Source: a phage. Taken from it: 64,000 bases of DNA. Shown piece after piece: positions 1 to 64,000 of the stretch. Numbering within the stretch: the first letter of the stretch is position 1; each line of letters opens with the position of its first letter. The stretch is taken from assembly GCA_014913405.1 (NCBI GenBank), contig GCA_014913405.1_3931.1; one strand, 5' to 3'. The notes beneath the pieces are model-generated. The model worked only from the letters and a program-made list of their open reading frames with translations. It did not search any database and was not told the DNA's origin. The translations under genes were made by a program, and so were the position numbers.

Positions 1-951
1 AAGGCAACTTCTACACCAGCTACGAAGACTTTGAAACAAGTTGCTAAGACTTTTAAAAAGAAAGCTGACAAACCAGTTGAAAAGGCCGTTAAAGACGCTG
101 TACAGAAAGCCCCAGTAAATAAACTGCATGAAGCTATGCAGAAAGATGACAAGATTGAGTACATGATTACTGGTGACTCTGTAATTATGACTTACGGTTC
201 AGAATCTGAAATTGTTGAGTCTACTCATCCGAACTATCAAGAGATTGTAGTTCATGTTGTGAAAGGTGAGTTCAAGAAAGCATTTGAACTGATGAACATT
301 CGTAAGTCTATCGAAAACTTCACTCAGGGTGCTATCACAATCAAAGGTGACAAGCTCTTCTACGGTGCTGTTGAGATGCGTTCTACTCTGGTTGACCGTA
401 TTCTTCACATGATGAAAACTGGTGATAAAGGTTTTGAACGACTTGTAATGTTCTTCGAAAAACTGATGGAAAACCCATCTAAAGATTCTGTAGAACAACT
501 TTGGGGATTTGTATCTCACCTTGATGTTGAAATTGATGAAGAAGGTTACATCATTGGTTGGAAGAAAGTCTCTACTCGTGAAGGCAAGCTGGTTGACTCT
601 CACACCTACAAAGTGCCTAATGATTTGGGTAACATTGTAGAGATGCCACGTTGGATGGTTGATAACAACCGTAACGTAACTTGCTCTCAAGGTCTTCATG
701 TTGGCGCTTGGGATTATGTTCGTTGCTTCTCAGGTGATACCATCCTGAAGGTACGTGTCCATCCACGAGATGTTGTATCCGTACCAACTGATTACAACGA
801 TATGAAGATGCGTTCCTCTCGTTATGAAGTTGCAGCAATCGTTGATAATCAACGTAAAGTGCTGAAAGCATGGGATGGTAAGACTGAAGCTTTGCATGTC
901 ATCGTTGGCACTGCTGGTGAACTTATCTCTCAACGTAAACGTGAAATCTAA
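1..951 (+). CDS. rIIB: rIIB-like protein, 5' end probably outside window (track start at 31 is a TTG; frame is open to position 1)
   Basis: Motifs recalled from T4 rIIB: ENPSK, TCSQGLHV, VHPRDVVSVPTDYNDMKMR; size about 310 aa. Confidence 0.7.
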   Translation, partial: KATSTPATKTLKQVAKTFKKKADKPVEKAVKDAVQKAPVNKLHEAMQKDDKIEYMITGDSVIMTYGSESEIVESTHPNYQEIVVHVVKGEFKKAFELMNIRKSIENFTQGAITIKGDKLFYGAVEMRSTLVDRILHMMKTGDKGFERLVMFFEKLMENPSKDSVEQLWGFVSHLDVEIDEEGYIIGWKKVSTREGKLVDSHTYKVPNDLGNIVEMPRWMVDNNRNVTCSQGLHVGAWDYVRCFSGDTILKVRVHPRDVVSVPTDYNDMKMRSSRYEVAAIVDNQRKVLKAWDGKTEALHVIVGTAGELISQRKREI

Positions 952-965
952 TAAGTAATTTCTTA

Positions 966-990
966 AAAGGCTGCTTCGGCGGCCTTTTTT
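966..990 (+). terminator. Rho-independent terminator after rIIB
   Basis: GGCTGC-TTCG-GCGGCC hairpin followed by T6. Confidence 0.7.
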
Positions 991-992
991 AT

Positions 993-1020
993 TTGTATTT
1001 TGTGCAGAGTGCTGTATAAT
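993..1020 (+). promoter_or_regulatory. Sigma70-like promoter with extended -10 (TGtTATAAT)
   Basis: TATAAT at 1015-1020 with TG at 1012-1013; weak -35 TTGTAT. Confidence 0.45.
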
Positions 1021-1051
1021 TGTTGTCACGATAAACTAAACAGGAGAACCA

Positions 1052-1600
1052 ATGAAGAAATTGATTCTAGGCTTGTGCTTAATGTTTACAGCACACTTAT
1101 CTTATGCAGTTGACTGCCCAGAGCTATCAATTAGCCAAAAAGTTAACATGTTAAAAGCTTACCAGTATGGTGAGAATAATATGGGGAAAGGCTGGGGTAT
1201 TACTCTAGCAGCTATAGCCTTACAAGAGTCAGAGTTAGGTCTGAAGGTAGAGAATAAAAAGACCCACGACTATGGTATTTTCCAGAATCACTTGAAGACT
1301 GTTGTAAAGCGTAACAAAATTAGTCCTAATGTGGCTAAAAAGAAACTCTTAAAAGATTTTGACTATGCAGCAAAAGAGACACATAAAGAGCTTGAGTTTT
1401 GGACTAAGGTACATGGTCACCCGAAGTCAAAGAAGACTTTACAAAAAGTTTTAGCATCATATAATGCTGGGTATTCGTACAAAATCCCTAAAGCTAAGAA
1501 ATACTCTCAAGATGTCTATAACAATATGAAAGTTATCGCTCAATGTGAATTTGCAACAAACATTTCTAAGGTAAATCATGAAAAAATTAAGAAAGTCTGA
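1052..1600 (+). CDS. Secreted lytic transglycosylase (SLT domain), candidate endolysin or virion muralytic enzyme
   Basis: N-terminal signal peptide; E-S catalytic motif (ALQESELG), YGIFQ, SYNAGY motifs. Confidence 0.55.
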   Translation: MKKLILGLCLMFTAHLSYAVDCPELSISQKVNMLKAYQYGENNMGKGWGITLAAIALQESELGLKVENKKTHDYGIFQNHLKTVVKRNKISPNVAKKKLLKDFDYAAKETHKELEFWTKVHGHPKSKKTLQKVLASYNAGYSYKIPKAKKYSQDVYNNMKVIAQCEFATNISKVNHEKIKKV

Positions 1601-2273
1601 TGAAGTCCTGTGCCATGCTTATGACTTGCATCCTCATGAGTTAGGTCTTGATTCCTGTGTATGGACTCCAGAACAGTGCAGGGATTTTGAAGACACTGCA
1701 AGAGAAGTTGTATGTTCACTTGAAGATTTTCACACATCAGAACCAATTGTGAACGTTGTGGACAAAGAGACTGGACAAGCTATAGGTGTAAGGCGTGATA
1801 GTTTAGTCATAGTCAATAAAGACCTTGTAGAAAAAGGTAACCTCATCTTAGCAGATATTGATGGTGTTCTTACAAATTTTAATCACGAAGATTGCTCAAC
1901 GGAATTGACTGATGGGTCATTCTCACAGTACACTAATCTTCTTGACTCTGTAAGAGCAAAACCAACGTATGTTTTTAGTATTATTGATGCAATTGCTAAT
2001 CATGCTGCCATTGGACTCTTGACAGCGAGAGGTGAATCTCAGAGAATACCTACTGAGATGTTTTTAAGGCATAACATAGAGCATGATTACATGCTTTTTA
2101 TGCGTGGTTTTGGAACTAACTCTATAAGTGCAGAAAGTTTAAAAGTGAGGATGATTCAGTCTTGCATTCTTCCTTATTTTAATATAGTATGCTTTATAGA
2201 AGATACAGAGAAGAATGTTCAGAAGGTAAACAGAATCCTTCCACACATTAAAACCATGTTAGTTAAACATTGA
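1578..2273 (+). CDS. Hypothetical protein with HAD-like DxDG motif (ILADIDGVLT)
   Basis: ORF with RBS; HAD motif I-like sequence, but located mid-protein. Confidence 0.35.
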   Translation: MKKLRKSDEVLCHAYDLHPHELGLDSCVWTPEQCRDFEDTAREVVCSLEDFHTSEPIVNVVDKETGQAIGVRRDSLVIVNKDLVEKGNLILADIDGVLTNFNHEDCSTELTDGSFSQYTNLLDSVRAKPTYVFSIIDAIANHAAIGLLTARGESQRIPTEMFLRHNIEHDYMLFMRGFGTNSISAESLKVRMIQSCILPYFNIVCFIEDTEKNVQKVNRILPHIKTMLVKH

Positions 2274-2749
2274 GAGAAAAACTTATGAACAATATCATTA
2301 CGGTAGCACTGGACGATACGGCAAACAAATCTGAAGTAGTTCGTAAAATGATTCAAGGTAACTTTGAAGGTAAAATTTTCCGTGCTGTTAATGTAAAAGC
2401 TGATGGCAGTATTCGTGAATACCGTGCATTGTTGAATGTTAAAAAGCACGTAAAAGGTGCTGGTTCAACGACTGCACACAAAGAAAACCTGATGACTATC
2501 TATGATATGGGTAAGGCTTCAGAGTTAGGTGCTGAAGGTATCGTTAAAGAAGGTGCTCCGTATCGCTCTTTCAATCTGGAAACTACTCTTATGCTTTCCT
2601 TTACGAGTGGTTCTAAAACAATCACTTATCTCTTTACTGATGCTGCAACGGTATCTGCTATTAAGGATAGCACTGTCAAAGCTGGCGTAGTTGCTGCTGC
2701 AAAAGCTTCTTCGATGGCTGCAAATATCCTTGCTAAAGTCCTCGGTTAA
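2270..2749 (+). CDS. Hypothetical protein
   Basis: ORF followed by strong terminator. Confidence 0.5.
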   Translation: MREKLMNNIITVALDDTANKSEVVRKMIQGNFEGKIFRAVNVKADGSIREYRALLNVKKHVKGAGSTTAHKENLMTIYDMGKASELGAEGIVKEGAPYRSFNLETTLMLSFTSGSKTITYLFTDAATVSAIKDSTVKAGVVAAAKASSMAANILAKVLG

Positions 2750-2759
2750 GGTTAAGATA

Positions 2760-2783
2760 CAGGCTCCTTCGGGAGCCTTTTTC
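2760..2783 (+). terminator. Rho-independent terminator
   Basis: GGCTCC-TTCG-GGAGCC hairpin plus T-run. Confidence 0.7.
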
Positions 2784-2801
2784 ATTTCAGGAGATTGTTA
2801 A

Positions 2802-3149
2802 ATGACATTTAAAGAGTTCTGTCAAGCTACTTTCATAATTGTTTTCTTAGTTGGGGCAGGTGTCTGGGGAGGATACTCTTACAGAGACTACCAAGTTGCT
2901 GAAGCTGAGTTAAGCAATGAGAAACTAATAAGTGTTGCTAAAGATGCTTATCAGGAAGGTTTAGCCACACTGAGCACCAATTACAAAAATGATTTGAAAG
3001 ATGTGCTTGCTAAGAATAAGCATACAAAAGAGGTACTAACATATGAAAAAACTAAGCCAGAGTTTTATAATGTTTGTGTTACTGATAATTATGTCAGGGT
3101 GTTCAACGAACAAAGTGAACAGTACATTCAAAAACTCCCAAGTAAGTGA
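2802..3149 (+). CDS. i-spanin-like protein (N-terminal TM helix, periplasmic helical region)
   Basis: TM segment FIIVFLVGAGVWGGY; overlaps downstream lipoprotein ORF in another frame. Confidence 0.4.
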   Translation: MTFKEFCQATFIIVFLVGAGVWGGYSYRDYQVAEAELSNEKLISVAKDAYQEGLATLSTNYKNDLKDVLAKNKHTKEVLTYEKTKPEFYNVCVTDNYVRVFNEQSEQYIQKLPSK

Positions 3150-3312
3150 GAGTGACAAGTACACTCAAGAAGAGTCAAGATTCACTGTCAAAGGTAATAC
3201 TGGTAGTGATGTGGCAGCAGCCCTTGAGTTTTATCGTGATGGTTTTTACCAGTGCACAATCAAAGCTAATAACCTTATTGATATGATTTTATTAGGAAAT
3301 AAACAGCAATGA
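3043..3312 (+). CDS. o-spanin-like outer-membrane lipoprotein
   Basis: Signal peptide with lipobox-like IMSGC; begins inside the 3' end of the preceding gene in +1 frame. Confidence 0.4.
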   Translation: MKKLSQSFIMFVLLIIMSGCSTNKVNSTFKNSQVSESDKYTQEESRFTVKGNTGSDVAAALEFYRDGFYQCTIKANNLIDMILLGNKQQ

Positions 3313-3578
3313 CAGAGAATGAAGATACTTTTTACGTAGAGGGTTACTTACTGTTACCACGACCAAAAGAAACTTATATGCGAATTGACTTCTTACCAAC
3401 CATTATGGATAATGTGATGTGTCATATCTTTATGCAAGGTGTCACAGCACAGCTTAAGCACGTTGGTAAAGAGTGCAAAATAAAGGTTGACACTCATCCA
3501 GAAATCAAAGAGAATCACTACACATGGTTCTTACCAGACTCTAAAGAAATCTTAGCAGTTCTCAAAACGAGGAAATGA
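3309..3578 (+). CDS. Hypothetical protein
   Basis: ORF, overlapping stop/start coupling. Confidence 0.45.
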   Translation: MTENEDTFYVEGYLLLPRPKETYMRIDFLPTIMDNVMCHIFMQGVTAQLKHVGKECKIKVDTHPEIKENHYTWFLPDSKEILAVLKTRK

Positions 3579-3889
3579 TTATGCAATTCCAGCCAACAAA
3601 TCGTGGATTTTCTTATGCAGAATTTAAAGATGCTAAAGGGGAAATTTGTACTTTACAAGAGAGTTCATCATATGAACCATGTATTTGGTTAGGTGCTAAA
3701 GAGGTCTCTGTTCAGTACCTAGATGGTGGCTGGAAAACACTTGATATCCCAGCATTAGTAGGCAAAGATTTTGTAGGTAACCAAAGAATGAAACTCAACC
3801 AAGAACAGGTGAAAGAGTTATTGCCATACCTTCAGTACTTTGCTGAAAATGGTGAATTACCAACAGAGGAACTTACAAATGCAGATTAA
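3575..3889 (+). CDS. Hypothetical protein
   Basis: ORF, translationally coupled. Confidence 0.45.
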   Translation: MIMQFQPTNRGFSYAEFKDAKGEICTLQESSSYEPCIWLGAKEVSVQYLDGGWKTLDIPALVGKDFVGNQRMKLNQEQVKELLPYLQYFAENGELPTEELTNAD

Positions 3890-4205
3890 TGGAAGAGACT
3901 TTGTAGCCGTTTACTACGAGAAAGATAAAGAAGTTGGCGTAGCACAAGTATCTTATGGTAATGGTAAGTGGTTGTATGGGACAATCGCAGTAGTCGGAAC
4001 AAGAAGTGATACAAAAACTTTTAAAGATTGTGTTGACCTTCTTGAAGAATCCATCCACAATCATTGGTGTCTGATATGGATGACTGACAACGAAGTGATA
4101 GAACGCTTCAAAAAGATTGGTATCAACATTGATAGTATTGAGCATGTTGATTTATATGAGCTAACTGAGAAGGTAAACTATGAAAGTAATACTAGCCAGA
4201 GATAA
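3840..4205 (+). CDS. Hypothetical protein
   Basis: ORF. Confidence 0.4.
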   Translation: MLKMVNYQQRNLQMQINGRDFVAVYYEKDKEVGVAQVSYGNGKWLYGTIAVVGTRSDTKTFKDCVDLLEESIHNHWCLIWMTDNEVIERFKKIGINIDSIEHVDLYELTEKVNYESNTSQR

Positions 4206-4413
4206 AAAGACACGTAAGATTGTAAGTTCAGCAGTATTCAAAGGGAGACATGAAGTCGTCCCGTTTACAGGAGAAGGTGTGTTAACTTACAAGAAGGTGA
4301 TGAAACGTGAGTGCAGTAACCATTTCCGTGACTTCTTCTCTGAACCATTAGGAGACTTTAAAAGTCGCTGTGGTAAAGGCATCATCACTCAAGAGGTAAT
4401 TATTCATGGCTGA
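4180..4413 (+). CDS. Hypothetical protein
   Basis: ORF. Confidence 0.35.
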   Translation: MKVILARDKKTRKIVSSAVFKGRHEVVPFTGEGVLTYKKVMKRECSNHFRDFFSEPLGDFKSRCGKGIITQEVIIHG

Positions 4414-4606
4414 CTTCTGCAAAGACTGTGCTATCGAAATGTTCGGACGTGATACAGGTGACTTAAAAGGTCTTATCACTGAAGATGACTTTAAAGCTGG
4501 CTATGCAATGCCAGTAATCTGTGAAGGTTGTGGATGTATCTGGGTAGACCATGAGGGGCAACGTGTAAAACCTTCAGAAGATAAAGAATCTTGGGAGAGA
4601 TGTTAA
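4406..4606 (+). CDS. Small Cys-rich (zinc-ribbon-like) protein
   Basis: CxxC...CxGC motifs. Confidence 0.4.
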   Translation: MADFCKDCAIEMFGRDTGDLKGLITEDDFKAGYAMPVICEGCGCIWVDHEGQRVKPSEDKESWERC

Positions 4607-5386
4607 ATGGGTATTGTAAAAGTTGTGAAAGGTAACTTACTAGCTGCCTTCAAAAACACAGACATTGAGTTAATTGCTCATGGTTGCAACTGCCGTAACC
4701 TCATGGGTGCTGGAATCGCTCAAAAAATTGCTAAGATTTTCCCAAAAGCTGAAGAAGCTGACCGGAAATTCCATAAAAAGTTTGGCTACAGCGCTCATGA
4801 TATCGGATACCAGATGATTGGTGAGGTGTCACATGCTCGAACGGAGTATGGTTACATTTTTAACCTATATACACAGTTGGATGTTGGGAAGTGTGCATCA
4901 TACCGATACTTAGTGGAGTCACTAGAAAAACTCCGTAAATTTTGCTGGATGCACAACATTCGTAAGATTGGTTTACCCATGATTGGTGCAGGTATCGGTG
5001 GTTTAGACGCACAAGCTGTGAAAAGCCTCATTAATAGCGTTATGTACAACGTTGATGTGTACCTATACGTCTATGATGAAGCAATGGCAACTGTAGTTAC
5101 CCCTAAGTATGCCACCTCAGCACCACAATTCTATGATGGTGTCGTGCTAAGTGACGGTAAGTCTAACCATGTTACCCTCTATCAGCTTGTTGATGGTAAG
5201 GTCGAGGCTAGTTACCCTCTGGTTAGTGAGATGGGTATGTGTAATAGTGAAATGTTCTCAATTGACCCGTTTGGTAGATACGAAGGGGTGTTCTTTGATA
5301 GCTACCCAGCAGCATACATCTACACAACAAATCAGGATGAAGTTCACTACTTGCTGTATTCTAAAAAGTTCAAATTCATAAACTAA
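4607..5386 (+). CDS. Macro-domain protein (ADP-ribose binding/hydrolase fold) with C-terminal extension
   Basis: GNLLAAF...IAHGCNCRNLMGAGIAQKI and IGLPMIGAGIGGL match macro-domain signature regions. Confidence 0.6.
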   Translation: MGIVKVVKGNLLAAFKNTDIELIAHGCNCRNLMGAGIAQKIAKIFPKAEEADRKFHKKFGYSAHDIGYQMIGEVSHARTEYGYIFNLYTQLDVGKCASYRYLVESLEKLRKFCWMHNIRKIGLPMIGAGIGGLDAQAVKSLINSVMYNVDVYLYVYDEAMATVVTPKYATSAPQFYDGVVLSDGKSNHVTLYQLVDGKVEASYPLVSEMGMCNSEMFSIDPFGRYEGVFFDSYPAAYIYTTNQDEVHYLLYSKKFKFIN

Positions 5387-5421
5387 TTAGTGCTTCACAG
5401 CACCTATAATTAATCTAAGAA

Positions 5422-5465
5422 GGCCGCCTAACCCATTGAAAAATTTAAGGTAAGGCAGCCTTTTT
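5422..5465 (+). terminator. Probable terminator after macro-domain gene
   Basis: GGCCGCC...GGCAGCC stem followed by T5. Confidence 0.4.
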
Positions 5466-5622
5466 CATTTTCAATTTGTGCAGGTAGCTGTATAGGTCTG
5501 CACAGGTGTCTCAAAAAATCTCATCGCCGGATAGAAAAATCATTTTCAAAACGTGCAGACTCCGCTCAGGTCGGGCAAGAAAAATCATTTTAGAATTGTG
5601 CAGGTAGGTTTTTATGGGGAGC

Positions 5623-5664
5623 CAGACCAACCCCTCTCCCCCTATTACTCCCCCTCTCCCCAAA
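5623..5664. repeat. C-rich direct repeat (CCCCTCTCCCC x2)
   Basis: Seen directly; unusual in AT-rich context. Confidence 0.8.
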
Positions 5665-5816
5665 AGTCAAGAGAAAAATTTGTAGCGGATTGAAAAATAA
5701 TTCTTGATTTGTGTTCTGTTTTGTGGTAGTCGTGTGCGCACGTTTCATTACAGTTTTTCCAAAAATATTTTTAAAATTTTTCTTGACTCTTTGAACGGGG
5801 TTATCTAGTATTTGCA

Positions 5817-5874
5817 TCAACGGGGAGGGAATGACCTTCCCCACTAAATAAAGTCCTAAACTGGAGATTCAAAA
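5817..5874 (+). repeat. Class A leader cassette (ACGGGGAGGGAATGACCTTCCCCACT hairpin + conserved RBS leader)
   Basis: Near-identical copies at 7376, 8239, 9463, 10940, 11267. Confidence 0.8.
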
Positions 5875-6258
5875 ATGGCATACCGTGCACCTAAATTCAT
5901 CAACAAAGACAACTTTCGCAACGCACTGGAGAAGTCACTTGATGAGAATTTTAAAGGTAACGTTATTGTTGTTCACTCATTTAATTTCAAGTATGATATC
6001 AATGGGAATAAAATCAACCATTACACGGCAACAATGCTAGATGGTACTCTTTCAAGTGAAAAAGCCATTTTACATGCACTTGCTGGACGTGGTAAAAACC
6101 TGATAAGATGCGATAAGAGACGTTATCAGGGTGGCGCATATGGTTACGATGATGCTGTTTATCATCTTGAAAATATGGGCTATCAAGTAGAAAAAGCTGG
6201 AGTGTCTCAAATAATTGGTAGTGATGGTTACGTAACTATCTTCAAAATTAACAAATAA
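5875..6258 (+). CDS. Small early-type protein, hypothetical
   Basis: Conserved leader with AGGAG-like SD before ATG. Confidence 0.6.
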   Translation: MAYRAPKFINKDNFRNALEKSLDENFKGNVIVVHSFNFKYDINGNKINHYTATMLDGTLSSEKAILHALAGRGKNLIRCDKRRYQGGAYGYDDAVYHLENMGYQVEKAGVSQIIGSDGYVTIFKINK

Positions 6259-6343
6259 AGTACTTTACAGGGGGCTTATAGTTCGATAAAGTAAGCCCCA
6301 GATAAAGAGCTTTACCACTAAATCCTAAATTGGAGATTCAAAA
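6258..6343 (+). repeat. Class B leader cassette (GGGGCTTA-loop-TAAGCCCC hairpin + conserved RBS leader)
   Basis: Copies at 6637, 7706, 8502, 9773; stems conserved, loops vary. Confidence 0.8.
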
Positions 6344-6634
6344 ATGGCTACTATCAAAAACGTTGTAATCCCTGTAAAAACTCGTGATGACGCTCGCATC
6401 ATGGCGAAAAAGTTAGGCGGGAAAGTGGTTGACAACGGAAAACAATCTGCTGTAAGATGGGGTGTGAAGGCTGATAAACAGTTGAAGTTAAAAAATTCAC
6501 CAATAAATCTTTTTACATGTGTAAACACTATCGGAAAGACAAATGTATACACGAAAAAGGCATATATTAGACGCGTAGCCTTAACATCTCCAATTCGTAC
6601 AATGAGAAGTCATGCAAAGCTGAAAATTAACTGA
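6344..6634 (+). CDS. Small early-type protein, hypothetical
   Basis: Conserved leader/RBS. Confidence 0.6.
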   Translation: MATIKNVVIPVKTRDDARIMAKKLGGKVVDNGKQSAVRWGVKADKQLKLKNSPINLFTCVNTIGKTNVYTKKAYIRRVALTSPIRTMRSHAKLKIN

Positions 6635-6636
6635 TA

Positions 6637-6722
6637 AAGTACTTTACAAGGGGCTTAAAAGTTGATACCTTAAGCCCCAGATAAAGAGCTTTACCACTAA
6701 ATCCTAAACTGGAGATTCAAAA
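6637..6722 (+). repeat. Class B leader cassette
   Basis: Hairpin GGGGCTTAAAAGTTGATACCTTAAGCCCC + conserved leader. Confidence 0.8.
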
Positions 6723-7019
6723 ATGAAATTATCAAATAAAGTTCGTGAAAATCTAAGCAAATTACTCAACAAAATTGATTTCATTGAAACATCAAGAAAT
6801 AGCCATGATGTTATGGAATGGTTACACGGCAAAATAAAAGGTCGTCGTGTAGTGATTTGCTTATGGAATAGTTGCAGGGAGTATAAAAAACCTGTATTGC
6901 AAGTCAATATCTATGATGATAATCTTAAAAGTCCTGTCAAATCTAAAAGCGATTTACTAGATTCTTATGAGATAACTGTAAATGGCAAAGTGTCACGTAA
7001 AGAGGAAGCACCATGTTAA
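6723..7019 (+). CDS. Small early-type protein, hypothetical
   Basis: Conserved leader/RBS. Confidence 0.6.
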   Translation: MKLSNKVRENLSKLLNKIDFIETSRNSHDVMEWLHGKIKGRRVVICLWNSCREYKKPVLQVNIYDDNLKSPVKSKSDLLDSYEITVNGKVSRKEEAPC

Positions 7020-7345
7020 TGACTGGTATCACTGCAATCATTGCCATTTTCGCGCTCTATAAGGCATATAAAGCCTATAATCTAGCAAATAAGGCAATCA
7101 CACAACAGGTTAGTAATAGCCTTGTAATGAGCTTTCTAGAGCGGTTGAGCGATGAACAATTAAAGCGGTTAGAAATGAGCTTCAGATTCAGGGCGAGAAC
7201 TTATCAAATCAGCGACATTTTCAAAGATGATTTTCAATTAGTCGATGATTATAATTCTCTGATAAATGCTTTAAATATTAGTGACTTAAAAGACTATCAT
7301 ACTGTAATTGTTCAAGAGTTGAGCAAACGAAAACAAAACTGTTGA
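7013..7345 (+). CDS. Small protein, hypothetical (coupled to upstream gene)
   Basis: ORF overlapping upstream stop. Confidence 0.5.
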   Translation: MLMTGITAIIAIFALYKAYKAYNLANKAITQQVSNSLVMSFLERLSDEQLKRLEMSFRFRARTYQISDIFKDDFQLVDDYNSLINALNISDLKDYHTVIVQELSKRKQNC

Positions 7346-7370
7346 CACTGATTTTTAGATAGATTAAATT
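7342..7370 (+). promoter_or_regulatory. Sigma70-like promoter (TTGACA-17-TAAATT)
   Basis: Identical element repeated at 8205-8233. Confidence 0.55.
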
Positions 7371-7375
7371 ACTCA

Positions 7376-7433
7376 TCAACGGGGAGCAATAATCTCCCCC
7401 ACTAAATAAAGTCCTTAAACTAGGAGATTCAAA
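7376..7433 (+). repeat. Class A leader cassette
   Basis: Variant hairpin GGGGAGCAATAATCTCCCCC with compensatory changes. Confidence 0.8.
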
Positions 7434-7706
7434 ATGTATACTACTAACAACGGTCGCACTTTAAATGTCACTCTACGTCACTATGTCGACGGTGTGATGC
7501 ACTTTGAGGATTTACAGGCTGAGCAACATATCTTAAATTGGCAAGTCGCAGGACTCCAAAAAACTGCTACCGGATACGGCAAAAAGATTCCAACTAGTTG
7601 GAAAGTATACTATGAAGGACGTTTGCGCAGAATTTATCAGGATGTATGTGGCAATAGCACATCAAGTTACATCATAGTAAAAGGTAAAAAACTGCATTTA
7701 GTATAA
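7434..7706 (+). CDS. Small early-type protein, hypothetical
   Basis: Conserved leader/RBS. Confidence 0.6.
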   Translation: MYTTNNGRTLNVTLRHYVDGVMHFEDLQAEQHILNWQVAGLQKTATGYGKKIPTSWKVYYEGRLRRIYQDVCGNSTSSYIIVKGKKLHLV

Positions 7707-7791
7707 AGTACTTTACAGGGGGCTTATTAGTCTGTACAGTAAGCCCCAGATAAAGAGCTTTACTACTCAATCCTAAATTGGAGATTCTAAA
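7706..7791 (+). repeat. Class B leader cassette
   Basis: Hairpin + conserved leader. Confidence 0.8.
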
Positions 7792-8196
7792 ATGGCTATT
7801 AATAATCGTGAGATGTCAATCTTAAAAGCACGTTTAACCGTTAATCGAATCAATGTTATTACATCATCAGCACCGGATGAAACATTGCACAACATTATCG
7901 GAAAGATTCAAAGCGTTATCTTAGACGTTGAAAACGTAAAAAACTCATTGGCTGACGTTGCAGCAGGTATCACGCTAGACGGTGCACAATATGAAATGGC
8001 CGACATGTTAGGCAAATCTAAGGTAATGAATAAAGAGCTTGATTTAAAAATGTTTAGATTTGCCGTGAAAGTGTGGCTATCTGTTGAGTATGATGCTAAT
8101 TTTGCAATCGCTGATTTCTTTGCCACTTGGTTACAACGTAATTTGGCAAATCATGACTTTCGTGACATCTGCGACGCAATTTATGCAGAACTCTAA
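7792..8196 (+). CDS. Small early-type protein, hypothetical
   Basis: Conserved leader/RBS. Confidence 0.6.
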   Translation: MAINNREMSILKARLTVNRINVITSSAPDETLHNIIGKIQSVILDVENVKNSLADVAAGITLDGAQYEMADMLGKSKVMNKELDLKMFRFAVKVWLSVEYDANFAIADFFATWLQRNLANHDFRDICDAIYAEL

Positions 8197-8204
8197 AAAT
8201 TTTA

Positions 8205-8233
8205 TTGACACTGATTTTTAGATAGATTAAATT
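8205..8233 (+). promoter_or_regulatory. Sigma70-like promoter (TTGACA-17-TAAATT)
   Basis: Duplicate of 7342-7370 element. Confidence 0.55.
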
Positions 8234-8238
8234 ACACA

Positions 8239-8297
8239 TCAACGGGGAGGGAATGACCTTCCCCACTAAGTAAAGTCCTTAAACTAGGAGATTCAAA
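8239..8297 (+). repeat. Class A leader cassette
   Basis: Hairpin + conserved leader. Confidence 0.8.
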
Positions 8298-8495
8298 ATG
8301 GCTATTATCAACGGTTTAACCATTGAAACCACGCACATCAAAGACATTAAAGTTGGTGATGTAGTTCTTTCCCACGGCGTAGAAAAAACAGTCACTGCAA
8401 AGGATATCAAAGATGATTCTTTCATGGGTAGAACTCTCTTCGGTGATTCTTATTGCTTAGGTTATCTTGCAGTTTTAAAAGTTGTCAAAAATTAA
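8298..8495 (+). CDS. Small early-type protein, hypothetical
   Basis: Conserved leader/RBS. Confidence 0.55.
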   Translation: MAIINGLTIETTHIKDIKVGDVVLSHGVEKTVTAKDIKDDSFMGRTLFGDSYCLGYLAVLKVVKN

Positions 8496-8501
8496 CTGAT
8501 A

Positions 8502-8588
8502 AAGTACTTTACAAGGGGCTTATAGTTCGATAAAGTAAGCCCCAGATAAAGAGCTTTACCACTAAATCCTTAAACTAGGAGATTCAAA
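8502..8588 (+). repeat. Class B leader cassette
   Basis: Hairpin + conserved leader. Confidence 0.8.
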
Positions 8589-9131
8589 ATGAAATGCTTT
8601 CACGGTACTACTCAAGAAAACTTTATCAACCTGATTAATAACGGTGATAAACCATCAGGTGTATGGAATTGTTCGGATATGGACGGCAATTTTTACGTGT
8701 ACCCAGAAAATAAACTCTATGGTGATGATGAGGAAGAGATAGCATCGGAAGGTATCCAGCAAGCTCTAGGAAATGCCACTATCACGGCAGCTTTTCAGAT
8801 GAAAACTCAAAATATTGTTATCTTAGAACTTGACATTCCAGAGGATGAGCTGAATGATGATTATTCTTGTGATAACATGTCAAATATAGCAAGCTTTACA
8901 GAGTACTTTGATGTAAATTGGATTAAAAAGGTCTATACAACAGAGTTCAACGCTATGTATTCACCTTTTTGTCTCCCTTCACTGGATAACCCAAATTTAA
9001 ATTATCTTGATGAAACATTGGAGCTACTTGCTAAAAGTATCCAACAATCCGACAGTATTCAGGTTTTTTGTGACATCATGGATACACTGACAGAAAACAT
9101 TGTAGAGAGTGATTTAAAGGTCTTTTTCTAA
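8589..9131 (+). CDS. Strongly acidic small protein (D/E-rich), hypothetical; DNA-mimic candidate
   Basis: Conserved leader; roughly 35 D/E versus about 9 K/R by eye. Confidence 0.6.
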   Translation: MKCFHGTTQENFINLINNGDKPSGVWNCSDMDGNFYVYPENKLYGDDEEEIASEGIQQALGNATITAAFQMKTQNIVILELDIPEDELNDDYSCDNMSNIASFTEYFDVNWIKKVYTTEFNAMYSPFCLPSLDNPNLNYLDETLELLAKSIQQSDSIQVFCDIMDTLTENIVESDLKVFF

Positions 9132-9197
9132 AAACCTATACATTCACCTTATAAACACTGATTAACCCCTTACAGGGGCTTTTAGAGGGCTTAAATC

Positions 9198-9431
9198 ATG
9201 CTTACAACCATTTATCTCATCCTTTCCATTTGTAACGGCCATTCATGTGACTTTAAAGGGCTTGAAGAGTTTACAGGAAGTAAAGAAAATGCTATTCAAG
9301 TTTGCCAGATAGCAAGACAAGACTACCCCGCCAGTGATGATATACAATGTTACTTTAAGACAGAAGATGACGAAGGAATCTATTTCGACAGTGTCGATGG
9401 TCAATATGAAATTATCATTGAAAAAGACTAG
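9198..9431 (+). CDS. Small acidic protein, hypothetical
   Basis: ORF with RBS; D/E-rich. Confidence 0.5.
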   Translation: MLTTIYLILSICNGHSCDFKGLEEFTGSKENAIQVCQIARQDYPASDDIQCYFKTEDDEGIYFDSVDGQYEIIIEKD

Positions 9432-9462
9432 ACAAGCCTGATAAAAGTCTGTAAATTATCAA

Positions 9463-9524
9463 TCAACGGGGAGGGAATGACCTTCCCCACTAAGTAAAGT
9501 CCTTAAACTAGGAGATTCCAAAAA
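9463..9524 (+). repeat. Class A leader cassette
   Basis: Hairpin + conserved leader. Confidence 0.8.
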
Positions 9525-9773
9525 ATGTATACTAAAACTCAACTAAAAAACATGGTTAGCAATGGCTTAATGGATGAAGTCTATAAAGAGTGTAGACGCT
9601 ACGGGGAAATTAAGGATAAGACTAGTTATGAGTATACCCACACAATAGACTTTAAAACCAATGAGAAGAGGACTGACCTTGTTACTGTAGTAGTGATTGA
9701 GTATAAACGAATTATTTGGACCTTTGAGCTAGTAAAAGGTGAGTGCACAGAGATAGAATATAAAGACGCTTAA
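9525..9773 (+). CDS. Small early-type protein, hypothetical
   Basis: Conserved leader/RBS. Confidence 0.6.
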   Translation: MYTKTQLKNMVSNGLMDEVYKECRRYGEIKDKTSYEYTHTIDFKTNEKRTDLVTVVVIEYKRIIWTFELVKGECTEIEYKDA

Positions 9774-9858
9774 AGTACTTTACATGGGGCTTATTAGTCT
9801 GTATAGTAAGCCCCAGATAAAGAGCTTTACCACTCAATCCTAAACTGGAGATTCTAAA
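9773..9858 (+). repeat. Class B leader cassette
   Basis: Hairpin + conserved leader. Confidence 0.8.
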
Positions 9859-10200
9859 ATGGCTTATGTAACCGTAATTACCGATAAAGCTGGCTCATCT
9901 TGGTCAACTCAAGTAAGTGATAAGATGTCACCTATGCAGTGCCTAAAATACTTTGAACAGTGGAACAAAGGCGAGGGTGTAAGCCCCTTTCAAGTGATGC
10001 AAATCATCCATACAGATAACGAAGGGAATAAAACGACCTTGAACAGTGAATACTACGCAAGCCGTTTTGAAACGAGAAGTAAAACAATGAAGCTTTTACG
10101 TGAATCCGGCTATTCTCATATTGCCGCGCTAATCTGGGATGACCTGCTAAAAAGTCAGCGTATCAGCTATGTAAAGCCTGAAAAAATCTTTATAAGCTAA
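9859..10200 (+). CDS. Small early-type protein, hypothetical
   Basis: Conserved leader/RBS. Confidence 0.6.
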   Translation: MAYVTVITDKAGSSWSTQVSDKMSPMQCLKYFEQWNKGEGVSPFQVMQIIHTDNEGNKTTLNSEYYASRFETRSKTMKLLRESGYSHIAALIWDDLLKSQRISYVKPEKIFIS

Positions 10201-10236
10201 TCAATGACTTATAAAAAACTTTAAAAATTATCTTGA

Positions 10237-10262
10237 CAATACCCCTTGACATTGGTAACTTT
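10237..10262 (+). promoter_or_regulatory. Promoter-like element with tandem TTGACA hexamers
   Basis: TTGACAATACCCCTTGACATTGG; same tandem-hexamer architecture as 20701 and 63200. Confidence 0.4.
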
Positions 10263-10400
10263 GTTCGAGGGGGTTTATCTAAAAGGGATTCACTTAAAAG
10301 ATTCTTTATAGATAAGCTTAAAAAATTGCTTGCAATCATCTTCCAAAAACTTTATAGTTTATCTCAAGCAATAATGCTTTCCTAAACTGGAGATTCAAAA

Positions 10401-10931
10401 ATGAACAAGTTCAAAGCTATCAACTACATTCGCTCAAATAGTGTCATGTCTAAGCCTGTTAAGGATACCTACGAATTTCGTTGCAATGGGGTGCATTTTG
10501 CAACAATTACCAAATCAGAAAACGGGGCTTATTACATTCATCGCCGTAATGTTTCAACCGTGGTAGTCTCTCACTTTATGCAAGCTGTCGCGGAACTTCT
10601 CCCGCTGTTTTTAGGTCTTTACTTGGATGAGTGTAAAAACGTTCACAGCCACGTTAAAAACATTTTAAACAGTTATAAAATGGCTTATGAACGTTCTATT
10701 CATAATTTGAACAAGTTCTATAAAGCCCCTGAAAATACTGTGTCAATAGCTTATGATGTAAGCGGTGAAATGGTCAATCTCTCCAATGTAGAACAAATTG
10801 GCCTTTATGATTTACGTCCTAGCGGTTATTCTAAGACTCTCGGTGAAGGCTTATCCTTCAATATCAAGAACTTAGAAAAAATTTTAAGAGAAATTGAAAA
10901 AGATATTGACGAGACAATCAAAAATCTGTAA
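10401..10931 (+). CDS. Small early-type protein, hypothetical
   Basis: Conserved CCTAAACTGGAGATTCAAAA leader before ATG. Confidence 0.6.
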   Translation: MNKFKAINYIRSNSVMSKPVKDTYEFRCNGVHFATITKSENGAYYIHRRNVSTVVVSHFMQAVAELLPLFLGLYLDECKNVHSHVKNILNSYKMAYERSIHNLNKFYKAPENTVSIAYDVSGEMVNLSNVEQIGLYDLRPSGYSKTLGEGLSFNIKNLEKILREIEKDIDETIKNL

Positions 10932-10939
10932 ATTGTCAA

Positions 10940-10994
10940 TCAACGGGGGGGTAACCTGCCCCACTAAACAAAATCCTAAACTGGAGTTATCAAG
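10940..10994 (+). repeat. Class A leader cassette (variant hairpin GGGGGGGTAACCTGCCCC)
   Basis: Compensatory stem changes. Confidence 0.75.
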
Positions 10995-11258
10995 ATGGAA
11001 AACGTAGAATTAACCACACTATTGCAGATTGCAACTGACAAAGAAGACGTAGCGTTGTTTCACCGTATCGAAAGTGATTTGTTCAATGGTGAAATCATTA
11101 AAGAGTCTTACGAGGTTGTCGGATTCAAAGATGGTAAAGCATTTGGCTTTTTTGACCTCGACAAAAGCAAAGCGGTTACAATGTACGATGTTCTATCTTG
11201 TGAAATTCTGACAAAATACAACGAAAAAAGGCTTGCAACCTACGCCAATATGCAGTAA
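10995..11258 (+). CDS. Small early-type protein, hypothetical
   Basis: Conserved leader/RBS. Confidence 0.6.
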   Translation: MENVELTTLLQIATDKEDVALFHRIESDLFNGEIIKESYEVVGFKDGKAFGFFDLDKSKAVTMYDVLSCEILTKYNEKRLATYANMQ

Positions 11259-11266
11259 ATTACTAA

Positions 11267-11325
11267 TCAACGGGGAGGGAATGACCTTCCCACTAAACAA
11301 AGTCCTAAACTGGAGAATCTAAATT
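11267..11325 (+). repeat. Class A leader cassette
   Basis: Hairpin + conserved leader. Confidence 0.8.
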
Positions 11326-11574
11326 ATGTCAACTATCCGCGTAACTGTTAATGCTTATGGCTGCCACCAACTTGATGCAAAATTCGATATCGGTGGAACA
11401 GATAACACCTTTGACCTTATCAAAATGCTGATTCAGCAGGTGATACCAGATTATAACCCTACTGATGACTTCTGGAAAGATGCCGTAAAAGAAGCCATAA
11501 ACGAGGAATCTCACTACCATTATTGGGGTGACTTGATTGTCTCTCTGTACTACAGCAAACAAGGTTACAACTAA
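11326..11574 (+). CDS. Small early-type protein, hypothetical
   Basis: Conserved leader/RBS. Confidence 0.6.
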   Translation: MSTIRVTVNAYGCHQLDAKFDIGGTDNTFDLIKMLIQQVIPDYNPTDDFWKDAVKEAINEESHYHYWGDLIVSLYYSKQGYN

Positions 11575-11585
11575 TCGACGCAGCG

Positions 11586-11601
11586 GGGCTAAATAGCCCC
11601 A
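11586..11601 (+). terminator. Stem-loop (GGGGCTAAATAGCCCC) at end of plus-strand gene array
   Basis: Perfect 6-bp GC-rich stem; weak T-tail. Confidence 0.35.
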
Positions 11602-12059
11602 GATACCTTAAAAGCTCCTTCTCATAGGGGCTTTTTTACGTCTATAAAGAGACTCTATACAGTCCCTTTCCTTTCCTTCCTAGAATCTACCCCACTAATT
11701 CGATAGAGACTATCTCATACCTTAAAAAGCAATAACTCTATAGTCTACTCTATAACCTCTTATCAAATTAACTTAAATAAAAGCCCATAACCCGAAAGGG
11801 AAGGGCAACCACTAAAACGCTCTATAAAGCTCTATAACAGCCTTATCAACCTAACTTAAGCAATCATATTAACCCACTCTAAAAAGCCCTTTATAGAGCT
11901 TCCCAGAGCCTTAAAAGAATCTTATAAGGGTGTGAGCTTTATCATCTCGTTAGCTATCTTGTGAACTACTAAAAAGGGCTTGTTAGTGTCTTAAAAGTAT
12001 GTTATAGGGGCTATAAAGTTACTTCAAAGTTACGTAAAAGAGGCTATAAAGTTACGTAA

Positions 12060-13135
12060 ATGCTAGCCCCCTTAACATTTTCTTAACAATTTCTTAACAA
12101 TCCCTACATAGTTATGCTTTTAAGGCACTTGTTAGAGACTTGTTAGCCCCTTGTTAAATCTCTGTTAAGACCACGTAAAAGCCTTGTAAGAGTCTTTAGC
12201 ATAGCCTTTAAAGCCTCTGTAAAGCCCTATAAAGAGGTGTCTGTATAGTTGGGGTGTAATTACTAGGAAGAGACTTAAAAGAGCTTACAAGGAGCTATAG
12301 AGAGCTTTTAAGAGGGCTATTTAGAGAATCACTAAGAGGGAAAGGGAACGATAAGAAAAGAGATAGTGACCATGTTAATAGCTTGTTAAAAAGATTAAAC
12401 ACTTGTTAGGAACTTGTTAATTATCCCTACAAAATAACTCTTTAAAATTAACTTGTTAGCTCTCGTTAGTTATCTGTTAAGATTCTGTAAAGACTATTCA
12501 GCACTTGTTAGAAAACTGTTACAGCCTTGTTAGTTCTGTTAAGAATCTGTTAAGACTTTTGAAGAGTTGTTAAGAGCTTGAGAGAGTTGTTAAGAGATTG
12601 TTAAGGATATTTTAAAATTTTGCAAAGGGGATGTTACAGGGCTGTTAAGGGCTACCAAGCAGATATACATCTTCTACAGATATTTTTCAGTCCCTTCAAA
12701 GACCCTAAAAAATGACTTGATAGTCCTATTTTATAAAAATTTTAAAATTCTGAATAATTACCTAGACAGTCTTTTAAAAATACAGGTAGAAACAGGCTTA
12801 TAAGATACCTTGTTAGTACCGTGTTAGACCTTGTGAGATAAGGTCTGTAAAGATATTCCTGTTAAGTTTGTTAAAACAGTCTATATAGAGGCTTAGTAGT
12901 GCCTAGTGAACACCTATAGAGGGTAACATAGCTAACCTAGAGATTAAGAGGTGTATAGGAGCTTCTAAGAGGGTGTAGAGAGATGGTTAAGGTGATTGTA
13001 TAGGTTGTTAAGAAGGCTTGTTAGAAGAGTGTTTAGAAGGGCTATACAGAGGGGCTATTAAGACCACTAGATAGATACTAAGATACTATATAGTACTATA
13101 TAACTATATAGAGAGTAAGATTAAGAAGGTTGTTA
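12060..13135. repeat. Iteron-like array: about two dozen copies of (C/G)TTGTTA(A/G) and CTGTTAAG in an ORF-free region
   Basis: Counted by eye; irregular 8-40 bp spacing; no ORF over 60 aa spans it coherently. Confidence 0.75.
13083..13112. repeat. AT-rich tandem repeat (ACTATATA x3), candidate DNA-unwinding element
   Basis: Seen directly next to the iteron array. Confidence 0.5.
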
Positions 13136-13204
13136 AGAAGGGTAGATATTTTATTCACATATGATGGTGACCCAGCGGTTGGGACAACCGATAAATTTTA
13201 TAAA

Positions 13205-13232
13205 AATTAAAAAGCCCCCGATTAAGGAGGCT
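13205..13232 (-). terminator. Rho-independent terminator for the minus-strand block
   Basis: Minus-strand GCCTCC...GGGGGC hairpin followed by T-run. Confidence 0.5.
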
Positions 13233-13243
13233 CTTAAGATATT

Positions 13244-13867
13244 TTAAATCAGTGTTTCCAGAACTGTTTTCAATGATGACTTGGTTGTCTGATAAAAATG
13301 AGTAAATCCATTGTTATTATCGAATACCTGCATCATGATATCATCTCCCTTGATTGGGTACACTCGGATATCATAGTGAAAACCATTAAAGACACAAGAA
13401 CCACTACAGAATGCTCTAAAGTCATCTACTGAGATATACTCTTCATGACCTGTGATTTTTATACAAACGCCTTTACTCGGTCTCTTAGGGTTGATATCTT
13501 CCATCACAGACATACTCTGTCCACCAAGAGATACCATAGTGACCACTTTACGGTTCTTCTGTTTAAAGTACATCTTAACTTTCTGCAAAGTGTCTTCATA
13601 GAATGGATAAGACCTTTCTACAAAGATTCCTTCAAGTGGCTCTTTACCATTTTCAACTTCTCGGTTATGCCGTACTGCAAAGATAATTTGTTCGAACCAG
13701 TCAAGATTTTCTTCGGAGAGTGCTTCCCGAACATCCTTCCAGTCAAGTACTAAGTAGTTACCTTCAACTTCTTTTAAGTTATCTTTTTCCATATCTATCA
13801 CACCATTATCGTAAAACTTGATATTCTGGTACTGCGAATTTATTACTATTGTTCTTGATGAGGTCAT
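13244..13867 (-). CDS. Hypothetical protein (start may be an internal Met; overlaps upstream gene)
   Basis: ORF 207 aa. Confidence 0.5.
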   Translation of the reverse strand: MTSSRTIVINSQYQNIKFYDNGVIDMEKDNLKEVEGNYLVLDWKDVREALSEENLDWFEQIIFAVRHNREVENGKEPLEGIFVERSYPFYEDTLQKVKMYFKQKNRKVVTMVSLGGQSMSVMEDINPKRPSKGVCIKITGHEEYISVDDFRAFCSGSCVFNGFHYDIRVYPIKGDDIMMQVFDNNNGFTHFYQTTKSSLKTVLETLI

Positions 13868-14270
13868 CTTCTGAAACTAAAAATGTAATCCCACATAAGT
13901 GTCTGTAACGACTATCATACTCGAATATCTTAAACAGATATTTACCATCATGATAAACCTGTTGCACTTCACCTTCTGCAACAATCTCGCCTGTAATAAA
14001 ATTTTTTAGTTTATACACATTACCAACTTTAGGTACTGTTTTCATCTCAGGCTCTTTTAGTGCTACACCTATTTTTGCATCACCGAGTAAATGAGAACTC
14101 TCAAAAGCTACGTGTTTCATATAAGCTTCTGAGCATTCCCAAATAAAACAATGTACAAGAACCTTAGCAGCATGTCTTGAGCAGTTCAACTTATCACAAA
14201 TTTCTGTGTACATCTCATCTTTAGTAGAATTGTCAAGCATTGCTCTTTGCACTACTTCTTTAATTTTCAT
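13806..14270 (-). CDS. Hypothetical protein
   Basis: ORF 154 aa. Confidence 0.5.
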   Translation of the reverse strand: MKIKEVVQRAMLDNSTKDEMYTEICDKLNCSRHAAKVLVHCFIWECSEAYMKHVAFESSHLLGDAKIGVALKEPEMKTVPKVGNVYKLKNFITGEIVAEGEVQQVYHDGKYLFKIFEYDSRYRHLCGITFLVSEDDLIKNNSNKFAVPEYQVLR

Positions 14271-14673
14271 AAGCTCTCCGAATAACCCTATTAAGCATCT
14301 CTAAAGTCAGCTTTCCAGACTCTAAATGTGGCATAACAAGCTTTAAAGCTTTTTCAACATCATGCACAACATCTATTATACCTTCTTCATAGGCTTCTAC
14401 AAGGATATCTTTTACTTTTTGTGGTATTGCTAGACGCATATCAAACTCATTTGCTTGAGGGTGGTCACTACCATGCCAGTAACCATCTTTGTTAAAGCTG
14501 ATGTAGTCACCGTGGTAAAAGTGTACACCATTAGCTTTAAACTTCTCCAGCACAAGGCATTGAATTGGGTATTCAGTATTCCACTCCCTGACTCCTATAA
14601 CCTTCACTGTTGCGATGTACTCCTGTGTTTTTGCATCTACGATGTCAAGTTCTTGACCAGCTATGATTTGCAT
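14260..14673 (-). CDS. Hypothetical protein
   Basis: ORF 137 aa. Confidence 0.5.
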   Translation of the reverse strand: MQIIAGQELDIVDAKTQEYIATVKVIGVREWNTEYPIQCLVLEKFKANGVHFYHGDYISFNKDGYWHGSDHPQANEFDMRLAIPQKVKDILVEAYEEGIIDVVHDVEKALKLVMPHLESGKLTLEMLNRVIRRAYEN

Positions 14674-14726
14674 ATTCGCTACCTTCTAAGTTCTACAAAG
14701 GGGCTATCAAGTAACCCCTCAAGCTA

Positions 14727-14951
14727 CTACTCAGACTTTTCAGTCTTCTTATCGGATTTCTTACTAGTCTTCTTCTCAGCTTTCTGTTTAGGTTCCTTCT
14801 CAGAAGTTGCCTTGATAACCATATCAAGAAGCTCTGATAAGTCACTCTTCAGCAAAGTAACAGGTTGCTCATTGTAGAAGTTTTTGTCAAGATAGACTTT
14901 GAACTCTTCAATAGATGGAAATCCAAAAATTGGTACAGGTGTCTTAATCAT
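14727..14951 (-). CDS. Small protein with lysine-rich C-terminus
   Basis: ORF 74 aa. Confidence 0.4.
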   Translation of the reverse strand: MIKTPVPIFGFPSIEEFKVYLDKNFYNEQPVTLLKSDLSELLDMVIKATSEKEPKQKAEKKTSKKSDKKTEKSE

Positions 14952-15027
14952 TACTTAGTTTCTCCATAAGCATCTTTCAAGATTGCCTTGTTAATCATTT
15001 CAGCGATTGCAAAACGAACACATACAG

Positions 15028-15531
15028 CTATAATTGTAGGTTGCATTCTTTACTTACCTCTTCAAGTTTAACCTCAGAGTCCTTAAGTCGTTTCTTATGA
15101 ACTCTGAATCTTATTAGTGAGATGATGATACCAGCTAAAGGAACAGCATACAAGTACCAGATATCATGTAGCTTTGCAGTAATCTGTGTAATTGTCAAAT
15201 CTTGAGCTATGTAGCTGATTGCTGATACTGCTAGTAATGTTGCTAAGAAAAACACTAGTATCATTGCAATATTCATACAACCTCTTGCATGGTACTCATG
15301 CTTAATACACTTATTCTTTTCGTCAACAACCCTGTTGTAGTCGTTTGTAAAGTCTCTGTAGAAAGCTTTCAAGTATTCTTTATTGTAGCCTTCAAAGCAA
15401 CCTGTACCGTACCAATAATCACCACCAAAATGTGCTATGATACCAGTATCTCCGTTTGGTTTGGTTACTCTTAGAGAGACATGATGACCAGTCTTCTGGT
15501 AATCTATCTTATATCTTTCTTCGTAAATCAT
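15028..15531 (-). CDS. Membrane protein (two C-terminal TM helices)
   Basis: Hydrophobic segments ILVFFLATLLAVSAI and YAVPLAGIIISLI. Confidence 0.5.
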   Translation of the reverse strand: MIYEERYKIDYQKTGHHVSLRVTKPNGDTGIIAHFGGDYWYGTGCFEGYNKEYLKAFYRDFTNDYNRVVDEKNKCIKHEYHARGCMNIAMILVFFLATLLAVSAISYIAQDLTITQITAKLHDIWYLYAVPLAGIIISLIRFRVHKKRLKDSEVKLEEVSKECNLQL

Positions 15532-15746
15532 TTTTCAACCCCTCTCAATCTCTTGTTCCATTCAAGGTCAACAAATCTTTGCAGAACTTTTCCTCTAGGT
15601 GTTACACCTTTTAAATCTGCATCGTAACAATGGTAAAAGTCACCTTCAGCGTGTTTACCATAGCATTTTCTGATATTCTGGCTTCTGCGATACTGTTCTA
15701 ACAAGGACAGTTTGTAGTAATCTTCAACTGTAGTTAGTTTTTTCAT
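15528..15746 (-). CDS. Hypothetical small protein
   Basis: ORF, coupled. Confidence 0.4.
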   Translation of the reverse strand: MKKLTTVEDYYKLSLLEQYRRSQNIRKCYGKHAEGDFYHCYDADLKGVTPRGKVLQRFVDLEWNKRLRGVEK

Positions 15747-15830
15747 TCTTTCACCACGTATCTTCTCAAGAAACTAAAAAAGGGAACTACCTCTCGATAG
15801 CCCCCATCATAGTTAATGTTGTGTATTCGG

Positions 15831-16412
15831 TCAAGAGTATTTTTTAGGCAGTAATGCACTGCGCTTATTGCTCTCTTCACTCAATAGTGCGATAAATTCA
15901 TCACCTTTACCCTTCCACGGGCTGAATGTCGGAATGTGCTCTCTGATAGCATCAATCACTGTTTTAAGGGCGTTGTTCTTTAACCACCAATCAGATACCG
16001 CTGAAGCTACAATGTAGTAAGCACCGTCATCTGTGAAGATTGGCTCAGAGATACATGGCGAAATCATAGTGGTAATGATAGAACCATTATTCATGTAGTA
16101 TGTTCTTTTTTCAACCTTATCAAGAAGCTTATGAAGGTCTGCAAAGAGACTCACCACCTCTTTATGGTCAATATCTTTTTCAAGATTTGCTCTATATTTC
16201 AATAGTGCAGCATCGACCTCTTTGTCATTGAATTTGAAGTATTGAACTTCTTCATTCACACATACACTGATGTTGTTGGTGTTTATCGTCAATTTGCACA
16301 GTTTGACTGGAGAGTTAATGTTGGTCTGAAAAAGTGCTACACAGCCTTCTACATTCCCGAAATGTTTGACTAATGTAACTTCTGGTTGGATGTGCTCATG
16401 TTCTTCTGACAT
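15831..16412 (-). CDS. Hypothetical protein
   Basis: ORF 193 aa. Confidence 0.5.
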   Translation of the reverse strand: MSEEHEHIQPEVTLVKHFGNVEGCVALFQTNINSPVKLCKLTINTNNISVCVNEEVQYFKFNDKEVDAALLKYRANLEKDIDHKEVVSLFADLHKLLDKVEKRTYYMNNGSIITTMISPCISEPIFTDDGAYYIVASAVSDWWLKNNALKTVIDAIREHIPTFSPWKGKGDEFIALLSEESNKRSALLPKKYS

Positions 16413-16756
16413 TATAGTTTCCTCATTAAATACTTTTTAAGTTGTGTGTTAGGTTTCTCAAAAACTTCTATAGAAGATATCTTGACAGACTCACCACGCA
16501 TACCTGTATGTTTAAATATGTAATACTCTAACATCCCTATGTACTTTGCTGGTAAGTCATGTTTGACATACACTGTTACAGAATCTTCAAATTCAACAAC
16601 CTTTGTACCATCCTTGTAGTTAAACTCTCTAGGGTGGTTGTAGTTATCAATGTCATACATTAAAAAGAGTCTTTTCCGTTGCATGTCAAGCTTATTGGTT
16701 AAAGACTCTTTAATATCTGAGAAGTTTTTGTACACTGTGACATGGAGCTTACTCAT
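16412..16756 (-). CDS. Hypothetical protein
   Basis: ORF, coupled. Confidence 0.45.
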   Translation of the reverse strand: MSKLHVTVYKNFSDIKESLTNKLDMQRKRLFLMYDIDNYNHPREFNYKDGTKVVEFEDSVTVYVKHDLPAKYIGMLEYYIFKHTGMRGESVKISSIEVFEKPNTQLKKYLMRKL

Positions 16757-17042
16757 CGTTAAACTCTCTGACGAAGAAATAGTTGACTTTATTATTACCT
16801 ACCATAAGGTCAAAGCAGGTATTCTCAAAAGGTTTGTTGTAGGCATCGTATGAAGTGTACGTATCAGCTACTTGTTTAGTATTGAGCTTTTTACTTGATG
16901 GGTTTAAGAGGCCACCATACAGTTTCTTGATAGCCTCTTCTACAACAGACCAGATGATTTCGTCAGTAATTTCTTCGTACAGGTCAAGTTCACGCTCTAG
17001 TGAGAAGTCACAAATAGGGAAGATAACCTGTACTTTGCTCAT
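16749..17042 (-). CDS. Hypothetical protein
   Basis: ORF, coupled. Confidence 0.45.
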   Translation of the reverse strand: MSKVQVIFPICDFSLERELDLYEEITDEIIWSVVEEAIKKLYGGLLNPSSKKLNTKQVADTYTSYDAYNKPFENTCFDLMVGNNKVNYFFVREFNDE

Positions 17043-17437
17043 TAACGAATAACCTGTGAAACTTGAATTGCTTCAGTTACAGACAAATCACCAACTTTCT
17101 CTTCTTTGATGAAAGTAAAGGTGAGTTCAACAGGTTCTTGCTCTTCTTGCTCAACTGGAATACCGTTAAGCTCATCAAAGATTGATTGGGTAGTCCAGTC
17201 TTCTCCACCATCTGGATAGTGGATGGCATAAAGAGGAAACTCTAAATTATACCAAGCAAAAACAGGACAACCGTCTGCATCATCTCGGCATCTGTGGAGG
17301 TACGTATTTGTACCTTCAAAATGCAAATGAAGATTGCCATTCTTCTCAAAGAGAAGAGCATCTCGCAGGTCTAGTTCCTCATTTTCGCTGTAACGACTGA
17401 CATCAACTTTAACGTGGATATGACTGTTATTATTCAT
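17042..17437 (-). CDS. Hypothetical protein
   Basis: ORF, coupled. Confidence 0.45.
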   Translation of the reverse strand: MNNNSHIHVKVDVSRYSENEELDLRDALLFEKNGNLHLHFEGTNTYLHRCRDDADGCPVFAWYNLEFPLYAIHYPDGGEDWTTQSIFDELNGIPVEQEEQEPVELTFTFIKEEKVGDLSVTEAIQVSQVIR

Positions 17438-17828
17438 AAAAACCTCTCTCTGCTTGTTCGATTTTTGCTCTTAAAGTTTCGCAATGCTGTAAATGGTAGT
17501 TAGCTTCTTGTTCATGTGTTGCTAACTGCCTTTCAAGAACAGTTTTATAGTAACCTGCAAGTTGCTCTTTTGTCAATGGGTGCTCTGAAATAATATCAAG
17601 TCCACTTTCACCAAGAGGATTGAATTGTCCATGCTCATTGACATTGTAAGTCTCAAACTTGAACATACCATTGTTCACAGACTCAATAGGTGACAGTTCA
17701 ACAAGCTCTACAGTAAACCGCGTATACACCTTGTCGCCTCTTGAAACTACATTGTTTCCAATGATGCGTACAAGCGAACCATTACGAGTGTATTTAAAAG
17801 TCCCAAAATCACTAGCCCAAAGCTTCAT
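17430..17828 (-). CDS. Hypothetical protein
   Basis: ORF. Confidence 0.45.
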   Translation of the reverse strand: MKLWASDFGTFKYTRNGSLVRIIGNNVVSRGDKVYTRFTVELVELSPIESVNNGMFKFETYNVNEHGQFNPLGESGLDIISEHPLTKEQLAGYYKTVLERQLATHEQEANYHLQHCETLRAKIEQAERGFYE

Positions 17829-17844
17829 AGTTTTCTCCTTAGAA

Positions 17845-17869
17845 AATAAAAAAGGCTCCCGAAGGAGCC
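17845..17869 (-). terminator. Rho-independent terminator after lysozyme gene
   Basis: Minus-strand GGCTCC-TTCG-GGAGCC hairpin plus T-run. Confidence 0.7.
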
Positions 17870-17879
17870 TATGAAGATA

Positions 17880-25182: not shown

Positions 25183-25257
25183 GGGAGATTGACGGTAATT
25201 GGTAAACCTACCATCCTTAGAAGTTGGTGTTTGAGGGTTCGAATCCCTTGTCTCCTA
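25183..25257 (+). tRNA. tRNA with TAG anticodon (Leu-type) but short variable loop
   Basis: Manual fold, 75 nt. Confidence 0.45.
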
Positions 25258-25267
25258 CCAAATTAAT

Positions 25268-25340
25268 GCAGGTGTAGCAAAATGGTTATGCGGCTGACTC
25301 TTAATCAGTAAGACGATGGGTTCAATTCCCTCCACCTGTA
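25268..25340 (+). tRNA. tRNA-Lys(CTT)
   Basis: Manual fold; paralogous to Lys(TTT). Confidence 0.5.
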
Positions 25341-25349
25341 CCAAACATT

Positions 25350-25422
25350 GGGGATGTAGTTTACATGGTTAAAACATAAGTTTTGCAAACTTAAGTACAG
25401 GGTTCAATTCCCTGCTTCTCCA
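25350..25422 (+). tRNA. tRNA-Ala(TGC)
   Basis: Manual fold; G3-U70 identity pair present. Confidence 0.7.
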
Positions 25423-25431
25423 CCAATTAGT

Positions 25432-25503
25432 GCATCCATAGTTTAAACGGGAAAATTACAGTCTTCCAAACTGAGGTTGAGGGTTCGATTCCCTCTGGAT
25501 GCT
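25432..25503 (+). tRNA. tRNA-Gly(TCC)
   Basis: Manual cloverleaf. Confidence 0.65.
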
Positions 25504-25512
25504 CCAAACAAT

Positions 25513-25586
25513 GCTGCTTTCGTATAATTGGCTATTACACATCCCTTGTAAGGATGGAAATGCAGGTTCGAGTCCTGTGAGCAGCA
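25513..25586 (+). tRNA. tRNA-Thr(TGT)
   Basis: Manual cloverleaf, perfect anticodon stem. Confidence 0.7.
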
Positions 25587-25591
25587 CCAAT

Positions 25592-25681
25592 TCAGAGGTC
25601 AAGTGAAAGACCGCTTTGAGTCAACTGAAGACCGTAACAAATACCACGGAGTTGAGTTAGCGGCACAACTTCAGACCTCTT
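25592..25681 (+). ncRNA. Structured inter-tRNA element E5 (related to E1-E4)
   Basis: CAGAGGTC ... GACCTCT closing stem; internal CTGAAGACCGTAACAAATAC. Confidence 0.35.
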
Positions 25682-25685
25682 TCAT

Positions 25686-25757
25686 ACTCGCTTAGTTTAT
25701 ATGGTAAAACATCACCCTTACAAGATGAAGAAAAAGGTTCAAGTCCTTTAGTGAGTA
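25686..25757 (+). tRNA. tRNA-Val(TAC)
   Basis: Manual cloverleaf. Confidence 0.6.
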
Positions 25758-25761
25758 CCAT

Positions 25762-25836
25762 GTTCCAGTATCCCAATTGGCAGAGGATGCAAGCTCAAAC
25801 CTTGTATTAGTGACGGTTCGAATCCGTCTTGGAACA
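25762..25836 (+). tRNA. tRNA with CAA anticodon (Leu-type) but short variable loop
   Basis: Manual fold, 75 nt; Leu-like D-loop AATTGGCAGAG. Confidence 0.45.
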
Positions 25837-25844
25837 CCAATTTT

Positions 25845-25917
25845 GCAGGATTAGTTCAAATGGAAAGAGCAACAGTCTACGAAGCTGTTAATAGGGGTTC
25901 GAATCCCTTATCCTGCG
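25845..25917 (+). tRNA. tRNA-Arg(ACG)
   Basis: Manual cloverleaf, perfect acceptor. Confidence 0.7.
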
Positions 25918-25937
25918 CCAGATAAAAAGGTGATACT

Positions 25938-26180
25938 ATGCAAACATTAACAGTAGTTGAACATGAAAACTGTGAGAGTATTGAGTTTGTCAGGGTCATT
26001 GGTGTTGAACACCACATTTTCTTAAAAGTGGGATACTTATGTGACCCCGCTAGAGTAGAAAGATTTATACGTGATTGTTTTGGTGGTAGACATCTGAAGA
26101 GTGTTATTTTTGAGACAGTTTTACCAGAAGGTTTAGAAACGAATAATAACATTTACCTCCTTACGAGGATTAGACAATGA
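25938..26180 (+). CDS. Hypothetical protein embedded in tRNA array
   Basis: ORF with AAGGTGA SD. Confidence 0.5.
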   Translation: MQTLTVVEHENCESIEFVRVIGVEHHIFLKVGYLCDPARVERFIRDCFGGRHLKSVIFETVLPEGLETNNNIYLLTRIRQ

Positions 26181-26734
26181 GATACTTAAAGTATGCTTCA
26201 TGGATTTTCTTAGCTTTGTTAGAGCCATTTGCAGCAATCTTAGCAGTTATCTTAGCACCTTTTGTAGTTCCATTCTACAGTGAGAAGAAAGGACACTTAC
26301 CTTTCGGGTTCAGATGGATGGAGACATATGACAACCCAATTGATGGTGATGAAGGTCACGTTAAAAGATGGGCTAATATTAGATGGATTGGTAAACTAGG
26401 TGTCTACATGCAAAGAGTCGGATGGCTCTGGAGAAACAAAGCTTATAACTTCTCTTACCATGTATTAGGAAGAGATGTAAGAGATGTTACTAAGTGGAAA
26501 GGTAATATCAACGTAAGTTCTAACCCTGAAGATAATCAGACTGGTTATCTCCTAATGTGGAACAGTAATGCTTGGGGATTATTCGCTTTTATCCCATCAA
26601 TTAAAGTCTTCGGTAAACAGTTTTACTGGAGAATTTATGTTGGATGGAAACTTAAAAGTGTTGTCCCAGAAGAAAGAGCATTCTCAAGGGAAAGAGTTAT
26701 GTTGGCATTCTTTATTCATCCACTGAGAAAGTAA
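26177..26734 (+). CDS. Membrane protein (N-terminal TM helix, Trp-rich), embedded in tRNA array
   Basis: ORF coupled by ATGA overlap. Confidence 0.5.
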   Translation: MRYLKYASWIFLALLEPFAAILAVILAPFVVPFYSEKKGHLPFGFRWMETYDNPIDGDEGHVKRWANIRWIGKLGVYMQRVGWLWRNKAYNFSYHVLGRDVRDVTKWKGNINVSSNPEDNQTGYLLMWNSNAWGLFAFIPSIKVFGKQFYWRIYVGWKLKSVVPEERAFSRERVMLAFFIHPLRK

Positions 26735-26742
26735 AGATTTAA

Positions 26743-26815
26743 AGGGGATTAGTTTACAAGGTTAAAACCTCGGTCTTTGAAATCGAAGAAGTTGGTTCAA
26801 TTCCAACATCCCCCG
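26743..26815 (+). tRNA. tRNA-Gln(TTG)
   Basis: Manual fold; 1-72 mismatch. Confidence 0.6.
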
Positions 26816-26820
26816 CCAAT

Positions 26821-26896
26821 GCTCCATTACTCCAATTGGCAGAGAGGCCAGACTTAAAATCTGTGTTATGTATCGGTTCGAATCCGATATGGAGTA
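26821..26896 (+). tRNA. tRNA with TAA anticodon (Leu-type), 7-nt variable loop
   Basis: Manual fold, 76 nt. Confidence 0.45.
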
Positions 26897-26904
26897 CCAA
26901 ATTT

Positions 26905-26977
26905 AGCGGTATAGCATAACTGGCAATGCAGCAGTCTCTGAAGCTGTCCTATTAAGGTTCAAATCCTTATGCCGCTG
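26905..26977 (+). tRNA. tRNA-Gln(CTG)
   Basis: Manual cloverleaf. Confidence 0.6.
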
Positions 26978-27011
26978 CCACTTCTAAGGATTCTTACGAG
27001 AGTCCTTAAAT

Positions 27012-27085
27012 GTGGCCTTATCATAAATGGTAATGACCCATGCTGTGAACATGGTCTATACGGGTTCAAATCCCGTAGGTCACCC
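27012..27085 (+). tRNA. tRNA-His(GTG)
   Basis: Manual cloverleaf; discriminator C. Confidence 0.65.
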
Positions 27086-27092
27086 CAATTTA

Positions 27093-27167
27093 TAGTCCAA
27101 GTAGCTTATATGGTTAAAGCGCGTGTCTGAAAAACATGAGAAGAGGGTTCAAATCCCACTGGACTAC
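27093..27167 (+). tRNA. tRNA-Phe(GAA), atypical acceptor/D junction
   Basis: Manual fold. Confidence 0.5.
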
Positions 27168-27185
27168 CAATTTCAAAGGTGCTTA

Positions 27186-27920
27186 ATGAAAGAGATGACA
27201 GAACAAGGTAAGGAGATTTTCAATCTCTTAAAAACCGGTAAAGGGTTTTCTAACCCCCTTATTACTGGTGCAGCAGTTCTCGGTGGAACCGTAGCTGCCT
27301 CTACATCACTTGTAAGCTCTATTAGCTCTGTATCAGACCCTACAGTAAAGGATAAGCTTGTTGCTGCTGGACTTACAACAGTTCTGCTTAACAGCTTTAC
27401 CACGAGTCTGACAAGCACTACATCAACTACCAAAACACTAACAGATTACGGTCAAAAGTCCATTGATGAGTTTTCATCACGTATGCAGGTAGCAAAAGGT
27501 TACTCTAATGTTATGGGTGCAGCAGGTGAACAAGTTGGCTGTACACCATTTAGTGGTATTATGGGTGTTGCTACAGAGTATGGTCAAAAAACTATTGATA
27601 CGATTAACAGTGTACTAGATAGTGTTAATGGTGTGTTAAGTGACTTACAAGATGCTATTGACAAAGGTCTTGATACTATTTCTGATTTAGCTGAGCAAGC
27701 TGTTAGTAAGATTAATGAAGGTATTTCAAAAATTACAGCTTATGCAGATGAAGTTGTGCAGATGATTGAAGAAGAAGCTGCTCTTATTGCAGAGTACCTT
27801 AAAACGAATATCAATGGGTTCTTAGCAGGTATCTTACCAGACTGGTTTGATGATGCTTGTAAAACTGGTGTAATTGACACTATTGCAACACCAGAAATGA
27901 AGAACGCATTACAGAAATAA
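27186..27920 (+). CDS. Hypothetical protein embedded in tRNA array (start moved from track 27123, which lies inside tRNA-Phe)
   Basis: In-frame ATG at 27186 with AAAGGTG SD. Confidence 0.5.
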   Translation: MKEMTEQGKEIFNLLKTGKGFSNPLITGAAVLGGTVAASTSLVSSISSVSDPTVKDKLVAAGLTTVLLNSFTTSLTSTTSTTKTLTDYGQKSIDEFSSRMQVAKGYSNVMGAAGEQVGCTPFSGIMGVATEYGQKTIDTINSVLDSVNGVLSDLQDAIDKGLDTISDLAEQAVSKINEGISKITAYADEVVQMIEEEAALIAEYLKTNINGFLAGILPDWFDDACKTGVIDTIATPEMKNALQK

Positions 27921-27922
27921 AT

Positions 27923-28012
27923 GGAAGATTAACCCTAAAAGGTAAGGGAGCAGTTTGCTAAACTGCCAGTAGCTGAGAAATCGGTGTACCAGTTCAAGTC
28001 TGGTATCTTCCT
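27923..28012 (+). tRNA. tRNA-Ser(GCT), class II
   Basis: Manual fold, 90 nt, perfect acceptor and anticodon stems. Confidence 0.7.
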
Positions 28013-28019
28013 CCAATTT

Positions 28020-28092
28020 GAATCCGTGACAGAAACGGCTATGTGCCTGTCTGCAAAACAGGTTTATAAGGGTTCGAGTCCCTTCGGATTCT
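28020..28092 (+). tRNA. tRNA-Cys(GCA)
   Basis: Manual cloverleaf, standard 73 nt. Confidence 0.7.
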
Positions 28093-28136
28093 CCAAGTTA
28101 TTTTACTCTCTCTCAATTAAAATAATAATAATGCCC

Positions 28137-28196
28137 TGCTATAAGTATTCTTCCTTTCGCTACCGAAGAGTATTTTTAGACAGGGCTTTTTTACAG
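28137..28196 (+). terminator. Terminator at end of tRNA array
   Basis: GCCCTG...CAGGGC stem followed by T6. Confidence 0.6.
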
Positions 28197-28245
28197 AGTT
28201 ATACTTTATAGGAAGACTTATACAGTATGTCTCTGACGTACATTG

Positions 28246-28276
28246 TGGTTTCTCCTTGACGGTCTCTGTGCCGTCT
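28246..28276 (+). terminator. Second terminator
   Basis: GACGG-loop-CCGTC followed by T6. Confidence 0.6.
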
Positions 28277-28317
28277 TTTTTAAGGGGAAACATGATTAAC
28301 TATTTGGAGAAAACATA

Positions 28318-28518
28318 ATGAGCGAGACCGTTTATAAAGAACTTTATGAAGCTAATAAAAAGCTAGAATTTATGCAGAATACTATCATGGCAATTGCAGA
28401 CAGATTGTCTGTAGCAACAGGTATTGATATTAAAGAAGCATCTATGGATGCACTTCTTGATGCTGTTGATGCAAAGTTCGAAGTTAAGAAAGAAGAGACT
28501 GCTACAGACTCTGAATAA
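28318..28518 (+). CDS. Small helical protein upstream of terminase
   Basis: ORF 66 aa. Confidence 0.4.
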   Translation: MSETVYKELYEANKKLEFMQNTIMAIADRLSVATGIDIKEASMDALLDAVDAKFEVKKEETATDSE

Positions 28519-28524
28519 TTCTAT

Positions 28525-30141
28525 TTGCGGAGGTGCTTAATGGACTTAAATGCTGTTAAGCAGAAGCGAGTGGAAGATGTTAGGAAAGTCCTAGCTGGAG
28601 AGTTGGGGCTTTCTGATGAAGTAAAAGAAATTATCAAATCATTCGGTAAAGACCCCTCTAAATTCCTTCCAACTCAAATTCTGACTTTATTAAGATATAC
28701 ACCAGACCAAGTTAGACTTATCTTCAAATTGATGACTGATAAGAACTATGTAGCCCCTCAGCCGGGTTCTCAAGAGGTCTTTTTAAATACTAATGCTGAC
28801 TTGGTTCTCTATGGTGGTGCTGCTGGTGCTGGTAAAACTGCTGCATTGTTAATGGACTCTTTAAGGTTTATTGAAGACCCTAACTATAATGCTGTATATT
28901 TCCGTCGAAATACAACACAGCTACAAGGTGGTTTATGGCCTGCTGCAAAGAAACTATTTGGTAAGTTTGGTGGGGTTCCTCACGAGCAGAAGATGACTAT
29001 CACATTCCCTTCTGGGGCAACTATCAAGTTTACTTATTTAGAACTTGAAAAACACGCTGAAGGTCATCAGGGTATTGAATACTCAGCTATTTACTTTGAT
29101 GAAGGTACACACTTCTCTGCTTCACAGATTTCATACCTACAAACACGTCTGCGTTCTGGTGCTGAAGGTGATTCATACATGAAGATTTCCATGAACCCAG
29201 ACAGAGACCACTTTATTTATGATTGGGTAGAACCATTCTTAGATGAAGAAGGTTATCCAGACCCTGAAAAGTGTGGTCGTATTCGTTGGTACGTAATGAA
29301 TGACGGTGTGATGGTTTCTGATTGGGAGAGAGACAAGATTCTTGAAATGTTCCCTCTTGAGATTCCTCAAACATACACCTTTATCTCTGGTACGATTGAT
29401 GATAACCCAATCCTTGACTTCTTAGAACCTAAGTACCGTGGTAAGTTGGAAAACAACACCCCTGTAAACGTTGCAAGACTTCGTTTCGGTAACTGGAAGG
29501 CTCGTGCAGAAGGTTCAAACTACTGGCAAAGACAATGGTGTGAAATTGTTGATTCACTCCCAGAAGATGTATTTGATGTTAGAGCATGGGACTTAGCAGC
29601 AACTTTACCATCTGAGATTAACCCTAATCCAGACTGGACAGCAGGTGTTAAGATGGGTAAATCTAAAAAAGACGGTTGCTATTATATCATTGATGTAGTA
29701 AGATTTAGAGATAGACCCTCTGGAGTCGAAACACAAATTAATTTGACTGCTGAAAGTGACGGTAAGCGAACTGGTATTTTTATCCCTCAAGACCCAGGCG
29801 CTGCTGGTAAATCCTACGCAACATCCCTCATCAGGAAACTTGCCGAGAAAGGTTATCGTGCAAGAGCTAAACCAACAAATAAAGATAAAGTTACCCGCTT
29901 TGCGGGATTTTCTGCTGCTTCTGAGGCTGGACTTGTAAAAGTCTTGAGAGGTAGTTGGAACGAAGCTTATTTTCAAGAGCTTGAAGGCTTTTGTGGTGAT
30001 GGCAAAACTAAAGATGACCAAGTGGATGCTACCAGTGATGCTTTCAACAGTCTTAACGAAGTTAAATTATTCAAGCCACCATCAATGGGTGCTCACACAG
30101 ACTTAGTGAGAGGAAACCCATATGAGGGGCTTAGACGTTGA
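28525..30141 (+). CDS. terL: Terminase large subunit
   Basis: Walker A GGAAGAGKT; size and position before portal. Confidence 0.85.
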   Translation: MRRCLMDLNAVKQKRVEDVRKVLAGELGLSDEVKEIIKSFGKDPSKFLPTQILTLLRYTPDQVRLIFKLMTDKNYVAPQPGSQEVFLNTNADLVLYGGAAGAGKTAALLMDSLRFIEDPNYNAVYFRRNTTQLQGGLWPAAKKLFGKFGGVPHEQKMTITFPSGATIKFTYLELEKHAEGHQGIEYSAIYFDEGTHFSASQISYLQTRLRSGAEGDSYMKISMNPDRDHFIYDWVEPFLDEEGYPDPEKCGRIRWYVMNDGVMVSDWERDKILEMFPLEIPQTYTFISGTIDDNPILDFLEPKYRGKLENNTPVNVARLRFGNWKARAEGSNYWQRQWCEIVDSLPEDVFDVRAWDLAATLPSEINPNPDWTAGVKMGKSKKDGCYYIIDVVRFRDRPSGVETQINLTAESDGKRTGIFIPQDPGAAGKSYATSLIRKLAEKGYRARAKPTNKDKVTRFAGFSAASEAGLVKVLRGSWNEAYFQELEGFCGDGKTKDDQVDATSDAFNSLNEVKLFKPPSMGAHTDLVRGNPYEGLRR

Positions 30142-30148
30142 TAGCTAG

Positions 30149-31624
30149 GTGAGAAGAATGGCAGATATTACAGAAACACAAGAAAGCTTACCACCATTTA
30201 GAATGGGTGAAGTAGGTTCTTTGGGTCTGAAGGTTAAGAATGGAAGAATCTATGAAGAACCTCGTCAGGCACTAAGGTTCCCTGAAAGTATTAAAACTTT
30301 CCAATTAATGATGCGTGACCCTGCTGTAGCAGCATCTGTAAATATTATTAAGATGTTTGTCAGAAAGGTCAACTGGAGATTCGTACCTCCAAAGGGGAAA
30401 GAGCAAGACCCTAAAATGCTTGAAAGAGCAGACTTCTTTAATTCTTTAATGGATGACATGGAGCATGATTGGGCAGATTTTATTAACTCTGTAATGTCAT
30501 TCTGCACTTATGGGTTCTGTGTTAACGAAAAGGTTTATAAGAAACGTCAGGGTAAAAAAGGAAAGTACCAGTCAAAATTTGATGACGGTCTAATTGGGTG
30601 GGCTAAATTACCAATCAGAAACCAGTCAACACTTGATAAGTGGTATTTTGACGAAGACTTTAGAAAAGTTACTGGTGTTAGACAGAATCTGAGAAATGTT
30701 TCACATATTGCTGGAGCAATCAATCTCGGAGAAAGACCACTAACAAGAAAACTTCCACGAGCTAAATTCATGCTGTTTAAGTATGACGATGAATATGGAA
30801 ATCCAGAAGGTCGTTCACCATTACTTAACGCTTATGTACCGTGGAAATATAAAGTACAGATTGAAGAGTATGAAGCTGTTGGTGTTTCAAGAGACTTAGT
30901 AGGTATGCCAAAGATTGGTTTACCACCAGACTATCTGGATGAAAATGCAGAGCCTGAAAAGAAAGCTTTCGTACAATACTGCAAAACTGTTGTTAACGAT
31001 ATGATTGCTAATGACAGAGCAGGTTTAATCTGGCCTAGATATATCGACCCAGAAACTAAAGAGGATATCTTTGAGTTCTCATTAGTTTCTAGACAGGGTG
31101 CTAAAGCATATGATACAGGTTCTATCATTGACAGATATTCCAAGCAAATTATGATGGCATTTATGTCAGATGTTCTTGCTATGGGTCAGTCAAAATATGG
31201 TTCATTCTCTCTTGCAGATTCTAAGACAAGCCTATTAGCAATGTCAGTAGATATTCTGCTGAAGCAAATTAAGAACGTAATTAACCGTGACTTAGTTGCA
31301 CAGACTTATGCTCTTAATATGTGGGATGATGAAGAACATGTACAAATCACATACGATGATATCGAAACTCCAGACCTTGAAGCAATTGGTTCTTATATTC
31401 AGAAGACTGTTGCAGTAGGTGCTTTGGAAGTTGACAAAGAGCTATCTAACAAACTTAGAGAGCATATTGGTCTTCCTCCTGCTGATGAGTCTCAGCCAGT
31501 ATCTGAAAAGCTTTCTCCAAATAGCCAAAGCCGTTCAGGAGATGGTTATAAGACCGCTGGAGAAGGTACTGCAAAGACACCTTCAGCGAAAGACCCAAGC
31601 ACAGCAAATAAGGCAAATAAATAA
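30149..31624 (+). CDS. Portal protein
   Basis: 491 aa directly downstream of terL; family not verified. Confidence 0.6.
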   Translation: MRRMADITETQESLPPFRMGEVGSLGLKVKNGRIYEEPRQALRFPESIKTFQLMMRDPAVAASVNIIKMFVRKVNWRFVPPKGKEQDPKMLERADFFNSLMDDMEHDWADFINSVMSFCTYGFCVNEKVYKKRQGKKGKYQSKFDDGLIGWAKLPIRNQSTLDKWYFDEDFRKVTGVRQNLRNVSHIAGAINLGERPLTRKLPRAKFMLFKYDDEYGNPEGRSPLLNAYVPWKYKVQIEEYEAVGVSRDLVGMPKIGLPPDYLDENAEPEKKAFVQYCKTVVNDMIANDRAGLIWPRYIDPETKEDIFEFSLVSRQGAKAYDTGSIIDRYSKQIMMAFMSDVLAMGQSKYGSFSLADSKTSLLAMSVDILLKQIKNVINRDLVAQTYALNMWDDEEHVQITYDDIETPDLEAIGSYIQKTVAVGALEVDKELSNKLREHIGLPPADESQPVSEKLSPNSQSRSGDGYKTAGEGTAKTPSAKDPSTANKANK

Positions 31625-32124
31625 TGGCTGAAGTTATCTCTATTTCAAATGCTACACGAGTGCATTCGTATAGGGGTGTCCTTATCATCACTGATAAGTT
31701 ATCTGTAGAGGCTGGCTCAAGGGTCAGCCTTTCAGGTTATGTTAGTGATGGTGGAGTCTCTAACGTTTTCACTATTTGCAGGTTACTTGATGCACCAATG
31801 AGTGGAAAACCGTTTATTTCAGGAAATTGTAGTGAAATTGTTAAAATTCCATTTGACAGTTCATGCCTTTTGGGTGTAAAGTTATATAACTGCGAGAATA
31901 AACGTGTCAATGTTAATAGCATTGAAGCCGCTTTCATTACCCTCGATACTGCATTTCAATCCCCAATGACAGTTAACAAAGAAACAAACAGACTTGAATA
32001 CATTTTTTCACAAAATGATTACAAAGTACTTGTCAAAGGTAAAGTATATGATATGATTGTAAATGTGGTAGATGAATCTGGTAACCATTCAACAGTCCTT
32101 AAACAAAAAGTAAGGTTTAATTAA
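31624..32124 (+). CDS. Hypothetical head-module protein
   Basis: ORF coupled. Confidence 0.45.
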   Translation: MAEVISISNATRVHSYRGVLIITDKLSVEAGSRVSLSGYVSDGGVSNVFTICRLLDAPMSGKPFISGNCSEIVKIPFDSSCLLGVKLYNCENKRVNVNSIEAAFITLDTAFQSPMTVNKETNRLEYIFSQNDYKVLVKGKVYDMIVNVVDESGNHSTVLKQKVRFN

Positions 32125-32456
32125 TGGGAACATTAACTATTGATGGTAAGAATAAAATCCTCGCCACGCTAACCCCAACGACTATTATTTTACACAATGT
32201 AGACCCAACGGCAGACCCTACAGCAAATAAGGTTACTCAGCCAGTGGCTATTTATTTTTCTGAACCGGATAATGGCTTAATTGCCTCAGAAGACACAGTT
32301 AATATTACTGTTCCAGCTTCTGCAACGGTCTCACACTATAGCTTGTGGGATGCTAACGATAAATGCGTGGCAACTGGTGCTCTTAGCAAACCTCAATTCT
32401 TTGCTGAAGAAGGTATCTATGTTATCTCTTCAGTCTCTGTAGATTTAAACAAATAG
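32124..32456 (+). CDS. Hypothetical head-module protein
   Basis: ORF coupled. Confidence 0.45.
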   Translation: MGTLTIDGKNKILATLTPTTIILHNVDPTADPTANKVTQPVAIYFSEPDNGLIASEDTVNITVPASATVSHYSLWDANDKCVATGALSKPQFFAEEGIYVISSVSVDLNK

Positions 32457-32467
32457 GGTGAGTAAAA

Positions 32468-33814
32468 ATGAGTTCGAATATCTTCAGACTTGCTGATAGA
32501 TTATTCAACCAACCTTTACTAGCCACTGAATCATTAGCTCACTCAGCAGCAACTTATGTGAATAACAGATTGCTGGGTGATGTCCAAGCAGCAGTAAACT
32601 TTGATAAACCCAAAGGTGACGCAAGAAGTCTTTTAAAAGTAAAAGATGACATTGCTATTATCCCTATTATGGGTGGTTTAACTCATCGTATGACGTTCAT
32701 TGATGCAATGTGTACAGGTGGATTAAGCTCTTATGAGGGTTTACGTAGAGGCTTTGACGAAGCTTTAGCAGATGAGTCAATCAAGACTATTGTTCTGCAT
32801 ATTGATTCTGGTGGTGGTGAAGCTTCAGGTTGCTTTGAATTAGCACGTCACATCATGGCTTCAAGAGGCCAAAAGAAAATTATTGCTTATGTAGATGAGT
32901 TCGCTTGTTCCGCTGCATATGCTCTTGCATCTTCTGCTGAAGAAATTATTGCATCACCAGATGCAGATGTTGGTTCTATTGGTGTAATCATGGTTCATCA
33001 GGAATTAACTAAGGCATTTGAAAAGAATGGCGTAACAATTAACGTCATCAAAGCTGGTGAGTTTAAAGGTATGGGTTCACCATTCCAAGCACTTTCAGAA
33101 GAAAGCAAAGAAAGACTTCAAAAGAGAATTAATGATACCTACGCAACCTTTACAGGTTTTGTAGCTGAAGCTCGTAATATCTCTGAAGAAGCTGTAAAGA
33201 ATACTGAGGCGAATGTTTATTCTGCTCAGGAAGCTCTTGAACTTGGTTTAATTAACTCAATCATGTCTCAAGATGATTTCTTAAATTACTTACAAGGTTC
33301 TGAAGAGGCTCCTGTAAGTTTAAACGTTAACAATTCAGGTGAAGAAATGACTGAACAAGAAAAGCAAGAACTAGAAGCTTTGCGTCTTCAGGTTGCTCAA
33401 ATGAAAGCTAAAGAACAGGAAGCTGCTTTGTCAGATTTGACTAATAAGATTTCTGCTTCTGCTGAAGCTTTTGGATTTGATGCAAAAGAAGCTGCAACGA
33501 CTATTTTAGGTGCTGGTCTTGATAACCCTCTGAGTGTTCTGTTTATGAATGCTATGGAAGGTGCTAACCAGAAACTTAATGAAACTATCGCGTCCCATGC
33601 TTCTGCAATGGAAGAAAAAGAATCAGAAATTACCAAGCTGAAAGAAACTGCTGGTGCTGTTCTTGAACATTCCAACGCTATGGAAGAAGTGGGTAATGAC
33701 GGCGAAGCTGATTTAGTTGAAGAAGAAAAAGAACCAGCTAAGAATGCTTCCGAAGACACCGCTGAACAACGCAAACTGGCTCTCCAGAATGCTCTAAAAT
33801 CTCTTATCAAATAA
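32468..33814 (+). CDS. Prohead protease (S49/ClpP-like) fused to coiled-coil scaffold-like C-terminus
   Basis: S49-like region IVLHIDSGGGEASG...FACSAAYALASSA; acidic helical C-terminus. Confidence 0.7.
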   Translation: MSSNIFRLADRLFNQPLLATESLAHSAATYVNNRLLGDVQAAVNFDKPKGDARSLLKVKDDIAIIPIMGGLTHRMTFIDAMCTGGLSSYEGLRRGFDEALADESIKTIVLHIDSGGGEASGCFELARHIMASRGQKKIIAYVDEFACSAAYALASSAEEIIASPDADVGSIGVIMVHQELTKAFEKNGVTINVIKAGEFKGMGSPFQALSEESKERLQKRINDTYATFTGFVAEARNISEEAVKNTEANVYSAQEALELGLINSIMSQDDFLNYLQGSEEAPVSLNVNNSGEEMTEQEKQELEALRLQVAQMKAKEQEAALSDLTNKISASAEAFGFDAKEAATTILGAGLDNPLSVLFMNAMEGANQKLNETIASHASAMEEKESEITKLKETAGAVLEHSNAMEEVGNDGEADLVEEEKEPAKNASEDTAEQRKLALQNALKSLIK

Positions 33815-33825
33815 GGAACACAATA

Positions 33826-34203
33826 ATGGCATATCAAGGTTTTACTAAGTTAGGTAAAAGAGAACCTCTGAATGATATCATTCTTTGGGAACAGGTTACC
33901 CCAACAGGCCACTCTCGTAAAGAGTACACCCCACAGGCATCTACAGAATATCGTGTAGGTGAAGTTCTGAAAGCAGATGGTACTAAAGTTGCAGCAGGGG
34001 AAGAAGCTCAGGCTGATTCTGTATGTATCGTTAACTTTTATGCAGACCTGCAACTGTCTTACCACGGTCAGTTGAAAGTTGTTGGTATTTACCGTGACGC
34101 AGAACTGAAAGACATGCTGACTCTTGAGTCTGGTGTTAATGCCGAGAGCGTCAAGACAGCTCTGGCTGCTAAAGGTGTTGATTTCGTACCAACTGGCCTG
34201 TAA
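33826..34203 (+). CDS. Head decoration protein candidate
   Basis: 125 aa between protease and capsid genes. Confidence 0.4.
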   Translation: MAYQGFTKLGKREPLNDIILWEQVTPTGHSRKEYTPQASTEYRVGEVLKADGTKVAAGEEAQADSVCIVNFYADLQLSYHGQLKVVGIYRDAELKDMLTLESGVNAESVKTALAAKGVDFVPTGL

Positions 34204-34236
34204 TAACAATAATAAGACATTCTGGAGAATTTTACA

Positions 34237-35343
34237 ATGTTGACTAATTCTGAAAAAAGCAGATTTTTCCTTGCTGACCTGACTGGTGAAGTCCAGTCTA
34301 TCCCAAATACTTATGGGTATATTTCCAACTTAGGTCTGTTCCGTTCAGCACCAATCACCCAAACTACTTTCCTTATGGACTTGACTGATTGGGATGTTAG
34401 CTTGCTTGATGCGGTAGACCGTGATAGCCGTAAAGCAGAGACTAGCGCACCTGAGCGTGTTCGTCAAATCAGCTTCCCAATGATGTACTTCAAAGAAGTT
34501 GAAAGCATTACTCCTGATGAAATTCAGGGTGTACGTCAGCCAGGCACTGCAAACGAACTGACTACTGAAGCTGTAGTACGTGCTAAGAAGCTGATGAAGA
34601 TTCGTACCAAGTTCGATATTACTCGTGAGTTCCTGTTTATGCAAGCTCTGAAGGGTAAAGTTGTTGATGCTCGTGGTACTCTGTATGCTGACCTGTACAA
34701 ACAGTTCGACGTTGAGAAGAAGACTGTTTACTTCGACCTTGACAACCCTAATGCTGACATCGACGCTTCTATTGAAGAACTGCGTATGCACATGGAAGAC
34801 GAAGCTAAGACTGGCACTGTAATCAACGGTGAAGAAATTCACGTAGTTGTTGACCGTGTATTCTTCAGCAAGCTGACTAAACACCCTAAGATTCGTGATG
34901 CCTATCTTGCACAGCAGACCCCACTGGCTTGGCAACAGATTACTGGTTCTCTGAGAACTGGTGGTACTGACGGCGTTCAGGCTCACATGAACACTTTCTA
35001 CTACGGTGGTGTTAAGTTTGTCCAGTACAACGGTAAGTTCAAAGACAAGCGTGGTAAGGTTCATACTCTGGTGAGCATTGATGGTGCTGGTGCAGAGGTT
35101 GGTGTAGGACACGCTTTCCCTAACGTTTCTATGCTGGGTGAAGCAAACAACATCTTCGAAGTGGCTTATGGCCCATGCCCTAAGATGGGTTACGCAAATA
35201 CACTTGGTCAGGAACTGTATGTATTCGAATACGAAAAAGACCGTGATGAAGGTATTGACTTCGAAGCTCACTCTTACATGCTGCCATACTGTACTCGTCC
35301 TCAGTTGCTGGTAGACGTTCGTTCTGACGCTAAAGACGAATAA
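34237..35343 (+). CDS. Major capsid protein (lambda gpE-like family)
   Basis: 368 aa; position after protease and decoration genes. Confidence 0.65.
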   Translation: MLTNSEKSRFFLADLTGEVQSIPNTYGYISNLGLFRSAPITQTTFLMDLTDWDVSLLDAVDRDSRKAETSAPERVRQISFPMMYFKEVESITPDEIQGVRQPGTANELTTEAVVRAKKLMKIRTKFDITREFLFMQALKGKVVDARGTLYADLYKQFDVEKKTVYFDLDNPNADIDASIEELRMHMEDEAKTGTVINGEEIHVVVDRVFFSKLTKHPKIRDAYLAQQTPLAWQQITGSLRTGGTDGVQAHMNTFYYGGVKFVQYNGKFKDKRGKVHTLVSIDGAGAEVGVGHAFPNVSMLGEANNIFEVAYGPCPKMGYANTLGQELYVFEYEKDRDEGIDFEAHSYMLPYCTRPQLLVDVRSDAKDE

Positions 35344-35364
35344 TATTCTTAAGGAGGGTTATGA

Positions 35365-35814
35365 ATGTGTTATACAGGCGACCCAGCCAATAACCCTCTT
35401 GATAGAGTAAGAATCCTCTGCACAGACACCAATAATGATGAAATTCTTATTGAACAGTCTGTGCTAGAGTGGTTCTATCTAGAATCTGGAAAGGATGAAA
35501 AGAAAGCAGCCATCAAAGCTCTTAAATATTTACTCTTTCAAGTAGCCAAGATGGGAGATGAGAAGGTTGGTGGTGTTTATTTACGTAACTCTTCCAGATT
35601 CAAATCTCTGAAAGCTGTTTATGATGACCTTGTTAAAAGCTCTGTTTCAGGACTACCCTATGCAGGTGGTATTAACCAGTGCGATATTGATATGCGTCGT
35701 CAGAATCCTTGCTCTGTCAAGAAATACACAGAATATGGTGATGCTGCCAGATACGAAGGCAGAGATTACTGCAACCGTGTTAATGGCGTATTTATTATCG
35801 AGCGAGATGAATAA
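35365..35814 (+). CDS. Head completion/hypothetical
   Basis: ORF in morphogenesis module. Confidence 0.45.
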   Translation: MCYTGDPANNPLDRVRILCTDTNNDEILIEQSVLEWFYLESGKDEKKAAIKALKYLLFQVAKMGDEKVGGVYLRNSSRFKSLKAVYDDLVKSSVSGLPYAGGINQCDIDMRRQNPCSVKKYTEYGDAARYEGRDYCNRVNGVFIIERDE

Positions 35815-36296
35815 TGGTTAAAAGGGTTATTCACCCCGCTAGAGCAAAATTAGTCGGGGCTATGAAGAACTTGCAAACGGCTAATGCTCAAGTTGGGTAT
35901 TTTCAAGAACAAGGTCAACATAGCTCTGGTTTTTCTTATCCTGCTTTAATGTATTTACAAGAAGTTATTGGGGTTCCTTCAGCTTCTGGTAAAGTATATC
36001 GTAGGTTGTTTGAAATCACTATGATGCTAAACAGACAGACCTTGTTAGAGCAGACTAAGAAGAATCTATATAAGCAACTTAGCAGTCTCAACACAGACCC
36101 TTCAAATACCCTAGAAGCATTTGCAAAGAATGCTCAAAAGGCAATTAAAAGAGGTTTTGGTAATTCTGCTATCCTCCCTCCTAACGCACCTTCCACAGTC
36201 AAGAAAAAAGGCTTTAATGCACCTCTTGTTGAGACAGGTGACTTAAGGGATAACCTTGCTTATAAAATTTCTACTAAGAAGGGTATTAAGAAATGA
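35814..36296 (+). CDS. Head-tail connector/hypothetical
   Basis: ORF coupled. Confidence 0.45.
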   Translation: MVKRVIHPARAKLVGAMKNLQTANAQVGYFQEQGQHSSGFSYPALMYLQEVIGVPSASGKVYRRLFEITMMLNRQTLLEQTKKNLYKQLSSLNTDPSNTLEAFAKNAQKAIKRGFGNSAILPPNAPSTVKKKGFNAPLVETGDLRDNLAYKISTKKGIKK

Positions 36297-36694
36297 GACT
36301 CTTAAACAGACACAGCTTTGTAGTAAAGCGTAAAGTCTCTGAAGACGGTTATTACAATGATGATGGTGATTGGGTAGCTTCACAAGATATTGTAGAGGTT
36401 AACTGCAAAGGTAATATCCAGCCATATATCAAAGGTTCTGTAAAGAACGGTACACAGATTGCTTTACCGGAAGGTATCAGGCTTACCGATACAAGAATCC
36501 TGTATACTACATATAAACTTAGAACTTCAGATGATGTAGAGTGGAATGAGTCTGACATTGTTATGATTGATGGTCATGAGTATGAAGTATTTATGACTAT
36601 GGATTGGTCACAGCAATTAGCCCATACGTCCCATTATGAATATATCATTATTAGAAGGGATAAAATGAATGCAGTTAGAAACAGCAGAACTTGA
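36293..36694 (+). CDS. Head-tail joining/hypothetical
   Basis: ORF coupled. Confidence 0.45.
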   Translation: MRLLNRHSFVVKRKVSEDGYYNDDGDWVASQDIVEVNCKGNIQPYIKGSVKNGTQIALPEGIRLTDTRILYTTYKLRTSDDVEWNESDIVMIDGHEYEVFMTMDWSQQLAHTSHYEYIIIRRDKMNAVRNSRT

Positions 36695-37268
36695 AAAAGG
36701 TCTAGTTAGAACCTTAGTGGATGTTATTGGTCACAGACTAGCTCGTGATAAAAATAATAGACCAAATGTAATTAGAGCTTACCCTTCTGATAACTCAAAT
36801 GACAAAGGTTTAAAACCTGACCAGCCATTTATTACCGTATATTGTCAAGATGCTGCAACACCTTATGGTTGGGTTCTTGATAAGTTTGTTGAGGATGATG
36901 TAGTTTGCTACAGAATTGCTTTTCAGATTCCAGTATTAATTACGGTAAATGGTAAAGGTGCTCACAGTATTATGCTTGAGCTTAAACAACGATTAGAGAT
37001 GAGTTCAGTCAGAGATTTAATTCTTGAAGAGACAGGAGCTACAGTTTTAGACACTGGAGCTATCCCGAATGACTATACCTATCTCAATACAGATTTCGAA
37101 AATTCTGCGCCTCTTGTTGTAACTCTTGTAAAAAATTCAGTCCTGAAAGATGAACGTGGGGGAATTATTGAACGTGTCATTGTTGATGGTGAATTAGTTT
37201 ACGAAGAAGGACAAGAGCCACCAGAATATACTATCCATCTAGATGTAGACTCCAAAGGGGTAAAATAA
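36669..37268 (+). CDS. Tail completion/hypothetical
   Basis: ORF coupled. Confidence 0.45.
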   Translation: MQLETAELEKGLVRTLVDVIGHRLARDKNNRPNVIRAYPSDNSNDKGLKPDQPFITVYCQDAATPYGWVLDKFVEDDVVCYRIAFQIPVLITVNGKGAHSIMLELKQRLEMSSVRDLILEETGATVLDTGAIPNDYTYLNTDFENSAPLVVTLVKNSVLKDERGGIIERVIVDGELVYEEGQEPPEYTIHLDVDSKGVK

Positions 37269-38621
37269 ATGTGGAATCCAATTGTTAATGTAGATATTAC
37301 ATTGAACACCGCAGGAACTACAAGAGAAGGTTTTGGGCTACCACTATTTTTAGCTTCAACAGATAACTTTGAAGAAAGAGTCCGTGGTTACACTTCCTTA
37401 ACTGAAGTTGCTGAAGATTTCGATGAAAACTCTGCTGCATATAAGGCTGCTAAACAACTTTGGAGTCAGACTCCTAAAGTAACTCAGCTTTATATTGGTA
37501 GACGTGCTATGCAGTACACTGTATCAATTCCTGATGAGGTTACTGAGAGCACCGACTATTCTTTAACTGTAGCTGTGAGCGGTGGAGTTTCTCAGCCATT
37601 CCAGTACACTTCACAGTCAGAAGATACTGCTGAGAAGGTGCTACAGCAGCTTAAAACTCAGATTGAAGCAGAGCCTTCTGTAAAAGACCTTGTTACCGTC
37701 AATGTAACTGGTGCTGGTGGTTCAGCAACAATGGTAATCACCAAAGCGGGTGACAATGACTTCGTGAAGGTTACCACTACAGCACAAACAGTGTCAATTG
37801 CAAGTACAACTGCTGACACAGCATCGACTGCTCTGGCAGCTATTGAGGCTTATTCAACTGACTGGTATTTCATTGCAGCAGAAGACAGAACTCAACAGTT
37901 TGTCTTAGCAATGGCTTCTGAGATTCAAGCTCGTAAGAAGATTTTCTTTACAGCTAACTCTGATGTAACAGCCCTACAAGGTACAGAATTATCCAGTGCA
38001 AATGATGTTCCAGCACAACTTGCTAAGAATAAGTACACTCGTACAGTTTGCTTGTGGCATCACACAGCAGCAGAAGATTATCCAGAAATGGCATACATTG
38101 CTTATGGTGCTCCTTATGATGCAGGTTCAATTGCTTGGGGTAACGCACAGTTAACTGGTGTAGCTGCTTCTCTACAGCCATCTAATCAGAGACCTCTGAC
38201 AAGTATTCAGAAGTCAGCTTTAGATGCACGTCACTGTAACTTTATTGACCTTGATGGTGGTGTTCCAGTGGTTCGTAGAGGGATTACTTCTGGTGGGGAA
38301 TGGATTGATATCATCCGTGGTGTTGACTGGTTAGAATCAGACCTGAAAACTTCTCTGAGAGACTTGCTAATTAACCAGAAGGGTGGTAAGATTACTTATG
38401 ATGATACTGGTATTACCCGTATTCGTCAAGTCATTGAAACCTCTCTGCAAAGAGCAGTCAACAGAAACTTCCTGTCATCTTACACAGTTAATGTTCCTAA
38501 AGCCTCTCAAGTTGCTTTGGCAGACAAGAAAGCTCGTATCCTGAAAGACGTTACCTTCTCAGGTATCTTAGCAGGGGCTATCTTGGATGTTGACTTGAAA
38601 GGTACAGTGGCTTACGAATAA
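37269..38621 (+). CDS. Tail sheath-like major tail protein
   Basis: 450 aa followed by 148-aa tube candidate and strong terminator. Confidence 0.5.
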   Translation: MWNPIVNVDITLNTAGTTREGFGLPLFLASTDNFEERVRGYTSLTEVAEDFDENSAAYKAAKQLWSQTPKVTQLYIGRRAMQYTVSIPDEVTESTDYSLTVAVSGGVSQPFQYTSQSEDTAEKVLQQLKTQIEAEPSVKDLVTVNVTGAGGSATMVITKAGDNDFVKVTTTAQTVSIASTTADTASTALAAIEAYSTDWYFIAAEDRTQQFVLAMASEIQARKKIFFTANSDVTALQGTELSSANDVPAQLAKNKYTRTVCLWHHTAAEDYPEMAYIAYGAPYDAGSIAWGNAQLTGVAASLQPSNQRPLTSIQKSALDARHCNFIDLDGGVPVVRRGITSGGEWIDIIRGVDWLESDLKTSLRDLLINQKGGKITYDDTGITRIRQVIETSLQRAVNRNFLSSYTVNVPKASQVALADKKARILKDVTFSGILAGAILDVDLKGTVAYE

Positions 38622-38636
38622 TAGAGGTAAATTGGA

Positions 38637-39083
38637 ATGGCTATGTATCAGCAATATTCCCCTAAAGACGTTGTGTGTAGCTGGAATGGTATTGCCATTG
38701 AAGGCTTTGCCCCAGACTCATTCTTACGTCTACAGAGAACATCACCACTTGTGACACCAGTTGTAGGTGCAGGTGGTCAAGTTGCTCTGACAAGAAATGC
38801 AGACAAGACAGGTACTATTGAGATTGAGTTAATGCAGACTTCTCTCTCTAACCAGATGCTTTCTGCAATTCAAGCTAAACAAGACAATATGGAACTTGAA
38901 GAAGATATCTCTTCTAACTTCGTAATCTACGACCCATCAGGCTCTGTTCTGGCAACTGGTATTAATGCTTGGTTGCAGGAATTACCACAGATTGAACTTG
39001 GTCGTGACCAGAACTCTAAGACTTGGATTTTTGGTTGTGAGAAGCTAGACTACACTTCTACAATTCCAGCGTCAAGTGTTTAA
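38637..39083 (+). CDS. Tail tube protein candidate
   Basis: 148 aa, position. Confidence 0.5.
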   Translation: MAMYQQYSPKDVVCSWNGIAIEGFAPDSFLRLQRTSPLVTPVVGAGGQVALTRNADKTGTIEIELMQTSLSNQMLSAIQAKQDNMELEEDISSNFVIYDPSGSVLATGINAWLQELPQIELGRDQNSKTWIFGCEKLDYTSTIPASSV

Positions 39084-39087
39084 TAAA

Positions 39088-39128
39088 TCCTATAAGGGGG
39101 AGACTTTAAAAGGTCTTCCCCTTTTTTG
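39088..39128 (+). terminator. Rho-independent terminator after tube gene
   Basis: GGGGAGAC...GTCTTCCCC hairpin followed by T6. Confidence 0.6.
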
Positions 39129-39156
39129 TTTCTTTTAAAAATATTAAGGAATCACA

Positions 39157-39555
39157 ATGAAAACAGAATCTAGAGTAATTAATGGTAAGAAAGTAAATAT
39201 CGTTCTGCTTGGGGCAAGAGATGGTATTAAGATGTCTATGAAGTTGGGTAAAATTGTTGTTCCAACCTTTGCACAGATGCTGTCAAGTCTGACTGATAAA
39301 GACAAGAAAGAAGCTCCAATGGTTCCATTTAAAGAACTTGTTGAAGCTTGTTTTGACAGAATTGAAGAAATTAACCTTGAAGAAATGGCTACCTTACTAT
39401 TTCAAGGGGCGACTGTTGATGACTTCCCACTAAATATTGATACCTACTTCCAAGCAAACTACGGTGAATTTATTGATTACTTAGCATTTGCGCTGGAGGC
39501 AAACTTCGGAAGTTTTTTCGAAGCAAGCATTTTCAAAAGCCTAACTTCTCAGTAA
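39157..39555 (+). CDS. Tail assembly chaperone (gpG-like)
   Basis: Position before tape measure; slippery site near 3' end. Confidence 0.6.
   Translation: MKTESRVINGKKVNIVLLGARDGIKMSMKLGKIVVPTFAQMLSSLTDKDKKEAPMVPFKELVEACFDRIEEINLEEMATLLFQGATVDDFPLNIDTYFQANYGEFIDYLAFALEANFGSFFEASIFKSLTSQ
39512..39518 (+). other. Programmed -1 ribosomal frameshift heptamer T-TTT-TTC
   Basis: XXXYYYZ in zero frame; -1 frame open into 39558-39797 ORF. Confidence 0.6.
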
Positions 39556-39557
39556 AC

Positions 39558-39796
39558 ATGGGTAACACTCTACAGACACCACTGACTGATGCTGCTGTAG
39601 AGGCAACCTATGAAGAAGCAGACGAGATGAAATTTGTGCTTGCTATTTATGGTATGGAAGGGTGTAAAGAAACACTTGACCAACTCTTTGCTATGACATT
39701 CTCTGATTTATTATCATTGAGACAATTTCTTGAGATTCAGAGGTCGTATAAAGAGGAAATTGCTTACAACGAACTTAGAAGAGCAGGAAAAATGTA

Positions 39797-39797
<1 letters not shown>
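39558..39797 (+). CDS. Tail assembly chaperone extension (gpT-like, expressed as G-T fusion)
   Basis: ORF in -1 frame relative to upstream chaperone. Confidence 0.55.
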
Positions 39798-45181
<5,384 letters not shown>

Positions 45182-45182
<1 letters not shown>

Positions 45183-46651
45183 TGGCAGGATTAACTACAA
45201 CAGGATTACAAACTCTAAGATATCAGGAAATTTTTGATAATATCAAATCAAGACTTCTTAGAGATATTTCACCAAACCTTGACGTCTCTGAAGATAGCCA
45301 ATTAGGTCTCTTCCTAGCTTCAATTGCAAGGTCTTTAGCAGATACACATGAGATTCTATCAGAAATCTATGACGGCGGCACAATTGACAAGGCTGAAGGA
45401 TTTAACCTTGATGATATTACAGCTTTGAATGCTGTATACAGATATGTTGCTCAGGCAACAAGGGGTCAGGTTGAGTTTACTGGAACAACTGGTGCTACCA
45501 TCTCTTCAACAACAAGATTGAGAAGTACTGCTGGAAATATCTTTTATCCAGTTAACAATATTACCCTTACCCCATCATATTGTGTTGAAGCTGTTCTTGA
45601 AGTTAACTCTTTACGAACTGATGCAGATTATGTTATTATTATTGATAACGTTATTTTCTCGTATAAACCAACCTCATCAGACACAATTACCACACTCCTA
45701 ACTAGATTAGCAGAGTCTATTAATGGTGGTATTGTAGCAAAAGCAGAAGTTATCAATGATGGAGCCGCATTAAGAGTCTATAAAGATGAGGGTGATATCA
45801 TTGCAAGAACAAATCCTATGGTTGTCACTGCGACAACGTTTCTGACCTTTACAAAGATTACAACTATCTCAGATGTAGTAGCTGAAGAGGTTGGTGCTAT
45901 TCCTGCTTTAGCTGGAACTCTTATTGAGATTGAGACAACTGTTGATGGTCTTGACAGCATCTATAACAGGTATGACTTAACGACTGGTAGAAACGAAGAA
46001 ACTGACACAGAACTTAGACAGAGATATTTAGAATCCTTAGCAGTTACTGGTGTAGGGACTTTGGATGCAATTGTAGCTGCTGTTAAAAGAGTTCAAGGGG
46101 TCTCAGATGCTTCAGGTGTTGAAAATGATACTGAAGAGACGAACTCAGAAGGTCTTCCACCAAAATCTTTTAAGATTGTCGTAGTTGGTGGTCAAAATGA
46201 TAATGTTGCTCAAGCAATCTGGGATACAAAACCTGCTGGTATTAGGGCTTATGGCTCGATTTTTGGCACAGCCTATGATTTAGGTGGTTTAGCACATAAT
46301 ATTTATTTTAGCAGACCAACACCAAAATACGCATTTGTTAAAGTCTCTTACTCTTTATATGACGAAGAAAGCTTGACAATCCCTGAAGAGGATATCAGAG
46401 ACAGTATTGTACAAGGTATTAATGCCTACGGAAGAACTCTTAAGGTTGGTAATGACGTTATCCCTAACAGAATTTATGGGTACATCTATGACGTAATCAA
46501 AGGTATTGAGATTAATGAGGTGAAAGTAGCATTATCAAACAGCCAATCAGTTCCACCTAGTGACGGACAATATACTACAGCAAGAATTACTGTTGACGGT
46601 GACCAATATACTGTTTGGGAAAGTAGCCAGTATACCATCACTAAGGAGTAA
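45182..46651 (+). CDS. Baseplate J-like protein
   Basis: 489 aa, position. Confidence 0.45.
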
Positions 46652-46653
46652 TA

Positions 46654-47508
46654 ATGTTTGAAAAGATTGATAGTGTTTATTATAAAACACTTGATGAAAG
46701 GACTGTAACACAGTTTAAAGATAAATTTATCTATACAAGTATCTTGAAAGCAATCACTGATGAGCTACAAACACTAGAGGATGTTTGCTGGCAGATGCAC
46801 ACAGAGAGAAATATCAGGACGTCAGTAGGTCAACAACTTGATAATATTGGCTCACTGATTAAAGTTCCTAGACCTTTAGGTGCTGATGATGAAACATACA
46901 GAGCTATGCTTTATATCCAAATCTTCCTAAGACGCTCTGACACCACCCCAACATTCTTGCAAAAAGCAATTATGACGCTATACGGTGCAACTTTCTCTCA
47001 GATTTTTGAGCATATTACTCCTAAGACTGGTGGTATCGTTATCCGTATCAACACTAGAAAAAGCGTTCTAGATGCTGCATATACACTATCAAAGATTTCT
47101 GCAACAACTACTGGCTCCGCTGTTATCTTAAGAGATGTTACTTTAAATGGGACTGCTTGGACACCTGTAGAGGTTGCTGATTCATCACTTGCTATTGTTG
47201 ATGATAAAGAGAACTGGTTTGTAACTGATGCTAACAGGGGTCTGGTAACAAATAACACTGGTGGCTCTCTGGAGTCCAACCTAGTAGGGAGTCTTGCAGA
47301 TGCTGGTGTTATTGATGGTTACTTTAAGGTTGACAGAACAGCAAACCCACAGAGCGATGATTATATGACTGTAGATAGGTCCAATAATAGTGGCTATTTC
47401 ATTGCTGGTAAAGAAGCTATTGCAGGTGGTGCATATGGAATCATGGCTGAGGTTGCACAAATTGTCAAAGGCAGAAAAGATAAATCACAACAAGAAGGAA
47501 ATTCTTAA
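46654..47508 (+). CDS. Baseplate/tail-fibre attachment protein (gpI-like) candidate
   Basis: 284 aa, position. Confidence 0.35.
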
Positions 47509-47810
47509 TGGCAGTTCTAAATTGGTCTACAAACGAAGTAGATACTGATGGTAATCAGTTAAAAGTTTTACCACCACCGGAAGTTCAAGAGACAGGTCTT
47601 TTAAAGGGTGAGCCTATGGGTAGACAGTGGTTCAACTATATTATCAACTACCTGCTGAATAAAGTAAATGGCACTGTTGGTGAAGTTCGTTCATATGCAA
47701 CTGAGCAACCAGATTTAGTGGCTAATGGCTGGAATCTCATTAAGTCTGAGACAGGGACTGCATCAACAAGTACAAGAAACCTTTACACATATGAATATGT
47801 AGGAGCTTAA
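47508..47810 (+). CDS. Hypothetical tail protein
   Basis: ORF coupled. Confidence 0.4.
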
Positions 47811-47812
47811 TA

Positions 47813-48988
47813 ATGGCAGTAGGTGAAATTCAAATTAGTGCCTTGCCACAAGCGGCCTTACCAGTTGATTTGAGTGATATCTTCCACCTTAAGCAAGGTG
47901 TTGAGGATAAAAGATGTACGCTTGAGCAGTTGTTAGCACCTCACGCATCTTTGAGGAATAACCCTCATGGTGTAACTAAATCACAAGTAGGTCTTGATAA
48001 TGTTATTAACTCTCTTCAATTAGTTGCAGCTAATAACTTGTCAGATATTGTAAGTGTTGCTGAGGCAAGAGCAAATCTACAAATTATGTCGTCAGAGGAA
48101 GTGAATAACTTAATTCAGCAACATATTGACGACAAAAGTAACCCACACAATACAACGAAAGCACAGGTTGGTTTAAGTAATGTTCAGAACTGGACAACAT
48201 CTAATCTGTACAATGAAGATGCTGATAAGTATGCTACCGCGAAAGCAGTTAATAATTTATACAAAGCTATCCAAGCGTCATATCCAGTAGGGACTATTCA
48301 TCTATCTGTTAACTCTGCTAACCCATCCACTTACTTGCTTTGTGGAGGTACTTGGGAGTTAGTTTCTAAAGGTAGAGCACTAGTTGGTTATGATACAGAT
48401 TCTAGACCTGTTGGTTCAACGTTTGGTTCTCAGACTGTAGCATTAACAAATAATAATTTACCAGCACATACTCACTCTATCTATCTAACAGGTGGTGGTC
48501 ATACACACTCTGCAAGTGTATCTATCTCTAGTTTTGATTATGGTTCAAAAAGTACATCAACTTTTGATTACGGTACAAAAACGACTAATAGTGCTGGTGC
48601 TCACACTCACACGTTTAGTGGCACAACAAGTAATGCTGGTAACCACAACCATAGAGTCCCTATGAGGGGTAATGATAGGGGTGGCACAAACGCTATTACT
48701 GCATCTGCTGATGCTGGTGTTGGTAATGCTATGTATACTGATTTAGCTGGTGCTCACACCCATAGCTTCTCAGGTACAACTGCATCATCTGGTGCTCATA
48801 GCCATACTGTCGCAATTGGTGCTCACAGCCACACTGTTAATATTGGTTCGCACAGTCATACAGGCACTGTTACTGTTTCTAGCTCTGAGCATACACACTC
48901 AGGGACATCTGGTTCTGTTGGTGGTGGTCAAGCTTTCAGTGTTGAGCAGCCATCTTTTGTAGTGTATGTGTGGCAGAGAACAGCTTAA
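47813..48988 (+). CDS. Tail fibre with His-rich repeats and collar-type C-terminus
   Basis: Repeated (A/S)H(T/S)H(S/T) motifs; C-terminal GGGQAFSVEQPSFVVYVWQRTA. Confidence 0.7.
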   Translation: MAVGEIQISALPQAALPVDLSDIFHLKQGVEDKRCTLEQLLAPHASLRNNPHGVTKSQVGLDNVINSLQLVAANNLSDIVSVAEARANLQIMSSEEVNNLIQQHIDDKSNPHNTTKAQVGLSNVQNWTTSNLYNEDADKYATAKAVNNLYKAIQASYPVGTIHLSVNSANPSTYLLCGGTWELVSKGRALVGYDTDSRPVGSTFGSQTVALTNNNLPAHTHSIYLTGGGHTHSASVSISSFDYGSKSTSTFDYGTKTTNSAGAHTHTFSGTTSNAGNHNHRVPMRGNDRGGTNAITASADAGVGNAMYTDLAGAHTHSFSGTTASSGAHSHTVAIGAHSHTVNIGSHSHTGTVTVSSSEHTHSGTSGSVGGGQAFSVEQPSFVVYVWQRTA

Positions 48989-48997
48989 TTTCTTTAC

Positions 48998-49018
48998 AGG
49001 GGCTATAAAGCCCCTTTT
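48998..49018 (+). terminator. Hairpin plus T-run between the two fibre genes
   Basis: GGGGCTATAAAGCCCC followed by TTTT. Confidence 0.5.
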
Positions 49019-49034
49019 AAGAGGAAAATTCATA

Positions 49035-51581
49035 ATGGCAGATTACAAATTGAGTCAATTAAACTCAATCGACACAATTCGTTCAGAAGACCTATTGCAC
49101 ATCAGAGTTAAGAAAAGACCTGAAATGTTGGGTGACGAAGACCGTAGAATGACCTATCAAGACTTCTTAGCTTCCTTCAAACTAGAAAGGTTTGTTCAGA
49201 TTGCTGGGAGTACTATGGTTGGGGATTTAGGTATTGTCAAGTTACTTTACGGTGGTAAGGCAGTATTTGACCCAACAGGCTCTTCTGAGATTACTATTGG
49301 GGATATTTTAAAGACTTTTAAAATTAACTCAAATGGGCTTAAACTCACTATTGCAGATGCCACAAGGTCGGCAACTGTTTATCATACTTTGAATAAACCA
49401 AGCCCTAATGAACTTGGTATGAGAACTAATGAAGAGAATGATGCAAGATATGCAAGGCTTGCTGTTACAAACACATTCTCTGGAACTCAGAACATTCAAG
49501 GTGATGCTAACTTACTTCGTCTTAGAAACCAGAATGCAAATAATGCGCAATATATTGAGGGTGTGAACTTAGATGGTTCAGCTAGATGGTGGGTTGGTAT
49601 TGGTAGTAATGGCTCTGATGAAGTAAAACTGTACAATAACAAATACAACTCAGCTTTGACTATTGCAAGCAATATCTCTGTTAATAAGTCTTTAGCAATC
49701 ACTGGACAAGTTCAACCTTCAGACTTCTCTAACTTAGATGCTAGATACTTCACTCAGACAGTTGCTAATCAGAGATTTGCACAGTTAGCTGGCAATAATA
49801 CTTTTACAGGTGCTAACACTTTCACTAACCTTGTTGCTAAGAAGAATGCTAATGCCATTACTTTGCAGAATACTGATGCAAATACAGCACTTTACATTCT
49901 CGGTAAGAAGTCTGATGGAACAAATAAATGGTATGTTGGTACAGATTCTGACGAGACACGTCTAAACATTTATAACTACCTTACAGGTTCACAGGTTTCA
50001 CTAGGTACTACTATTGGTATCAATAAAACTGTGCAAATCACTGGACAAGTCCAACCTTCAGATTGGGCTAACATTGACTCTAGATATATTCCGGTAGCAA
50101 CATTAAGTACGATTGCAAGAACTAATGCAAGGAATACTTTTAATGGTGTACAGACAGTTGTTACGGATAATGAAGGTCTGATTGTTAAAAACTCTACTCA
50201 GAATAGACCATTATATATTCGTGGTGTGGACACTACTAATGTATCAAGATGGTGGATTGGTGTTGGTGGTGTTGATACGAGTGATGTTACCCTAAATAAC
50301 AGTTATTCTGGAACCCAATTGGTTCTCGGGAATACAACATCATACATTAACAAAACATTGACTATTGCTGGACAAGTTCAACCTTCAGATTTCTCTAACT
50401 TAGATGCTAGATACTTTACGCAAAGTGCTAGTGATAGTAGATACCTAAGAATCAGAAGCACTAGCTTCAATGTGGGAAACACTGATAAGTGGGCTAAAAT
50501 TGCCACTGTTGTGATGCCACAATCAGCATCCACTGCTGTTATTGAGGTATTTGGTGGGTCAGGTTTTAATATTAATACACCAAACCAAGCAGGTAAATGT
50601 GAAATTGTTCTGCGAACTTCAAATAACAATCCAAAGGGCTTAAATGTTGTTGCTTGGAGAACATCAGAGAACACCATTATCAGGGATATTGGTTATGTGA
50701 ATACTTCTGGAGACACCTATGATATTTACTATCTTGCTGGTACGTATCAAAACAGCACAACGACAAGGGTTCAGTCTTCTAGTAATGCAAGTGTACAGTT
50801 GTTTGAAGTCCCACAGACATTTGATGATGCTCCACAAGGTATTGTGAAGGGTACAATTGCAAAATACTACACAAGTTTGCAAAAACCAACCCCTTCAGAT
50901 ATTGGTGCATACACTAAAGCAGAAACTGACCAGAAGATTGCAGAAGCAATTAGTGACTCTACAGACCTGAATAAAATCTATCCAGTAGGTATTGTGACGT
51001 GGTTTAACAGTAATGTCAACCCAAACACAGCACTTCCTGGGTTAACTTGGACGTACCTGAACAATGGTGTTGGTAGAACTATTAGAATTGCAGCAGCAAA
51101 CGGTTCAGATGTTGCTACAACTGGTGGTTCAGACTCTGTAACGTTATCTGTTGGTAACTTACCTTCACATACACACGGTTTCTCTGCTACCACTTCATCA
51201 TTTGATTATGGTACTAAGACTTCTAGCACAACTGGTAACCATAACCACAACAGAGGTACTATGGAGATTACTGGTTCATTTGGTTACTTCAGGAGTGACA
51301 CTAGTAGCTTCTACACAGCAAGTGGTGCATTCCACCTCGGTAGTCAGGCAGGTTCTAAAGGGTATACTGGTAATAACTTTACTAATGGTATCCCTGTCAA
51401 CTTCAACGCATCAAGAAACTGGTCTGGTGTAACGAATACAACAGGTAACCACAGCCACACTGTTGGTATTGGTGCTCACAGCCACACAGTTAGTGGTAAC
51501 ACTGGTGGTACTGGTTCTGGTTCAGCATTCAGTGTTACTAACCAGTTCTATAAGTTAATGGCTTGGGTAAGAACTGCTTAA
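49035..51581 (+). CDS. Large tail fibre with three internal repeats and the same His-rich C-terminal domain (start moved from track 48966)
   Basis: ATG at 49035 with GAGG SD; repeats ITGQVQPSDFSNLDARYFTQ; C-terminal ...FYKLMAWVRTA. Confidence 0.7.
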   Translation: MADYKLSQLNSIDTIRSEDLLHIRVKKRPEMLGDEDRRMTYQDFLASFKLERFVQIAGSTMVGDLGIVKLLYGGKAVFDPTGSSEITIGDILKTFKINSNGLKLTIADATRSATVYHTLNKPSPNELGMRTNEENDARYARLAVTNTFSGTQNIQGDANLLRLRNQNANNAQYIEGVNLDGSARWWVGIGSNGSDEVKLYNNKYNSALTIASNISVNKSLAITGQVQPSDFSNLDARYFTQTVANQRFAQLAGNNTFTGANTFTNLVAKKNANAITLQNTDANTALYILGKKSDGTNKWYVGTDSDETRLNIYNYLTGSQVSLGTTIGINKTVQITGQVQPSDWANIDSRYIPVATLSTIARTNARNTFNGVQTVVTDNEGLIVKNSTQNRPLYIRGVDTTNVSRWWIGVGGVDTSDVTLNNSYSGTQLVLGNTTSYINKTLTIAGQVQPSDFSNLDARYFTQSASDSRYLRIRSTSFNVGNTDKWAKIATVVMPQSASTAVIEVFGGSGFNINTPNQAGKCEIVLRTSNNNPKGLNVVAWRTSENTIIRDIGYVNTSGDTYDIYYLAGTYQNSTTTRVQSSSNASVQLFEVPQTFDDAPQGIVKGTIAKYYTSLQKPTPSDIGAYTKAETDQKIAEAISDSTDLNKIYPVGIVTWFNSNVNPNTALPGLTWTYLNNGVGRTIRIAAANGSDVATTGGSDSVTLSVGNLPSHTHGFSATTSSFDYGTKTSSTTGNHNHNRGTMEITGSFGYFRSDTSSFYTASGAFHLGSQAGSKGYTGNNFTNGIPVNFNASRNWSGVTNTTGNHSHTVGIGAHSHTVSGNTGGTGSGSAFSVTNQFYKLMAWVRTA

Positions 51582-51660
51582 TCCCTTGTTGACTGATTGT
51601 TAAGATGGTGTTAATATTCTTTATGGGTATTCTCACCATCTTGGCTGATGAGGTGATTAA

Positions 51661-51855
51661 ATGCCTACAATCCTAGCAATTCTTCTAAAAAATCTAGGTA
51701 GCTTCTTCTGGAAACTCATTTTATCCCTTCTAAGTGAATACATGATTGAGAAAGTGTTCTTTAAGCTTGCGAGATACCTTGCGAGTAAAACAGATACACC
51801 TATTGATGATGAGTTCGTAGATAACTTAGAAAAAGCTTTTAAGGGGGAGAAATAA
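51661..51855 (+). CDS. Small membrane protein (holin-like?)
   Basis: 64 aa, hydrophobic N-terminus. Confidence 0.35.
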   Translation: MPTILAILLKNLGSFFWKLILSLLSEYMIEKVFFKLARYLASKTDTPIDDEFVDNLEKAFKGEK

Positions 51856-52227
51856 ATGAAGTGGCTAGAGGAAGCTTTTAAAAATAATATTGGTGCAATT
51901 GTAGTTGGTATTTTTAGTGTTATTGGGATGTATACCACTATGCAAGTCTCAAGTGGTAAGCAGGAAGTGTCTGTCACAACAAAGTTACAGCAGCTAGATA
52001 ATTATTCCAAAAGTAACTATTCAGCTATTCGTGATTTACAGTCTGACATGAGATTGATTCAGCTAGGGATGGAGAACCAGAAAGTTCAGTTAGAGAATGT
52101 TAAGGGTGAAAACGCAAAACTTACCAAAACCCTTGATAAATTCTCTGACAGTGTGAACAATCTGGCTCAATCAGTATCAGCCTTGCAAGCTATTACTGAA
52201 AAGAACACAAAGAATACTGAAAAATAA
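51856..52227 (+). CDS. Membrane-anchored coiled-coil protein
   Basis: N-terminal TM helix IGAIVVGIFSVIGMY. Confidence 0.45.
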   Translation: MKWLEEAFKNNIGAIVVGIFSVIGMYTTMQVSSGKQEVSVTTKLQQLDNYSKSNYSAIRDLQSDMRLIQLGMENQKVQLENVKGENAKLTKTLDKFSDSVNNLAQSVSALQAITEKNTKNTEK

Positions 52228-52231
52228 AATT

Positions 52232-52262
52232 TAAGGCTCCCGTAAAAAGGAGCCTTTTTTGT
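52232..52262. terminator. Bidirectional terminator between convergent blocks
   Basis: GGCTCC-loop-GGAGCC hairpin flanked by A-run and T-run. Confidence 0.7.
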
Positions 52263-52264
52263 TT

Positions 52265-53164
52265 TTACTTACCTACTGACAGAGGTGCTTCAATCTTTCC
52301 TGCATGTTGGTAGTTGTAAATGCCACCAATAAAATCACTTGCAGTAAGGTGTTTTAGGTCACTTAGTGTGTTAAGTGGTACACCAATCTCAAAAGTAGGT
52401 GCATGGAACTCTTCATTGTTCATCAGTTCATAAACCTGCTTCATATGGTTCTGATAAATCTGGGTATCCCCAAAGACACCTATCAAGTACCGTGGAGTGT
52501 ATCCAGTCATCTTACAAAGAACTTCTAAGATGAAACCATAAGACGCAATATTAAACGGAAGTCCTAAAAAGGTGTCTACTGAACGTTGATACCACTGTAA
52601 GTCAACTTCACCCTCATTAGTGATATAAATCTGAAACAGAACATGACAAGGTGCTAAAGCCATTGAGTTTGCTGCAATATCTGCTGCATTCCAAGCATTA
52701 ACAAGCATGTAACGGTCTGTGATATCACCCTTCATCTTCGTTACTAAGGTCTCTAGCTGGTCTACAACACAACCATTATGACCTTCAAAGTTTCTCCACT
52801 GAACCCCATAGATTCTCCCACCTGCATCTTCTAACCAATCTTGTTCAGAAGAATAATTAGAACTTAACCAGCGTTTAAAATCATCTGACCAGATAGTCCA
52901 GCGTTCTCCGTCATTTTCATCCCAAGTACGGTAACGAAGTTCACCCAGCTTATTCTCACCATTCAGGAACCATAAAGCCTCCCCAATAACTTGCCGTGTA
53001 AACACCTGTTTAGATGTTAAGAGCGGGAAACCAGTCCTCATATCAAAACGAAACTGAGGTGGAGCAAAAGCAGAGATAACATCTCCAGTTCGTGTAGTAC
53101 GCAGTTCACCAACGGATAAAACATGGTTCAGGATATTTTTGTAACTTGTATCTGCTTGTGACAT
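52265..53164 (-). CDS. thyA: Thymidylate synthase
   Basis: Motifs RTG..F, LAPCH, DTFLGLPFNIASY. Confidence 0.9.
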   Translation of the reverse strand: MSQADTSYKNILNHVLSVGELRTTRTGDVISAFAPPQFRFDMRTGFPLLTSKQVFTRQVIGEALWFLNGENKLGELRYRTWDENDGERWTIWSDDFKRWLSSNYSSEQDWLEDAGGRIYGVQWRNFEGHNGCVVDQLETLVTKMKGDITDRYMLVNAWNAADIAANSMALAPCHVLFQIYITNEGEVDLQWYQRSVDTFLGLPFNIASYGFILEVLCKMTGYTPRYLIGVFGDTQIYQNHMKQVYELMNNEEFHAPTFEIGVPLNTLSDLKHLTASDFIGGIYNYQHAGKIEAPLSVGK

Positions 53165-53165
53165 A

Positions 53166-53711
53166 TCAAAAGTGTCCTTTTACTTGTGGAACATAAATTT
53201 CAAAGGTTGCTTTACCATCTACTGATGGTTTTGACTGAATCTTAGCGAAAATTTGACGGTCATGCAACTTATCAAAGAAATTCTCAAAAGGTAGATGCAC
53301 AGTTGCCTCTTCAGTCACTTCATGAAAAATTGTATGGAACACTACATCAGCATACGGTAAAGCACTGACAAGAATACCTACACCACCAATTATGAAGACG
53401 TCTTCTTCAATATTACTATCAAGATACTTTAAAAATGCTCCAAAAGAATCTTGATGAGCCTTAGCAAACATAACATCATCTTTGGTGAAGTCCATACCAT
53501 AATAAGGCACAGAATTTGTTAAGATGAGGTTTGTACGTTCTGGTAAAGGTTTACTACCCAGAGTCTTAAAAGTCTCGTTACCCATAACTACTAAGTTGTC
53601 TTTAGTAAGTCTCTTAAACTCTTGCATATCCTGTTTATGTCGAGGCCACGGCATACCAGTTGGAGTACCAAACTCCCCATTTTCACCACTTGCAAAGATT
53701 AATTTAATCAT
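53166..53711 (-). CDS. frd: Dihydrofolate reductase
   Basis: MIKLIFA...GMPWP...VVMGNETFKTL motifs; adjacent to thyA. Confidence 0.8.
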   Translation of the reverse strand: MIKLIFASGENGEFGTPTGMPWPRHKQDMQEFKRLTKDNLVVMGNETFKTLGSKPLPERTNLILTNSVPYYGMDFTKDDVMFAKAHQDSFGAFLKYLDSNIEEDVFIIGGVGILVSALPYADVVFHTIFHEVTEEATVHLPFENFFDKLHDRQIFAKIQSKPSVDGKATFEIYVPQVKGHF

Positions 53712-53968
53712 TTTGTAAATCCTTTCTTAATGAACCAGTTGATAACATTCTTCACAGCTTTATTGCTATGGTATATTAGGTGTGGTGTAGGTTGGTATGA
53801 ACCATAAGCCCAGAATGATAGCTGCTCACCACAATCAACACATGTCGTACTCTCTTCAGCTATATGACCATTAACAATCACATGAACTTCACCTTGTAAA
53901 TCTGTACACCCACAATGTGGACATCGGATAGGTGTTCCATCAGACTCATAGCAGTGTTCAATTTTCAT
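53708..53968 (-). CDS. Small zinc-ribbon protein
   Basis: CPHCGC...CVDCG. Confidence 0.5.
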   Translation of the reverse strand: MKIEHCYESDGTPIRCPHCGCTDLQGEVHVIVNGHIAEESTTCVDCGEQLSFWAYGSYQPTPHLIYHSNKAVKNVINWFIKKGFTK

Positions 53969-54484
53969 CTATTTAACCTCAAAAACTGGCTCAAGAACCA
54001 ATATAAAATCTACACAGTCATCTTCTTCATCCAGAATACCATCAAAGTTCTTAGGAACGAAGTCGAAGAGGCTCATAACAAAACAGTCAGAAGTGACCCT
54101 GATAGTTCCTCCCATGTTCTCTACAGTTAACACTGTGCGACTTTCTTTTACCTCCCTCAGAAGATTACTCACAAAGTCATCTAAGAAGTACTTCATCAAT
54201 GACTTAAAACCTTTAGGATAATCTGTACCAGAGTATGTTTCAATCTGAGGTACAAGCTTAACATTTATACTAGTCTTTGTTAAGAACGTGCTAGAGAACA
54301 TACTATCAGGTAGCTTACAAACAGTCTTTCCAGTACCTTCATGTTCAATCTCAACAAAACCAGCTTCATCGCCACATGTAACTATTTTAAAAGATGCTTC
54401 ATTCTCATGCTGCGAAGCCATAAACTTTTTAAGCATCTCTTTAAGGAAGTCTGCATGAGCATCTTGTAAGTAGATACCAATCAT
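53969..54484 (-). CDS. Hypothetical protein
   Basis: ORF 171 aa. Confidence 0.5.
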   Translation of the reverse strand: MIGIYLQDAHADFLKEMLKKFMASQHENEASFKIVTCGDEAGFVEIEHEGTGKTVCKLPDSMFSSTFLTKTSINVKLVPQIETYSGTDYPKGFKSLMKYFLDDFVSNLLREVKESRTVLTVENMGGTIRVTSDCFVMSLFDFVPKNFDGILDEEDDCVDFILVLEPVFEVK

Positions 54485-54497
54485 AGTTAATCACCTA

Positions 54498-54857
54498 TTA
54501 AGGGAACAAACACTTAATGTCATCGTTTTTGAAAACGAAACTTGTGTAGTTGTGACCGTCAACATCCAGCCAAACAGCCTGAACATCTACACCATCAAGA
54601 TTGTGGTAAAGTTCTTTGATGAAGTGGTCTTTCACAATCTGGCTGCTAGTTGTTTCCAGCTTAATATTTGAGATTGCTGAACCTACAGCCATATAACCCA
54701 TGACACGTTTCTTCTCAGTATGCTTAATCTTACCATCTTTGTAAGCCATAATGAGATTGGAAAGAATCTTCACACCATAATACTTTTCAAGGTGAGTAGG
54801 TACACCGTAAAAGCCTAATGCGAAGTTTTCAGAGTGGATAATGTTTTCACGTTTCAT
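54498..54857 (-). CDS. Hypothetical protein
   Basis: ORF 119 aa. Confidence 0.5.
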   Translation of the reverse strand: MKRENIIHSENFALGFYGVPTHLEKYYGVKILSNLIMAYKDGKIKHTEKKRVMGYMAVGSAISNIKLETTSSQIVKDHFIKELYHNLDGVDVQAVWLDVDGHNYTSFVFKNDDIKCLFP

Positions 54858-54858
54858 A

Positions 54859-55188
54859 TTAATCTGCCAACCTTAAATTAAAATTAACACCAAATTTTTC
54901 ACATACTTCCAACATATACTCAAGGGAAACATTCCCAGTGAGGTGGATTATGTTGGATACACGAGCCTGAGAGATACCACAAATTTTAGCAACTTGCTCT
55001 TGAGAAAGACCTCTGGATTTAATCTCTCTCTTAAAACGATGTGCAACGAAGTCTCTCATTTCGTCTACATCCATTGGACAAATATAACTCTCCATTTCAG
55101 CCTCTCTATCAGCCTCCCAATCATCTTGTGGGGCATAAGGGTCAAAAACCTCATTCATCTTTCTTCTTCCGTTTGCGTGAAGTGTCAA
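54859..55188 (-). CDS. HTH (XRE-like) DNA-binding protein
   Basis: LSQEQVAKICGISQARVSNI helix-turn-helix. Confidence 0.55.
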   Translation of the reverse strand: MTLHANGRRKMNEVFDPYAPQDDWEADREAEMESYICPMDVDEMRDFVAHRFKREIKSRGLSQEQVAKICGISQARVSNIIHLTGNVSLEYMLEVCEKFGVNFNLRLAD

Positions 55189-55363
55189 TCAATGTATCTA
55201 TGTTTGTAGCTCTAACCTTTTCACGTTCATCGTTAAGATAATCATCAAGAATCTTTTCAATCTGTGAATCATCTTGACAGATAACTGTAAAGACTGTAAA
55301 GCCATCTGTATCATCAATTATCTTACCATAACCGCTTCTGGGGTGTAACTTTTTAAGAGCCAT
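55151..55363 (-). CDS. Hypothetical small protein
   Basis: ORF 70 aa. Confidence 0.35.
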   Translation of the reverse strand: MALKKLHPRSGYGKIIDDTDGFTVFTVICQDDSQIEKILDDYLNDEREKVRATNIDTLIDTSRKRKKKDE

Positions 55364-55364
55364 A

Positions 55365-55748
55365 TCAAATACCTGTGCAGCTTCTGTTTTCTAAGAAATA
55401 CTCAACACCATACATAGCTTTTTGCATCAAGTCTTCTTTAAACTGGATGCGATGATTGAGCATAACCTGTACATCAATATCATCATGGTTTTTCTCTTTA
55501 ATATTTGCAGATTGCAAGAAATACTCTGCAAGAACACGATACTGATAGTCAGTTACCTTATCAGTCATCTCTGTTAAAGACTCTTCAGAGATTGGTTTAA
55601 GTAGCTCACCATTAGCCAGAGCAACACCTTTAACAATCTGGCAAGTGTCTTTTGGAACACCTGATAAGTCCACATTTGGAAGTTCTGTTGCATTGACTGG
55701 TAAGTTCATTGCCATAACCATTGCAGCAGCTAATAAAATCTTTTTCAT
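55365..55748 (-). CDS. Secreted protein with signal peptide
   Basis: MKKILLAAAMVMAMNLPVNA signal. Confidence 0.5.
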   Translation of the reverse strand: MKKILLAAAMVMAMNLPVNATELPNVDLSGVPKDTCQIVKGVALANGELLKPISEESLTEMTDKVTDYQYRVLAEYFLQSANIKEKNHDDIDVQVMLNHRIQFKEDLMQKAMYGVEYFLENRSCTGI

Positions 55749-55859
55749 AATGACCTCAAAGTTATATTAAATTTTGTATTACATTGAGTATAAAAATAAG
55801 CTATAACACCTGACTTGTCAACAGATTTTATAGCTTATTTGGCAGATTTTTTATAAGGC

Positions 55860-56235
55860 TACTGCCATCCTTCCATACCTTACCTAACCAAGCCGAACAT
55901 CACACAACCAGACCGAGCCGTACCCCGCCTTATTAAAAGACCCTGTTTAAAGACCTTTTAAAAAGGTGAGTCTCATTTTAATGTAGCTGAGACTAACTAC
56001 CCTCACCTTACCTCACCTTACCTGACCTGACCCTACCTAACATTACCGTGCCACACCTCACTTAAAAACCCTCTTAAAAGACTCTTAAGTGATGTAATCG
56101 AATTTTAATGTAGCTCCGATTAACTACCCATACCATACCGCACCTAACCGCACCTAACCTGACCTGACCCCACCTAGCTAAACCTTATTAAAAGACCCTG
56201 TTTAAAGACCTTTTAGAAAGGAGCCTCCGAAGAGG
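55860..56235. repeat. Three tandem diverged units of about 120 bp (ACC-rich tract + TTTTAATGTAGCTnnGAnTAACTACCC + palindromic CACTTAAAA...TTAAGTG)
   Basis: Seen directly; related copy at 57340-57480. Confidence 0.7.
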
Positions 56236-56248
56236 CTACCTAGTCAAC

Positions 56249-56689
56249 TTAGAAAGGTTTTCTACGTTGCTTGTTAATGTTAGCTTTCATAGCAGCTAAA
56301 TGGTTTTGCTGTTCAATTAGTCGTGAACGTTCTTGATGGCTAAGTGCCATAGTGTTCACATTCTCAATTGCTTGAGTGGCTTGCTTTAAAGCTCGACCAA
56401 TCTTACCAGACATTTTACGTTTTGCAATAGTTGCTTGATGTTTAGGTTCAACCACACGATAACCAACACCCATTGAAGCAACCAGATAAATCTTCTCTTC
56501 TTTAAGAAGCTTCTCAATAAACTTCTCAAGTCGGTTTAGACGTGTAAGCGCATAAGCCTTCATTTCATCTTCGTACTTAACAATGTCACCTTGATAAGTT
56601 GGCTTCACAATACCTAAGAAGGTATCCATCTCAGAGTGTGATACAGTGTCGCCGTAACTAAACTTTGCTGCTAATGCTTTTGTATTCAT
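56249..56689 (-). CDS. Hypothetical protein
   Basis: ORF 146 aa. Confidence 0.5.
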   Translation of the reverse strand: MNTKALAAKFSYGDTVSHSEMDTFLGIVKPTYQGDIVKYEDEMKAYALTRLNRLEKFIEKLLKEEKIYLVASMGVGYRVVEPKHQATIAKRKMSGKIGRALKQATQAIENVNTMALSHQERSRLIEQQNHLAAMKANINKQRRKPF

Positions 56690-56691
56690 AA

Positions 56692-57297
<606 letters not shown>

Positions 57298-57339
57298 TTA
57301 GTTGATTGTTAAGTTGTTTGTAAAGAACCCTCAACAGAA

Positions 57340-57480
57340 GACTCTTTAGAAACTTGGTAGATTTTTAACGTGGCTACTACCATCCACCCATACCATACCT
57401 TACATTACCCGACCTCACAGAACACTACCGTACCAAACCGTACCGGGCTACACATCACTTAAAAACCCTCTTAGAAGACT
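57340..57480. repeat. Fourth copy of the ACC-rich/palindrome repeat unit
   Basis: CACTTAAAAACCCTCTTAGAAGACTCTTAAGTGATG shared with 56070-56105. Confidence 0.65.
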
Positions 57481-57706
57481 CTTAAGTGATGCTGGTGAGT
57501 ACCCGTTGGTTTATGCTGCTCAGTATACTCACCAAATTTTCTATGTCAACAACTTTTTATATAAAAGTCCTGATAGCTATATGTGTTACAAAACAGAAGA
57601 TTGTGAACAAAACACCCATTGCAAAAGATGTGTCCAAAAGCTTACTTGCAATGTATGACAATACAAAGACAACCAGTATAAACAGAATGACTGTACTTAA
57701 CATAGT

Positions 57707-58843
57707 TTACTCATAATCCCTAATAACTAGCCCGACAGGGAACTGTAAAGAACCCTTACGAGTCATCTTCTGGAACTGTACCGTTAAAGGCTTCCCGATA
57801 AACTCTTCAGGATGTTCAGCAAGATACTGTTTCTTCTCGTGTGTAGTTTTCCATGAGACATCTACAAAGACGTTAGGAAGAGTCTCTACAACGAACTTGC
57901 CATGACCACGTTTATCGGTCTTTACACCAGTCACTTTAAACTCTTCAGTGTGCATCTTCTTGTGTTTAATCAAGAAGTATGAACGGTGACCACACTCGTA
58001 GAAAGATTCTTCAGAGATTGAACGGTACATTGCACCTTCAAACTTAGCTTCAACCCACTTATCATGAGCTTCATCAAACTCTTCCCAAGAGTTTACACGA
58101 CGGGATTTAACAGGAACAACTTTACAGCCGTCTCTAAAGTCATTCAATGGTGAAGTCTCAATAATATCTCTACGCTCAGGCCACGTCTTAGTACTGTCAC
58201 AGATATCATACCAGTAAAACTTGAGTAGATGTCGGTCAGGATTGTCTTCATTTTTAATCATGGAGACAATATCTTCTAAGTCCAACCCATGAGCATAAAC
58301 CTCCCCGTCAAACTCATCAACGTCTGCATGGAGTCTTAACATAGTCATAATGTCAGGTGTTAGCTCAGTAGGTATTTTATAAACAGTATTCTCACGAGAA
58401 TAAGCCGTGAAACTAACTGAATCATCACCTCTTGAAATTCTACAACGGACACCATCAAGTTTTGGTTGAGCATCAGCAGGGAACTTCAGATACTTTGCAT
58501 GGCTAACCTTTGCAGCATCATGAGCAAGCTGTACACCTACCTTCTCAGTATTCTGTGCAGACTCTTTTGTGTAAGCGTAACCTTTACGGTCTACTTGTTT
58601 CTTATACTTAGCAGAAACTTCAAAGAGAGCTTGCTGTTCAGCGTTACGCTCATTCTTTTTACCGATGTTTTTAGGTTCTGCTGTATACTCTTCAAACATC
58701 ATCTTGCCATTTTCTTTACCGTAGGTTGTAATAACTTTGTCACCTACAGCAACACATGACCAGATGTTAAAAGAGCCATCTTTATTTTGTTTGTACAGTA
58801 TTGTCATTTTATTCCTCTGAGTGATACCAAGTATTGCAAGCAT
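57707..58843 (-). CDS. ATP-dependent DNA ligase
   Basis: Motif I KLDGVR, motif III FDGEVY, motif IV EGAMYR, motif V LIKHKK. Confidence 0.8.
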   Translation of the reverse strand: MLAILGITQRNKMTILYKQNKDGSFNIWSCVAVGDKVITTYGKENGKMMFEEYTAEPKNIGKKNERNAEQQALFEVSAKYKKQVDRKGYAYTKESAQNTEKVGVQLAHDAAKVSHAKYLKFPADAQPKLDGVRCRISRGDDSVSFTAYSRENTVYKIPTELTPDIMTMLRLHADVDEFDGEVYAHGLDLEDIVSMIKNEDNPDRHLLKFYWYDICDSTKTWPERRDIIETSPLNDFRDGCKVVPVKSRRVNSWEEFDEAHDKWVEAKFEGAMYRSISEESFYECGHRSYFLIKHKKMHTEEFKVTGVKTDKRGHGKFVVETLPNVFVDVSWKTTHEKKQYLAEHPEEFIGKPLTVQFQKMTRKGSLQFPVGLVIRDYE

Positions 58844-59000
58844 TACATGCGTAAAGCTCTAAGTCGTTTTTATCTGGTTTATGAAAACAGTTCGCTCCGC
58901 AGTGGCAACGAAACGGCTTTCCACCAACTGTCAGGATGAAGGATTGAACCTTTCCATCAGGAGTTCGTACAGCATTTTTATGTTTATCTTCTTTGTTCAT
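58809..59000 (-). CDS. Small Cys4 zinc-ribbon protein (paralog A)
   Basis: FRCHCGANCFHKPD...CNAC; paralog of 59325-59528. Confidence 0.55.
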   Translation of the reverse strand: MNKEDKHKNAVRTPDGKVQSFILTVGGKPFRCHCGANCFHKPDKNDLELYACNACNTWYHSEE

Positions 59001-59073
59001 TTTATCTCTTGTCTCACAAGCTATGCAACCTTTTGAGTAGAAGTAGTGCCAAGCACAACCATCAAAGCTCTCT

Positions 59074-59328
59074 TTAGTGATTAATTGAATTTACTAATTC
59101 CATGTGTTTTTCGTAGAAACATAAACATTTTTTATCTTGCTCATTTATGTAGCTCTCATAAAATTCTGGTGATTCTGGTCTTTCACCAAATGAAATAACC
59201 TTTAGGTAGTACTTCCCATATGTGGAGCTATCTAACCAAGAGTCAAATAGTAATTTCTTAGTATTAGTCTTTGGAGGTATTACCAAACTTTTCTCATACA
59301 ATTCCTTCATTTCTTGAGTTATCTTCAT
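59074..59328 (-). CDS. Hypothetical protein
   Basis: ORF 84 aa. Confidence 0.45.
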   Translation of the reverse strand: MKITQEMKELYEKSLVIPPKTNTKKLLFDSWLDSSTYGKYYLKVISFGERPESPEFYESYINEQDKKCLCFYEKHMELVNSINH

Positions 59329-59528
59329 TGCATATCCTTAATCTTACCTAAGAACCTTACCCCGCAGTTATTACACTCGTATATGTCTAACTTTGTGTTA
59401 TCAGGTTTGTGAAAACAGTTTGACCCACAACGACACCGGAATAGTTTACCATCAACACGAAGAATGAACGTCTCAAGCTCACCCTCTTCTGTAAGAACTG
59501 CGTTCTTCAATTTATCTCCTACAGTCAT
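59325..59528 (-). CDS. Small Cys4 zinc-ribbon protein (paralog B)
   Basis: FRCRCGSNCFHKPD...CNNC. Confidence 0.55.
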   Translation of the reverse strand: MTVGDKLKNAVLTEEGELETFILRVDGKLFRCRCGSNCFHKPDNTKLDIYECNNCGVRFLGKIKDMQ

Positions 59529-59830
59529 TTTCTTTTACCACCAATCTCTACGTCGATAACTTGAACATCACCAGCAACATCAAACTTATGAATGATACTT
59601 TCCACAGTGTAAGTCCAACCCTCAATGCGAACCAATTCACCTTCTCGTGGGACGATTGGGTTACGTTGAGCTACGGTTGTAGTGGAGTGAACAACATCAT
59701 AACAATAGGTATAGTTGACTAGGACTTCCATCGTAAAAACCTCACTCAATAACCGTAGTGTGTGATTGACTATTTTTACCATATCTATAAGATGTTGTTG
59801 TTTGAGAGTTTGGACATCTGACAACAACAA
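59525..59830 (-). CDS. Hypothetical protein (start uncertain; overlaps next ORF)
   Basis: ORF 101 aa. Confidence 0.35.
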   Translation of the reverse strand: MLLSDVQTLKQQHLIDMVKIVNHTLRLLSEVFTMEVLVNYTYCYDVVHSTTTVAQRNPIVPREGELVRIEGWTYTVESIIHKFDVAGDVQVIDVEIGGKRK

Positions 59831-60002
59831 TATCTGTGCTTATTGCATCCCCATTTAACTTATAGACTTTGCAATCTTGCATCTCTGGTGGGAGGCTATA
59901 AGAAGCGTTTTTGTCCTCGTAAGATGGATTACAGCCAGATATAAAGATAACACCAAGCACAATTACTGCTTTCCACATAATACTTCTCCTATTACTGTTC
60001 AC
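59742..60002 (-). CDS. Putative lipoprotein
   Basis: Signal peptide with ISGC lipobox-like motif. Confidence 0.4.
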   Translation of the reverse strand: MNSNRRSIMWKAVIVLGVIFISGCNPSYEDKNASYSLPPEMQDCKVYKLNGDAISTDIVVVRCPNSQTTTSYRYGKNSQSHTTVIE

Positions 60003-60164
60003 GATGTTCTACTTCTCTGTACGTTCGTCGATAGTCTATAATAAGTTGTGCTAATTCGTTGCTTTTAACATTCGAACGTAGCAGTTGCCAATCAAAACCT
60101 TTACCGACTCTTCCATATAAACTAAATAATTTTACTTTGCGTTTCATTTTGGTATCCCCAATAC

Positions 60165-60377
60165 TCAGAGGTCAATGCTAATACGTTCACCCTTAAGGAC
60201 TCCTGTACGGTCCCTTGCAATCTTACCGTCAACAATAAGGATGTGTGCAGACCTTAAAGATTCACTATTAAAACCTTTTACGAACTTACTAGGCATCACC
60301 ACAATAAGCATCTCCTGAATCAACTCTGGAGTATAGCAGTTGTCGTGAAGTTGCTGAATAACGTCTGAAAGTGTCAT
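60165..60377 (-). CDS. Hypothetical small protein
   Basis: ORF 70 aa. Confidence 0.4.
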   Translation of the reverse strand: MTLSDVIQQLHDNCYTPELIQEMLIVVMPSKFVKGFNSESLRSAHILIVDGKIARDRTGVLKGERISIDL

Positions 60378-60438
60378 GAGACCTCCTATACAAGATACAG
60401 TATAAGGTACTCTTCCATGAGCACCTTGTCAATACTAA

Positions 60439-63168
60439 TTAGTGTACTTCAAGCCAGCTTTTACCAACCTTACCAGTACCAGTTACCAGTGTTTCACTCT
60501 TTAGTCCTAAGTTCTTAGAGGCTTGCCCGTAATACCAATCAGTGACAGCCTTCACCTCTGCCGTCATACTTTCTGGACATTCCCAACTCGTCTCATCGTG
60601 ATAGGAGCACAATAAACGAGCACCTATAGCTGGTTTGCGACCGTTCAACTTCATCAAACCTTCGTCAATCATACGACGGCAAGCAAGGTTAATTGCCTCG
60701 TTCTGAATCTGACTTTCCGAACCCATGAGCAAATAATTCAATAGCTTATGCGGAGATTTACACCACAACCAAGCTCCAGCAACCTTTACAAAACCTCCTT
60801 TAGAGATTGCAGCAGTCTTACCAAACACCTCTTCAAGTGCCTTTTTAGTTGCTTTGTAGTCAGCTTCCAAGTCATCTAGCAGCTTCTTAATTTTAGGCAA
60901 ACGAATAAAGTAAGTCTGTTTAGTCAGCGCACCTTCCTGAGTAGTTGCAGCTTTAATCGTCTTAGCAAACTTTTCATCACCTGCACCGAACAGTAGTGCA
61001 TAGATACCATTCTTAGCTTTCTTACGACCTTTGCTAATCTCATGAAGAAGATTCTCATCCTGAGTAGCTCGACAAGTCAAGATATCCTGCTCATCATTCA
61101 AGCTAAAGTAAATACTGTTCAGTGTATGTGCATCAGTCCCTGAATAGACAACGTACAGGTCATTCTCAGAGTCATAGCGAAGGTACTTATCAATCTCTGG
61201 GTTTAGGTACTCATCAAAATGTTTGCAGTAATAGCGTCCATCTTCTTGACGAATAAACTCAATCTCTTCTTTACCTTGCGTTACCGCTTTGGTGAAGTCT
61301 TTGTCACCCATAAAGTTACAAAGGAGAACTAGCTGGGCTGAGTTCATGTCTACAGAGACAACATTAGTACCTTCTTCACAAATCCACACTGCCCTCATTG
61401 GTTCCCCATAGACAGCAGCACCAGACGGTACGTTTACAATACCATATTGTGTCATACGTCCAGTTGAAGTACCAAATACCATTGCACCAGCACTAAGGCG
61501 ACCATCTGGACGAATCTGGTTCAGCCAACCTTTCTCGTCATCCTTTGAGTTCTCAATAGTTCTGCGTCTGTGCATCAAAGTGTAGTACTTAGCAATCTTC
61601 TGTCCAAGCTCACCTTCAATCGTATCATAAGATGATTCAGTAAGTTTTGGTGAAGTACGGATTAAGCAAGGTTCAAGCAAATCTGTGTATTTCTTCACGG
61701 ACCAGTTATGCTCAATGTACTGAACACCTTCATGTTCAACATAACTCAAACCACACCGCTCAACCATTTCCTGCCACTTAGGATGTTTTGTAATCATCTT
61801 TTTATTGTCTTTGAAACGACAAACTTTGACAGGGCGACCATCTGAGTCTTTCTTGTAGTTCCAGTCATCTGGAATCCAACCAACTGATTTCAAGTAGTCT
61901 TTAACAACTGCTACCTGAGTCATGCGAGAAACTTCGAACTCAATTGGTGTATATGGTGCATCAATCAAACCTGTGTAGCGACTTGACTCAAGTTCAAAGT
62001 GGTTAACAACGTGACTGTTATAGTACTTCACAGTTTTGACTGTTTTCACTGGCTTCCAGTCTTTGCATTTCTTACCAATCTTTGCATTCAACTCATTGCA
62101 AATTGCACGAGCATCCTTCATTGCTACAAAGCCTTCCTTGTACTCTTCACCAGTTACAGAGTTGGTTGGGGTGTAGCAATTTCTCTTTTCAATGTTAAAA
62201 ATCTTTGTAGTTGGCTTACCAAATGGCTTGATTTCGTATGTCTGCATCTCACCGTTACGTACCTGCTGACGGTACTTTGTCTTAGGGTACTTGGTAATTC
62301 TCTTCAGTCCATCTGCATGACCGAATGCTTCAACATACTCATTCCAAGCTTTTACAAACTCTTCTCCAGTGACTTTACCTTTGGTCTTAATAGTTGGAGG
62401 TAGATGTGGTTCAACCTCTGAAGCAAGCTCATTAGTCAACTTGTCAAGCTCCTTTACATGGAACTCCATAAGCTCCTTATCAGCTTTCCAACCATTGATA
62501 GCTTGTTGACTCATCCAGAAAGATGTTTCTTTAGCTCGCATATAGGTTTCATAAGTATCTATGCCACACTTCTTAAGCTTGAGATACTCATTATCAAGTG
62601 CCCGTTTAGTTTTGGCGTTAATACGGATATCTTCTACAACACGAGTGAAGATTTCTGCATTCCACACACCCCAATGTTCAATCTCTGGTTTACGAACACC
62701 AACACGAGCACCCCATGCAGCCAAGCCATGAGCACCTTTATAGCCTTTTGGAGTTGGCCTATCCATCCACTGAACACGAGACTGAATAAGAGAATCCTGA
62801 AAGAAATTACTCCACGGCTTACATTTTGGATTATCAAAGTTCCATAAATCCGGTGCAATGTGATTGAAAACCCACCAGTCATAACCGAGGCCATTATGGA
62901 TACAAAGTCGTTTTGCCTTTAACGCAAACTCAACACCTTCACGTAAGCCACCCTTAATGTACTTAGTGTACTTGTGACCGAGGATAGGCTCATCTGTAAA
63001 GACCCATACAGGTGGCTCTTCATCGTCAGATTTATAGTCTGCAAAGGCCATTACGTGAACTTTAGTGAACTCAAGGAGTAAACCATCAGTTTCTGTATCA
63101 CCAACTAAATGTAAGTTTTTAAAATCTACGTTTTCCATTTTTACTCCCTCTAAAATCATTAACCTCAT
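60439..63168 (-). CDS. Family A DNA polymerase with 3'-5' exonuclease domain
   Basis: Exo I DTETDG; Pol motif A DMNSAQLVLL; motif B KNGIYALLFG; motif C YHDE. Confidence 0.85.
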   Translation of the reverse strand: MRLMILEGVKMENVDFKNLHLVGDTETDGLLLEFTKVHVMAFADYKSDDEEPPVWVFTDEPILGHKYTKYIKGGLREGVEFALKAKRLCIHNGLGYDWWVFNHIAPDLWNFDNPKCKPWSNFFQDSLIQSRVQWMDRPTPKGYKGAHGLAAWGARVGVRKPEIEHWGVWNAEIFTRVVEDIRINAKTKRALDNEYLKLKKCGIDTYETYMRAKETSFWMSQQAINGWKADKELMEFHVKELDKLTNELASEVEPHLPPTIKTKGKVTGEEFVKAWNEYVEAFGHADGLKRITKYPKTKYRQQVRNGEMQTYEIKPFGKPTTKIFNIEKRNCYTPTNSVTGEEYKEGFVAMKDARAICNELNAKIGKKCKDWKPVKTVKTVKYYNSHVVNHFELESSRYTGLIDAPYTPIEFEVSRMTQVAVVKDYLKSVGWIPDDWNYKKDSDGRPVKVCRFKDNKKMITKHPKWQEMVERCGLSYVEHEGVQYIEHNWSVKKYTDLLEPCLIRTSPKLTESSYDTIEGELGQKIAKYYTLMHRRRTIENSKDDEKGWLNQIRPDGRLSAGAMVFGTSTGRMTQYGIVNVPSGAAVYGEPMRAVWICEEGTNVVSVDMNSAQLVLLCNFMGDKDFTKAVTQGKEEIEFIRQEDGRYYCKHFDEYLNPEIDKYLRYDSENDLYVVYSGTDAHTLNSIYFSLNDEQDILTCRATQDENLLHEISKGRKKAKNGIYALLFGAGDEKFAKTIKAATTQEGALTKQTYFIRLPKIKKLLDDLEADYKATKKALEEVFGKTAAISKGGFVKVAGAWLWCKSPHKLLNYLLMGSESQIQNEAINLACRRMIDEGLMKLNGRKPAIGARLLCSYHDETSWECPESMTAEVKAVTDWYYGQASKNLGLKSETLVTGTGKVGKSWLEVH

Positions 63169-63197
63169 ACATTACTGCAAAAAATTATAAAAAGCAA

Positions 63198-63223
63198 GTT
63201 GACAATGTACTTGACAAGGTGTT
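63198..63223. promoter_or_regulatory. Conserved divergent-junction element GTTGACAATGTACTTGACAAGGTG
   Basis: Near-identical to 20698-20722. Confidence 0.6.
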
Positions 63224-63395
63224 AATCTTTGCGAAGTGGGTTTTTACTTAAAAGGTTACTTAACAGTTTAACTATACAGATACTTTAAAGCTCTTAAAAG
63301 ATTATTTAATAGCTTTTAAAAAGCTTTAAAGTATAACGTATAGAATACGTTAAGATAAAAGATTAAAACTTAATAGTTACTTAAAAGAGGCTTAC

Positions 63396-63818
63396 ATGCA
63401 GAAAATGTTTGTTCACCCAGACATAGCTGACTTTGTTAGAGCTTTGCAGAAGTTGGAAGAACTTGACATTGCTGCTCAACGGGAATATGCTCACCATCAC
63501 AGGAGAATGGTTGATATACAACATGAAATAGAGTTATCAGAAGACTATGAAGATGACTTAAAATGCTCTGTGTTCGAGCACATGAAAGATGTTGCTATAG
63601 CTAGACGTAAAGCTAAAGATACAGTTGCTTTACTAGATTCTCTTAAAAAGAGGTTGCAAAGTGGTACAGACCTGTGTAATCTAGCATCACTGATTAACGA
63701 TGTTGAAACTTCTTGGGACAGGCATTACTATCCACGTTCTGAAAAGACACTTGACTTTTCTTCATCTGAAAACTTAAAATGCTCTAGAAAGAAACTTAAC
63801 CAACTGAGAGAGAAATAA
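63396..63818 (+). CDS. Hypothetical protein
   Basis: ORF 140 aa. Confidence 0.5.
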   Translation: MQKMFVHPDIADFVRALQKLEELDIAAQREYAHHHRRMVDIQHEIELSEDYEDDLKCSVFEHMKDVAIARRKAKDTVALLDSLKKRLQSGTDLCNLASLINDVETSWDRHYYPRSEKTLDFSSSENLKCSRKKLNQLREK

Positions 63819-63819
63819 T

Positions 63820-64000
63820 ATGAATACTACTGTAGACCGAATGCTTAAAGAAAAAGGTATTGATGAAGCATTTTTAATCAATGCTGTAGAAAGCATGGCT
63901 ATGATTCTTCGTGGAAATAACTATACAGAACAGTTTATGCCAAAAAGCTATAACTTGCCTGAAGATAAAACTGATAACGGTGCTTTTGCAGAGCAGGTTA
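63820..64000 (+). CDS. Hypothetical protein, 3' end outside window
   Basis: ATG at 63820; open to window end. Confidence 0.4.
   Translation, partial: MNTTVDRMLKEKGIDEAFLINAVESMAMILRGNNYTEQFMPKSYNLPEDKTDNGAFAEQV

What the first reader, a model, noticed from the sequence alone, without database searches (positions are those of the whole stretch)
4607..5386. Phage-encoded macro-domain protein
The N-terminal 170 aa carry macro-domain signature regions. Macro domains bind or hydrolyse ADP-ribose derivatives, so a phage copy is a plausible counter to host ADP-ribosylation-based defences or NAD-derived signalling. It is followed by a terminator and directly precedes the small-gene array.
Basis: partly seen in the sequence, partly recalled or inferred. 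Interest (0 to 1): 0.55.

Follow-up and report, generated by a model that had tools for sequence, protein, structure and literature searches.

The report
Phage anti-DarT macrodomain protein (AdfM-like)
This Felix O1-like phage gene encodes a real macro-domain enzyme related to phage T4's Tk.4/AdfM, so it most likely strips ADP-ribose off phage DNA to defeat the bacterial DarTG2 defence; it is a new member of a recently recognised family, with an extra tail domain of unknown function.

Summary
The ORF at 4607-5386 (+, 259 aa) is real, and residues 1-~162 are a genuine macro domain. It scores above the Pfam Macro cut-off, and an AlphaFold model (pLDDT 92) superposes on TARG1, DarG and Poa1p. The window comes from a Felixounavirus.

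The protein falls in PHROG 335, labelled "phosphatase". That family also holds T4 Tk.4 (33% identity, E 1e-22), which a 2025 preprint named AdfM after showing genetically that it counters DarTG2.

The active site is not DarG-like in one respect. The catalytic lysine (DarG K80, TARG1 K84) is replaced by an invariant glutamine (Q90, motif NLYTQ). Streptomyces SCO6735, a proven ADP-ribosyl-thymidine DNA hydrolase, has the same substitution.

My best explanation is an orphan antitoxin-like DNA de-ADP-ribosylase acting against DarT2. This rests on homology and was not tested here.

Two features go beyond the known family. Residues ~163-259 form a fast-evolving beta-rich domain with no detectable relatives outside the Felixounavirus and related phage proteins that carry it fused to this macro domain. 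The gene is also a replacement hotspot: 42% identity between alleles, inside flanks that are 92-94% identical.

A terminator-like hairpin follows the gene. The small-gene array begins about 400-490 bp downstream, not immediately.

This is a new member of a known kind, of moderate interest.

The parts
4607..5386 (+). Complete CDS, 259 aa: a two-domain macro-domain protein (AdfM-like)
   Evidence: ORF list. PHROG 335 at E 1.5e-84 over aa 1-258. 97% identical to the annotated 'phosphatase' of Escherichia phage EcoM2.
4607..5092 (+). Macro domain, aa 1-162, of the ALC1-like class (TARG1 / DarG / SCO6735 / Poa1p)
   Evidence: Pfam Macro above its cut-off. PADLOC DarG at 2e-16 and NCBIfam DarG at 2.5e-15, macro part only. 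PDB profile hits. Foldseek TMt 0.77-0.86.
4679..4690 (+). Codons for H25-G26-C27-N28, the ADP-ribose pocket motif 'HGCN'
   Evidence: H25, G26 and N28 are invariant in 35 homologues. N28 aligns with PhiKZ AdfM N23, which the authors equate with T. aquaticus DarG N22. H25 aligns with Poa1p H23 and with the H of the SCO6735 H-V-C-N motif.
4862..4876 (+). Codons for N86-L-Y-T-Q90; Gln90 occupies the position of the catalytic Lys of TARG1 (K84) and DarG (K80)
   Evidence: N86, L87 and Q90 are invariant; Y88 and T89 are nearly so. The profile alignment places NLYTQ on TARG1 YLITK. The same NLYTQ motif occurs in T4 Tk.4 and in the HY02 allele. SCO6735 has Gln85 at this position and the Q85A mutant is inactive (PMC9411070).
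4976..5002 (+). Codons for P124-M-I-G-A-G-I-G-G132, the glycine-rich phosphate-binding loop
   Evidence: P124, G127, G129, I130 and G132 are invariant. G132 aligns with TARG1 D125, so the TARG1 Lys/Asp dyad is absent.
5093..5383 (+). C-terminal domain, aa 163-259: six beta strands plus a terminal helix, orphan fold, function unknown
4593..4599 (+). Ribosome-binding site GGGAGAG, 7-9 nt upstream of the ATG; the upstream ORF's stop (4604-4606) abuts the start codon
   Evidence: Read directly from the sequence.
5417..5472 (+). Intrinsic-terminator-like hairpin (arms 5422-5433 and 5448-5459) followed by TTTTTCATTTTC
   Evidence: RNA fold: MFE -25.7 kcal/mol for 5384-5480, z -4.07, and 0 of 200 shuffles fold as well.

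Best explanation
The gene encodes an orphan, antitoxin-like ADP-ribosyl glycohydrolase of the phage AdfM (T4 Tk.4) family. It sits at the end of a co-directional gene run that includes rIIB and a polynucleotide kinase. I propose that its macro domain binds the ADP-ribose that a host DarT2-type toxin attaches to thymidines in single-stranded phage DNA, and hydrolyses the N-glycosidic bond, which restores replication and transcription. Catalysis would follow the SCO6735 route (Gln90 positioning the distal ribose, with an activated water) and not the lysine route of DarG and TARG1. The appended C-terminal domain is not needed for this chemistry, because T4 Tk.4 lacks it. It probably adds a partner-binding or targeting function. 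What is shown here: the fold, the family membership, the active-site residues, the lack of a neighbouring toxin, and the allelic turnover. What is inferred: the substrate, the defence system targeted, and any role of the C-terminal domain.
For: The macro fold and family are established. The best defence-library and NCBIfam matches are DarG, covering the macro part only. The protein shares PHROG 335 with T4 Tk.4. Pairwise identity is 33% at E 1e-22 over aa 3-160, with shared IAHGCNC, FNLYTQ and IGAGIG motifs. T4 tk.4 (adfM) is the single hit in a DarTG2 transposon screen, and its deletion sensitises T4. A second macrodomain AdfM, in chimalliviruses, removes DarT2 ADP-ribose from DNA in vitro (PMC13309987). 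The Gln-type active site is proven competent for ADP-ribosyl-thymidine DNA hydrolysis in SCO6735, where Q85A is dead (PMC9411070), and our H-x-C-N and N-x3-Q spacing match it. No ADP-ribosyltransferase or toxin is encoded among the ten flanking ORFs scanned on the + strand, which fits an orphan antitoxin. Flanks are 92-94% identical between phages while the protein is 42% identical, as expected for a gene under arms-race turnover. The family occurs in 2826 of 50,697 phage records.
Against: No activity or phenotype was measured for this protein or for any Felixounavirus homologue, and I found no paper linking DarTG to Ounavirinae experimentally. The T4 evidence is a preprint and is genetic only. 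The protein fails the DarG equivalog cut-off (56.6 bits against 250), lacks the DarG C-terminal domain and lacks the catalytic lysine. SCO6735 also removes ADP-ribose from proteins, so a Gln-type site does not fix the substrate. The N-terminal motif is equally close to yeast Poa1p, an ADP-ribose-1''-phosphate phosphatase.
Confidence: 0.65

Rival explanations
1. It is a catalytically active macro domain whose relevant substrate is not DarT2-modified DNA. Candidates are ADP-ribosylated proteins or RNA (from host ADP-ribosyltransferase toxins or defences), or small metabolites such as O-acetyl-ADP-ribose or ADP-ribose-1''-phosphate. The last of these is what the database label 'phosphatase' implies.
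For: The closest solved relatives include TARG1/OARD1 (a protein and O-acetyl-ADP-ribose hydrolase) and Poa1p (an ADP-ribose-1''-phosphate phosphatase). Poa1p gives the best N-terminal match: E 1e-5 with the motif H-S-C-N-C. SCO6735 is active on protein as well as DNA. A polynucleotide kinase lies 2.3 kb upstream, which could hint at RNA-end metabolism. The T4 annotation reads 'contains A1pp phosphatase motif'.
Against: The only phenotype known for a member of this PHROG is anti-DarTG2. The 'phosphatase' label is inherited from the old A1pp domain name, not from an assay. The TARG1 Lys/Asp dyad is absent. No phage ADP-ribosyltransferase or 2'-phosphotransferase was seen near the gene.
Confidence: 0.2
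2. It is a non-catalytic or weakly catalytic ADP-ribose binder. It would act as a sponge or decoy for NAD-derived immune signals (for example His-ADPR of type II Thoeris, whose effector senses the signal with a macro domain), or it would bind and occlude an ADP-ribosylated target.
For: The canonical catalytic lysine is missing. Macro domains can be pure readers. Type II Thoeris uses a macro domain as its signal receptor (10.64898/2026.06.04.730250). The C-terminal domain could support oligomerisation, as in known sponges (inference only).
Against: Gln at this position is catalytically essential, not a sign of inactivation, in SCO6735. H25, N28, Q90 and the Gly loop are invariant across 35 homologues, as expected for an enzyme. 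The T4 homologue's phenotype is specific to a DNA-modifying system. There is no evidence for signal binding.
Confidence: 0.07

Closest known systems
Phage T4 Tk.4 = AdfM (anti-DarT factor, macrodomain); PHROG 335
   Same: Same PHROG (1.5e-84 for our protein, 1.3e-65 for Tk.4). 33% identity over the whole macro domain at E 1e-22. Identical signature motifs IAHGCNC, FNLYTQ and IGAGIG, including Gln at the catalytic-Lys position. Both are stand-alone phage genes with no adjacent toxin.
   Different: T4 Tk.4 is 155 aa with a macro domain only. This protein carries an extra ~97-aa C-terminal domain. It comes from a different phage subfamily (Ounavirinae, against Tevenvirinae) and a different genomic neighbourhood.
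Streptomyces coelicolor SCO6735 (PDB 5E3B), an ADP-ribosyl-thymidine DNA hydrolase
   Same: ALC1-like class macro domain. Gln replaces the catalytic Lys, and an H-x-C-N motif is present with the same N-x3-Q spacing. SCO6735 has proven activity on DarT-modified ssDNA, and its Q85A mutant is inactive.
   Different: SCO6735 is a bacterial chromosomal gene under DNA-damage control. Sequence similarity is low: E 4e-12 for the family profile, and E 0.028 for residues 1-102 alone. SCO6735 has no C-terminal domain. Its long lysine-bearing mobile loop is not obviously conserved here.
DarG2 antitoxin of DarTG2 (T. aquaticus PDB 5M31/5M3E; M. tuberculosis 5M3I)
   Same: Best match in the defence-system (PADLOC) and NCBIfam libraries. 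Fold TMt is 0.80-0.85. The Asn (N28 = N22) and a GxGxGGLD-type loop are conserved.
   Different: The catalytic K80 is replaced by Gln. The score is far below the equivalog cut-off (56.6 against 250). There is no DarT-binding C-terminal domain and no darT neighbour.
Chimallivirus AdfM (PhiKZ gp104)
   Same: A phage-encoded stand-alone macrodomain that counters DarTG2. The equivalent Asn is conserved.
   Different: Only 23% identity at E 9e-5. It is Lys-type (K78), and it is imported into the phage nucleus. Our protein is Gln-type and comes from a phage of a group not known to form a nucleus.
Human TARG1/OARD1 and yeast Poa1p
   Same: Top sequence and structure hits in the PDB. H25 matches TARG1 H32 and Poa1p H23.
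   Different: The TARG1 K84/D125 dyad is absent (Q90 and G132 in our protein). These are eukaryotic proteins acting on protein or small-molecule substrates.

Membership tests
Macro domain superfamily (Pfam PF01661) | Score above the Pfam gathering threshold | tested here: met
   29.6 bits against a cut-off of 22, E 7e-7, profile positions 2-116 of 118.
Macro domain superfamily (Pfam PF01661) | Three-layer alpha/beta/alpha macro fold | tested here: met
   AlphaFold2 pLDDT 92. Foldseek probability 1.0 and TMt up to 0.86 to solved macro domains.
ALC1-like class (TARG1 / DarG / SCO6735 / Poa1p) | Closest relatives by sequence and structure belong to this class, not to the MacroD or viral classes | tested here: met
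   The top 15 Foldseek hits and the top 14 profile hits are TARG1, DarG, Poa1p, SCO6735 or BT1257-type proteins. Alphavirus macro domains score far lower.
DarG2 antitoxin (NCBIfam NF048014 equivalog) | Whole-protein score above the curated cut-off | tested here: not met
   56.6 bits against a cut-off of 250. Only profile positions 2-153 of 338 are matched.
DarG2 antitoxin (NCBIfam NF048014 equivalog) | Catalytic lysine (K80 in T. aquaticus DarG) | tested here: not met
   An invariant Gln90 occupies this position. The equivalence of K80, K84 and Q85 is taken from PMC9411070.
DarG2 antitoxin (NCBIfam NF048014 equivalog) | C-terminal DarT-binding domain and an adjacent darT gene | tested here: not met
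   The C-terminal domain has no match to the DarG models beyond the macro part. None of the ten flanking ORFs scanned carries an ADP-ribosyltransferase domain.
T4 Tk.4 / AdfM family (PHROG 335) | Significant full-length match to the family profile and to T4 Tk.4, with shared motifs | tested here: met
   PHROG 335 at E 1.5e-84. T4 Tk.4 falls in the same PHROG. BLASTP gives 33% identity at E 1e-22. NLYTQ and HGCNC are shared.
T4 Tk.4 / AdfM family (PHROG 335) | Confers resistance to DarTG2 | not testable with these tools
   Shown genetically for T4 only. No data exist for Felixounaviruses.
SCO6735-type (Gln) ADP-ribosyl-DNA hydrolases | Gln at the catalytic position together with an H-x-C-N motif | tested here: met
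   Q90 corresponds to Q85 through the TARG1 register and the N-x3-Q spacing. HGCN corresponds to HVCN.
SCO6735-type (Gln) ADP-ribosyl-DNA hydrolases | Hydrolysis of thymidine-linked ADP-ribose on ssDNA | not testable with these tools
   A biochemical assay is required.
TARG1 | Lys84/Asp125 catalytic dyad | tested here: not met
   Q90 and G132 occupy these positions in the profile alignment.
Poa1p ADP-ribose-1''-phosphate phosphatase (the origin of the 'phosphatase' label) | Phosphatase activity on ADP-ribose-1''-phosphate | not testable with these tools
   Only the N-terminal similarity (E 1e-5, aa 4-60) and the fold similarity (TMt 0.77-0.79) were seen.

The most novel reading that the evidence does not exclude
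The fast-evolving C-terminal domain, found only in this phage lineage, may be a second, non-enzymatic counter-defence module. It could bind and block DarT2, or tether the enzyme to the replication fork or to ssDNA. That would make this protein a two-mode anti-DarT factor that converges on the architecture of full-length DarG (hydrolase plus toxin binder) using an unrelated fold. The sharp allelic replacement at this locus would then reflect matching to different host DarT2 variants.
Probability: 0.2. Interest if true: 0.55.

Novelty: new member of a known kind. Interest (0 to 1): 0.36.

Why it matters
If the assignment is right, it extends the newly described macrodomain anti-DarT factors from T-even and nucleus-forming jumbo phages to the Felix O1 group, which is widely used in Salmonella and E. 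coli typing, biocontrol and therapy. It would predict that these phages are intrinsically resistant to DarTG2.

The analysis also shows that the enterobacterial-phage branch of the family, including T4's own AdfM, uses the SCO6735-type glutamine active site and not the DarG lysine. That matters for mechanism and for choosing the right inactive-mutant controls.

The orphan C-terminal domain and the allele turnover give a concrete handle for asking how specificity evolves in enzymatic counter-defences.

The database label 'phosphatase' on thousands of phage genes is probably misleading.

Tried and rejected
- **C-terminal domain, Pfam:** no hit.
- **AlphaFold-database Foldseek library:** not available on the machine.
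- **C-terminal domain against the direct DarT inhibitor AdfA (T4 gp61.2):** hhalign found no similarity.
- **Fusion of a T4 tk.4 neighbour:** tested against tk, tk.1, tk.2, tk.3, vs, vs.1 and rI.1, with no similarity.
- **Acidic DNA mimic (like the DarG C-terminal domain) or basic DNA binder:** domain pI ranges from 4.7 to 10.0 across homologues, so neither is a conserved property.
- **Neighbouring toxin or ADP-ribosyltransferase:** none found among the ten flanking ORFs scanned.
- **Literature on Felixounavirus macro genes:** PhageMaP on Bas63 and HIDEN-SEQ say nothing about them. A DarTG-plus-Ounavirinae search found only papers on DNA polymerase swapping. The original DarTG phage-defence paper is not held.
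- **Rfam on the downstream gap:** nothing.
- **Pairwise alignment to PhiKZ gp104:** it places K78 one residue away from Q90. I treat this as an ungapped-alignment register slip, because the T-K / T-Q register is unambiguous against TARG1.

Full report
**Observation.** The window carries an ATG-to-TAA ORF at 4607..5386 on the + strand, 259 aa. A GGAG ribosome-binding site lies 9 nt upstream, and the stop codon of the preceding 66-aa ORF abuts the start codon.

Pfam Macro (PF01661) matches residues 25-140 at 29.6 bits against a gathering score of 22. A profile built from 35 homologues hits human TARG1/OARD1 at E 3e-17, and the M. tuberculosis and T. aquaticus DarG macrodomains at about 1e-15. 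An AlphaFold2 model built on that alignment is confident (pLDDT 92, pTM 0.88). Its best Foldseek matches in the PDB are TARG1, DarG and Poa1p, with target-normalised TM-scores of 0.77-0.86. The macro-domain observation is therefore confirmed. The domain ends at about residue 162.

**Where it comes from.** The region is 90-96% identical at the DNA level to Felixounavirus genomes (Escherichia phage EcoM2, Salmonella phage BPS17L1 and others). In those records the gene is annotated variously as 'phosphatase', 'macro domain-containing protein' or 'hypothetical protein'.

The + strand cluster upstream holds rIIB, a polynucleotide kinase, the spanins and several small ORFs of unknown function. None of the ten flanking ORFs scanned carries an ADP-ribosyltransferase or a toxin domain.

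**Family.** The whole protein matches PHROG 335 at E 1.5e-84. A tblastn search finds the macro domain in 2826 of 50,697 phage records, including many T-even phages where the hit is gene tk.4.

T4 Tk.4 itself falls in PHROG 335. It aligns to our protein at 33% identity over residues 3-160 (E 1e-22) and shares the motifs IAHGCNC, FNLYTQ and IGAGIG. A 2025 preprint found tk.4 to be the single T4 gene that becomes conditionally essential on DarTG2-expressing E. coli. The authors confirmed this with a clean knockout and renamed the gene adfM (10.1101/2025.11.20.689424).

Independently, a DarG2-like macrodomain of nucleus-forming phages (PhiKZ gp104, also named AdfM) was shown to remove DarT2 ADP-ribose from DNA and to be needed on DarTG2 hosts (PMC13309987). 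Our protein is only distantly related to that one: 23% identity, E 9e-5. In the defence-system (PADLOC) and NCBIfam libraries its best match is DarG, but only over the macro part and far below the equivalog cut-off.

**Active site.** Across the 35 homologues, the invariant residues include H25, G26, N28, N86, L87, Q90, P124, G127, G129, I130 and G132.
- N28 aligns with PhiKZ N23, which the authors equate with T. aquaticus DarG N22.
- The profile alignment puts NLYTQ on TARG1 YLITK, so Gln90 sits where TARG1 has K84 and DarG has K80. TARG1 D125 is replaced by G132.
- This does not signal inactivation. Streptomyces SCO6735 has Gln85 at this position, efficiently hydrolyses thymidine-linked ADP-ribose on ssDNA, protects against DarT, and is inactivated by Q85A (PMC9411070).
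- Our protein shares with SCO6735 the H-x-C-N motif and the N-x3-Q spacing.
- T4 Tk.4 also has NLYTQ.

So the genetically validated T4 AdfM and this protein belong to a glutamine-type branch, while PhiKZ AdfM and DarG are lysine-type.

**Mechanism proposed.** From these results I infer that the protein is an orphan antitoxin-like DNA ADP-ribosyl glycohydrolase. It would remove DarT2-type modifications from phage DNA, using the water-activating, Gln-assisted chemistry proposed for SCO6735.

The fold, the family, the residues, the absence of a cognate toxin and the relationship to T4 AdfM are shown. The substrate and the defence system countered are inferred by homology. My confidence is about 0.65.

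The main rival (about 0.2) is that the relevant substrate is protein- or RNA-linked ADP-ribose or a small ADP-ribose metabolite. In its favour, TARG1 and Poa1p are equally close relatives, and SCO6735 also acts on protein. A non-catalytic binder or sponge for NAD-derived signals is unlikely given the invariant catalytic-type residues (about 0.07).

**C-terminal domain.** Residues ~163-259 form a separate beta-rich domain: six strands and a helix, with pLDDT 82 when modelled alone.
- A profile search of 1.84 billion representative proteins found 11 proteins at E <= 0.001. Five are macro-fused proteins, two are short fragments, and four are weak multi-stretch matches that I read as spurious.
- Only 257 phage records cover at least 80% of the protein. 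The ones listed are Escherichia, Salmonella and Shigella phages with genomes of about 86-90 kb, the size of Felixounavirus genomes.
- The domain evolves much faster than the macro domain: 9-29% identity to the window copy across the non-identical homologues, and 22% against 51% between the window and HY02-type alleles.
- Its pI ranges from 4.7 to 10.0, so it is neither a conserved DNA mimic nor a conserved DNA binder.
- It is unrelated to AdfA and to the neighbours of T4 tk.4.

Its function is unknown. A variable partner-binding role is the most attractive guess.

**Allelic turnover.** Only 13 phage records carry a gene at least 90% identical to this one. Other Felixounavirus-type records that cover the whole protein have alleles at about 39-42% identity, and in phage HY02 the gene occupies the same position. 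Against HY02, the flanks are 92.3% (3100-4749) and 94.5% (5540-6694) identical at the DNA level. The neighbouring proteins are 98.5% and 92.9% identical, but the macro proteins are only 42% identical. This is a sharply bounded replacement, which is typical of counter-defence loci.

**Downstream.** A 490-bp gap follows. It contains three copies of TCATTTTNNAANNGTGCAG, which occurs nowhere else in the window, and has no Rfam match. The small-gene array starts with a promoter, hairpin and Shine-Dalgarno cassette at about 5783, and that cassette recurs before at least eight genes up to about 11,330.

**Verdict.** The gene is a new, two-domain member of the recently defined AdfM family of anti-DarT macrodomains. 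It is not a new kind of system. The glutamine-type active site, the orphan C-terminal domain and the allele replacement are the points worth following up.

Noticed in passing
window 5465-5603: Three direct copies of TCATTTTNNAANNGTGCAG (5465, 5540, 5585), with an inverted GTCTGCAC at about 5497. They occur only in the 490-bp gap after the macro gene (0.32 expected by chance) and have no Rfam match. They could be operator- or promoter-like sites.
   Followed up: partly
window 5783-11330: A ~70-100-nt cassette is repeated before at least eight small + strand genes. It consists of a TTGACA..TAAATT promoter, the hairpin ACGGGGAGGGAATGACCTTCCCC, and the leader TCCTAAACTGGAGATTCAAAAATG.
   Followed up: partly
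window 4750-5540 (compared with L004, phage HY02): Sharply bounded allelic replacement. Flanks are 92-94% identical at the nucleotide level and neighbouring proteins are 93-98% identical, but the macro protein is 42% identical. The window-type allele is present at 90% identity or more in only 13 phage records.
   Followed up: yes
window 4406-4606: A 66-aa ORF with two CxxC pairs (CKDC ... CEGC), zinc-ribbon-like, whose stop codon abuts the macro gene's ATG. It falls in PHROG 2210 (unknown function) and is 98.5% conserved in HY02. A functional link to the macro protein was not tested.
   Followed up: no
window 5632-5662: A C-rich tract with CCCCTCTCCCC repeated twice, unusual in this AT-rich phage. 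It lies inside a spurious-looking minus-strand ORF (5590-5844) that is annotated as a CDS in EcoM2.
   Followed up: no
window 1578-2273: A polynucleotide kinase homologue (PHROG 3970, E 1e-134) lies in the same co-directional cluster, downstream of rIIB (31-951) and a weak SLT-like ORF (1052-1600).
   Followed up: partly
L003 6923-7390 (T4 tk.4) and L005 22518-23006 (PhiKZ gp104): The two proteins published under the name AdfM differ at the catalytic position: T4 Tk.4 has Gln (NLYTQ) and PhiKZ gp104 has Lys (FPTK). Neither source paper appears to comment on this.
   Followed up: partly

Follow-up and report, generated by a model that had tools for sequence, protein, structure and literature searches.

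Swappable expression cassettes are known from T4-like phages, the source of the promoter/stem-loop (PeSL) idea, but have not previously been described as such in the Felix O1 group. At the R sites of phage T7, an internal loop lies between two helices and cleavage takes place within that loop. The phage examined here is Felix O1-like rather than T4-type: judged by its sequence, the window, by which we mean the whole 64-kb stretch of DNA analyzed, is a wV8-like Felixounavirus of the Ounavirinae, and it matches wV8 and the O157 typing phages best (98.5% identity). An initial annotation had described an array of small genes, each with a leader and a stem-loop cassette, and had interpreted it by analogy with T4-type phages. 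Its observation was partly confirmed and its interpretation partly supported, and the repeats are far beyond chance. In our view this segment is probably where a Felix O1-like phage carries its early accessory genes (its "hyperplastic" region), and the cassettes there likely form a PeSL-like system for early expression and shuffling.

Organization of the array and its genes

The anatomy of the array was established directly. The 14 small genes first annotated between 5875 and 11574 were borne out as 14 plus-strand ORFs of 65-180 aa, which make up 12 expression modules, each opening with a common translation-initiation leader. Both leader and stem-loop cassette had been claimed for every gene; the leader precedes 12 of the 14, and a hairpin cassette, of class A or class B, precedes 11, with genes 4 and 9 lacking both and gene 12 (10401) having promoter and leader but no hairpin. 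U-run terminators bracket the array on both sides. Upstream, an intrinsic terminator on the plus strand (5417..5470; hairpin plus U-run, fold z = -3.9) follows a macro-domain gene and corresponds to t13 in the Felix O1 terminator table (PMC3185647). At the array end, 11585..11640 on the plus strand holds a class-B-like remnant hairpin, GGGGCTAAATAGCCCC-AGATA, without TTTACA (11585-11605), and an intrinsic terminator with a U-run (11610-11640; fold z = -3.7) that corresponds to Felix O1 t23 (PMC3185647). RT-PCR in Felix O1 places four array ORFs (16, 20, 21 and 22) at 5 min and three others (17, 19 and 23) at 25 min.

Gene 1 (5875..6258; 127 aa), which matches phrog_4495 (unknown function) and no Pfam family, is followed by gene 2 (6344..6634; 96 aa). 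Genes 3 (6723-7019; 98 aa) and 4 (7013-7345; 110 aa) form one module (6723..7345), in which the leaderless gene 4, starting at 7013, overlaps gene 3 by ATGTTAA. Gene 5 (7434..7706; 90 aa) has homologues also in phages outside the Ounavirinae; it is followed by gene 6 (7792..8196; 134 aa) and by gene 7 (8298..8495; 65 aa), which is missing from Felix O1, Moogle and 3HA14. Genes 8 (8589-9131; 180 aa) and 9 (9198-9431; 77 aa) likewise constitute one module (8589..9431). The region upstream of gene 9 (9198) differs from the others, being a 66-nt spacer that lacks a leader and contains a CCCCTTACAGGGGCTTTT hairpin together with a decayed version of the -35 region of class A. Neither gene pair was ever separated among the genomes compared. 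Gene 10 (9525..9773; 82 aa) occurs in 3 of the 13 genomes compared and precedes genes 11 (9859..10200; 113 aa) and 12 (10401..10931; 176 aa). Felix O1 and phiWec177 lack gene 13 (10995..11258; 87 aa), of which SUT_S920 and Mushroom also have no homologue, and gene 14 (11326..11574; 82 aa) completes the array. No Pfam family was matched by any of the 14 genes, which the initial annotation had put forward as candidates for host-takeover or anti-defence roles, their PHROGs matches are all annotated "unknown function", and they share no relatedness among themselves.

A shared leader opens each module

The leader has the form CCACTAA..TCC(T)TAAACT(A)GGAGATTCAAAA-ATG, with the SD GGAG 8 nt before the ATG. 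Its core is present in eight copies as CCTAAACTGGAG and in four as the variant CCTTAAACTAGGAG; all 12 fall within 5.8-11.3 kb of the window, and shuffles give an expectation of 0 matches. The leader is conserved well past the SD, and the 12 genes behind it are unrelated. Such conservation would be expected of a site, made up of the leader alone or of leader and hairpins, at which a factor from phage or host binds to govern the translation or decay of all 12 mRNAs jointly, as one post-transcriptional regulon. The model for such a regulon is provided by the start-associated sequences (SASs) of cluster K mycobacteriophages; the leader core TCCTAAACTGGAGA is shared with Mooglevirus, in which the authors of the Mordin study likened a 26-bp repeat to SASs (PMC4611695). 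In every leader the SD is also predicted to lie in a mini-hairpin, UCC(U)-UAAACU-(A)GGA; a paired T...A insertion, amounting to one extra base pair, distinguishes the two leader subtypes; and Kolesnikvirus leaders are able to form CCUU-AUA-AAGG. However, the mini-hairpin has just 3-4 bp, and the two subtype insertions lie only 6 nt apart, so that their co-occurrence is explained by linkage. Leader similarity could be maintained even without a binding factor, through the frequent gene conversion that occurs between cassettes, and no candidate regulator was identified, making a common regulon distinctly improbable in our judgment.

Class A cassettes place a hairpin after a predicted promoter

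All six class A hairpins initially counted were recovered, at 5822, 7381, 8244, 9468, 10945 and 11272; three are identical, that at 11272 has one C fewer, and that at 10945 is weak or marginal (fold z = -0.4). The TTGACA-17-TAAATT promoters noted at 7342 and 8205 are present, but a -35/17 bp/-10 promoter stands at a fixed distance before all six hairpins rather than two, with the hairpin 10 nt past the promoter. On the plus strand, cassette 1 (5783..5874) consists of -35 TTGACT (5783), -10 TAGTAT (5806), hairpin 5822-5842 and leader 5843-5874. Cassettes 2 (7342..7433) and 3 (8205..8297) both have -35 TTGACA (7342 and 8205) and -10 TAAATT (7365 and 8228), followed in the former by hairpin 7381-7400, a GGGGAG/CTCCCC stem variant, and leader 7401-7433, and in the latter by hairpin 8244-8264 and leader 8265-8297. 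The remaining three, also on the plus strand, share -10 TAAATT: cassette 4 (9429..9524) has -35 TAGACA (9429), within which the gene 9 stop codon lies, -10 at 9452, hairpin 9468-9488 and leader 9489-9524; cassette 5 (10906..10994) has -35 TTGACG (10906), inside gene 12, -10 at 10929, the weak hairpin 10945-10962 and leader 10963-10994; and cassette 6 (11233..11325) has -35 TTGCAA (11233), -10 at 11256, hairpin 11272-11291 and leader 11292-11325. The hairpin-less cassette of gene 12 (10330..10400, plus strand), a TTGCAA-17-TATAGT promoter and leader within the 200-nt spacer 10201-10400, occupies a position at which most relatives have a class A hairpin.

The 13 genomes give 58 distinct sequences upstream of class A hairpins. 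TAnnnT lies exactly 10 nt ahead of the hairpin in 57 of them, and at least 4/6 of TTGACA is found at 17 or 18 bp in 56; a stem of 4-8 bp is kept at the same place in 38/38 distinct class A hairpins. A consensus promoter scan, done independently, flagged 10 of 12 cassettes. Class A would combine a G-run/C-run hairpin with a preceding promoter that host sigma-70 should recognize well (TTGACA-like / 17 bp / TAAATT). Since the promoter is 10 nt upstream, the hairpin is placed at the transcript 5' end, of which it would cover approximately +3 to +25. There it may protect the mRNA as a 5'-terminal hairpin and may also act as a 3' barrier for read-through RNA arriving from upstream.

Class B cassettes carry a promoter signature within the hairpin

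The five class B copies with variable loops, GGGGCTTA...TAAGCCCC at 6271, 6650, 7719, 8515 and 9786, stand as first annotated, but the hairpin is much longer than was described: a 59-nt, 20-bp three-helix interrupted structure (e.g. 6256-6314) that begins at or adjoining the stop codon of the preceding gene, with 1x1 and 3x3 internal loops between the segments (~24 base-pair steps with loops, 6+1+5+3+9). Nor is class B a hairpin alone, as it had been presented, for it carries its own embedded promoter signature, TTTACA-17-(TGn)TAnnnT. Promoter signatures are thus directly established with all 11 hairpins, in keeping with the proposed promoter/stem-loop cassettes of the T4 PeSL kind. The plus-strand copies, each with -35 TTTACA, are cassette 1 (6256..6343; hairpin 6256-6314, -35 at 6264, -10 TAAAGT 6287, leader 6315-6343), cassette 2 (6635..6722; hairpin 6635-6693, -35 at 6643, extended -10 tgaTACCTT 6666, leader 6694-6722), cassette 3 (7704..7791; hairpin 7704-7762, -35 at 7712, -10 TACAGT 7735, leader 7763-7791), cassette 4 (8500..8588; hairpin 8500-8558, -35 at 8508, -10 TAAAGT 8531, leader 8559-8588) and cassette 5 (9771..9858; hairpin 9771-9829, -35 at 9779, -10 TATAGT 9802, leader 9830-9858). 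The -10 hexamers are weak (e.g. TAAAGT, TACCTT). All 48 distinct variants, drawn from three genera, have TTTACA and TAnnnT; the spacer measures 17 bp in 46 of them and 18 bp in the other 2, TGn is present in 24/48 and G at -14 in 41/48, and the remaining loop is variable.

Class B folds have z-scores of -2.8 to -4.2, and class B cells are 97.5% paired, as compared to 33-55% with the partner slid. Six pairs are changed on both sides (e.g. GGGG/CCCC to GGTG/CACC in Kolesnikvirus), and the covariation score of 0.215 versus 0.082 was reached in 0/500 shuffles. These compensatory changes, together with 69 G·U pairs to 1 A·C pair, directly establish that class B pairing is selected on the sense strand. 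Such selection would also fit RNase III sites, at which the host enzyme cuts the class B helix in read-through RNA, as in the T7 early region, releasing monocistronic mRNAs with a protective 3' hairpin. The geometry is right, a 20-bp three-segment helix with internal loops between cistrons, and compensatory changes extend to the lower stem. In that stem, bases ahead of the -35 pair with bases beyond the predicted start, an arrangement that makes sense only in read-through RNA. Yet the invariant "internal loop" CTTTACA and the TA...T of the loop are fully accounted for as -35 and -10 and so lend no independent support to a nuclease recognition site, and RNase III would need longer stems than the 4-8 bp of class A. 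Processing of this kind, which could coexist with promoter function, is possible but somewhat unlikely.

The PeSL stem-loops themselves were described as terminators or attenuators, and several GenBank records label the array hairpins likewise. In the ASO1A record, class A hairpins appear immediately behind predicted promoters as rho-independent terminators called by WebGeSTer, features of that type are also found at the array in the KhF3 and wV8 records, and a PeSL stem-loop cut lacZ read-through as much as rrnB T1 (PMC2839356). Hairpins that isolate modules from upstream transcription in this way are nonetheless unlikely here. No cassette hairpin has a U-run behind it (what follows is ACUAAAUAAAG in class A and CCACUAAAUCC in class B), and none was flagged in a terminator scan, although U-runs do occur at the true array ends; the Felix O1 TransTerm table has only t13 and t23 in the array region (PMC3185647), and several of the database "terminators" are annotated on the minus strand.

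Under the favored PeSL-like system, eleven modules would each be fed by a composite promoter/stem-loop cassette at which transcription presumably initiates. As no transcript mapping for any Felix O1-like phage was found in the literature searched, initiation at the 11 promoters is predicted. Class B would supply the weaker promoter, its spacer and -10 being written in the upper stem-loop of the hairpin: as DNA it would be a promoter, and the hairpin would form only in RNA read through from upstream, where it may insulate and stabilize the upstream cistron or act as a processing site.

Gene gain, loss and reassortment

Gene content was compared in 13 genomes, and breakpoints were taken from at least 14 indel events in 12 related genomes. 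Gene order is colinear, and modules are present or absent as wholes. The initial annotation had proposed comparing cassette boundaries with gene gain and loss in related genomes; the outcome favors its reading, the location of breakpoints in cassettes being directly established (64/64). This coincidence is weakened by a control: in the same set of genomes the neighboring cassette-free cluster on the minus strand (13.2-19 kb) also has ~7 indels at gene boundaries, making the array only ~2x as plastic. Taken alone, agreement with boundaries is therefore weak evidence; it could result from selection against broken genes, and flanking homology at junctions is unavoidable because every spacer contains a cassette. 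Shuffling itself, as initially proposed, is seen directly as reassortment, with leader subtypes and particular hairpin variants recurring at differing positions in different genomes. Cassette class is tied to the upstream gene, regardless of the next gene.

Alternatively, the hairpins might act at the DNA level, where cruciforms or folded single strands would be sites of recombination in the manner of integron attC. The layout, in which an imperfect hairpin with a variable loop comes after each small ORF, does resemble an integron cassette array, and PeSL crossovers in RB49 mapped to the stem-loop (PMC2839356). This is highly improbable, as the marked excess of G·U over A·C speaks against a double-strand cruciform, no site-specific recombinase is annotated within the stretches examined of these virulent phage genomes, and the 20-96 nt of overlapping homology at breakpoints fit ordinary homologous recombination. 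Within a PeSL-like system, the near-identical 60-100-bp cassettes would serve as portable homology, and recombination between them may delete, insert or swap whole expression-ready modules.

Distribution and comparison with T4-type cassettes

Conservation across three genera was directly established: the cassette system is kept in Felixounavirus, Mooglevirus and Kolesnikvirus, the last with the same architecture and diverged sequence. No cassette copies were found elsewhere in the window or in the remaining wV8 genome. Class B matched 288 phage records at ~5 places per genome; the listed hosts and genera are those of the Ounavirinae, and all inspected records belong to that subfamily. Because the cassettes were not found outside the Ounavirinae among these class B-matching records, a role as vehicles between phage families is not supported. 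The promoter inside the stem-loop, as in class B, is the commonest layout among T4-type PeSL cassettes, and module swapping by recombination between cassettes is the same mechanism as was proposed there.

A leader-bearing gene array in a Felixounavirus

Megablast of 5387-11600 matched 259 phage records, nearly all of them from Felix O1-group phages of Escherichia, Salmonella, Shigella or Citrobacter. The top matches, wV8 and the E. coli O157 typing phages, covered 77-78% of the query at 98.2-98.5% identity, and the taxonomy of the best matches is Ounavirinae, Felixounavirus. Felix O1-like phages are widely used in Salmonella and E. coli typing, biocontrol and therapy, and their most variable gene set sits in the array studied here. 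The ORF check confirmed its 14 small plus-strand genes (5875-11574), each encoding 65-180 aa. The array is flanked on its 5' side by a macro-domain gene (4607-5386, Pfam Macro) and on its 3' side by ~1.6 kb of non-coding DNA and then a minus-strand gene block, and this layout was identical in all 12 relatives fetched. The 14 array proteins fell into 14 mutually unrelated BLASTP families, which rules out tandem duplication as the source of the repeats. None matched a Pfam family, and every PHROGs match was labelled 'unknown function'. Genes 3 and 4 form a two-gene module in all relatives compared, as do genes 8 and 9. Homologues of gene 8 were found in Pakpunavirus and Vibrio phages and those of gene 5 in large myoviruses and T7-like Pseudomonas phages; by these matches, the array genes travel more widely than the cassettes, the repeated promoter/hairpin units between them.

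The core of the leader that precedes the start codons (GGGATAGGAGCCC) occurs 12 times, always in the array and nowhere else in the 64 kb, where shuffles expect 0; it is also absent from the remaining part of the genome, as read from wV8. The initial annotation had placed this leader before every gene, which is wrong for two of the 14: gene 4 (7013), which overlaps gene 3, and gene 9 (9198), whose upstream region differs. A Shine-Dalgarno (SD) sequence and start codon close the 3' end of the unit, with GGAG 8-11 nt (mostly 8) before the ATG in all 12 leaders. An upstream hairpin accompanies 11 of the 12; the exception, gene 12, retains promoter and leader in this phage, and its position is occupied by a class A hairpin in most relatives. 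A consensus scan, which reports sequence signatures only, flagged promoters in 10 of the 12 cassettes.

Several features were observed beside the leader-bearing units. The spacer between genes 8 and 9 (9132-9197) holds a CCCCTTACAGGGGCTTTT hairpin and TTATAAACACTGATT, the latter a decayed version of TTATTGACACTGATT from the -35 region of class A (repeat family D14), and has the look of a degraded cassette, similar to the 'half PeSLs' described among the promoter/stem-loop cassettes (PeSLs) of T4-like phages (PMC4122927). Upstream, GAAAAATCATTTTCAAAWYGTGCAG(GT) occurs four times (5465, 5534, 5579 and 5692), after the upstream terminator and ahead of the first promoter of the array, and similar TTTGTGCAGGT repeats are present in Moogle and 3HA14; the copies in 5387-5782 could be operator or promoter repeats. 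Downstream, the ~1.6 kb at 11600-13240 has stayed non-coding in every Ounavirinae locus examined and is packed with short repeats, among them iterons of CTTGTTAG/A spaced 11 bp apart (12125-12172), inverted sets of TTAACAA (12072-12100) and TTGTTAA (12537-12615), and CTATAAAG motifs. Several GenBank records start inside this stretch, and it may hold a replication origin or mark the end of the genome. Only 12 records have the macro-domain protein at 95-99% identity; in the other Ounavirinae examples listed (e.g. Felixounavirus LF82P5, FSL SP-012 and 3HA14) the identity is 41-42%, so that one position appears to be occupied by two deeply divergent alleles. A cluster of 24 plus-strand tRNA genes (22884-28092) is typical of Felix O1-like phages.

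Class A cassettes place a short hairpin just after a predicted promoter

The six class A hairpins lie where they had first been reported. In all six copies the -35 hexamer (TTGACT, TTGACA twice, TAGACA, TTGACG and TTGCAA) is separated by exactly 17 bp from the -10, which is TAAATT five times and TAGTAT once, and 10 nt ending in ATCAAC lie between the -10 and the hairpin. The -35 often falls within the end of the preceding gene or includes its stop codon, and several are preceded by A-rich or T-rich runs in this 39% G+C genome (AAAAATTTTA-TTGACA at 8205; AAATTTTTC-TTGACT at 5783). Among 58 distinct class A upstream regions from 13 genomes, TAnnnT was kept at a fixed position in 57, and at least four of the six TTGACA bases were present at 17 or 18 bp in 56. 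All 38 distinct class A hairpins retain a G-run/C-run stem of 4-8 bp at the same position, 10 nt after the -10. With the transcript start predicted 7-8 nt past the -10, the class A hairpin would lie ~3 nt from the RNA 5' end.

An ATG is present inside the class A loop AATGA at 5832-5834, 8254-8256 and 9478-9480, and also at 3597 in one of the fetched relatives (L005). Both the Felix O1 record, for ORF19, and a simple ORF caller begin the gene at such a loop ATG, which makes the protein 105 rather than 90 aa long; a start codon within the class A loop is probably a mis-annotation.

Class B carries both a conserved RNA helix and a promoter signature

The five class B hairpins were likewise found at their reported places, and the extent first described for them (GGGGCTTA...TAAGCCCC) proved too short: the real element spans 59 nt and 20 bp. 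Its helix comprises 6+5+9 bp, with a lower stem UAAAGU/GCUUUA, a 1x1 internal loop, a middle stem CUUUA/UAAAG, a 3x3 internal loop, and a 9-bp upper stem closed by an 11-13-nt terminal loop. In three of the five copies the first triplet of the element is the stop codon of the upstream gene. Apart from one weak copy, cassette folds gave z-scores of -1.8 to -4.2. Plain MAFFT gapped the stem of the GGGGTTATC/GATAGCCCC variant, and class B pairs were counted after realignment with the loops replaced by GAAA. In 36 distinct class B sequences, taken from Felixounavirus, Mooglevirus and Kolesnikvirus, the paired share of cells was 97.5%, as compared to 33-55% with slid partners. Six pairs were altered on both sides, and the covariation score was reached by none of 500 shuffles. 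The clearest compensations were CUUA/UAAG to UUAUC/GAUAG and a lower-stem G-C to U-A, with GGGG/CCCC to GGUG/CACC in Kolesnikvirus. The 69 G·U pairs against a single A·C point to selection of the pairing on the sense strand, and therefore to an RNA structure rather than a DNA cruciform. Rfam at the gathering threshold returned 24 tRNAs and nothing else across the window, and in E-value mode a single chance snoRNA match across 5.3-11.8 kb; in neither search did a known family cover the cassette hairpins.

Within the same 59 nt, the consensus scan found TTTACA-17-TAAAGT, TACAGT or TATAGT in four of the five copies. When 43 class B variants were aligned, the only non-stem columns free of variation were TTTACA plus T33, A34 and T38; the remaining loop positions vary. 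TTTACA occupies the supposed internal loop and TAnnnT (T33, A34, T38) the supposed terminal loop, with 17 bp between them, and the class B stem-loop is thus located between -35 and -10 and overlaps the -10, the upper stem covering the spacer and the -10. The pattern TTTACA-17/18-TAnnnT was found in all 48 distinct class B variants from three genera, with a 17-bp spacer in 46, an extended -10 TGn in 24 and G at -14 in 41. Some Kolesnikvirus hairpins also hold the -10 in the loop, for example TTGACA-18-TAAAAT. As the scan hits and invariant columns are -35/-10 signatures, a reading of class B as purely an RNase III-like RNA element whose internal loop is conserved was downgraded: by its signatures, class B is also a promoter, and it offers a compact case of one sequence selected both as promoter and as RNA helix. 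After the last gene, a class-B-like remnant (GGGGCTAAATAGCCCC-AGATA, 11585-11605) lacks the TTTACA -35 and stands just before the real terminator.

Predicted roles of the hairpins in RNA

None of the cassette hairpins was flagged by the terminator scan or has a U-run after it, and their 3' flanks are A-rich. The lack of a U-run argues against canonical intrinsic termination at the cassette stem-loops, and a role as intrinsic terminators was rejected. U-runs are present at two hairpins outside the cassettes (5417-5470 and 11610-11640), and these array-end terminators match t13 and t23, the sole terminators in the region according to the Felix O1 paper (PMC3185647). The lower stem of class B joins sequence 5' of the -35 with sequence 3' of the predicted start, and compensation was seen in it. 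Such pairing across a promoter would matter only in RNA read through from upstream, from which we infer RNA-level insulation: the hairpin would act on the upstream cistron as a 3' barrier or a site of processing, and the class A hairpin additionally as a 5' protective hairpin. RNase III cutting of the class B helix in read-through RNA is geometrically plausible, since class B has the ~20-bp intercistronic helix with internal loop that such a site would offer, but class A stems are too short for it and nothing specific supports cleavage of class B; a literature search found no RNase III cleavage data for the Felix O1-like array. A more elaborate proposal, which we consider doubtful, is that class B is dual-coded, acting in DNA as an extended -10 promoter and in read-through RNA as a 20-bp processing hairpin (a putative target of RNase III or a phage factor), and that together with an SD-holding mini-hairpin in the leader it would form a post-transcriptional regulon timing and balancing exchangeable early genes across all Ounavirinae. 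RT-PCR in Felix O1 detected array ORFs at 5 and 25 min, a timing that fits promoters read by the host polymerase; the literature search found no transcriptome or start-site paper for Felix O1-like phages.

Genes are gained and lost as cassette-bounded modules

Protein clustering of 13 genomes revealed a colinear gene backbone in which whole modules are present or absent, with at least 13 further modules in the relatives. Among the 12 relatives compared, only O157 typing phage 12 shares the window's set of 14 genes; in the other 11 the module content varies. The initial annotation had asked whether cassette boundaries coincide with indels between related genomes, and all 64 breakpoints, from at least 14 events, lay in cassettes. 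Each of them falls in a spacer, up to 15 nt from a start or up to 38 nt from the end of a gene, and cassettes plus margins make up ~33% of the array. This coincidence with boundaries is by itself weak evidence, because a cassette-free control cluster at 13.2-19 kb has ~7 indels that are also all at gene boundaries, and the array is only ~2x as plastic as that cluster. In chained alignments, the flanking alignments overlap by 20-96 nt at the breakpoints. Cassette class always tracks the upstream gene, so that gene family 13 is always followed by class A, whether the next gene belongs to family 14, 15, 17 or 40; the final ~10 nt before the ATG tend to track the downstream gene. The leader subtype (L1 or L2) of one and the same gene varies between genomes, and hairpin variants such as GGGGGATGACCTCCCCC sit after different genes in different genomes, a reassortment that requires exchange between non-allelic cassettes. 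Self-contained modules of this kind account for the gain and loss of accessory genes as intact units.

Distribution and earlier records

The class B unit matched 288 records at ~5 copies per genome, carrying the names Escherichia, Salmonella, Erwinia, Shigella, Citrobacter or related ones, and every record inspected was of the Ounavirinae. Intermediate cassettes were observed in the Enterobacter phage phi63_307 (Kolesnikvirus, L015; reverse strand, 4872-4950 and 2386-2454), in which the class B 5' half GCTTTACAGGGGG is joined to a different 3' half, GGGGTTAT...ATAACCCC-GTCGAAAC; these suggest that class A and class B are related by recombination. Pseudomonas phage C2-10_Ab1 (Pakpunavirus, L017) has its own repeated unit around the gene 8 homologue (2887-3000 and 4724-4846), in which TTGAC(G/A)-17-TAGAAT is followed by a short hairpin and, ahead of the ATG, by the leader AAACCCGGAGA. 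Repeats built from promoter, hairpin and leader may be more widely shared within this myovirus group.

Parts of this arrangement have been recorded before. The Felix O1 paper gives direct repeats of 57 bp and 39 bp but does not interpret them (PMC3185647), the wV8 record labels repeats DR_1 to DR_9, with no mention of them in the text of the wV8 paper, and the ASO1A record annotates a promoter plus a 'terminator' at the cassettes. A note on the Mooglevirus Mordin likens its 26-bp leader repeat to the start-associated sequences (SASs) of cluster K mycobacteriophages (PMC4611695). Our literature search found no paper on a two-class promoter/hairpin architecture, its covariation or a link to module exchange in Ounavirinae. 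The present reading corrects database records in which hairpins are labelled terminators, sometimes on the wrong strand, or starts are placed inside a hairpin loop, and it presents the array as ready-made early expression slots for phage engineering.

Comparison with known systems

The T7 early-region sites R0.3-R1.3 are intercistronic hairpins of about two turns with an internal loop, carried on polycistronic RNA made by the host polymerase. Class B resembles these RNase III sites in being an intercistronic helix with an internal loop in early polycistronic RNA; to our knowledge, the T7 sites have no promoter, no common leader after them and no near-identical repetition. Among the host elements of E. 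coli mRNAs, a stem-loop of the ompA type, a few nt from the 5' end, slows 5'-end-dependent decay, and REP-type hairpins, which lie after a cistron and lack a U-run, block 3' exonucleases. The class A hairpin, predicted within a few nt of the RNA 5' end, would resemble the former, and hairpins that follow a cistron with no U-run would resemble the latter. We know of no promoter coupling or gene-shuffling role for either.

The leader finds its closest likeness in the SASs and extended SASs of cluster K mycobacteriophages. As described by Pope et al. 2011 (PMC3203893), the SAS is an asymmetric SD-containing motif that directly precedes the starts of numerous genes unrelated to one another, as does the array leader at 12 of 14 genes, where shuffles expect 0. 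About half of the SAS sites have an upstream inverted repeat at a variable spacer, as compared to 11 of the 12 array leaders. The leader sequence is unrelated to the mycobacteriophage SAS. SASs are scattered over the genomes of temperate siphoviruses of Actinobacteria, and Pope et al. found little support for hairpins formed by the repeats, whereas pairing in the array is backed by covariation and its repeats also bear promoter signatures.

The closest likeness for the whole cassette is the PeSL (promoter-early stem-loop), known from the T4-like phages RB49/phi1, PST/T4 and nt-1/KVP40 (Arbiol et al. 2010, PMC2839356; Comeau et al. 2014, PMC4122927). Both systems consist of repeated ~100-bp intergenic units with a sigma-70-type early promoter at a spacing of ~17 bp (17 bp in the typical unit), an adjoining or overlapping G-run/C-run stem-loop, and an SD and ATG at the 3' end; both cluster between small ORFans in a hyperplastic region, and indels between relatives fall at the units. 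The class B stem-loop, between -35 and -10 and overlapping the -10, has the commonest PeSL layout (PMC2839356), and its TTTACA-N17-TAnnnT resembles the PST/T4 consensus TTTACW-N17-TAYWAT (PMC4122927). Terminator activity has been shown for T4-like PeSLs, and so have encapsidated mini-circles, which arise there by recombination between neighbouring units (PMC2839356; PMC4122927). The array differs in its two sharply distinct classes, which alternate within one array, in the position of the class A hairpin 3' of the -10 and inside the predicted transcript, in the 20-bp three-helix structure of class B with its upstream stop codon and compensatory evolution, in a much longer invariant leader after the hairpin, and in its confinement to a single locus. 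No sequence similarity to the PeSLs is claimed. As the phage is a Felixounavirus of the Ounavirinae, another subfamily, rather than a T4-like myovirus, the cassettes are best classed as PeSL-type elements of a new lineage and not as T4 PeSLs. So placed, the 12 self-contained promoter/hairpin/leader modules would extend the PeSL principle past the T4-like phages to a second myovirus subfamily.

What the first reader, a model, noticed from the sequence alone, without database searches (positions are those of the whole stretch)
11575..13243. 1.6 kb ORF-free region dense with TTGTTA(A/G) iterons plus an AT-rich tandem repeat
Convergent plus- and minus-strand gene blocks end at this region. It contains about two dozen copies (counted by eye) of (C/G)TTGTTA(A/G) or CTGTTAAG, plus other short recurring motifs (CTTATAAG, GGCTATAAAGTTACGTAAA x2, TTCTTAACAAT x2) and an ACTATATA x3 tract at 13083-13112. 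Iterons next to an AT-rich unwinding element are the classic signature of a replication origin. Alternatives are a binding-site array for a phage transcription factor or a packaging site.
Basis: seen in the sequence. Interest (0 to 1): 0.65.

Follow-up and report, generated by a model that had tools for sequence, protein, structure and literature searches.

The report
Phage genome end with repeat arrays
The ORF-free 1.6 kb stretch is where the two ends of a Felix O1-like phage chromosome meet: a ~590 bp direct terminal repeat packed with phased TGTTAAG motifs and flanked by other short-repeat arrays, so it is most likely a DNA cutting and packaging region, not a replication origin.

Summary
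Region 11575-13243 has no ORF of 36 aa or more.

The window is a Felixounavirus (Felix O1-like myovirus). In relatives whose ends were mapped from sequencing reads (Pr103Blw, D4 and others), the 581 bp direct terminal repeat (DTR) maps exactly onto window 12066-12656. At least ten GenBank records start or stop at those two positions. The region is therefore a concatemer junction: right-end non-coding flank, DTR, then left-end non-coding flank, closed off by terminators on both sides.

- 18 of the 26 TGTTAR copies lie inside the DTR.
- The whole 1.6 kb has an ~11.2 bp periodicity.
- DTR indels longer than 1 bp are 11 or 23 bp.
- The region is at least as conserved as the neighbouring genes.
- Motif bases are more conserved than spacers, and they persist in Erwinia phages where little else aligns.
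- T7's junction has the same kind of oriented short-repeat arrays.

Best reading: cis-acting terminus recognition, cleavage and packaging DNA. The protein that binds it is not identified. An origin is not excluded, because the two most easily melted 40-mers of the window lie here, but it has no specific support.

The parts
11585..11635 (+). Two stem-loops, the second followed by U6: intrinsic terminator closing the + strand gene block
   Evidence: RNA fold -27.2 kcal/mol, z = -4.0. Relatives annotate terminators at the homologous place.
11575..12065 (+). Right-end unique non-coding flank. It lies next to the right-hand DTR copy in virion DNA and is made of ~11 bp units ending in AG (CTCTATAAAG, CCTTAAAAG, CTATAAAG types).
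   Evidence: WAG periodicity of 11.2 bp, power 0.58 against shuffle maxima of 0.15 +/- 0.04. Mean conservation 0.82 over 14 phages. CTCTATA and CTMTAWAR counts.
12019..12060 (.). AAAGTTACGTAAA repeats (palindromic core TTACGTAA) ending 6 bp before the left DTR boundary. Candidate boundary recognition element.
   Evidence: GTTACGTAAA x2. GT(T/A)ACGTAAA(T/A)G(C/T)TA|GCC(C/A)CC is conserved in 14/14 phages of three genera.
12066..12656 (+). Direct terminal repeat (DTR), present once in this collapsed assembly. By homology it is present at both ends of virion DNA.
   Evidence: The 581 bp DTRs of Pr103Blw (annotated as such) and D4 (exact duplicate at both record ends) align to 12066-12656. Further records start or end exactly there. 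PhageTerm DTR results are published in PMC8303462 and PMC11737134.
12072..12101 (-). Three inverted copies of the motif (TTAACA, TTAACAA, TTAACAA) at the left edge of the DTR. They mirror TTGTTAAG..TTGTTAAGG at 12587-12606.
   Evidence: Inverted repeats I3/I8, 86-90% complementary. Minus-strand TGTTAR hits. heid carries one extra 11 bp unit here.
12128..12649 (+). Array of 18 same-strand TGTTAR sites. Extended consensus is purine-rich, then CTTGTTAAG. Spacings are mostly 11, 20-22 or 9 bp.
   Evidence: Positions and spacings. Motif bases 0.973 conserved against 0.856 for other DTR bases, p = 4e-9. The TGTTAA copies in the conserved right-hand part of the DTR (7 runs) are invariant in the alignment with Erwinia phages.
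12643..12669 (+). Right DTR boundary and its flank: TGTTAAGGGCTACC|AAGCAGATATACA. Candidate terminase cleavage site.
   Evidence: AGGGCTACCAAGCAGATATACA is invariant in 14/14 phages. AAG(C/T)AGATATACA is kept in Kolesnikvirus.
12657..13243 (+). Left-end unique non-coding flank, the most conserved part of the region. It holds more TGTTAR copies, TATAGAG-type units and AT-rich tracts.
   Evidence: Mean conservation 0.90. Seven TGTTAR copies. Periodicity of 11.7 bp, weaker than elsewhere.
12720..12759 (.). AT-rich tract (88% AT), the second least stable 40-mer of the window
   Evidence: Nearest-neighbour scan. The core TATTTTATAAAAATTT is conserved.
13071..13112 (.). Three copies of ACTATATA (two contain the full palindrome CTATATAG; a further CTATATAG lies at 12881).
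   Evidence: Conserved in three genera with variable copy number, and replaced by CTTCTCAG repeats in the Erwinia phage.
13210..13235 (-). Intrinsic terminator closing the - strand gene block
   Evidence: Pattern scan. Fold -14.9 kcal/mol, z = -2.9. Annotated in the KhF2, wV8 and Maleficent records.

Best explanation
The region is the joined-ends (concatemer junction) form of the physical termini of a Felix O1-like phage genome. Window 12066-12656 is the ~590 bp direct terminal repeat. 11575-12065 is the non-coding DNA just inside the right genome end, and 12657-13243 is the non-coding DNA just inside the left end. Intrinsic terminators on both sides keep gene transcription out.

Shown by homology: the position of the DTR and its conserved boundaries.

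Inferred:
1. During replication, genomes are joined through the DTR.
2. The terminase recognises the junction and cuts at the two conserved boundaries, (T/A)G(C/T)TA|GCCCCC on the left and GGGCTACC|AAGCAGATATACA on the right. The repeat is duplicated so that each packaged genome carries it at both ends.
3. The same-strand TGTTAAG sites are spaced about one helical turn apart, and they gain and lose whole 11 bp units. They would be a one-face binding platform for an oligomeric protein of that machinery, either a still unrecognised small terminase subunit or another end-binding protein. That protein would wrap or coat the DNA, set the direction of packaging and position the cuts.
4. The flanking arrays, whose motifs differ between lineages, extend this platform or shape the DNA.
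For: Location of the DTR:
- The window is a Felixounavirus: 257 phage records match at 60-95% identity.
- Pr103Blw annotates a 'short direct terminal repeat region' at 1-581 and 87841-88421, and the two copies are identical. D4 has an exact 581 bp duplicate at its ends. Both map to window 12066-12656.
- Other records begin or end exactly there: ZX4221, I14.1, H12, pEP20, SPJ41, GE_vB_7A and the Mooglevirus KMM2. ECOH1 and NJ12 begin or end within about 10 bp.
- PhageTerm DTR calls are published (PMC8303462: 581 bp; PMC11737134).

Boundaries:
- Both boundaries are conserved in 14/14 phages of three genera: the right one is invariant, the left one has only minor substitutions. The right boundary motif persists in Erwinia Kolesnikvirus.
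- The vEam_PM_27 record starts at the homologous left boundary, preceded by an adapter remnant.

Selection on the motif:
- Motif bases are 0.973 conserved against 0.856 for other DTR bases.
- The TGTTAA copies in the alignable right end of the DTR are invariant at subfamily depth, while the spacers vary.

Phase constraint:
- Periodicity of 11.2-11.3 bp.
- DTR indels longer than 1 bp are only 11 bp (x4) or 23 bp (x2).
- DTR lengths in relatives cluster at about 559, 570, 580, 591, 602 and 613 bp.

Other:
- The whole non-coding region is as conserved as, or more conserved than, the flanking genes: 0.82, 0.88 and 0.90 against 0.76-0.84.
- T7's junction shows the same architecture: CYTAAAG 16 on +, 0 on -, with a 13 bp period, inside and beside its 160 bp repeat.
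- Terminators bound the region, promoters are not enriched in it, and there is no Rfam hit.
Against: - The termini of this particular phage were not measured. The DTR is inferred from relatives at 89-93% identity.
- No protein is linked to the motif. No small terminase is recognisable: the 66 aa ORF upstream of TerL has no family annotation. The genes next to the region have no Pfam domain.
- 8 of the 26 TGTTAR copies lie outside the DTR, and the flanks (about 1.1 kb) are more DNA than any characterised terminase site needs.
- The two most easily melted segments of the window lie in the left-end flank. A packaging role does not explain that.
- By my own knowledge, the function of the analogous T7 arrays has never been established, so the analogy does not prove a packaging role.
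Confidence: 0.6

Rival explanations
1. Replication origin. The TGTTAAG repeats are iterons for an initiator. The nearby AT-rich tracts (12720-12759 and 13071-13112) are the unwinding element. Replication starts next to the genome end, possibly in addition to the terminus function.
For: - Dense oriented direct repeats.
- The two least stable 40-mers of the 64 kb window lie 60-450 bp from the array.
- One TTATTCACA DnaA-box match at 13151.
- Strong conservation of the AT-rich tracts.
Against: - The array coincides with the DTR and its conserved cut sites.
- No initiator-like gene is adjacent, and no Pfam domain is found in the flanking genes.
- The DnaA box is lost in heid, REP9, P219, SUSP1 and the Moogleviruses, and is absent in phiEa21-4. 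One match is what chance gives (6 in 64 kb).
- The CTATATAG tract is replaced by unrelated repeats in the Erwinia phage, while TGTTAAG is kept.
- GC skew turns only where gene orientation turns.
- T7 has analogous arrays that are not its primary origin (plus my own knowledge).
Confidence: 0.15
2. Binding platform for a non-terminase protein, phage or host, that coats the genome ends. Possible roles are end protection from RecBCD, pairing of the two ends or of sister DTRs, or control of DNA ejection and entry. Comparable cases are the repeat-rich untranslated region and injection-stop signal of T5, and the p6 nucleoprotein complex at phi29 ends.
For: - Base-specific conservation of about 25 phased sites over more than 1 kb. 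That is far more than a cleavage site needs.
- An 11 bp phase is typical of cooperative one-face binding.
- The array is unique to the termini within the window.
- The T5 terminal repeat also holds a large untranslated region dense with repeats that has been given an ejection-control role (bioRxiv 10.1101/866236, abstract).
Against: - No candidate protein was found.
- The only clear small DNA-binding protein in the window is an XRE-type HTH (54862-55188, - strand). That type normally binds inverted rather than direct repeats, and nothing links it to this motif.
- The Felix-like DTR is short (0.6 kb) and carries no genes, unlike T5's 10 kb repeat. There are no DnaA-box arrays like those reported for T5.
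Confidence: 0.2
3. No specific protein site. The 11 bp periodic sequence is structural DNA (intrinsic curvature or superhelical writhe that helps the first or last packaged segment), or simply the product of replication slippage in a transcription-free zone.
For: - Periodicity extends over the whole 1.6 kb, including parts with different motifs.
- Unit-sized indels show slippage-type turnover.
- Flank motifs differ between genera.
Against: - The exact hexamer TGTTAA is held invariant while the spacers change, even between Felixounavirus and Erwinia phages.
- Strict strand orientation, 24 against 2.
- Conservation exceeds that of the neighbouring coding genes. Neutral slippage products would not show this.
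Confidence: 0.05

Closest known systems
Phage T7 concatemer junction: a 160 bp terminal repeat with arrays of short repeats beside and inside it (SRL/SRR of Dunn & Studier 1983; the names are from my own knowledge, the sequence was checked here)
   Same: A short gene-free DTR. A strictly strand-oriented short motif ending in TAAAG/AAG (CYTAAAG 16 on +, 0 on -) lies inside and next to the repeat, with regular spacing and significant periodicity. Some units are nearly identical to those of the Felix-like right-end flank (CTTAAAG and CTTAAAAG against CTTAAAAG and CTATAAAG).
   Different: - T7's period is 13 bp, not 11 bp.
- T7's junction is about 0.7 kb and contains promoters (A0, phiOL, phiOR). 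Here the region is 1.67 kb, terminator-bounded, and has no convincing promoter.
- The main DTR motif here, TGTTAAG, is different.
- The phages are unrelated: a podovirus with its own RNA polymerase against a myovirus with a Terminase_6-type TerL.
Phage T5 left terminal repeat: a large untranslated region with repeats and the injection stop signal (Davison, bioRxiv 10.1101/866236)
   Same: A kilobase-scale non-coding stretch dense with direct and inverted repeats, associated with a terminal repeat and conserved across a whole phage group.
   Different: T5's repeat is about 10 kb and carries pre-early genes. Its hallmark, according to that paper's abstract, is a series of 8 DnaA boxes. Here there is a single unconserved DnaA-box match, and no two-step transfer is known.
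Plasmid R1 parC/ParR centromere: ten 11 bp direct iterons bound cooperatively by a ribbon-helix-helix protein (my own knowledge)
   Same: Same-orientation sites at 11 bp spacing, in runs of 4-5, which implies cooperative binding along one face of the helix.
   Different: This is a partition system on a plasmid, with the binding-protein gene adjacent and a promoter between the iteron blocks. None of that is seen here.
Terminase recognition sites of lambda (cosB R sites) and SPP1 (pacL/pacR repeated boxes on bent DNA) (my own knowledge)
   Same: Several short repeated boxes close to the cleavage site, phased with the helix, that load a small-terminase oligomer and set the packaging direction.
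   Different: Those sites have 2-4 boxes within about 100-200 bp and a known TerS. Here there are about 25 boxes over more than 1 kb, no TerS is identified, and the ends are a DTR rather than cohesive or headful ends.
Iteron-type replication origins (lambda ori, P1 oriR, and the pSC101, F and R6K plasmids) (my own knowledge)
   Same: A cluster of direct repeats next to an easily melted AT-rich tract.
   Different: Iterons are typically 17-22 bp and number 3-7. They are bound by an initiator encoded next to or around them, often together with DnaA boxes. None of these features is found here.

Membership tests
Direct terminal repeat / concatemer junction of a DTR-packaging tailed phage | The same sequence is present at both ends of virion DNA | tested here: met
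   By homology only. The identical 581 bp copies at both ends of the Pr103Blw and D4 records align to 12066-12656. SPJ41, GE_vB_7A and KMM2 also carry it twice.
Direct terminal repeat / concatemer junction of a DTR-packaging tailed phage | Fixed, sequence-specific termini (sharp read-start peaks and about 2x coverage of the repeat) in this phage itself | not testable with these tools
   No reads are available for the window's phage. PhageTerm results exist for relatives (PMC8303462, PMC11737134).
Direct terminal repeat / concatemer junction of a DTR-packaging tailed phage | Conserved boundary sequences at the two cut sites | tested here: met
   Both boundaries are conserved in 14/14 phages of three genera: the right one is invariant, the left one has minor substitutions. 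The right one is kept in Kolesnikvirus.
T7-type short oriented repeat arrays at the terminal repeat | A strand-oriented short motif, regularly spaced, inside and beside the DTR | tested here: met
   Here: 24 on + against 2 on -, period 11.2 bp. T7: 16 on + against 0 on -, period 13.3 bp. The motif and period differ, so this is a resemblance in architecture and not sequence homology.
Terminase (TerS) recognition site (pac/cosB type) | Sequence-specific binding by the phage's small terminase subunit | not testable with these tools
   No TerS is recognisable. The 66 aa ORF 28318-28518 upstream of TerL belongs to PHROG 4397 (unknown function), has no Pfam hit and is unnamed in public records.
Iteron-type replication origin | Iterons bound by an initiator protein encoded at or next to the origin | tested here: not met
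   The flanking genes (10401-11574 on +, 13244-14673 on -) have no Pfam domain and fall in PHROGs of unknown function. The units are 11 bp.
Iteron-type replication origin | An adjacent AT-rich DNA unwinding element | tested here: met
   13071-13110 and 12720-12759 are the two least stable 40-mers of the window.
Iteron-type replication origin | Conserved DnaA boxes or another host-initiator site | tested here: not met
   There is a single TTWTNCACA match at 13151. It is mutated in 6 of the 13 relatives aligned and absent from the phiEa21-4 region.
Iteron-type replication origin | Replication initiates there | not testable with these tools
   This needs marker-frequency or nascent-strand data.
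T5-type injection stop region | Lies within a long gene-bearing terminal repeat and has an ordered series of DnaA boxes | tested here: not met
   The DTR is 0.59 kb and gene-free. There is no DnaA-box series.
Structured non-coding RNA locus | A match to a known RNA family, or promoter-driven transcription of the region | tested here: not met
   No Rfam match better than E = 0.29. Nine promoter-like sites against 5.9 +/- 2.3 in shuffles, all weak. Terminators face inward from both gene blocks.

The most novel reading that the evidence does not exclude
The 1.6 kb terminus region may be a 'phage telomere'. In this reading a dedicated, still unidentified protein conserved across Ounavirinae polymerises along the ~11 bp phased TGTTAAG sites and the flanking arrays at both genome ends. 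The resulting nucleoprotein structure would do more than guide cutting: it could protect the ends, pair the two DTR copies for concatemer formation, or gate DNA entry. T7's long-unexplained short-repeat arrays would then be a second, convergent example of the same principle.
Probability: 0.15. Interest if true: 0.7.

Novelty: new member of a known kind. Interest (0 to 1): 0.4.

Why it matters
- **Annotation.** Felix O1-like phages are widely used for Salmonella and E. coli typing, biocontrol and therapy. Most of the 250-plus public genomes I matched are opened arbitrarily and leave this 1.6 kb blank. Placing the DTR at a defined, conserved position (GCCCCCTTAACA... to ...GTTAAGGGCTACC) lets these records be oriented and annotated consistently.
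- **Engineering.** The position tells engineers which DNA must be kept for packaging.
- **Biology.** The region is more conserved than its neighbouring genes. It carries a phase-locked motif array that persists across the subfamily and mirrors the unexplained arrays at T7's ends. That makes an old question testable in a second system: what short oriented repeats at DTR termini do, and which protein reads them.

Tried and rejected
1. **T5-like terminal repeat (first guess).** Rejected: BLAST shows a Felixounavirus.
2. **Literature.** The Felix O1 and wV8 genome papers, a Felixounavirus comparison paper and the PhageMaP (Bas63) paper do not describe this region or its motifs. Other searches returned nothing relevant.
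3. **EF202P1 and the FSL SP-010/012 contigs start about 300 bp left of the region.** I suspected a physical end there, but EF202P1 has no terminal duplication, and the PhageTerm-based records place the ends elsewhere.
4. **Non-coding RNA or promoters.** No Rfam hit and no promoter enrichment.
5. **DnaA-dependent origin.** The single box is not conserved.
7. **Scan of IMG/VR for four TGTTA copies at 11 bp spacing.** The CTTGTTAAGAA arrays that looked similar lie in giant-virus contigs, next to an NCLDV capsid gene, eIF4E and asparagine synthase, and are irrelevant.
8. **A common cut-site sequence at the two DTR boundaries.** There are only loose resemblances: GCCCCC against GCTACC as the first and last hexamers, GCCACT at both in the Erwinia phage if the boundary is homologous, and an imperfect inverted TAGCCC..TTAACA. 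I make no firm claim. The right end of the Erwinia record also appears truncated by about 26 bp relative to the conserved boundary.
Full report
**1. Observation**

Window 11575-13243 has no ORF of 36 aa or more (two chance ORFs of 35 and 31 aa). It lies between a + strand gene block ending at 11574 and a - strand block ending at 13244.

First-order Markov simulations of the region's own composition gave 0.30 +/- 0.54. YTGTTAR occurs 24 times on + and 2 times on -, against a background of 0.55 per kb per strand. No comparable cluster exists elsewhere in the 64 kb.

The minor motifs are mostly as described. The exact 19-mer GGCTATAAAGTTACGTAAA, however, occurs once rather than twice.

- The whole 1.6 kb is built of ~11 bp units ending in AG. 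WAG periodicity is 11.2-11.3 bp, with power 0.56 against shuffle maxima of 0.20 +/- 0.05, and coding controls show nothing similar.
- Three inverted copies of the motif sit at 12072-12101.

**2. What the window is**

The region matches 257 phage records, essentially all of them Felix O1-like myoviruses (Felixounavirus, with Mooglevirus and Suspvirus at lower identity). The best matches are 90-93% identical over the full length. Public annotations leave the region blank or mark only 'repeat_region' and terminators. The Felix O1 and wV8 genome papers do not discuss it. The Felix O1 paper only infers 'short terminal repeats' from the genome size.

**3. The key result: the motif cluster is the direct terminal repeat**

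- The Pr103Blw paper reports PhageTerm-defined DTRs of 581 bp (PMC8303462). The paper on D4, H12 and I14.1 reports DTRs from PhageTerm (PMC11737134).
- The Pr103Blw record annotates a 'short direct terminal repeat region' at 1-581 and 87841-88421.
- Its two copies are identical, and D4 has an exact 581 bp duplicate at its ends. Both align to window 12066-12656, and their unique flanks continue into 11213-12065 and 12657-13337.
- More independent records start or stop exactly at those two positions: ZX4221, I14.1, H12, pEP20, SPJ41, GE_vB_7A and the Mooglevirus KMM2, several of them with two copies. ECOH1 and NJ12 do so within about 10 bp.

In the window, which is a collapsed assembly opened elsewhere, the repeat appears once. 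So 11575-13243 is the junction of the two genome ends:
- right-end non-coding flank, 11575-12065;
- DTR, 12066-12656;
- left-end non-coding flank, 12657-13243.

Eighteen of the 26 + strand TGTTAR copies are in the DTR, one is in the right-end flank and seven are in the left-end flank.

**4. Anatomy**

*Terminators.* Intrinsic terminators close both gene blocks at the edges: 11585-11635 on + (z = -4.0) and 13235-13210 on - (z = -2.9). Sigma-70-like sites are not enriched inside (9 against 5.9 +/- 2.3, all weak), and no Rfam family matches. The region therefore looks transcriptionally insulated.

*Boundaries.* Both DTR boundaries are conserved in all 14 phages compared, from three genera; the right one is invariant and the left one varies at only a few positions:
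- left: GT(T/A)ACGTAAA(T/A)G(C/T)TA|GCC(C/A)CCTT(A/T)ACATT, preceded by palindromic TTACGTAA repeats;
- right: TGTT(A/T)AGGGCTACC|AAGCAGATATACA.

*Layout of the DTR.* It begins with three inverted motif copies and ends with direct copies, so both virion ends read GCCC..TTAACA inward.

*Spacing.* Inside the DTR the sites are spaced 11, 11, 11 ... 11, 20, 11 ... 22, 9, 11, 20, 20, 11 bp. The extended consensus is purine-rich, followed by CTTGTTAAG.

**5. Selection**

Over 14 phages, the fraction of positions identical to the window is as follows:

| Segment | Conservation |
|---|---|
| Right-end flank (11575-12065) | 0.82 |
| DTR (12066-12656) | 0.88 |
| Left-end flank (12657-13243) | 0.90 |
| Flanking ORFs | 0.76-0.84 |

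- Within the DTR, motif bases are 0.973 conserved against 0.856 for the rest (Mann-Whitney p = 4e-9).
- In Erwinia phages (Kolesnikvirus), only the right end of the DTR still aligns. There the TGTTAA copies and the boundary motif AAG(C/T)AGATATACA are invariant while the spacers differ.
- That phage's DTR is also full of (C)TGTTAA(G) sites, but its flanks use other repeats (TTCTAAG, CTTCTCAG).
- Indels longer than 1 bp in the DTR are only 11 bp (four) or 23 bp (two). One example is an extra TTCTTAACAAA unit in heid.
- DTR-homologous lengths across relatives cluster at about 559, 570, 580, 591, 602 and 613 bp.

Both the hexamer and the helical phase are therefore under constraint.

**6. Mechanism**

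*Shown, by homology:* this is the DTR-bearing terminus of a phage with fixed ends.

*Established general knowledge (mine):* DTR phages replicate into concatemers joined through the repeat. The terminase cuts at specific sites at the repeat boundaries, and the repeat is duplicated so that each virion carries it at both ends.

*Inferred:* the conserved boundaries are the cut sites. The oriented, phase-locked TGTTAAG array is a one-face binding platform for an oligomeric component of this machinery, either a small terminase or another end-binding protein.

I could not identify that protein:
- TerL (28525-30141) is Terminase_6-type, with the portal gene downstream.
- The 66 aa ORF upstream of TerL has no annotation anywhere.
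- The genes next to the region have no Pfam domain.
Nothing ties it to direct repeats at the termini.

**7. Rival: replication origin**

*For.* The two least stable 40-mers of the entire window are 13071-13110 (the ACTATATA/CTATATAG tract) and 12720-12759, both in the left-end flank. One DnaA-box match lies at 13151.

*Against.*
- The box is mutated in six of the 13 relatives aligned and absent in the Erwinia phage. One match is also what chance gives.
- No initiator gene is nearby.
- The CTATATAG tract is lineage-specific, whereas TGTTAAG is not.
- GC skew turns only where gene orientation turns.

I keep the origin reading as a possible additional function at about 0.15.

**8. Comparison with known systems**

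I fetched T7's ends and rebuilt its junction. The 160 bp repeat and its flanks carry CYTAAAG 16 times on + and never on -, mostly 13 bp apart, with a significant 13.3 bp periodicity.

That is the same architecture, and some units are nearly the same as in the Felix-like right-end flank (CTTAAAG, CTTAAAAG). The differences are the 11 bp period, the larger size (1.67 kb against about 0.7 kb), the absence of promoters, and a different main motif.

T5's terminal repeat also holds a large untranslated repeat region (bioRxiv 10.1101/866236). It is defined by DnaA-box arrays, which are not found here.

The 11 bp same-face spacing recalls R1 parC/ParR and terminase boxes of the SPP1 or lambda type (my own knowledge). 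Those are functional analogies, not membership.

**9. Novelty and verdict**

That this stretch is the terminal repeat is already implicit in a few GenBank records and genome announcements.

In the papers I could search, I found no description of the following:
- the motif array itself;
- its 11 bp quantised evolution;
- its conservation above that of the neighbouring genes;
- its persistence across Ounavirinae;
- the parallel with T7.

It is a new, larger member of a known kind of element (DTR junction with oriented short-repeat arrays). The molecular role of such arrays is still open.

Interest is moderate at 0.4. The preferred interpretation (origin) is not supported, and the listed alternative (packaging site) is.

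Noticed in passing
window 63220-63400: The divergent intergenic region between the - strand block ending at 63168 and the + strand gene at 63396 is the least stable 100-mer of the window (81% AT). It has clusters of CTTAAAAG and CTNTAAAG motifs. It is a more conventional place for early promoters or an origin.
   Followed up: no
window 20640-20830: A second divergent switch region, between the - block and the + block, also has a CTTAAAAG cluster (three in 300 bp, on both strands) and an AT-rich 100-mer among the twelve least stable non-overlapping ones.
   Followed up: no
window 960-10300 (intergenic gaps of the + strand early block): Eight of the 21 + strand copies of CTTAAAAG in the window lie in this block. 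Felix O1 and wV8 annotate 39-57 bp direct repeats between these small genes, which contain GGGGCTTAAAAGTCTGTAAAG..CCCC hairpins. The same short words as in the terminus flanks therefore recur at intergenic terminator- or promoter-like elements.
   Followed up: partly
L011 (Erwinia phage vEam_PM_27, PP079184.1) 1-8: The record begins with TCCGATCT, which looks like the tail of an Illumina adapter, directly before the conserved left DTR boundary GCCACTTTTACA. Its right end stops about 26 bp short of the conserved right-boundary motif.
   Followed up: partly
GU169904.1 (Staphylococcus phage SA1) 135884-136463: A 147 kb 'Staphylococcus' phage record contains a Felix O1-like DTR region at 88.6% identity. 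This suggests a chimeric or contaminated assembly.
   Followed up: no
L028, L044, L132, L142 (IMG/VR contigs): Perfect tandem arrays of CTTGTTAAGAA (5-6 copies) followed by AT-rich DNA occur in intergenic regions of giant-virus contigs, next to an NCLDV major capsid gene, eIF4E and asparagine synthase. They have the same 11-mer as the Felix-like consensus but have no BLAST similarity to the window, so the resemblance looks coincidental.
   Followed up: partly
window 13244-13867 (- strand) and homologues: The first gene inside the left genome end varies in length between relatives (182, 197, 201 and 207 aa in one 90% cluster; 183-221 aa in annotated records) and has no known domain.
   Followed up: no

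Follow-up and report, generated by a model that had tools for sequence, protein, structure and literature searches.

According to textbooks, every bacterial leucine tRNA has a long extra arm. Type I tRNALeu, which combines a Leu anticodon with a variable loop of about 5 nt that ends at position 48, is itself already known from animal mitochondria and from Streptomyces coelicolor. The animal mitochondrial species lack the long arm, possess A73 and are charged by a bacterial-type LeuRS (PMC9976931). The natural type I tRNALeu(CAA) of S. coelicolor is leucylated by the LeuRS of that organism; the E. coli enzyme failed to leucylate it and, according to the same study, charges type II only (Fan et al. 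2019, NAR, PMC6614811). This sole bacterial exception on record was presented as requiring a special LeuRS. [quoted passage not shown] 2002). Three genes in the phage DNA analysed in this work do not follow the textbook rule.

Three short leucine tRNA genes in a Felix O1-like array

The window (the whole stretch of 64,000 nucleotides that was analysed) belongs to Felixounavirus, i.e. to the Felix O1-like phages of E. coli and Salmonella. Its tRNA array, and the members of the array that are discussed below, were identified by both ARAGORN and Rfam:

22884..28095, + strand: array of 26 tRNA genes, containing all three Leu genes
23443-23530, + strand: Tyr(gta), long arm, 88 nt, internal control in the array
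24839-24928, + strand: Ser(UGA), long arm, 90 nt, internal control in the array
25183..25260, + strand: tRNA-Leu(UAG), type I, Rfam score 40.0 bits
25762..25839, + strand: tRNA-Leu(CAA), type I, Rfam score 44.0 bits
26821..26899, + strand: tRNA-Leu(UAA), type I, Rfam score 47.5 bits
27923-28015, + strand: Ser(GCU), long arm, 93 nt, internal control in the array

The initial annotation had pointed to three Leu-anticodon tRNAs without the long variable arm, and ARAGORN and Rfam agree on all of them. Its sizes were also right: according to ARAGORN, the UAG, CAA and UAA genes measure 75, 75 and 76 nt without the CCA (78, 78 and 79 nt with it) and have variable loops of 5, 6 and 7 nt, respectively, and the Ser and Tyr genes of the same array do retain long arms. 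The Leu-like D loop CAATTGGCAGA, which it had ascribed to two of the genes, is present in those with the CAA and UAA anticodons, while the UAG gene carries TAATTGGTAAA instead. [quoted passage not shown] The three genes have been catalogued as tRNA-Leu since 2010, in annotations that pass over the absent arm without remark. The short loops are a deterministic feature of the sequence and not a statistical one. All three genes score above the RF00005 threshold of 29 bits, and their scores are the lowest among the short-loop tRNAs of the array, with the exception of Phe (45.0 bits).

The Leu(UAG) gene has its anticodon at 25218-25220, a 5-nt variable loop (TGTTT) at 25228-25232, the discriminator A at 25257 and the CCA at 25258-25260. 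Its acceptor stem starts with a G1.U72 pair, the connector between the acceptor and D stems comprises 3 nt, and the anticodon stem contains a U30.U40 mismatch. In the Rfam alignment the start is shifted by one base (25184) and one acceptor position is deleted; the register chosen by ARAGORN (G1.U72, A73, encoded CCA) agrees with the other genes of the array and with the homolog in phage BF23. In Leu(CAA), the anticodon (25796-25798) is followed by a 6-nt variable loop (ATTAGT, 25806-25811), A73 (25836) and CCA (25837-25839), and the D arm resembles that of class II tRNALeu, with a 3-bp stem and the loop C13 A14 A15 U16 U17 G18 G19 C20 A20a G21 A22. The same Leu-type D arm is found in Leu(UAA), together with the anticodon at 26855-26857, a 7-nt variable loop (GTTATGT, 26865-26871), A73 (26896), CCA (26897-26899), a G1.U72 pair like that of E. 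coli leuZ, and a C27.U43 mismatch. The CAA and UAA genes also have the T loop in common and similar acceptor stems, and from this likeness they appear to be paralogs. Minimum free energy folding of single sequences returned the full cloverleaf for CAA only, with modest z-scores for the three genes (-0.8, -2.2 and -1.7).

Leucine identity elements and the codons probably served

The discriminator is A73 in all three genes, and the tertiary core, as listed in PMC9976931 and PMC6614811, is complete in each of them: U8:A14, A15:U48, G18G19 with U55C56, A20a and U54:A58. The CAA and UAA genes also possess the D arm typical of class II (a 3-bp stem, unpaired 13:22 and an enlarged loop, here with C13.A22 and 11 nt), and in a side-by-side comparison by hand the layout of this 17-nt arm is identical to that of E. 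coli leuX, leuZ and leuW. On the other hand, none of the three has the variable region of class II (a stem-loop of more than 10 nt), which the Ser and Tyr genes of the array do have; the loop lengths are those of type I. The CAA and UAA genes combine a class I variable loop with a class II D arm.

We consider it likely that the three genes are functional type I tRNALeu, charged by the host LeuRS and serving the UUA, UUG and CUA codons of the phage. As members of a phage tRNA array they would presumably be processed by host enzymes, and the host LeuRS would presumably load leucine on all three, as bacterial LeuRS ignores the anticodon and the long arm and reads A73 and the corner formed by the D and T loops (U8:A14, A15:U48, G18G19, A20a), which all three have kept. 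The UAA tRNA would then decode UUA and UUG, the CAA tRNA would decode UUG, and the UAG tRNA would decode CUA and other CUN codons, all of them codons that are common in this phage, which has 39% GC, and rare in its host. That the tRNAs are expressed, processed and leucylated during infection is our inference, and for the charging step there is a precedent to the contrary, as E. coli LeuRS was reported not to charge the type I tRNALeu of Streptomyces. Further points against this explanation are the mismatches in the anticodon stems (U.U in UAG, C.U in UAA), the comparatively low Rfam scores, the recovery of the full cloverleaf by single-sequence folding for CAA only, and the fact that Leu ranks first for just one of the three tRNAs by hidden Markov models (HMMs), or for two of them by nearest neighbour.

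These rankings bear on the alternative that another synthetase charges the tRNAs, so that a different amino acid is inserted at UUA, UUG or CUA, which we regard as highly improbable. The class I shape is atypical for Leu, and anticodon-masked HMMs (one per isotype, about 1,700 tRNAs) narrowly placed Leu first for CAA and second for UAG and UAA, marginally below Gly and Glu, in a test that assigned only 16 of 23 controls correctly. The nearest-neighbour classifier, applied after removal of the variable region, put Leu first for UAG and UAA and Arg first for CAA (only 15 of 21 controls right). However, no alternative isotype was consistently favoured across these two classifiers, both of them too noisy for a decision with about 70% of controls right, and the presence of A73, A15:U48 and the Leu-type D arm argues against recoding. 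The use of the codons does so as well. TTA, TTG and CTA make up 53% of the Leu codons in the window; in the terminase and portal genes, 29 of their 42 sites are occupied by Leu in the Erwinia phage ortholog and the rest mostly by I, M or V, and the other Leu codons correspond to Leu at 28 of 36 sites. The cognate codons behave Leu-like: in the orthologs they line up with Leu, and with other Leu codons, as often as the remaining Leu codons do. The Erwinia phage orthologs served for this comparison in place of a PDB homolog; a search of the window terminase against PDB sequences gave no matches. Moreover, the host tRNALeu reads the same codons, so that recoding would yield a mixed proteome.

Conservation and distribution of the short form

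Of the 292 phage records that match Leu(CAA), 160 do so with an identity of at least 99%; for Leu(UAA) the figure is 216 of 264. The 2.1 kb of flanking sequence is mostly 90-99% identical, whereas most matches to the two genes themselves reach 99-100%, and this strong conservation argues for selection that probably acts on the two genes within the genus. When 5,426 complete E. coli genomes were searched by blastn with both genes as queries, there were zero matches, even at E = 10, which makes them neither host nor prophage genes.

We aligned 145 distinct short Leu tRNAs, viral ones plus five from bacteria. A14, G18, A35, U55, C56, A58 and A73 are invariant in this set, and U8, A15, G19, A20a and U48 are conserved in at least 90% of the sequences. 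The type I cloverleaf has 97.8% of its cells paired, a fraction that drops to 33-47% if the partner is displaced by 1-3 columns. Each of the 20 stem pairs exhibits changes on both sides, and covariation scores 0.998, as compared to 0.225 after shuffling (none of 500 shuffles scored as high). We read this as selection across phages. Compensatory changes are also seen among the orthologs from the Felix-like, BF23-like and Erwinia phages. These data weigh on the possibility that the genes are decaying pseudogenes that gene finders still recognise. Such decay would agree with the mismatches in two anticodon stems, the comparatively low Rfam scores, the weak single-sequence folding and the label "tRNA-Pseudo-TAG" attached to the homolog in one T5-like record. 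It is nevertheless very hard to reconcile with genes that retain the invariant bases and encode the CCA, have one mismatch each in just two anticodon stems, are nearly invariant in hundreds of phage genomes and show compensatory changes on top of the covariation of the whole family, and with the annotation of the BF23 homolog as a suppressor after an anticodon swap. We therefore give this possibility very little credence.

The short form is not a one-off, but recurs in many unrelated phages. [quoted passage not shown] In the parsed distinct viral relatives the loop has 5 nt (n=167), 6 nt (n=18) or 7 nt (n=6). BF23-like T5 phages carry close relatives of the window genes, and phages that infect Erwinia, Aeromonas, Enterococcus or Lactobacillus share the type I Leu design. 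In an unbiased sample it accounts for 14 of 118 viral loci (about 12%), as opposed to 3 of 120 bacterial ones (an approximately fivefold difference, Fisher p = 0.005). The initial annotation, which took the tRNA-Leu of bacteria and of most phages to be class II, is roughly right in the samples (among loci with a Leu-type D loop, 117/120 bacterial and 105/118 viral), but it had greatly underestimated how common the short form is in phages. The bacterial type I Leu loci are surrounded by ordinary cellular genes, on which grounds we rejected their interpretation as prophages. A literature search that covered few subscription journals turned up no description of short-armed tRNALeu in phages; earlier accounts from the work on T5 and BF23, in Russian or in subscription journals, may exist.

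In our reading, loss of the arm is open to Leu alone among the class II isotypes, as SerRS depends on it. The loss could be neutral, could guard a fast-drifting phage tRNA against mis-serylation, or could remove a handle for toxins. The first of these reasons, to which we assign slightly less than an even chance, is that deletions were tolerated in fast-evolving, AT-rich phages, because LeuRS does not need the arm (cf. its dispensability for the E. coli enzyme, PMC9976931), and spread by duplication and transfer without any specific advantage. After removal of the variable region, 193 of 205 type I Leu tRNAs (25 of 38 within the unbiased subset) have their nearest relative among the other type I sequences, which fits few origins followed by spread, and the paralog-like CAA and UAA genes of the window point in the same direction. 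Against neutral loss, variable regions fall into two sharply separated length classes (5 nt and 11-19 nt, hardly anything between), while gradual decay would leave intermediates, and both the 5-nt loop and U48 show strong conservation of their own.

Escape from toxins would add to the explanation that we prefer rather than replace it. According to this scenario, the long arm was shed as the handle by which host toxins that attack class II tRNAs recognise or cleave them, and an arm-less phage tRNALeu sustains the decoding of leucine codons once the host tRNALeu has been inactivated. The abortive-infection toxin AbiEii probably favours long-armed class II tRNAs, like MenT3 (preprint 10.64898/2026.01.19.700257), VapC52, which has a part in phage defence, cleaves tRNASer within its long variable arm (PMC13273310), and phage tRNAs evade anticodon nucleases via sequence changes (PMC10264068). 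The viral enrichment of type I Leu would agree with such an escape, as would the tendency of all Leu isoacceptors of a given phage to be type I. However, no enterobacterial toxin is known to hit tRNALeu via its arm, the arms of Ser and Tyr are kept in the same phages (SerRS requires the arm), T4 and T5 cope with type II Leu, and relaxed constraint together with gene transfer between phages could equally yield the enrichment; we find the scenario quite unlikely. A broader proposition, that arm-less tRNALeu is a widespread phage-specific solution, repeatedly fixed in phages of Gram-negative and Gram-positive bacteria via toxin escape or avoidance of mis-serylation because LeuRS can spare the long arm and no other class II feature, seems to us doubtful.

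Comparison with described leucine tRNAs

If arm-less tRNALeu is such a widespread phage solution, an ordinary LeuRS of the E. coli type would be an efficient charger of natural type I tRNALeu, at odds with the published type-II-only view. Conserved in a classical genus of Salmonella and E. coli phages, the three window genes provide natural substrates for this question, and the possible reasons for the shedding of the arm by phages can be tested with them. They may also serve as compact natural Leu scaffolds for the design of suppressors, possibly with anticodon-independent charging if LeuRS accepts them. Such genes are at times marked as pseudogenes by annotation pipelines ("tRNA-Pseudo-TAG" in one record), so that the tRNA repertoires of phages are undercounted.

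A close relative of Leu(UAG) is tRNAL1 of the T5-like coliphage BF23 (AJ604530), which infects the same host species; it is a type I tRNA of 77 nt with the UAG anticodon and 84% identity. It shares the U30.U40 mismatch and the T arm with the window gene and has the variable loop GUUUU; the differences at 2:71, 4:69 and 29:41 are compensatory. Unlike the window gene, it belongs to Demerecviridae and has a G13-AAUUGGCAUA variant of the D loop and a normal 2-nt connector. The GenBank note on tRNAL1 states that swapping the anticodon to CUA makes an effective amber suppressor, and leaves the inserted amino acid unnamed. Suppression after such a swap is what one would predict for a synthetase that, like LeuRS, does not depend on the anticodon, and it lends indirect support to charging by the host LeuRS. 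Our literature search found no paper on its short loop. At the syntenic site, T5 and BF23 hold different Leu genes, of type II and type I, respectively. Of the two alternatives in the initial annotation, the first holds and the phage uses arm-less Leu tRNAs, but "truncated" is a loose term for them, since this is not one gene with and without the arm. The "RNA2H" region of T5 was considered as a hidden type I Leu gene and rejected, as the match comes from BF23-like relatives and not from the reference T5.

The animal mitochondrial tRNALeu are reduced, AT-rich, organellar molecules with a dedicated mitochondrial LeuRS, and their sequences are unrelated to those of the window genes. The tRNALeu(CAA) of S. 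coelicolor has a 5-nt loop, ACAGC, similar to those that are common in phages (ACAGU, UCAGU and CCAGU), and it occurs alongside type II tRNALeu and a single LeuRS (PMC6614811), for which, according to the authors, A73 is not an identity element. It is encoded in the chromosome of a high-GC actinobacterium, whereas the window genes are from enterobacterial phages and two of them have loops of 6-7 nt. Furthermore, it has C48, in contrast to U48, A15:U48 and A73 of the window tRNAs, so the negative result with E. coli LeuRS may not transfer to the phage genes, yet it is a real warning. Finally, the class II tRNALeu of E. coli (leuW, leuZ, leuX), T4 and T5 share with the window genes the anticodons, A73, U48, the T loop, G1.U72 in the UAA species, the 3-bp D stem and the 11-nt D loop with AAYYGGYAGA, and differ from them by a variable stem-loop of 13-15 nt in a total of 85-87 nt, as compared to 5-7 nt in a total of 78-79 nt.

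The short leucine tRNA genes and their array

According to ARAGORN, the window carries an array of 26 tRNA genes on the + strand (22884-28095), three of which are leucine tRNAs with a short (type I, or class I) variable loop, rather than the long variable arm of type II (class II) tRNAs. Their scores with the general tRNA model of Rfam (threshold 29 bits) are given below.

Type I leucine tRNA genes of the window (ARAGORN, with Rfam scores)
25183-25260, + strand: tRNA-Leu(UAG), variable loop TGTTT (5 nt), 40.0 bits
25762-25839, + strand: tRNA-Leu(CAA), variable loop ATTAGT (6 nt), 44.0 bits
26821-26899, + strand: tRNA-Leu(UAA), variable loop GTTATGT (7 nt), 47.5 bits

In each cloverleaf ARAGORN finds a 7-bp acceptor stem, a 5-bp T stem and a 7-nt anticodon loop, and each gene has discriminator A followed by an encoded CCA. 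Two of the three genes contain one non-standard pair each in the anticodon stem, and the UAG and UAA genes form a weak cloverleaf in single-sequence folding. Because the ARAGORN cloverleaves and the Rfam scores agree, the lengths, short variable loops and D-loop sequence reported in the initial annotation are accurate; as it also stated, the serine and tyrosine tRNAs of the same array retain their long arms (two tRNA-Ser of 90 and 93 nt, one tRNA-Tyr of 88 nt).

Other features of the array deserve mention. Three nucleotides, rather than two, separate the acceptor and D stems in tRNA-Leu(UAG) (25190-25192, + strand) and in tRNA-Ser(GCT) (27930-27932, + strand), as folded by ARAGORN. There are two tRNAs with the CAT anticodon (23137-23213 and 24124-24200, + strand), one of which, instead of being an elongator tRNA-Met, may serve as initiator or as a lysidine-dependent tRNA-Ile2; crude anticodon-blind isotype classifiers do not assign the second to Met. 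Between tRNA-Arg(ACG) and tRNA-Gln(UUG) lie two ORFs (25939-26179 and 26178-26735, + strand), hypothetical proteins in public records, the longer of which encodes about 185 aa with a hydrophobic stretch at its start.

The 2.1-kb stretch with the leucine genes has matches in 256 phage records, the best being Escherichia phage vB_EcoM-Ro111lw (99%) and the others Felix O1-like phages of E. coli, Salmonella, Shigella and Citrobacter. We assign the window to the Felix O1-like group, and the Pfam matches along it (large terminase, portal, tape measure, baseplate J, tail fibre and family A DNA polymerase) fit. The three genes are leucine tRNAs and have long been annotated as such: all are tRNA-Leu in public records, and the 2010 Felix O1 genome paper gives them lengths of 78, 78 and 79 nt and Cove scores of 52, 46 and 58, the missing arm going unremarked (PMC3185647).

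The cognate codons of these tRNAs show no sign of recoding in the terminase and portal proteins compared with their Erwinia phage orthologs: 29 of 42 TTA, TTG and CTA codons stand opposite leucine, mostly other leucine codons such as CTT or CTG, and the remaining sites are mostly I, M or V. The corresponding count for CTT, CTC and CTG is 28 of 36, at an overall protein identity of 68%. The window has a GC content of 38.8%, and its leucine codons include TTA (28%), TTG (13%), CTA (12%) and only 13% CTG, which makes up about half of the leucine codons of E. coli.

Conservation and spread of short leucine tRNAs

Identity of at least 99% is seen in 160 of 292 matching records for the CAA gene and in 216 of 264 for the UAA gene, the region around the leucine genes being mostly 90-99% identical. 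In more distant relatives the stems change on both sides; the acceptor stem of the CAA tRNA of Erwinia phage Hena2 is wholly different, yet fully paired. In an alignment of 145 distinct short leucine tRNAs, viral except for five from bacteria and including the three window genes, A14, G18, A35, U55, C56, A58 and A73 are invariant, and 97.8% of cells are paired in the type I cloverleaf, versus 33-47% after a shift of the 3' partner by 1-3 columns. Double changes occur at all 20 pairs, and the covariation score of 0.998, compared with 0.225 in shuffles, was reached by none of 500 shuffles. In 56 of the 145 sequences, two of the three window genes among them, G.U forms the first acceptor pair (columns 2 and 80 of the alignment); G1.U72 is also present in E. 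coli tRNALeu(UAA).

The short form is not peculiar to this phage.

Short leucine tRNAs (74-78 nt) in other phages, with long Ser and Tyr tRNAs beside them (ARAGORN)
Erwinia phage Hena2: CAA, AAG, UAA
Aeromonas phage AhP_Mru1: UAG, CAA, UAA
Enterococcus phage EFGrKN: UAG
Lactobacillus phage LpeD: UAG, UAA, CAA

AhP_Mru1 also carries a tRNA with the UGA-reading anticodon TCA (sampled locus L003:796-875), a suppressor tRNA in its record and a 74-nt tRNA-SeC according to ARAGORN. In LpeD, ARAGORN finds a 92-nt tRNA of class II length with the Ile anticodon TAT directly upstream of tRNA-Ser(GCT) (L004:4296-4387); a long arm on a tRNA with an Ile anticodon would, if true, be the reverse oddity.

A short-variable-region pattern has at least 120 matches in IMG/VR. 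With a pattern allowing either length, the variable region is sharply bimodal (5 nt or 11-19 nt) among the matches listed, where type I is found in 14 of 118 viral and 3 of 120 GTDB species-genome loci (odds ratio 5.3, Fisher p = 0.005); these counts are samples rather than censuses, and the viral and bacterial scans both require the D loop AATTGGYAGA. From all sampled loci ARAGORN extracts 202 distinct viral short leucine tRNAs (UAG 65, UAA 58, CAA 55, GAG 10, AAG 8, CAG 5), 167 of them with a 5-nt variable loop. A is the discriminator in 192 of 201 and U closes the variable loop in 190 of 192; the search pattern constrained neither feature, and the serine and tyrosine tRNAs of these loci are almost all long. 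The arm may have been lost neutrally, but the bimodal lengths and the conservation of a 5-nt loop with a final U favour a defined alternative structure over decay.

Of 205 type I leucine tRNAs compared with the variable region stripped, 193 have another type I tRNA as their nearest relative; in an unbiased subset the count is 25 of 38, where 12% is expected. Type I leucine tRNAs therefore form sequence families, which probably had few origins and then spread among phages; the window UAG gene belongs to a separate subfamily from CAA and UAA.

Leucine identity and the absent arm

Placed beside leuW, leuZ and leuX of E. coli K-12, the CAA and UAA genes match the host D arm layout base for base (3-bp stem, 13:22 unpaired, 11-nt loop N-A14-A15-Y-Y-G18-G19-Y-A20a-G-A). 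A73, the T loop and U48 as the last base of the variable region are also common to the host genes and these two, and the G1.U72 pair of leuZ recurs in UAA. In architecture they differ only in the length of the variable region, which has 13-15 nt in the host and 5-7 nt in the phage. UAG has diverged further (3-nt connector, loop UAAUUGGUAAA) but retains A14, A15, G18G19, A20a, U48 and A73. The phage tRNAs thus join a D arm of class II to a variable loop of class I. E. coli LeuRS uses exactly the elements they retain; neither the anticodon nor the long arm is a LeuRS determinant, and arm-less tRNALeu variants are still active (PMC9976931; PMC6614811). The first reading of the initial annotation, leucine tRNAs without the long arm, is the right one.

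Since SerRS reads the size of the arm (PMC9976931), in our reading only leucine tRNAs among class II can drop it without losing their synthetase, and hence the serine arms are retained in the same arrays. Arm loss may plausibly serve to evade host defence: AbiEii and MenT3 seem to favour class II tRNAs, and VapC52, which contributes to phage defence, cuts inside the long arm of tRNASer.

Comparison with phage BF23, T5 and Streptomyces

The window UAG gene has matches in 355 phage records, 261 of them at 80-90% identity, a band composed mostly of T5-like phages among the examples listed. One homolog, in Yersinia phage phiR2-01 (NC_019919.2, 31489-31561), is labelled 'tRNA-Pseudo-TAG'; annotation pipelines can label arm-less leucine tRNAs as pseudogenes. 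Another, tRNAL1 of the T5-like coliphage BF23 (AJ604530), is a 77-nt type I tRNA with loop GTTTT and the same T arm and U.U mismatch as the window gene; paired changes at 2:71, 4:69 and 29:41 separate the two, with U30.U40 retained. Because its depositors describe the version with a CUA anticodon as an 'effective amber suppressor', E. coli cells express, process and charge tRNAL1 and use it on their ribosomes, and its charging survives the anticodon change, as expected of LeuRS, the depositors' note naming no inserted amino acid.

Between tRNA-Ala and tRNA-Ser, BF23 has this 77-nt gene (L366:1497-1573), whereas T5 (NC_005859) has an 85-nt type II tRNA-Leu(UAG) (L005:9625-9709). They agree at only 57 of 77 positions; they are alternative genes rather than one gene with and without the arm. 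T5-like phages have a mosaic tRNA region; the neighbouring tRNA-Ala also differs between the two. Both T4 (87 nt) and T5 (85 nt) carry leucine tRNAs of the classical long form, and the short one may have been overlooked for this reason.

Type I tRNALeu was also found in three GC-rich bacterial loci of our sample.

Bacterial type I tRNALeu
Gordonia sp., L267:491-566: one gene
Herbiconiux sp. chromosome, L301:2732-2806: one gene
Planctomycetota MAG, L314:3550-3794: three genes in tandem, adjoining a 100-nt tRNA-Tyr

Their neighbours are cellular (subtilase, histidine kinase, glutamate synthase, sigma factor), and no phage genes were found near these three loci, so that type I tRNALeu is probably native to bacterial lineages beyond Streptomyces.

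The phrase 'type I tRNALeu' occurs in PMC6614811 alone in the literature searched, most subscription journals lying outside the search. There, Fan et al. (2019) describe S. coelicolor tRNALeu(CAA), with loop ACAGC, as a bacterial exception, leucylated by its own LeuRS but not by that of E. coli; apart from the Streptomyces enzyme, they state, no prokaryotic LeuRS is known to charge both types, and phages go unmentioned. The S. coelicolor tRNA has C48, whereas the phage tRNAs have U48, which pairs with A15, and this position matters for E. coli LeuRS. As coliphages maintain type I genes and the BF23 tRNA yields a suppressor, we infer that a suitably built type I tRNALeu is charged by E. coli LeuRS. 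The type I architecture of the three window genes is a new phage case of a rare, already described form, which is far commoner among phages than published work implies.

Follow-up and report, generated by a model that had tools for sequence, protein, structure and literature searches.

Protein-coding genes inside the tRNA array of a Felix O1-like phage: an accessory cassette and a core gene

Open reading frames (ORFs) inside the tRNA arrays of phages T4 and T5 have long been known, and the present findings overturn nothing in this respect. The locus described here raises the question of what such genes are: whether three ORFs lying among phage tRNA genes are genuine, whether they belong together, and what their products may do. 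The window, that is, the whole 64,000-nucleotide stretch of DNA analysed, belongs to a Felixounavirus (Felix O1-like) and has 99.7% identity to Escherichia phage vB_EcoM-Ro111lw. By ARAGORN and Rfam, its tRNA array comprises 26 genes at positions 22884..28095, all on the + strand, and encloses the three ORFs (ORF1, ORF2, and ORF3) in the same orientation. These ORFs are genuine genes of two unrelated categories: an accessory cassette (ORF1 and ORF2) and a core gene (ORF3). The account as a whole, in which a mobile ORF1-ORF2 envelope cassette and a core virion or assembly gene, ORF3, are co-expressed with the tRNAs, is the one that we narrowly favour, at a probability of roughly 0.55.

ORF1 (25938..26180, + strand) encodes an 80-aa soluble protein, ORF2 (26177..26734, +) a 185-aa protein, and ORF3 (27186..27920, +) a 244-aa protein. 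An earlier sequence-only reading had placed three ORFs at these coordinates and on this strand, between tRNA genes and with good ribosome-binding sites; all of this is confirmed, and only the length of ORF3, which had been given as 245 aa, differs. The gaps to the neighbouring tRNA genes called by ARAGORN are only 2-17 nt: tRNA-Arg(acg) ends at 25920, leaving 17 nt to ORF1; 8 nt separate the end of ORF2 from tRNA-Gln(ttg); 16 nt lie between the end of tRNA-Phe and ORF3; and ORF3 is followed after 2 nt by tRNA-Ser(gct) and then by tRNA-Cys. A Shine-Dalgarno-like sequence stands ahead of each of the three ORFs (AAAGGTGA for ORF1, GAGGA for ORF2, and AAAGGTG for ORF3). A longer, GTG-started form of ORF3 from 27123 is unlikely because it overlaps tRNA-Phe.

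The ORFs are more than chance because they match curated families, because substitutions relative to their relatives concentrate at third codon positions in all three, and because a near-identical GenBank record annotates each of them as a CDS. Purifying selection is evident in each (dN/dS of 0.23 for ORF1, 0.05-0.12 for ORF2, and 0.08-0.12 for ORF3). ORF1 has a full-length profile match to phrog_14202 (1.2e-37, residues 1-80) and no Pfam match. ORF2 belongs to Pfam DUF7338 (PF24027; 206.3 bits, cut-off 27; 4e-61; residues 1-184 of 185) and to phrog_2143 (profile match, 1e-79), and ORF3 to Pfam DUF7217 (PF23854; 296.4 bits, cut-off 29; 2e-88; residues 8-243) and to phrog_2114 (profile match, 9e-111). 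The DUF7338 and DUF7217 families were already catalogued, and the observation itself is real. PDB searches with the sequences and family profiles of ORF1-ORF3 returned nothing meaningful. The Rfam scan matched the ARAGORN tRNA calls and reported nothing further inside the ORFs; weak matches in the array to tmRNA and plastid-UTR models are taken as chance, because they fall below the gathering threshold and overlap tRNAs.

The ORFs of the tRNA regions of T4 (tRNA.2-tRNA.4), T5, and Felix O1 (ORF44-49, including HNH endonucleases) are likewise small and interleaved with co-oriented tRNAs; they are mostly dispensable, vary between close relatives, and are presumed to be early. In Felix O1, the direct orthologue of ORF2 is ORF48 and that of ORF3 is ORF49. 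Unlike the HNH ORFs of the Felix O1 array, ORF1-ORF3 are not homing endonucleases, and unlike the variable ORFs of these regions, ORF3 is conserved. An HNH gene lies between tRNA-Gly and tRNA-Thr in both Felix O1 and Ro111lw and is missing from the window.

Because the ORFs are co-oriented with the tRNA genes and tightly packed among them, co-transcription is the natural reading, and ORF1-ORF3 are probably carried on the same transcripts as the tRNAs. No intrinsic terminator-like site was found within the array before two conserved hairpins 3' of tRNA-Cys. The first (28133..28192, +), directly 3' of tRNA-Cys, is a long, terminator-like hairpin followed by T6, with a fold energy of -25.4 kcal/mol, and is kept in Felix O1, VpaE1, and HP1. 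The second (28258..28281, +) is a GC-rich hairpin, GACGG-TCTCTGTG-CCGTC-TTTTTT (z -3.86), a candidate intrinsic terminator that separates the array and ORF3 from the packaging genes. On the other side, a scan found sigma-70-like TTGACA sites upstream of the array at 22738 and 22828, and the best sigma-70-like candidate within it, TTGACA-17-TATAGT (24293..24321, +), is the counterpart of "P45" in the Felix O1 promoter list (PMC3185647). All these sites are candidates only, because the total of promoter-like matches in the region is no higher than the shuffled expectation. In an RT-PCR study of Felix O1, ORF48 and ORF49 were assigned to the 5-minute class (PMC3185647, Table 3), a class whose temporal resolution is doubtful because capsid and tail genes appear in it in the same table.

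ORF1 and ORF2 are a patchy, horizontally mobile accessory cassette. When Hafnia phage SarahDanielle is compared with the window, ORF2 is 88% identical, against 68% for TerL, 33% for the small ORF, and 22% for ORF3, and nucleotide similarity begins exactly at the ATG of ORF2. T4-like phages carry ORF2 homologues that are 55-61% identical, and the Erwinia Ounavirinae lack ORF2. ORF1 is known from only 70 phage records, always immediately 5' of a DUF7338 gene; it is missing in Felix O1 and VpaE1, and among genomes that are otherwise near-identical it is present in some and missing in others. The stop codon of ORF1 and the start codon of ORF2 overlap as ATGA (4 nt), and the two genes would be translationally coupled, with ORF1 as a fast-evolving, dispensable partner of ORF2. 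The unrelated phage Av-05 has the same pair in its tRNA array, with the same 4-nt overlap, and the neighbour of its DUF7338 gene matches phrog_14202 at 3.4e-34.

In several phage lineages, homologues of ORF2 are located within a tRNA array or shortly 3' of one. In a survey of the tRNA context of ORF2 homologues covering 78 IMG/VR loci, tRNAs flanked all 23 Ounavirinae-type DUF7338 loci (23/23), and 23 of 24 T4-like loci lay 70-1100 nt downstream of a tRNA. DUF7338 genes directly after tRNAs also occur in Av-05, in phiPsa397, and in a group of metagenomic loci (L082/L085/L092). The cassette would spread among unrelated virulent phages and settle in tRNA arrays, where the site would give it early, strong expression without a promoter of its own. 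Jumbo-phage DUF7338 homologues and several others have neither tRNAs nor lysis genes close by. In one metagenomic locus (L018), a 245-aa neighbour of DUF7338 was considered as a relative of ORF3 and rejected as unrelated.

What the ORF2 product may do is suggested by its architecture. It had been described as a Trp-rich membrane protein, which holds: 11 of its 185 residues are Trp, and there is one strongly hydrophobic N-terminal segment (residues 7-33, Kyte-Doolittle 2.38) in a protein with a pI of 9.95. In the AlphaFold model (pLDDT 94.9), residues 2-33 form a TM helix, and the protein has a basic alpha/beta domain rich in Trp. Family profiles and structure prediction gave a clear family match and a confident fold for ORF2, and no solved structural relative of its domain was found; a BFVD search with the model returned only unannotated family members, one of them auto-named "Envelope protein". 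The protein would be anchored in the inner membrane through its single N-terminal helix, in a topology that is ambiguous because the flanking charges are alike on both sides of the helix. We infer that ORF2 is an early envelope or lysis accessory protein. It would act early at the cell envelope, with control of lysis timing or a function of the superinfection-exclusion type as candidates, and would be neither a virion component nor the holin of the phage. Like the T4 proteins Imm, Sp, RI, and holin T, ORF2 would be a small, membrane-anchored protein with an early position, and in its architecture, a single TMD with a globular domain, it resembles T and RI. No homology between ORF2 and any of these four was detected, and DUF7338 co-exists with these functions in T4-like genomes.

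A link with lysis is also suggested by some genomic contexts, since DUF7338 lies beside lysis cassettes in 3 of 7 metagenomic contexts and also in the T4-like phage S16. In two loci that have no tRNAs (L020 and L025), DUF7338 is followed by a small TM/coiled-coil protein and then an endolysin, and in a third (L027), also free of tRNAs, holin, lysozyme, and spanin genes precede it. In S16, DUF7338 is followed by a 71-aa ORF and a T4 e-type lysozyme, and it is near both this lysozyme and the tRNA region. What counts against the lysis link is that module borders are classic insertion sites for unrelated "moron" genes. DUF7338 indeed resembles a moron in several ways: it stands alone, its product is predicted to be targeted to the envelope, it moves between unrelated phages, and in L020 and L025 it occupies the border of tail-fibre and lysis genes. 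In the lambdoid L027 it even fills, in the gap between spanins and terminase, a slot like that of lambda bor, the moron 3' of Rz/Rz1. Unlike Bor, to which DUF7338 has no relation in sequence or fold, ORF2 belongs to the tRNA array of a virulent phage and has no evident promoter or terminator of its own.

The same contexts bear on whether ORF2 could be the missing holin of Felix O1-like phages, with a single TMD and a large C-terminal domain as in T4 holin T. Its N-terminal TMD and domain of about 150 aa agree with this, as does its small size as a membrane protein; some GenBank records call it "holin", DUF7338 heads the lysis cassettes of L020 and L025, and no holin-endolysin cassette is recognised in Felix O1 (PMC3185647). 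Yet ORF2 matches no Pfam holin family, other small TM proteins are the better candidates in L020 and L025, and in L027 DUF7338 co-exists with a canonical class II holin. The T4-like phages with DUF7338 encode gene t as well. Furthermore, ORF2 is missing from the Erwinia Ounavirinae, and its neighbours in the window are tRNA genes, with lysis genes absent from the vicinity. An early, tRNA-linked site, with the Felix O1 orthologue in the 5-minute class, is poorly suited to a lethal hole-former. We hold it to be very unlikely that ORF2 is the holin.

The sequence-only reading had raised another role, anti-defence, noting that phage genes co-transcribed with tRNAs often have accessory or anti-defence functions. 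On this view, the ORFs, chiefly ORF1 and ORF2, would be co-expressed with the tRNAs and neutralise host immunity early. Their early, tRNA-linked position and the patchy, mobile distribution of ORF1 and ORF2 would suit such a role, and their surroundings are counter-defence in character. Phage tRNAs are believed to act against tRNA nucleases. In phage Bas63, the Ro60-like gp130, encoded directly 5' of the tRNAs, acts against the systems ppl and hhe, according to the text on the Bas63 knockout screen (PMC11482910). That same text names g77, g79, g80, g84, g85, and g130 as counters and no array ORF among them (PMC11482910). Similarity to known systems did not bear the proposal out either: PADLOC, NCBIfam, and Pfam offered nothing beyond the DUFs, with no PADLOC matches for ORF1 or ORF2 and, for ORF3, only weak coiled-coil-type matches to ZorA (E 4e-4 to 0.09). 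ORF2 is strongly conserved (see the dN/dS values above), DUF7338 recurs beside lysis cassettes in temperate-type phages, and ORF3 belongs to the core genes and has homologues detected in virions, all of which argue against anti-defence. We therefore judge this role to be quite improbable.

It may be speculated that the phrog_14202-DUF7338 pair is a mobile cassette specialised for tRNA arrays, expressed as part of tRNA precursors from which it is cut, spread among unrelated virulent phages by recombination within the arrays, and encoding an inner-membrane envelope effector with a new fold. This is a tentative proposal that we consider unlikely in its full form; if it were true, the means by which that effector controls the envelope would be lysis timing or superinfection exclusion. 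The DUF7338 family is large (874 clusters), its fold is predicted with confidence although no relative has been solved, and it recurs at tRNA arrays and lysis cassettes; this makes it a sensible subject for a simple experiment in an amenable Felixounavirus, for instance Bas63.

ORF3 has a different history from the accessory ORF1-ORF2 cassette, so the earlier suggestion that all three genes are accessory stands for the patchy, mobile pair and fails for ORF3. Felix O1, VpaE1, HP1, DR094, Erwinia M7, and the Hafnia phage all carry the gene at the corresponding position. In every member of the Ounavirinae examined it is a syntenic core gene, located where the array meets the terminase (packaging) genes. 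It would be vertically inherited and "embedded" only in the sense that the array grew around the border of the packaging module. Its product is Ser/Thr-rich, as had been claimed (50 Ser+Thr in 244 aa), has a pI of 4.4, and is predicted to form an acidic, all-helical bundle with two invariant Cys.

DUF7217 is common to the Ounavirinae and the Ackermannviridae, and its homologues in the latter are late-region genes whose products were detected by mass spectrometry in purified virions. LIMEstone1 ORF129 was listed as a "confirmed structural protein" (25.03 kDa, 2 peptides) with a late promoter upstream, and Sajous1 gp166, an "unknown structural protein", was detected with 8 spectra in CsCl-purified virions. 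Both are full-length homologues of ORF3 (26-27% identity, E about 5e-29) and share with it the Pfam family, equal length, and the invariant Cys pair. Unlike ORF3, their genes lie in the interval from the major capsid gene to gp3/UvsY, away from tRNAs and with a predicted late promoter. Homology to structural proteins, which the sequence-only reading had set against its own proposal, is present in part for ORF3, through these virion-detected homologues. We infer that the ORF3 product is a low-copy virion-associated or morphogenesis protein.

Alternatively, ORF3 may be a non-structural early protein, such as a host-takeover or membrane-interacting bundle, and the detections in Ackermannviridae virions may reflect carry-over of an abundant intracellular protein. 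Its place inside the tRNA transcription unit, 5' of the conserved terminators, and the 5-minute class of its Felix O1 orthologue are consistent with this, as are the low signals in relatives (2 peptides; 8 spectra) and the virion inventories of closer phages. The ORF3 homologue is not reported in the VpaE1 virion proteome (Table S1 has ORF47 as "hypothetical"), in the Felix O1 shotgun list (PMC3185647), or in the Sf14 virion table, and is not among the 22 gene products modelled in the cryo-EM structure of Bas63. On the other hand, two Ackermannviridae virion preparations, CsCl- or gel-purified, yielded the protein independently, and the number of spectra for it in Sajous1 is the same as for the tail completion protein. 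The late promoter and structural-region site in the Ackermannviridae, the strict synteny beside packaging genes throughout the Ounavirinae, and the lack of conservation of the hydrophobic N-terminal stretch in the Ackermannviridae homologues also argue against a non-structural protein, which we regard as somewhat doubtful.

Several more specific identities for the ORF3 product were rejected. The match to a "GTP-binding domain" (phrog_289) spans only the C-terminal half of the profile, and the Ackermannviridae have a separate small "GTP-binding" gene two genes upstream. A small terminase or a scaffold is encoded separately in the Ackermannviridae, with DUF7217 elsewhere in the genome. As regards a membrane protein, residues 25-45 form a hydrophobic stretch that is not conserved in the Ackermannviridae homologues and is predicted to lie within the bundle. 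For a tape measure, only weak PHROG matches (2e-5 to 7e-3) to internal helical parts of such proteins were obtained, and Felix O1 and Bas63 have another protein, of 80 kDa, as their tape measure (Gp67 and gp17, respectively).

If ORF3 is a virion protein, one possible place for it is the tip of the puncture apparatus, where the Bas63 structure has a helical C3 density with no assigned protein. ORF3 might then be the trimeric two-helix density that caps the puncture apparatus of Bas63/Felix O1 virions, an idea that we rate as less likely than the tRNA-array cassette proposed above; only one product modelled in Bas63, Hex-Dec, is encoded outside the structural module. The labels "holin" and "putative membrane protein" that circulate in GenBank for ORF2 and ORF3 are unsupported, and the reading of these genes is corrected here. 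The one published statement that makes the Felix O1 orthologue of ORF3 a structural protein does not agree with itself: "Gp49" was named as structural from a 51-kDa band (PMC3185647), whereas its predicted mass is 25.6 kDa, and the 48.9-kDa gp63 is the better fit to that band.

Open reading frames among phage tRNA genes have long been known in T4, T5, and Felix O1, and the three described here already occur in hundreds of deposited genomes, two of them as the basis of Pfam DUFs. Across 25600-28200, the window shares 99.7% identity with Escherichia phage vB_EcoM-Ro111lw and 95-99% with some 180 further phages of the Felix O1 type (genus Felixounavirus in the subfamily Ounavirinae). In the vB_EcoM-Ro111lw record, the counterparts of ORF1-3 are labelled hypothetical proteins amid tRNA genes, with the terminase large subunit gene ~0.6 kb 3' of them. 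In Felix O1, ORF48 corresponds to ORF2 and ORF49 to ORF3, and ORF1 is missing. The tRNA array (22884-28095) comprises 26 co-oriented tRNA genes found by ARAGORN and confirmed by Rfam, and an Rfam scan of ORF1-3 gave no RNA family besides the tRNAs. ORF calling bore out the coordinates proposed in the sequence-only reading for ORF1 (25938-26180, 80 aa), ORF2 (26177-26734, 185 aa), and ORF3 (27186-27920), all on the plus strand, although ORF3 encodes 244 aa and not 245. The good ribosome-binding sites of that reading were also recovered, as a Shine-Dalgarno-like site upstream of each ORF. The genes are tightly packed: 17 nt separate tRNA-Arg from ORF1, 8 nt ORF2 from tRNA-Gln, 16 nt tRNA-Phe from ORF3, and 2 nt ORF3 from tRNA-Ser, and ORF1 and ORF2 meet in an ATGA overlap. 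In comparisons with six to seven related phages, substitutions in all three are biased to the third codon position, with dN/dS values of 0.23 (ORF1), 0.05-0.12 (ORF2), and 0.08-0.12 (ORF3).

ORF2 matches Pfam DUF7338 (4e-61) and phrog_2143. Its description as a Trp-rich membrane protein agrees with its 11 Trp residues and one strongly hydrophobic N-terminal segment, and its pI is 9.95. An exhaustive profile search gave 874 DUF7338 clusters at E <= 1e-3; almost every member stands alone as a protein of 160-200 aa, so fusion partners give no hint of its role. T50, D52, and G57 are among the invariant positions, as is the motif W83-L-W85-R86-N87-x-x-Y90. In the AlphaFold model (pLDDT 94.9), a helix spans 2-33, followed by short helices and then an antiparallel sheet of four to five strands; that this confidently predicted fold lacks any solved relative is new here.

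ORF1 is a member of phrog_14202, with no match in Pfam or the PDB. It was found in only 70 phage records, invariably directly upstream of the DUF7338 gene, and its alleles fall into three divergent groups with about 100%, 73%, and 41% identity. Felix O1 and VpaE1 are without it, and there a tRNA abuts ORF2. In the Avunavirus Av-05, a phrog_14202 member (match 3.4e-34, only 22% identical to ORF1) likewise overlaps by 4 nt with the DUF7338 gene that follows it, which shares 78% identity with ORF2. Because of this patchy occurrence, the divergent alleles, the constant position before DUF7338, and the Av-05 pair, ORF1 is best regarded as a dispensable, fast-evolving partner of ORF2. The comparisons are new evidence that phrog_14202 and DUF7338 form a mobile two-gene cassette.

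By tblastn, ORF2 homologues occur in 600 phage records, from Felixounavirus and Mooglevirus to T4-like genera, jumbo phages, and Otagovirus, with 55-61% identity in the T4-like RB16/RB43, Slopekvirus, Karamvirus, and Gelderlandvirus. None was found in Erwinia Ounavirinae, as judged by the organism counts of this search and by phage M7. Hafnia phage SarahDanielle shares 88% identity in ORF2, 68% in TerL, 33% in the small ORF before the terminase gene, and 22% in ORF3. The excess of ORF2 over TerL identity, together with a nucleotide match that starts exactly at the ORF2 start codon, indicates recent horizontal exchange of ORF2. Nucleotide homology along the exchanged stretch stops inside a SarahDanielle tRNA-Ser(tga) (4067-4158 of its locus), downstream of DUF7338. 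The anticodon stem-loop of this tRNA is nearly identical to that of tRNA-Gln(ttg) at 26743-26818 in the window, the difference being a loop shifted by one base (CTTTGAAA versus CTTGAAAA).

We surveyed the context of ORF2 homologues in 78 IMG/VR loci and in annotated records. tRNAs flank DUF7338 in all 23 Ounavirinae-type loci, including the Hafnia phage with its different set of flanking tRNAs, and a tRNA lies 70-1100 nt upstream in 23 of 24 T4-like loci. DUF7338 is found within a 19-tRNA array in Karamvirus PG7, at a 14-tRNA array in Av-05, 19 nt 3' of tRNA-Gln in Otagovirus phiPsa397, and 17-267 nt after a tRNA-Arg/Gly/Met mini-array in DNA-polymerase-A-region contigs. In loci without tRNAs, it often adjoins lysis genes. 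One such locus (L020) runs from a tail fibre gene through a 193-aa ORF, DUF7338, and a 96-aa TM/coiled-coil protein to a GH108 endolysin and an Rz-like spanin; in another (L025), a tail fibre gene is followed by a 149-aa ORF, DUF7338, a 114-aa TM/coiled-coil protein, an M15 peptidase, and holin-like and spanin-like ORFs. L027 and L028 have holin, lysozyme, DUF2570, LysC, DUF7338, and terminase, and the T4-like phage S16 has DUF7338, a 71-aa ORF, and a T4 e-type lysozyme. Jumbo-phage and some other homologues have neither context. That the cassette recurs within tRNA arrays and next to lysis cassettes is also new. In our reading, ORF2 would be an accessory protein directed to the envelope, inserting at module borders and, where virulent phages are rich in tRNAs, in the array; our best guess, which is not a result, is a role in lysis timing or of the superinfection-exclusion type. 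Some records label the DUF7338 protein "holin", a name without homology support; both the canonical holins that co-occur with it and its early placement conflict with the label.

The sequence-only reading had noted that phage genes co-transcribed with tRNAs often have accessory or anti-defence functions. For ORF1-3, no support was found for anti-defence; the accessory part suits ORF1 and ORF2, which are patchy and horizontally exchanged, but not ORF3, whose homologues are present in every Ounavirinae lineage examined (Felix O1, VpaE1, HP1, DR094, the Hafnia phage, and Erwinia M7). ORF3, Ser/Thr-rich as described (50 Ser+Thr in 244 aa; pI 4.4), matches Pfam DUF7217 (2e-88) and phrog_2114; the family has 21 invariant positions, C119 and C225 among them. 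In all of these Ounavirinae it marks the array's 3' border, with the small ORF and terminase shortly downstream. In M7, no tRNA follows the homologue, and tRNA-Ser(gct) lies upstream instead of downstream; the "embedding" of ORF3 is therefore a border effect. The Ackermannviridae carry homologues throughout (26-28% identity); there the gene is not near tRNAs but between the major capsid gene and gp3/UvsY. The small ORF (28318-28518, 66 aa), immediately before the gene for the terminase large subunit, is conserved at 98-100% identity in Felixounavirus, 54% in HP1, and 33% in the Hafnia phage, with no Pfam match. To our knowledge, no small terminase has been recognized in Felix O1-like phages.

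Whether DUF7217 proteins belong to the virion is a question on which the published evidence can now be clarified. LIMEstone1 ORF129 (27% identity to ORF3, E 5e-29) is an MS-"confirmed structural protein" of 25.03 kDa (2 peptides, 18% coverage) with a predicted late promoter, and Sajous1 gp166 (26%, E 6e-29) gave 8 spectra from CsCl-purified virions, the same count as the tail completion protein. A serious rival is that ORF3 is a non-structural early protein. In Table S1 of VpaE1, ORF47 is "hypothetical", whereas MS-detected proteins are "structural"; gp49 is missing from the Felix O1 shotgun table (PMC3185647), and the Sf14 virion protein table does not include the counterpart. Nor is it listed among the 22 gene products modelled in the Bas63 cryo-EM structure, of which only Hex-Dec is encoded outside the structural module. 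The Felix O1 paper does call "Gp49" structural, possibly sheath, from a 51-kDa gel band (PMC3185647). We regard this claim as unreliable, because ORF49, the gene before terminase, has a predicted mass of 25.6 kDa, and gp63 (48.9 kDa), listed in the shotgun table, fits better; the assignment appears to be a propagated numbering error. We read ORF3 as a low-copy virion-associated or assembly protein. Speculatively, it is a candidate for the trimeric two-helix density without an assigned protein at the tip of the Bas63 puncture apparatus.

ORF1-3 and the tRNAs are inferred to form one transcription unit. A sequence scan gave two sigma-70-like sites ahead of the array, at 22738 and 22828, and a further one at 24293 (TTGACA-17-TATAGT, the counterpart of Felix O1 "P45"); they count only as candidate promoters, because shuffled sequence gives at least as many such hits as the region does. 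There is no convincing terminator within the array. Two hairpins followed by T6 (28133-28192 and 28258-28281), between tRNA-Cys and the 66-aa ORF/terminase, are kept in Felix O1, VpaE1, and HP1 and probably end the unit; neither is included in the Felix O1 terminator table (PMC3185647). By RT-PCR in Felix O1, ORF48 and ORF49 transcripts peak at 5 min, as do those of array ORF45 and ORF46, which is weak evidence because capsid and tail genes share this class (PMC3185647).

The ~95-nt spacer at 25590-25685, from tRNA-Thr to tRNA-Val, is kept in Felix O1 and HP1 and is 82% identical over 88 nt to an array spacer (4655-4739 of its locus) in the unrelated Av-05. Its fold is a long terminal stem enclosing an inner hairpin (-30 kcal/mol, z -3.46), and Rfam has no matching family. 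By eye, the outer stem seems retained in Av-05 via changed bases, with the register shifted; an automatic count between the two gave zero compensatory pairs. The spacer may encode a small, structured RNA, perhaps of the Y-RNA type, an idea that stems from a Ro60-like gene upstream of the array. This gene (21304-22719), directly upstream, encodes a 471-aa protein (Pfam DUF2828 and DUF7788), the "RNA-binding protein" ORF42 of Felix O1; by position alone, its counterpart in Bas63 is gp130, a Ro60-like protein that reportedly counters the defence systems ppl and hhe (PMC11482910). Finally, the tRNA-Gly/tRNA-Thr spacing at 25506-25513 is only 6 nt, whereas a 414-nt HNH endonuclease gene occupies this junction in Ro111lw and Felix O1, so that the presence or absence of a homing endonuclease separates the window from its closest relative.
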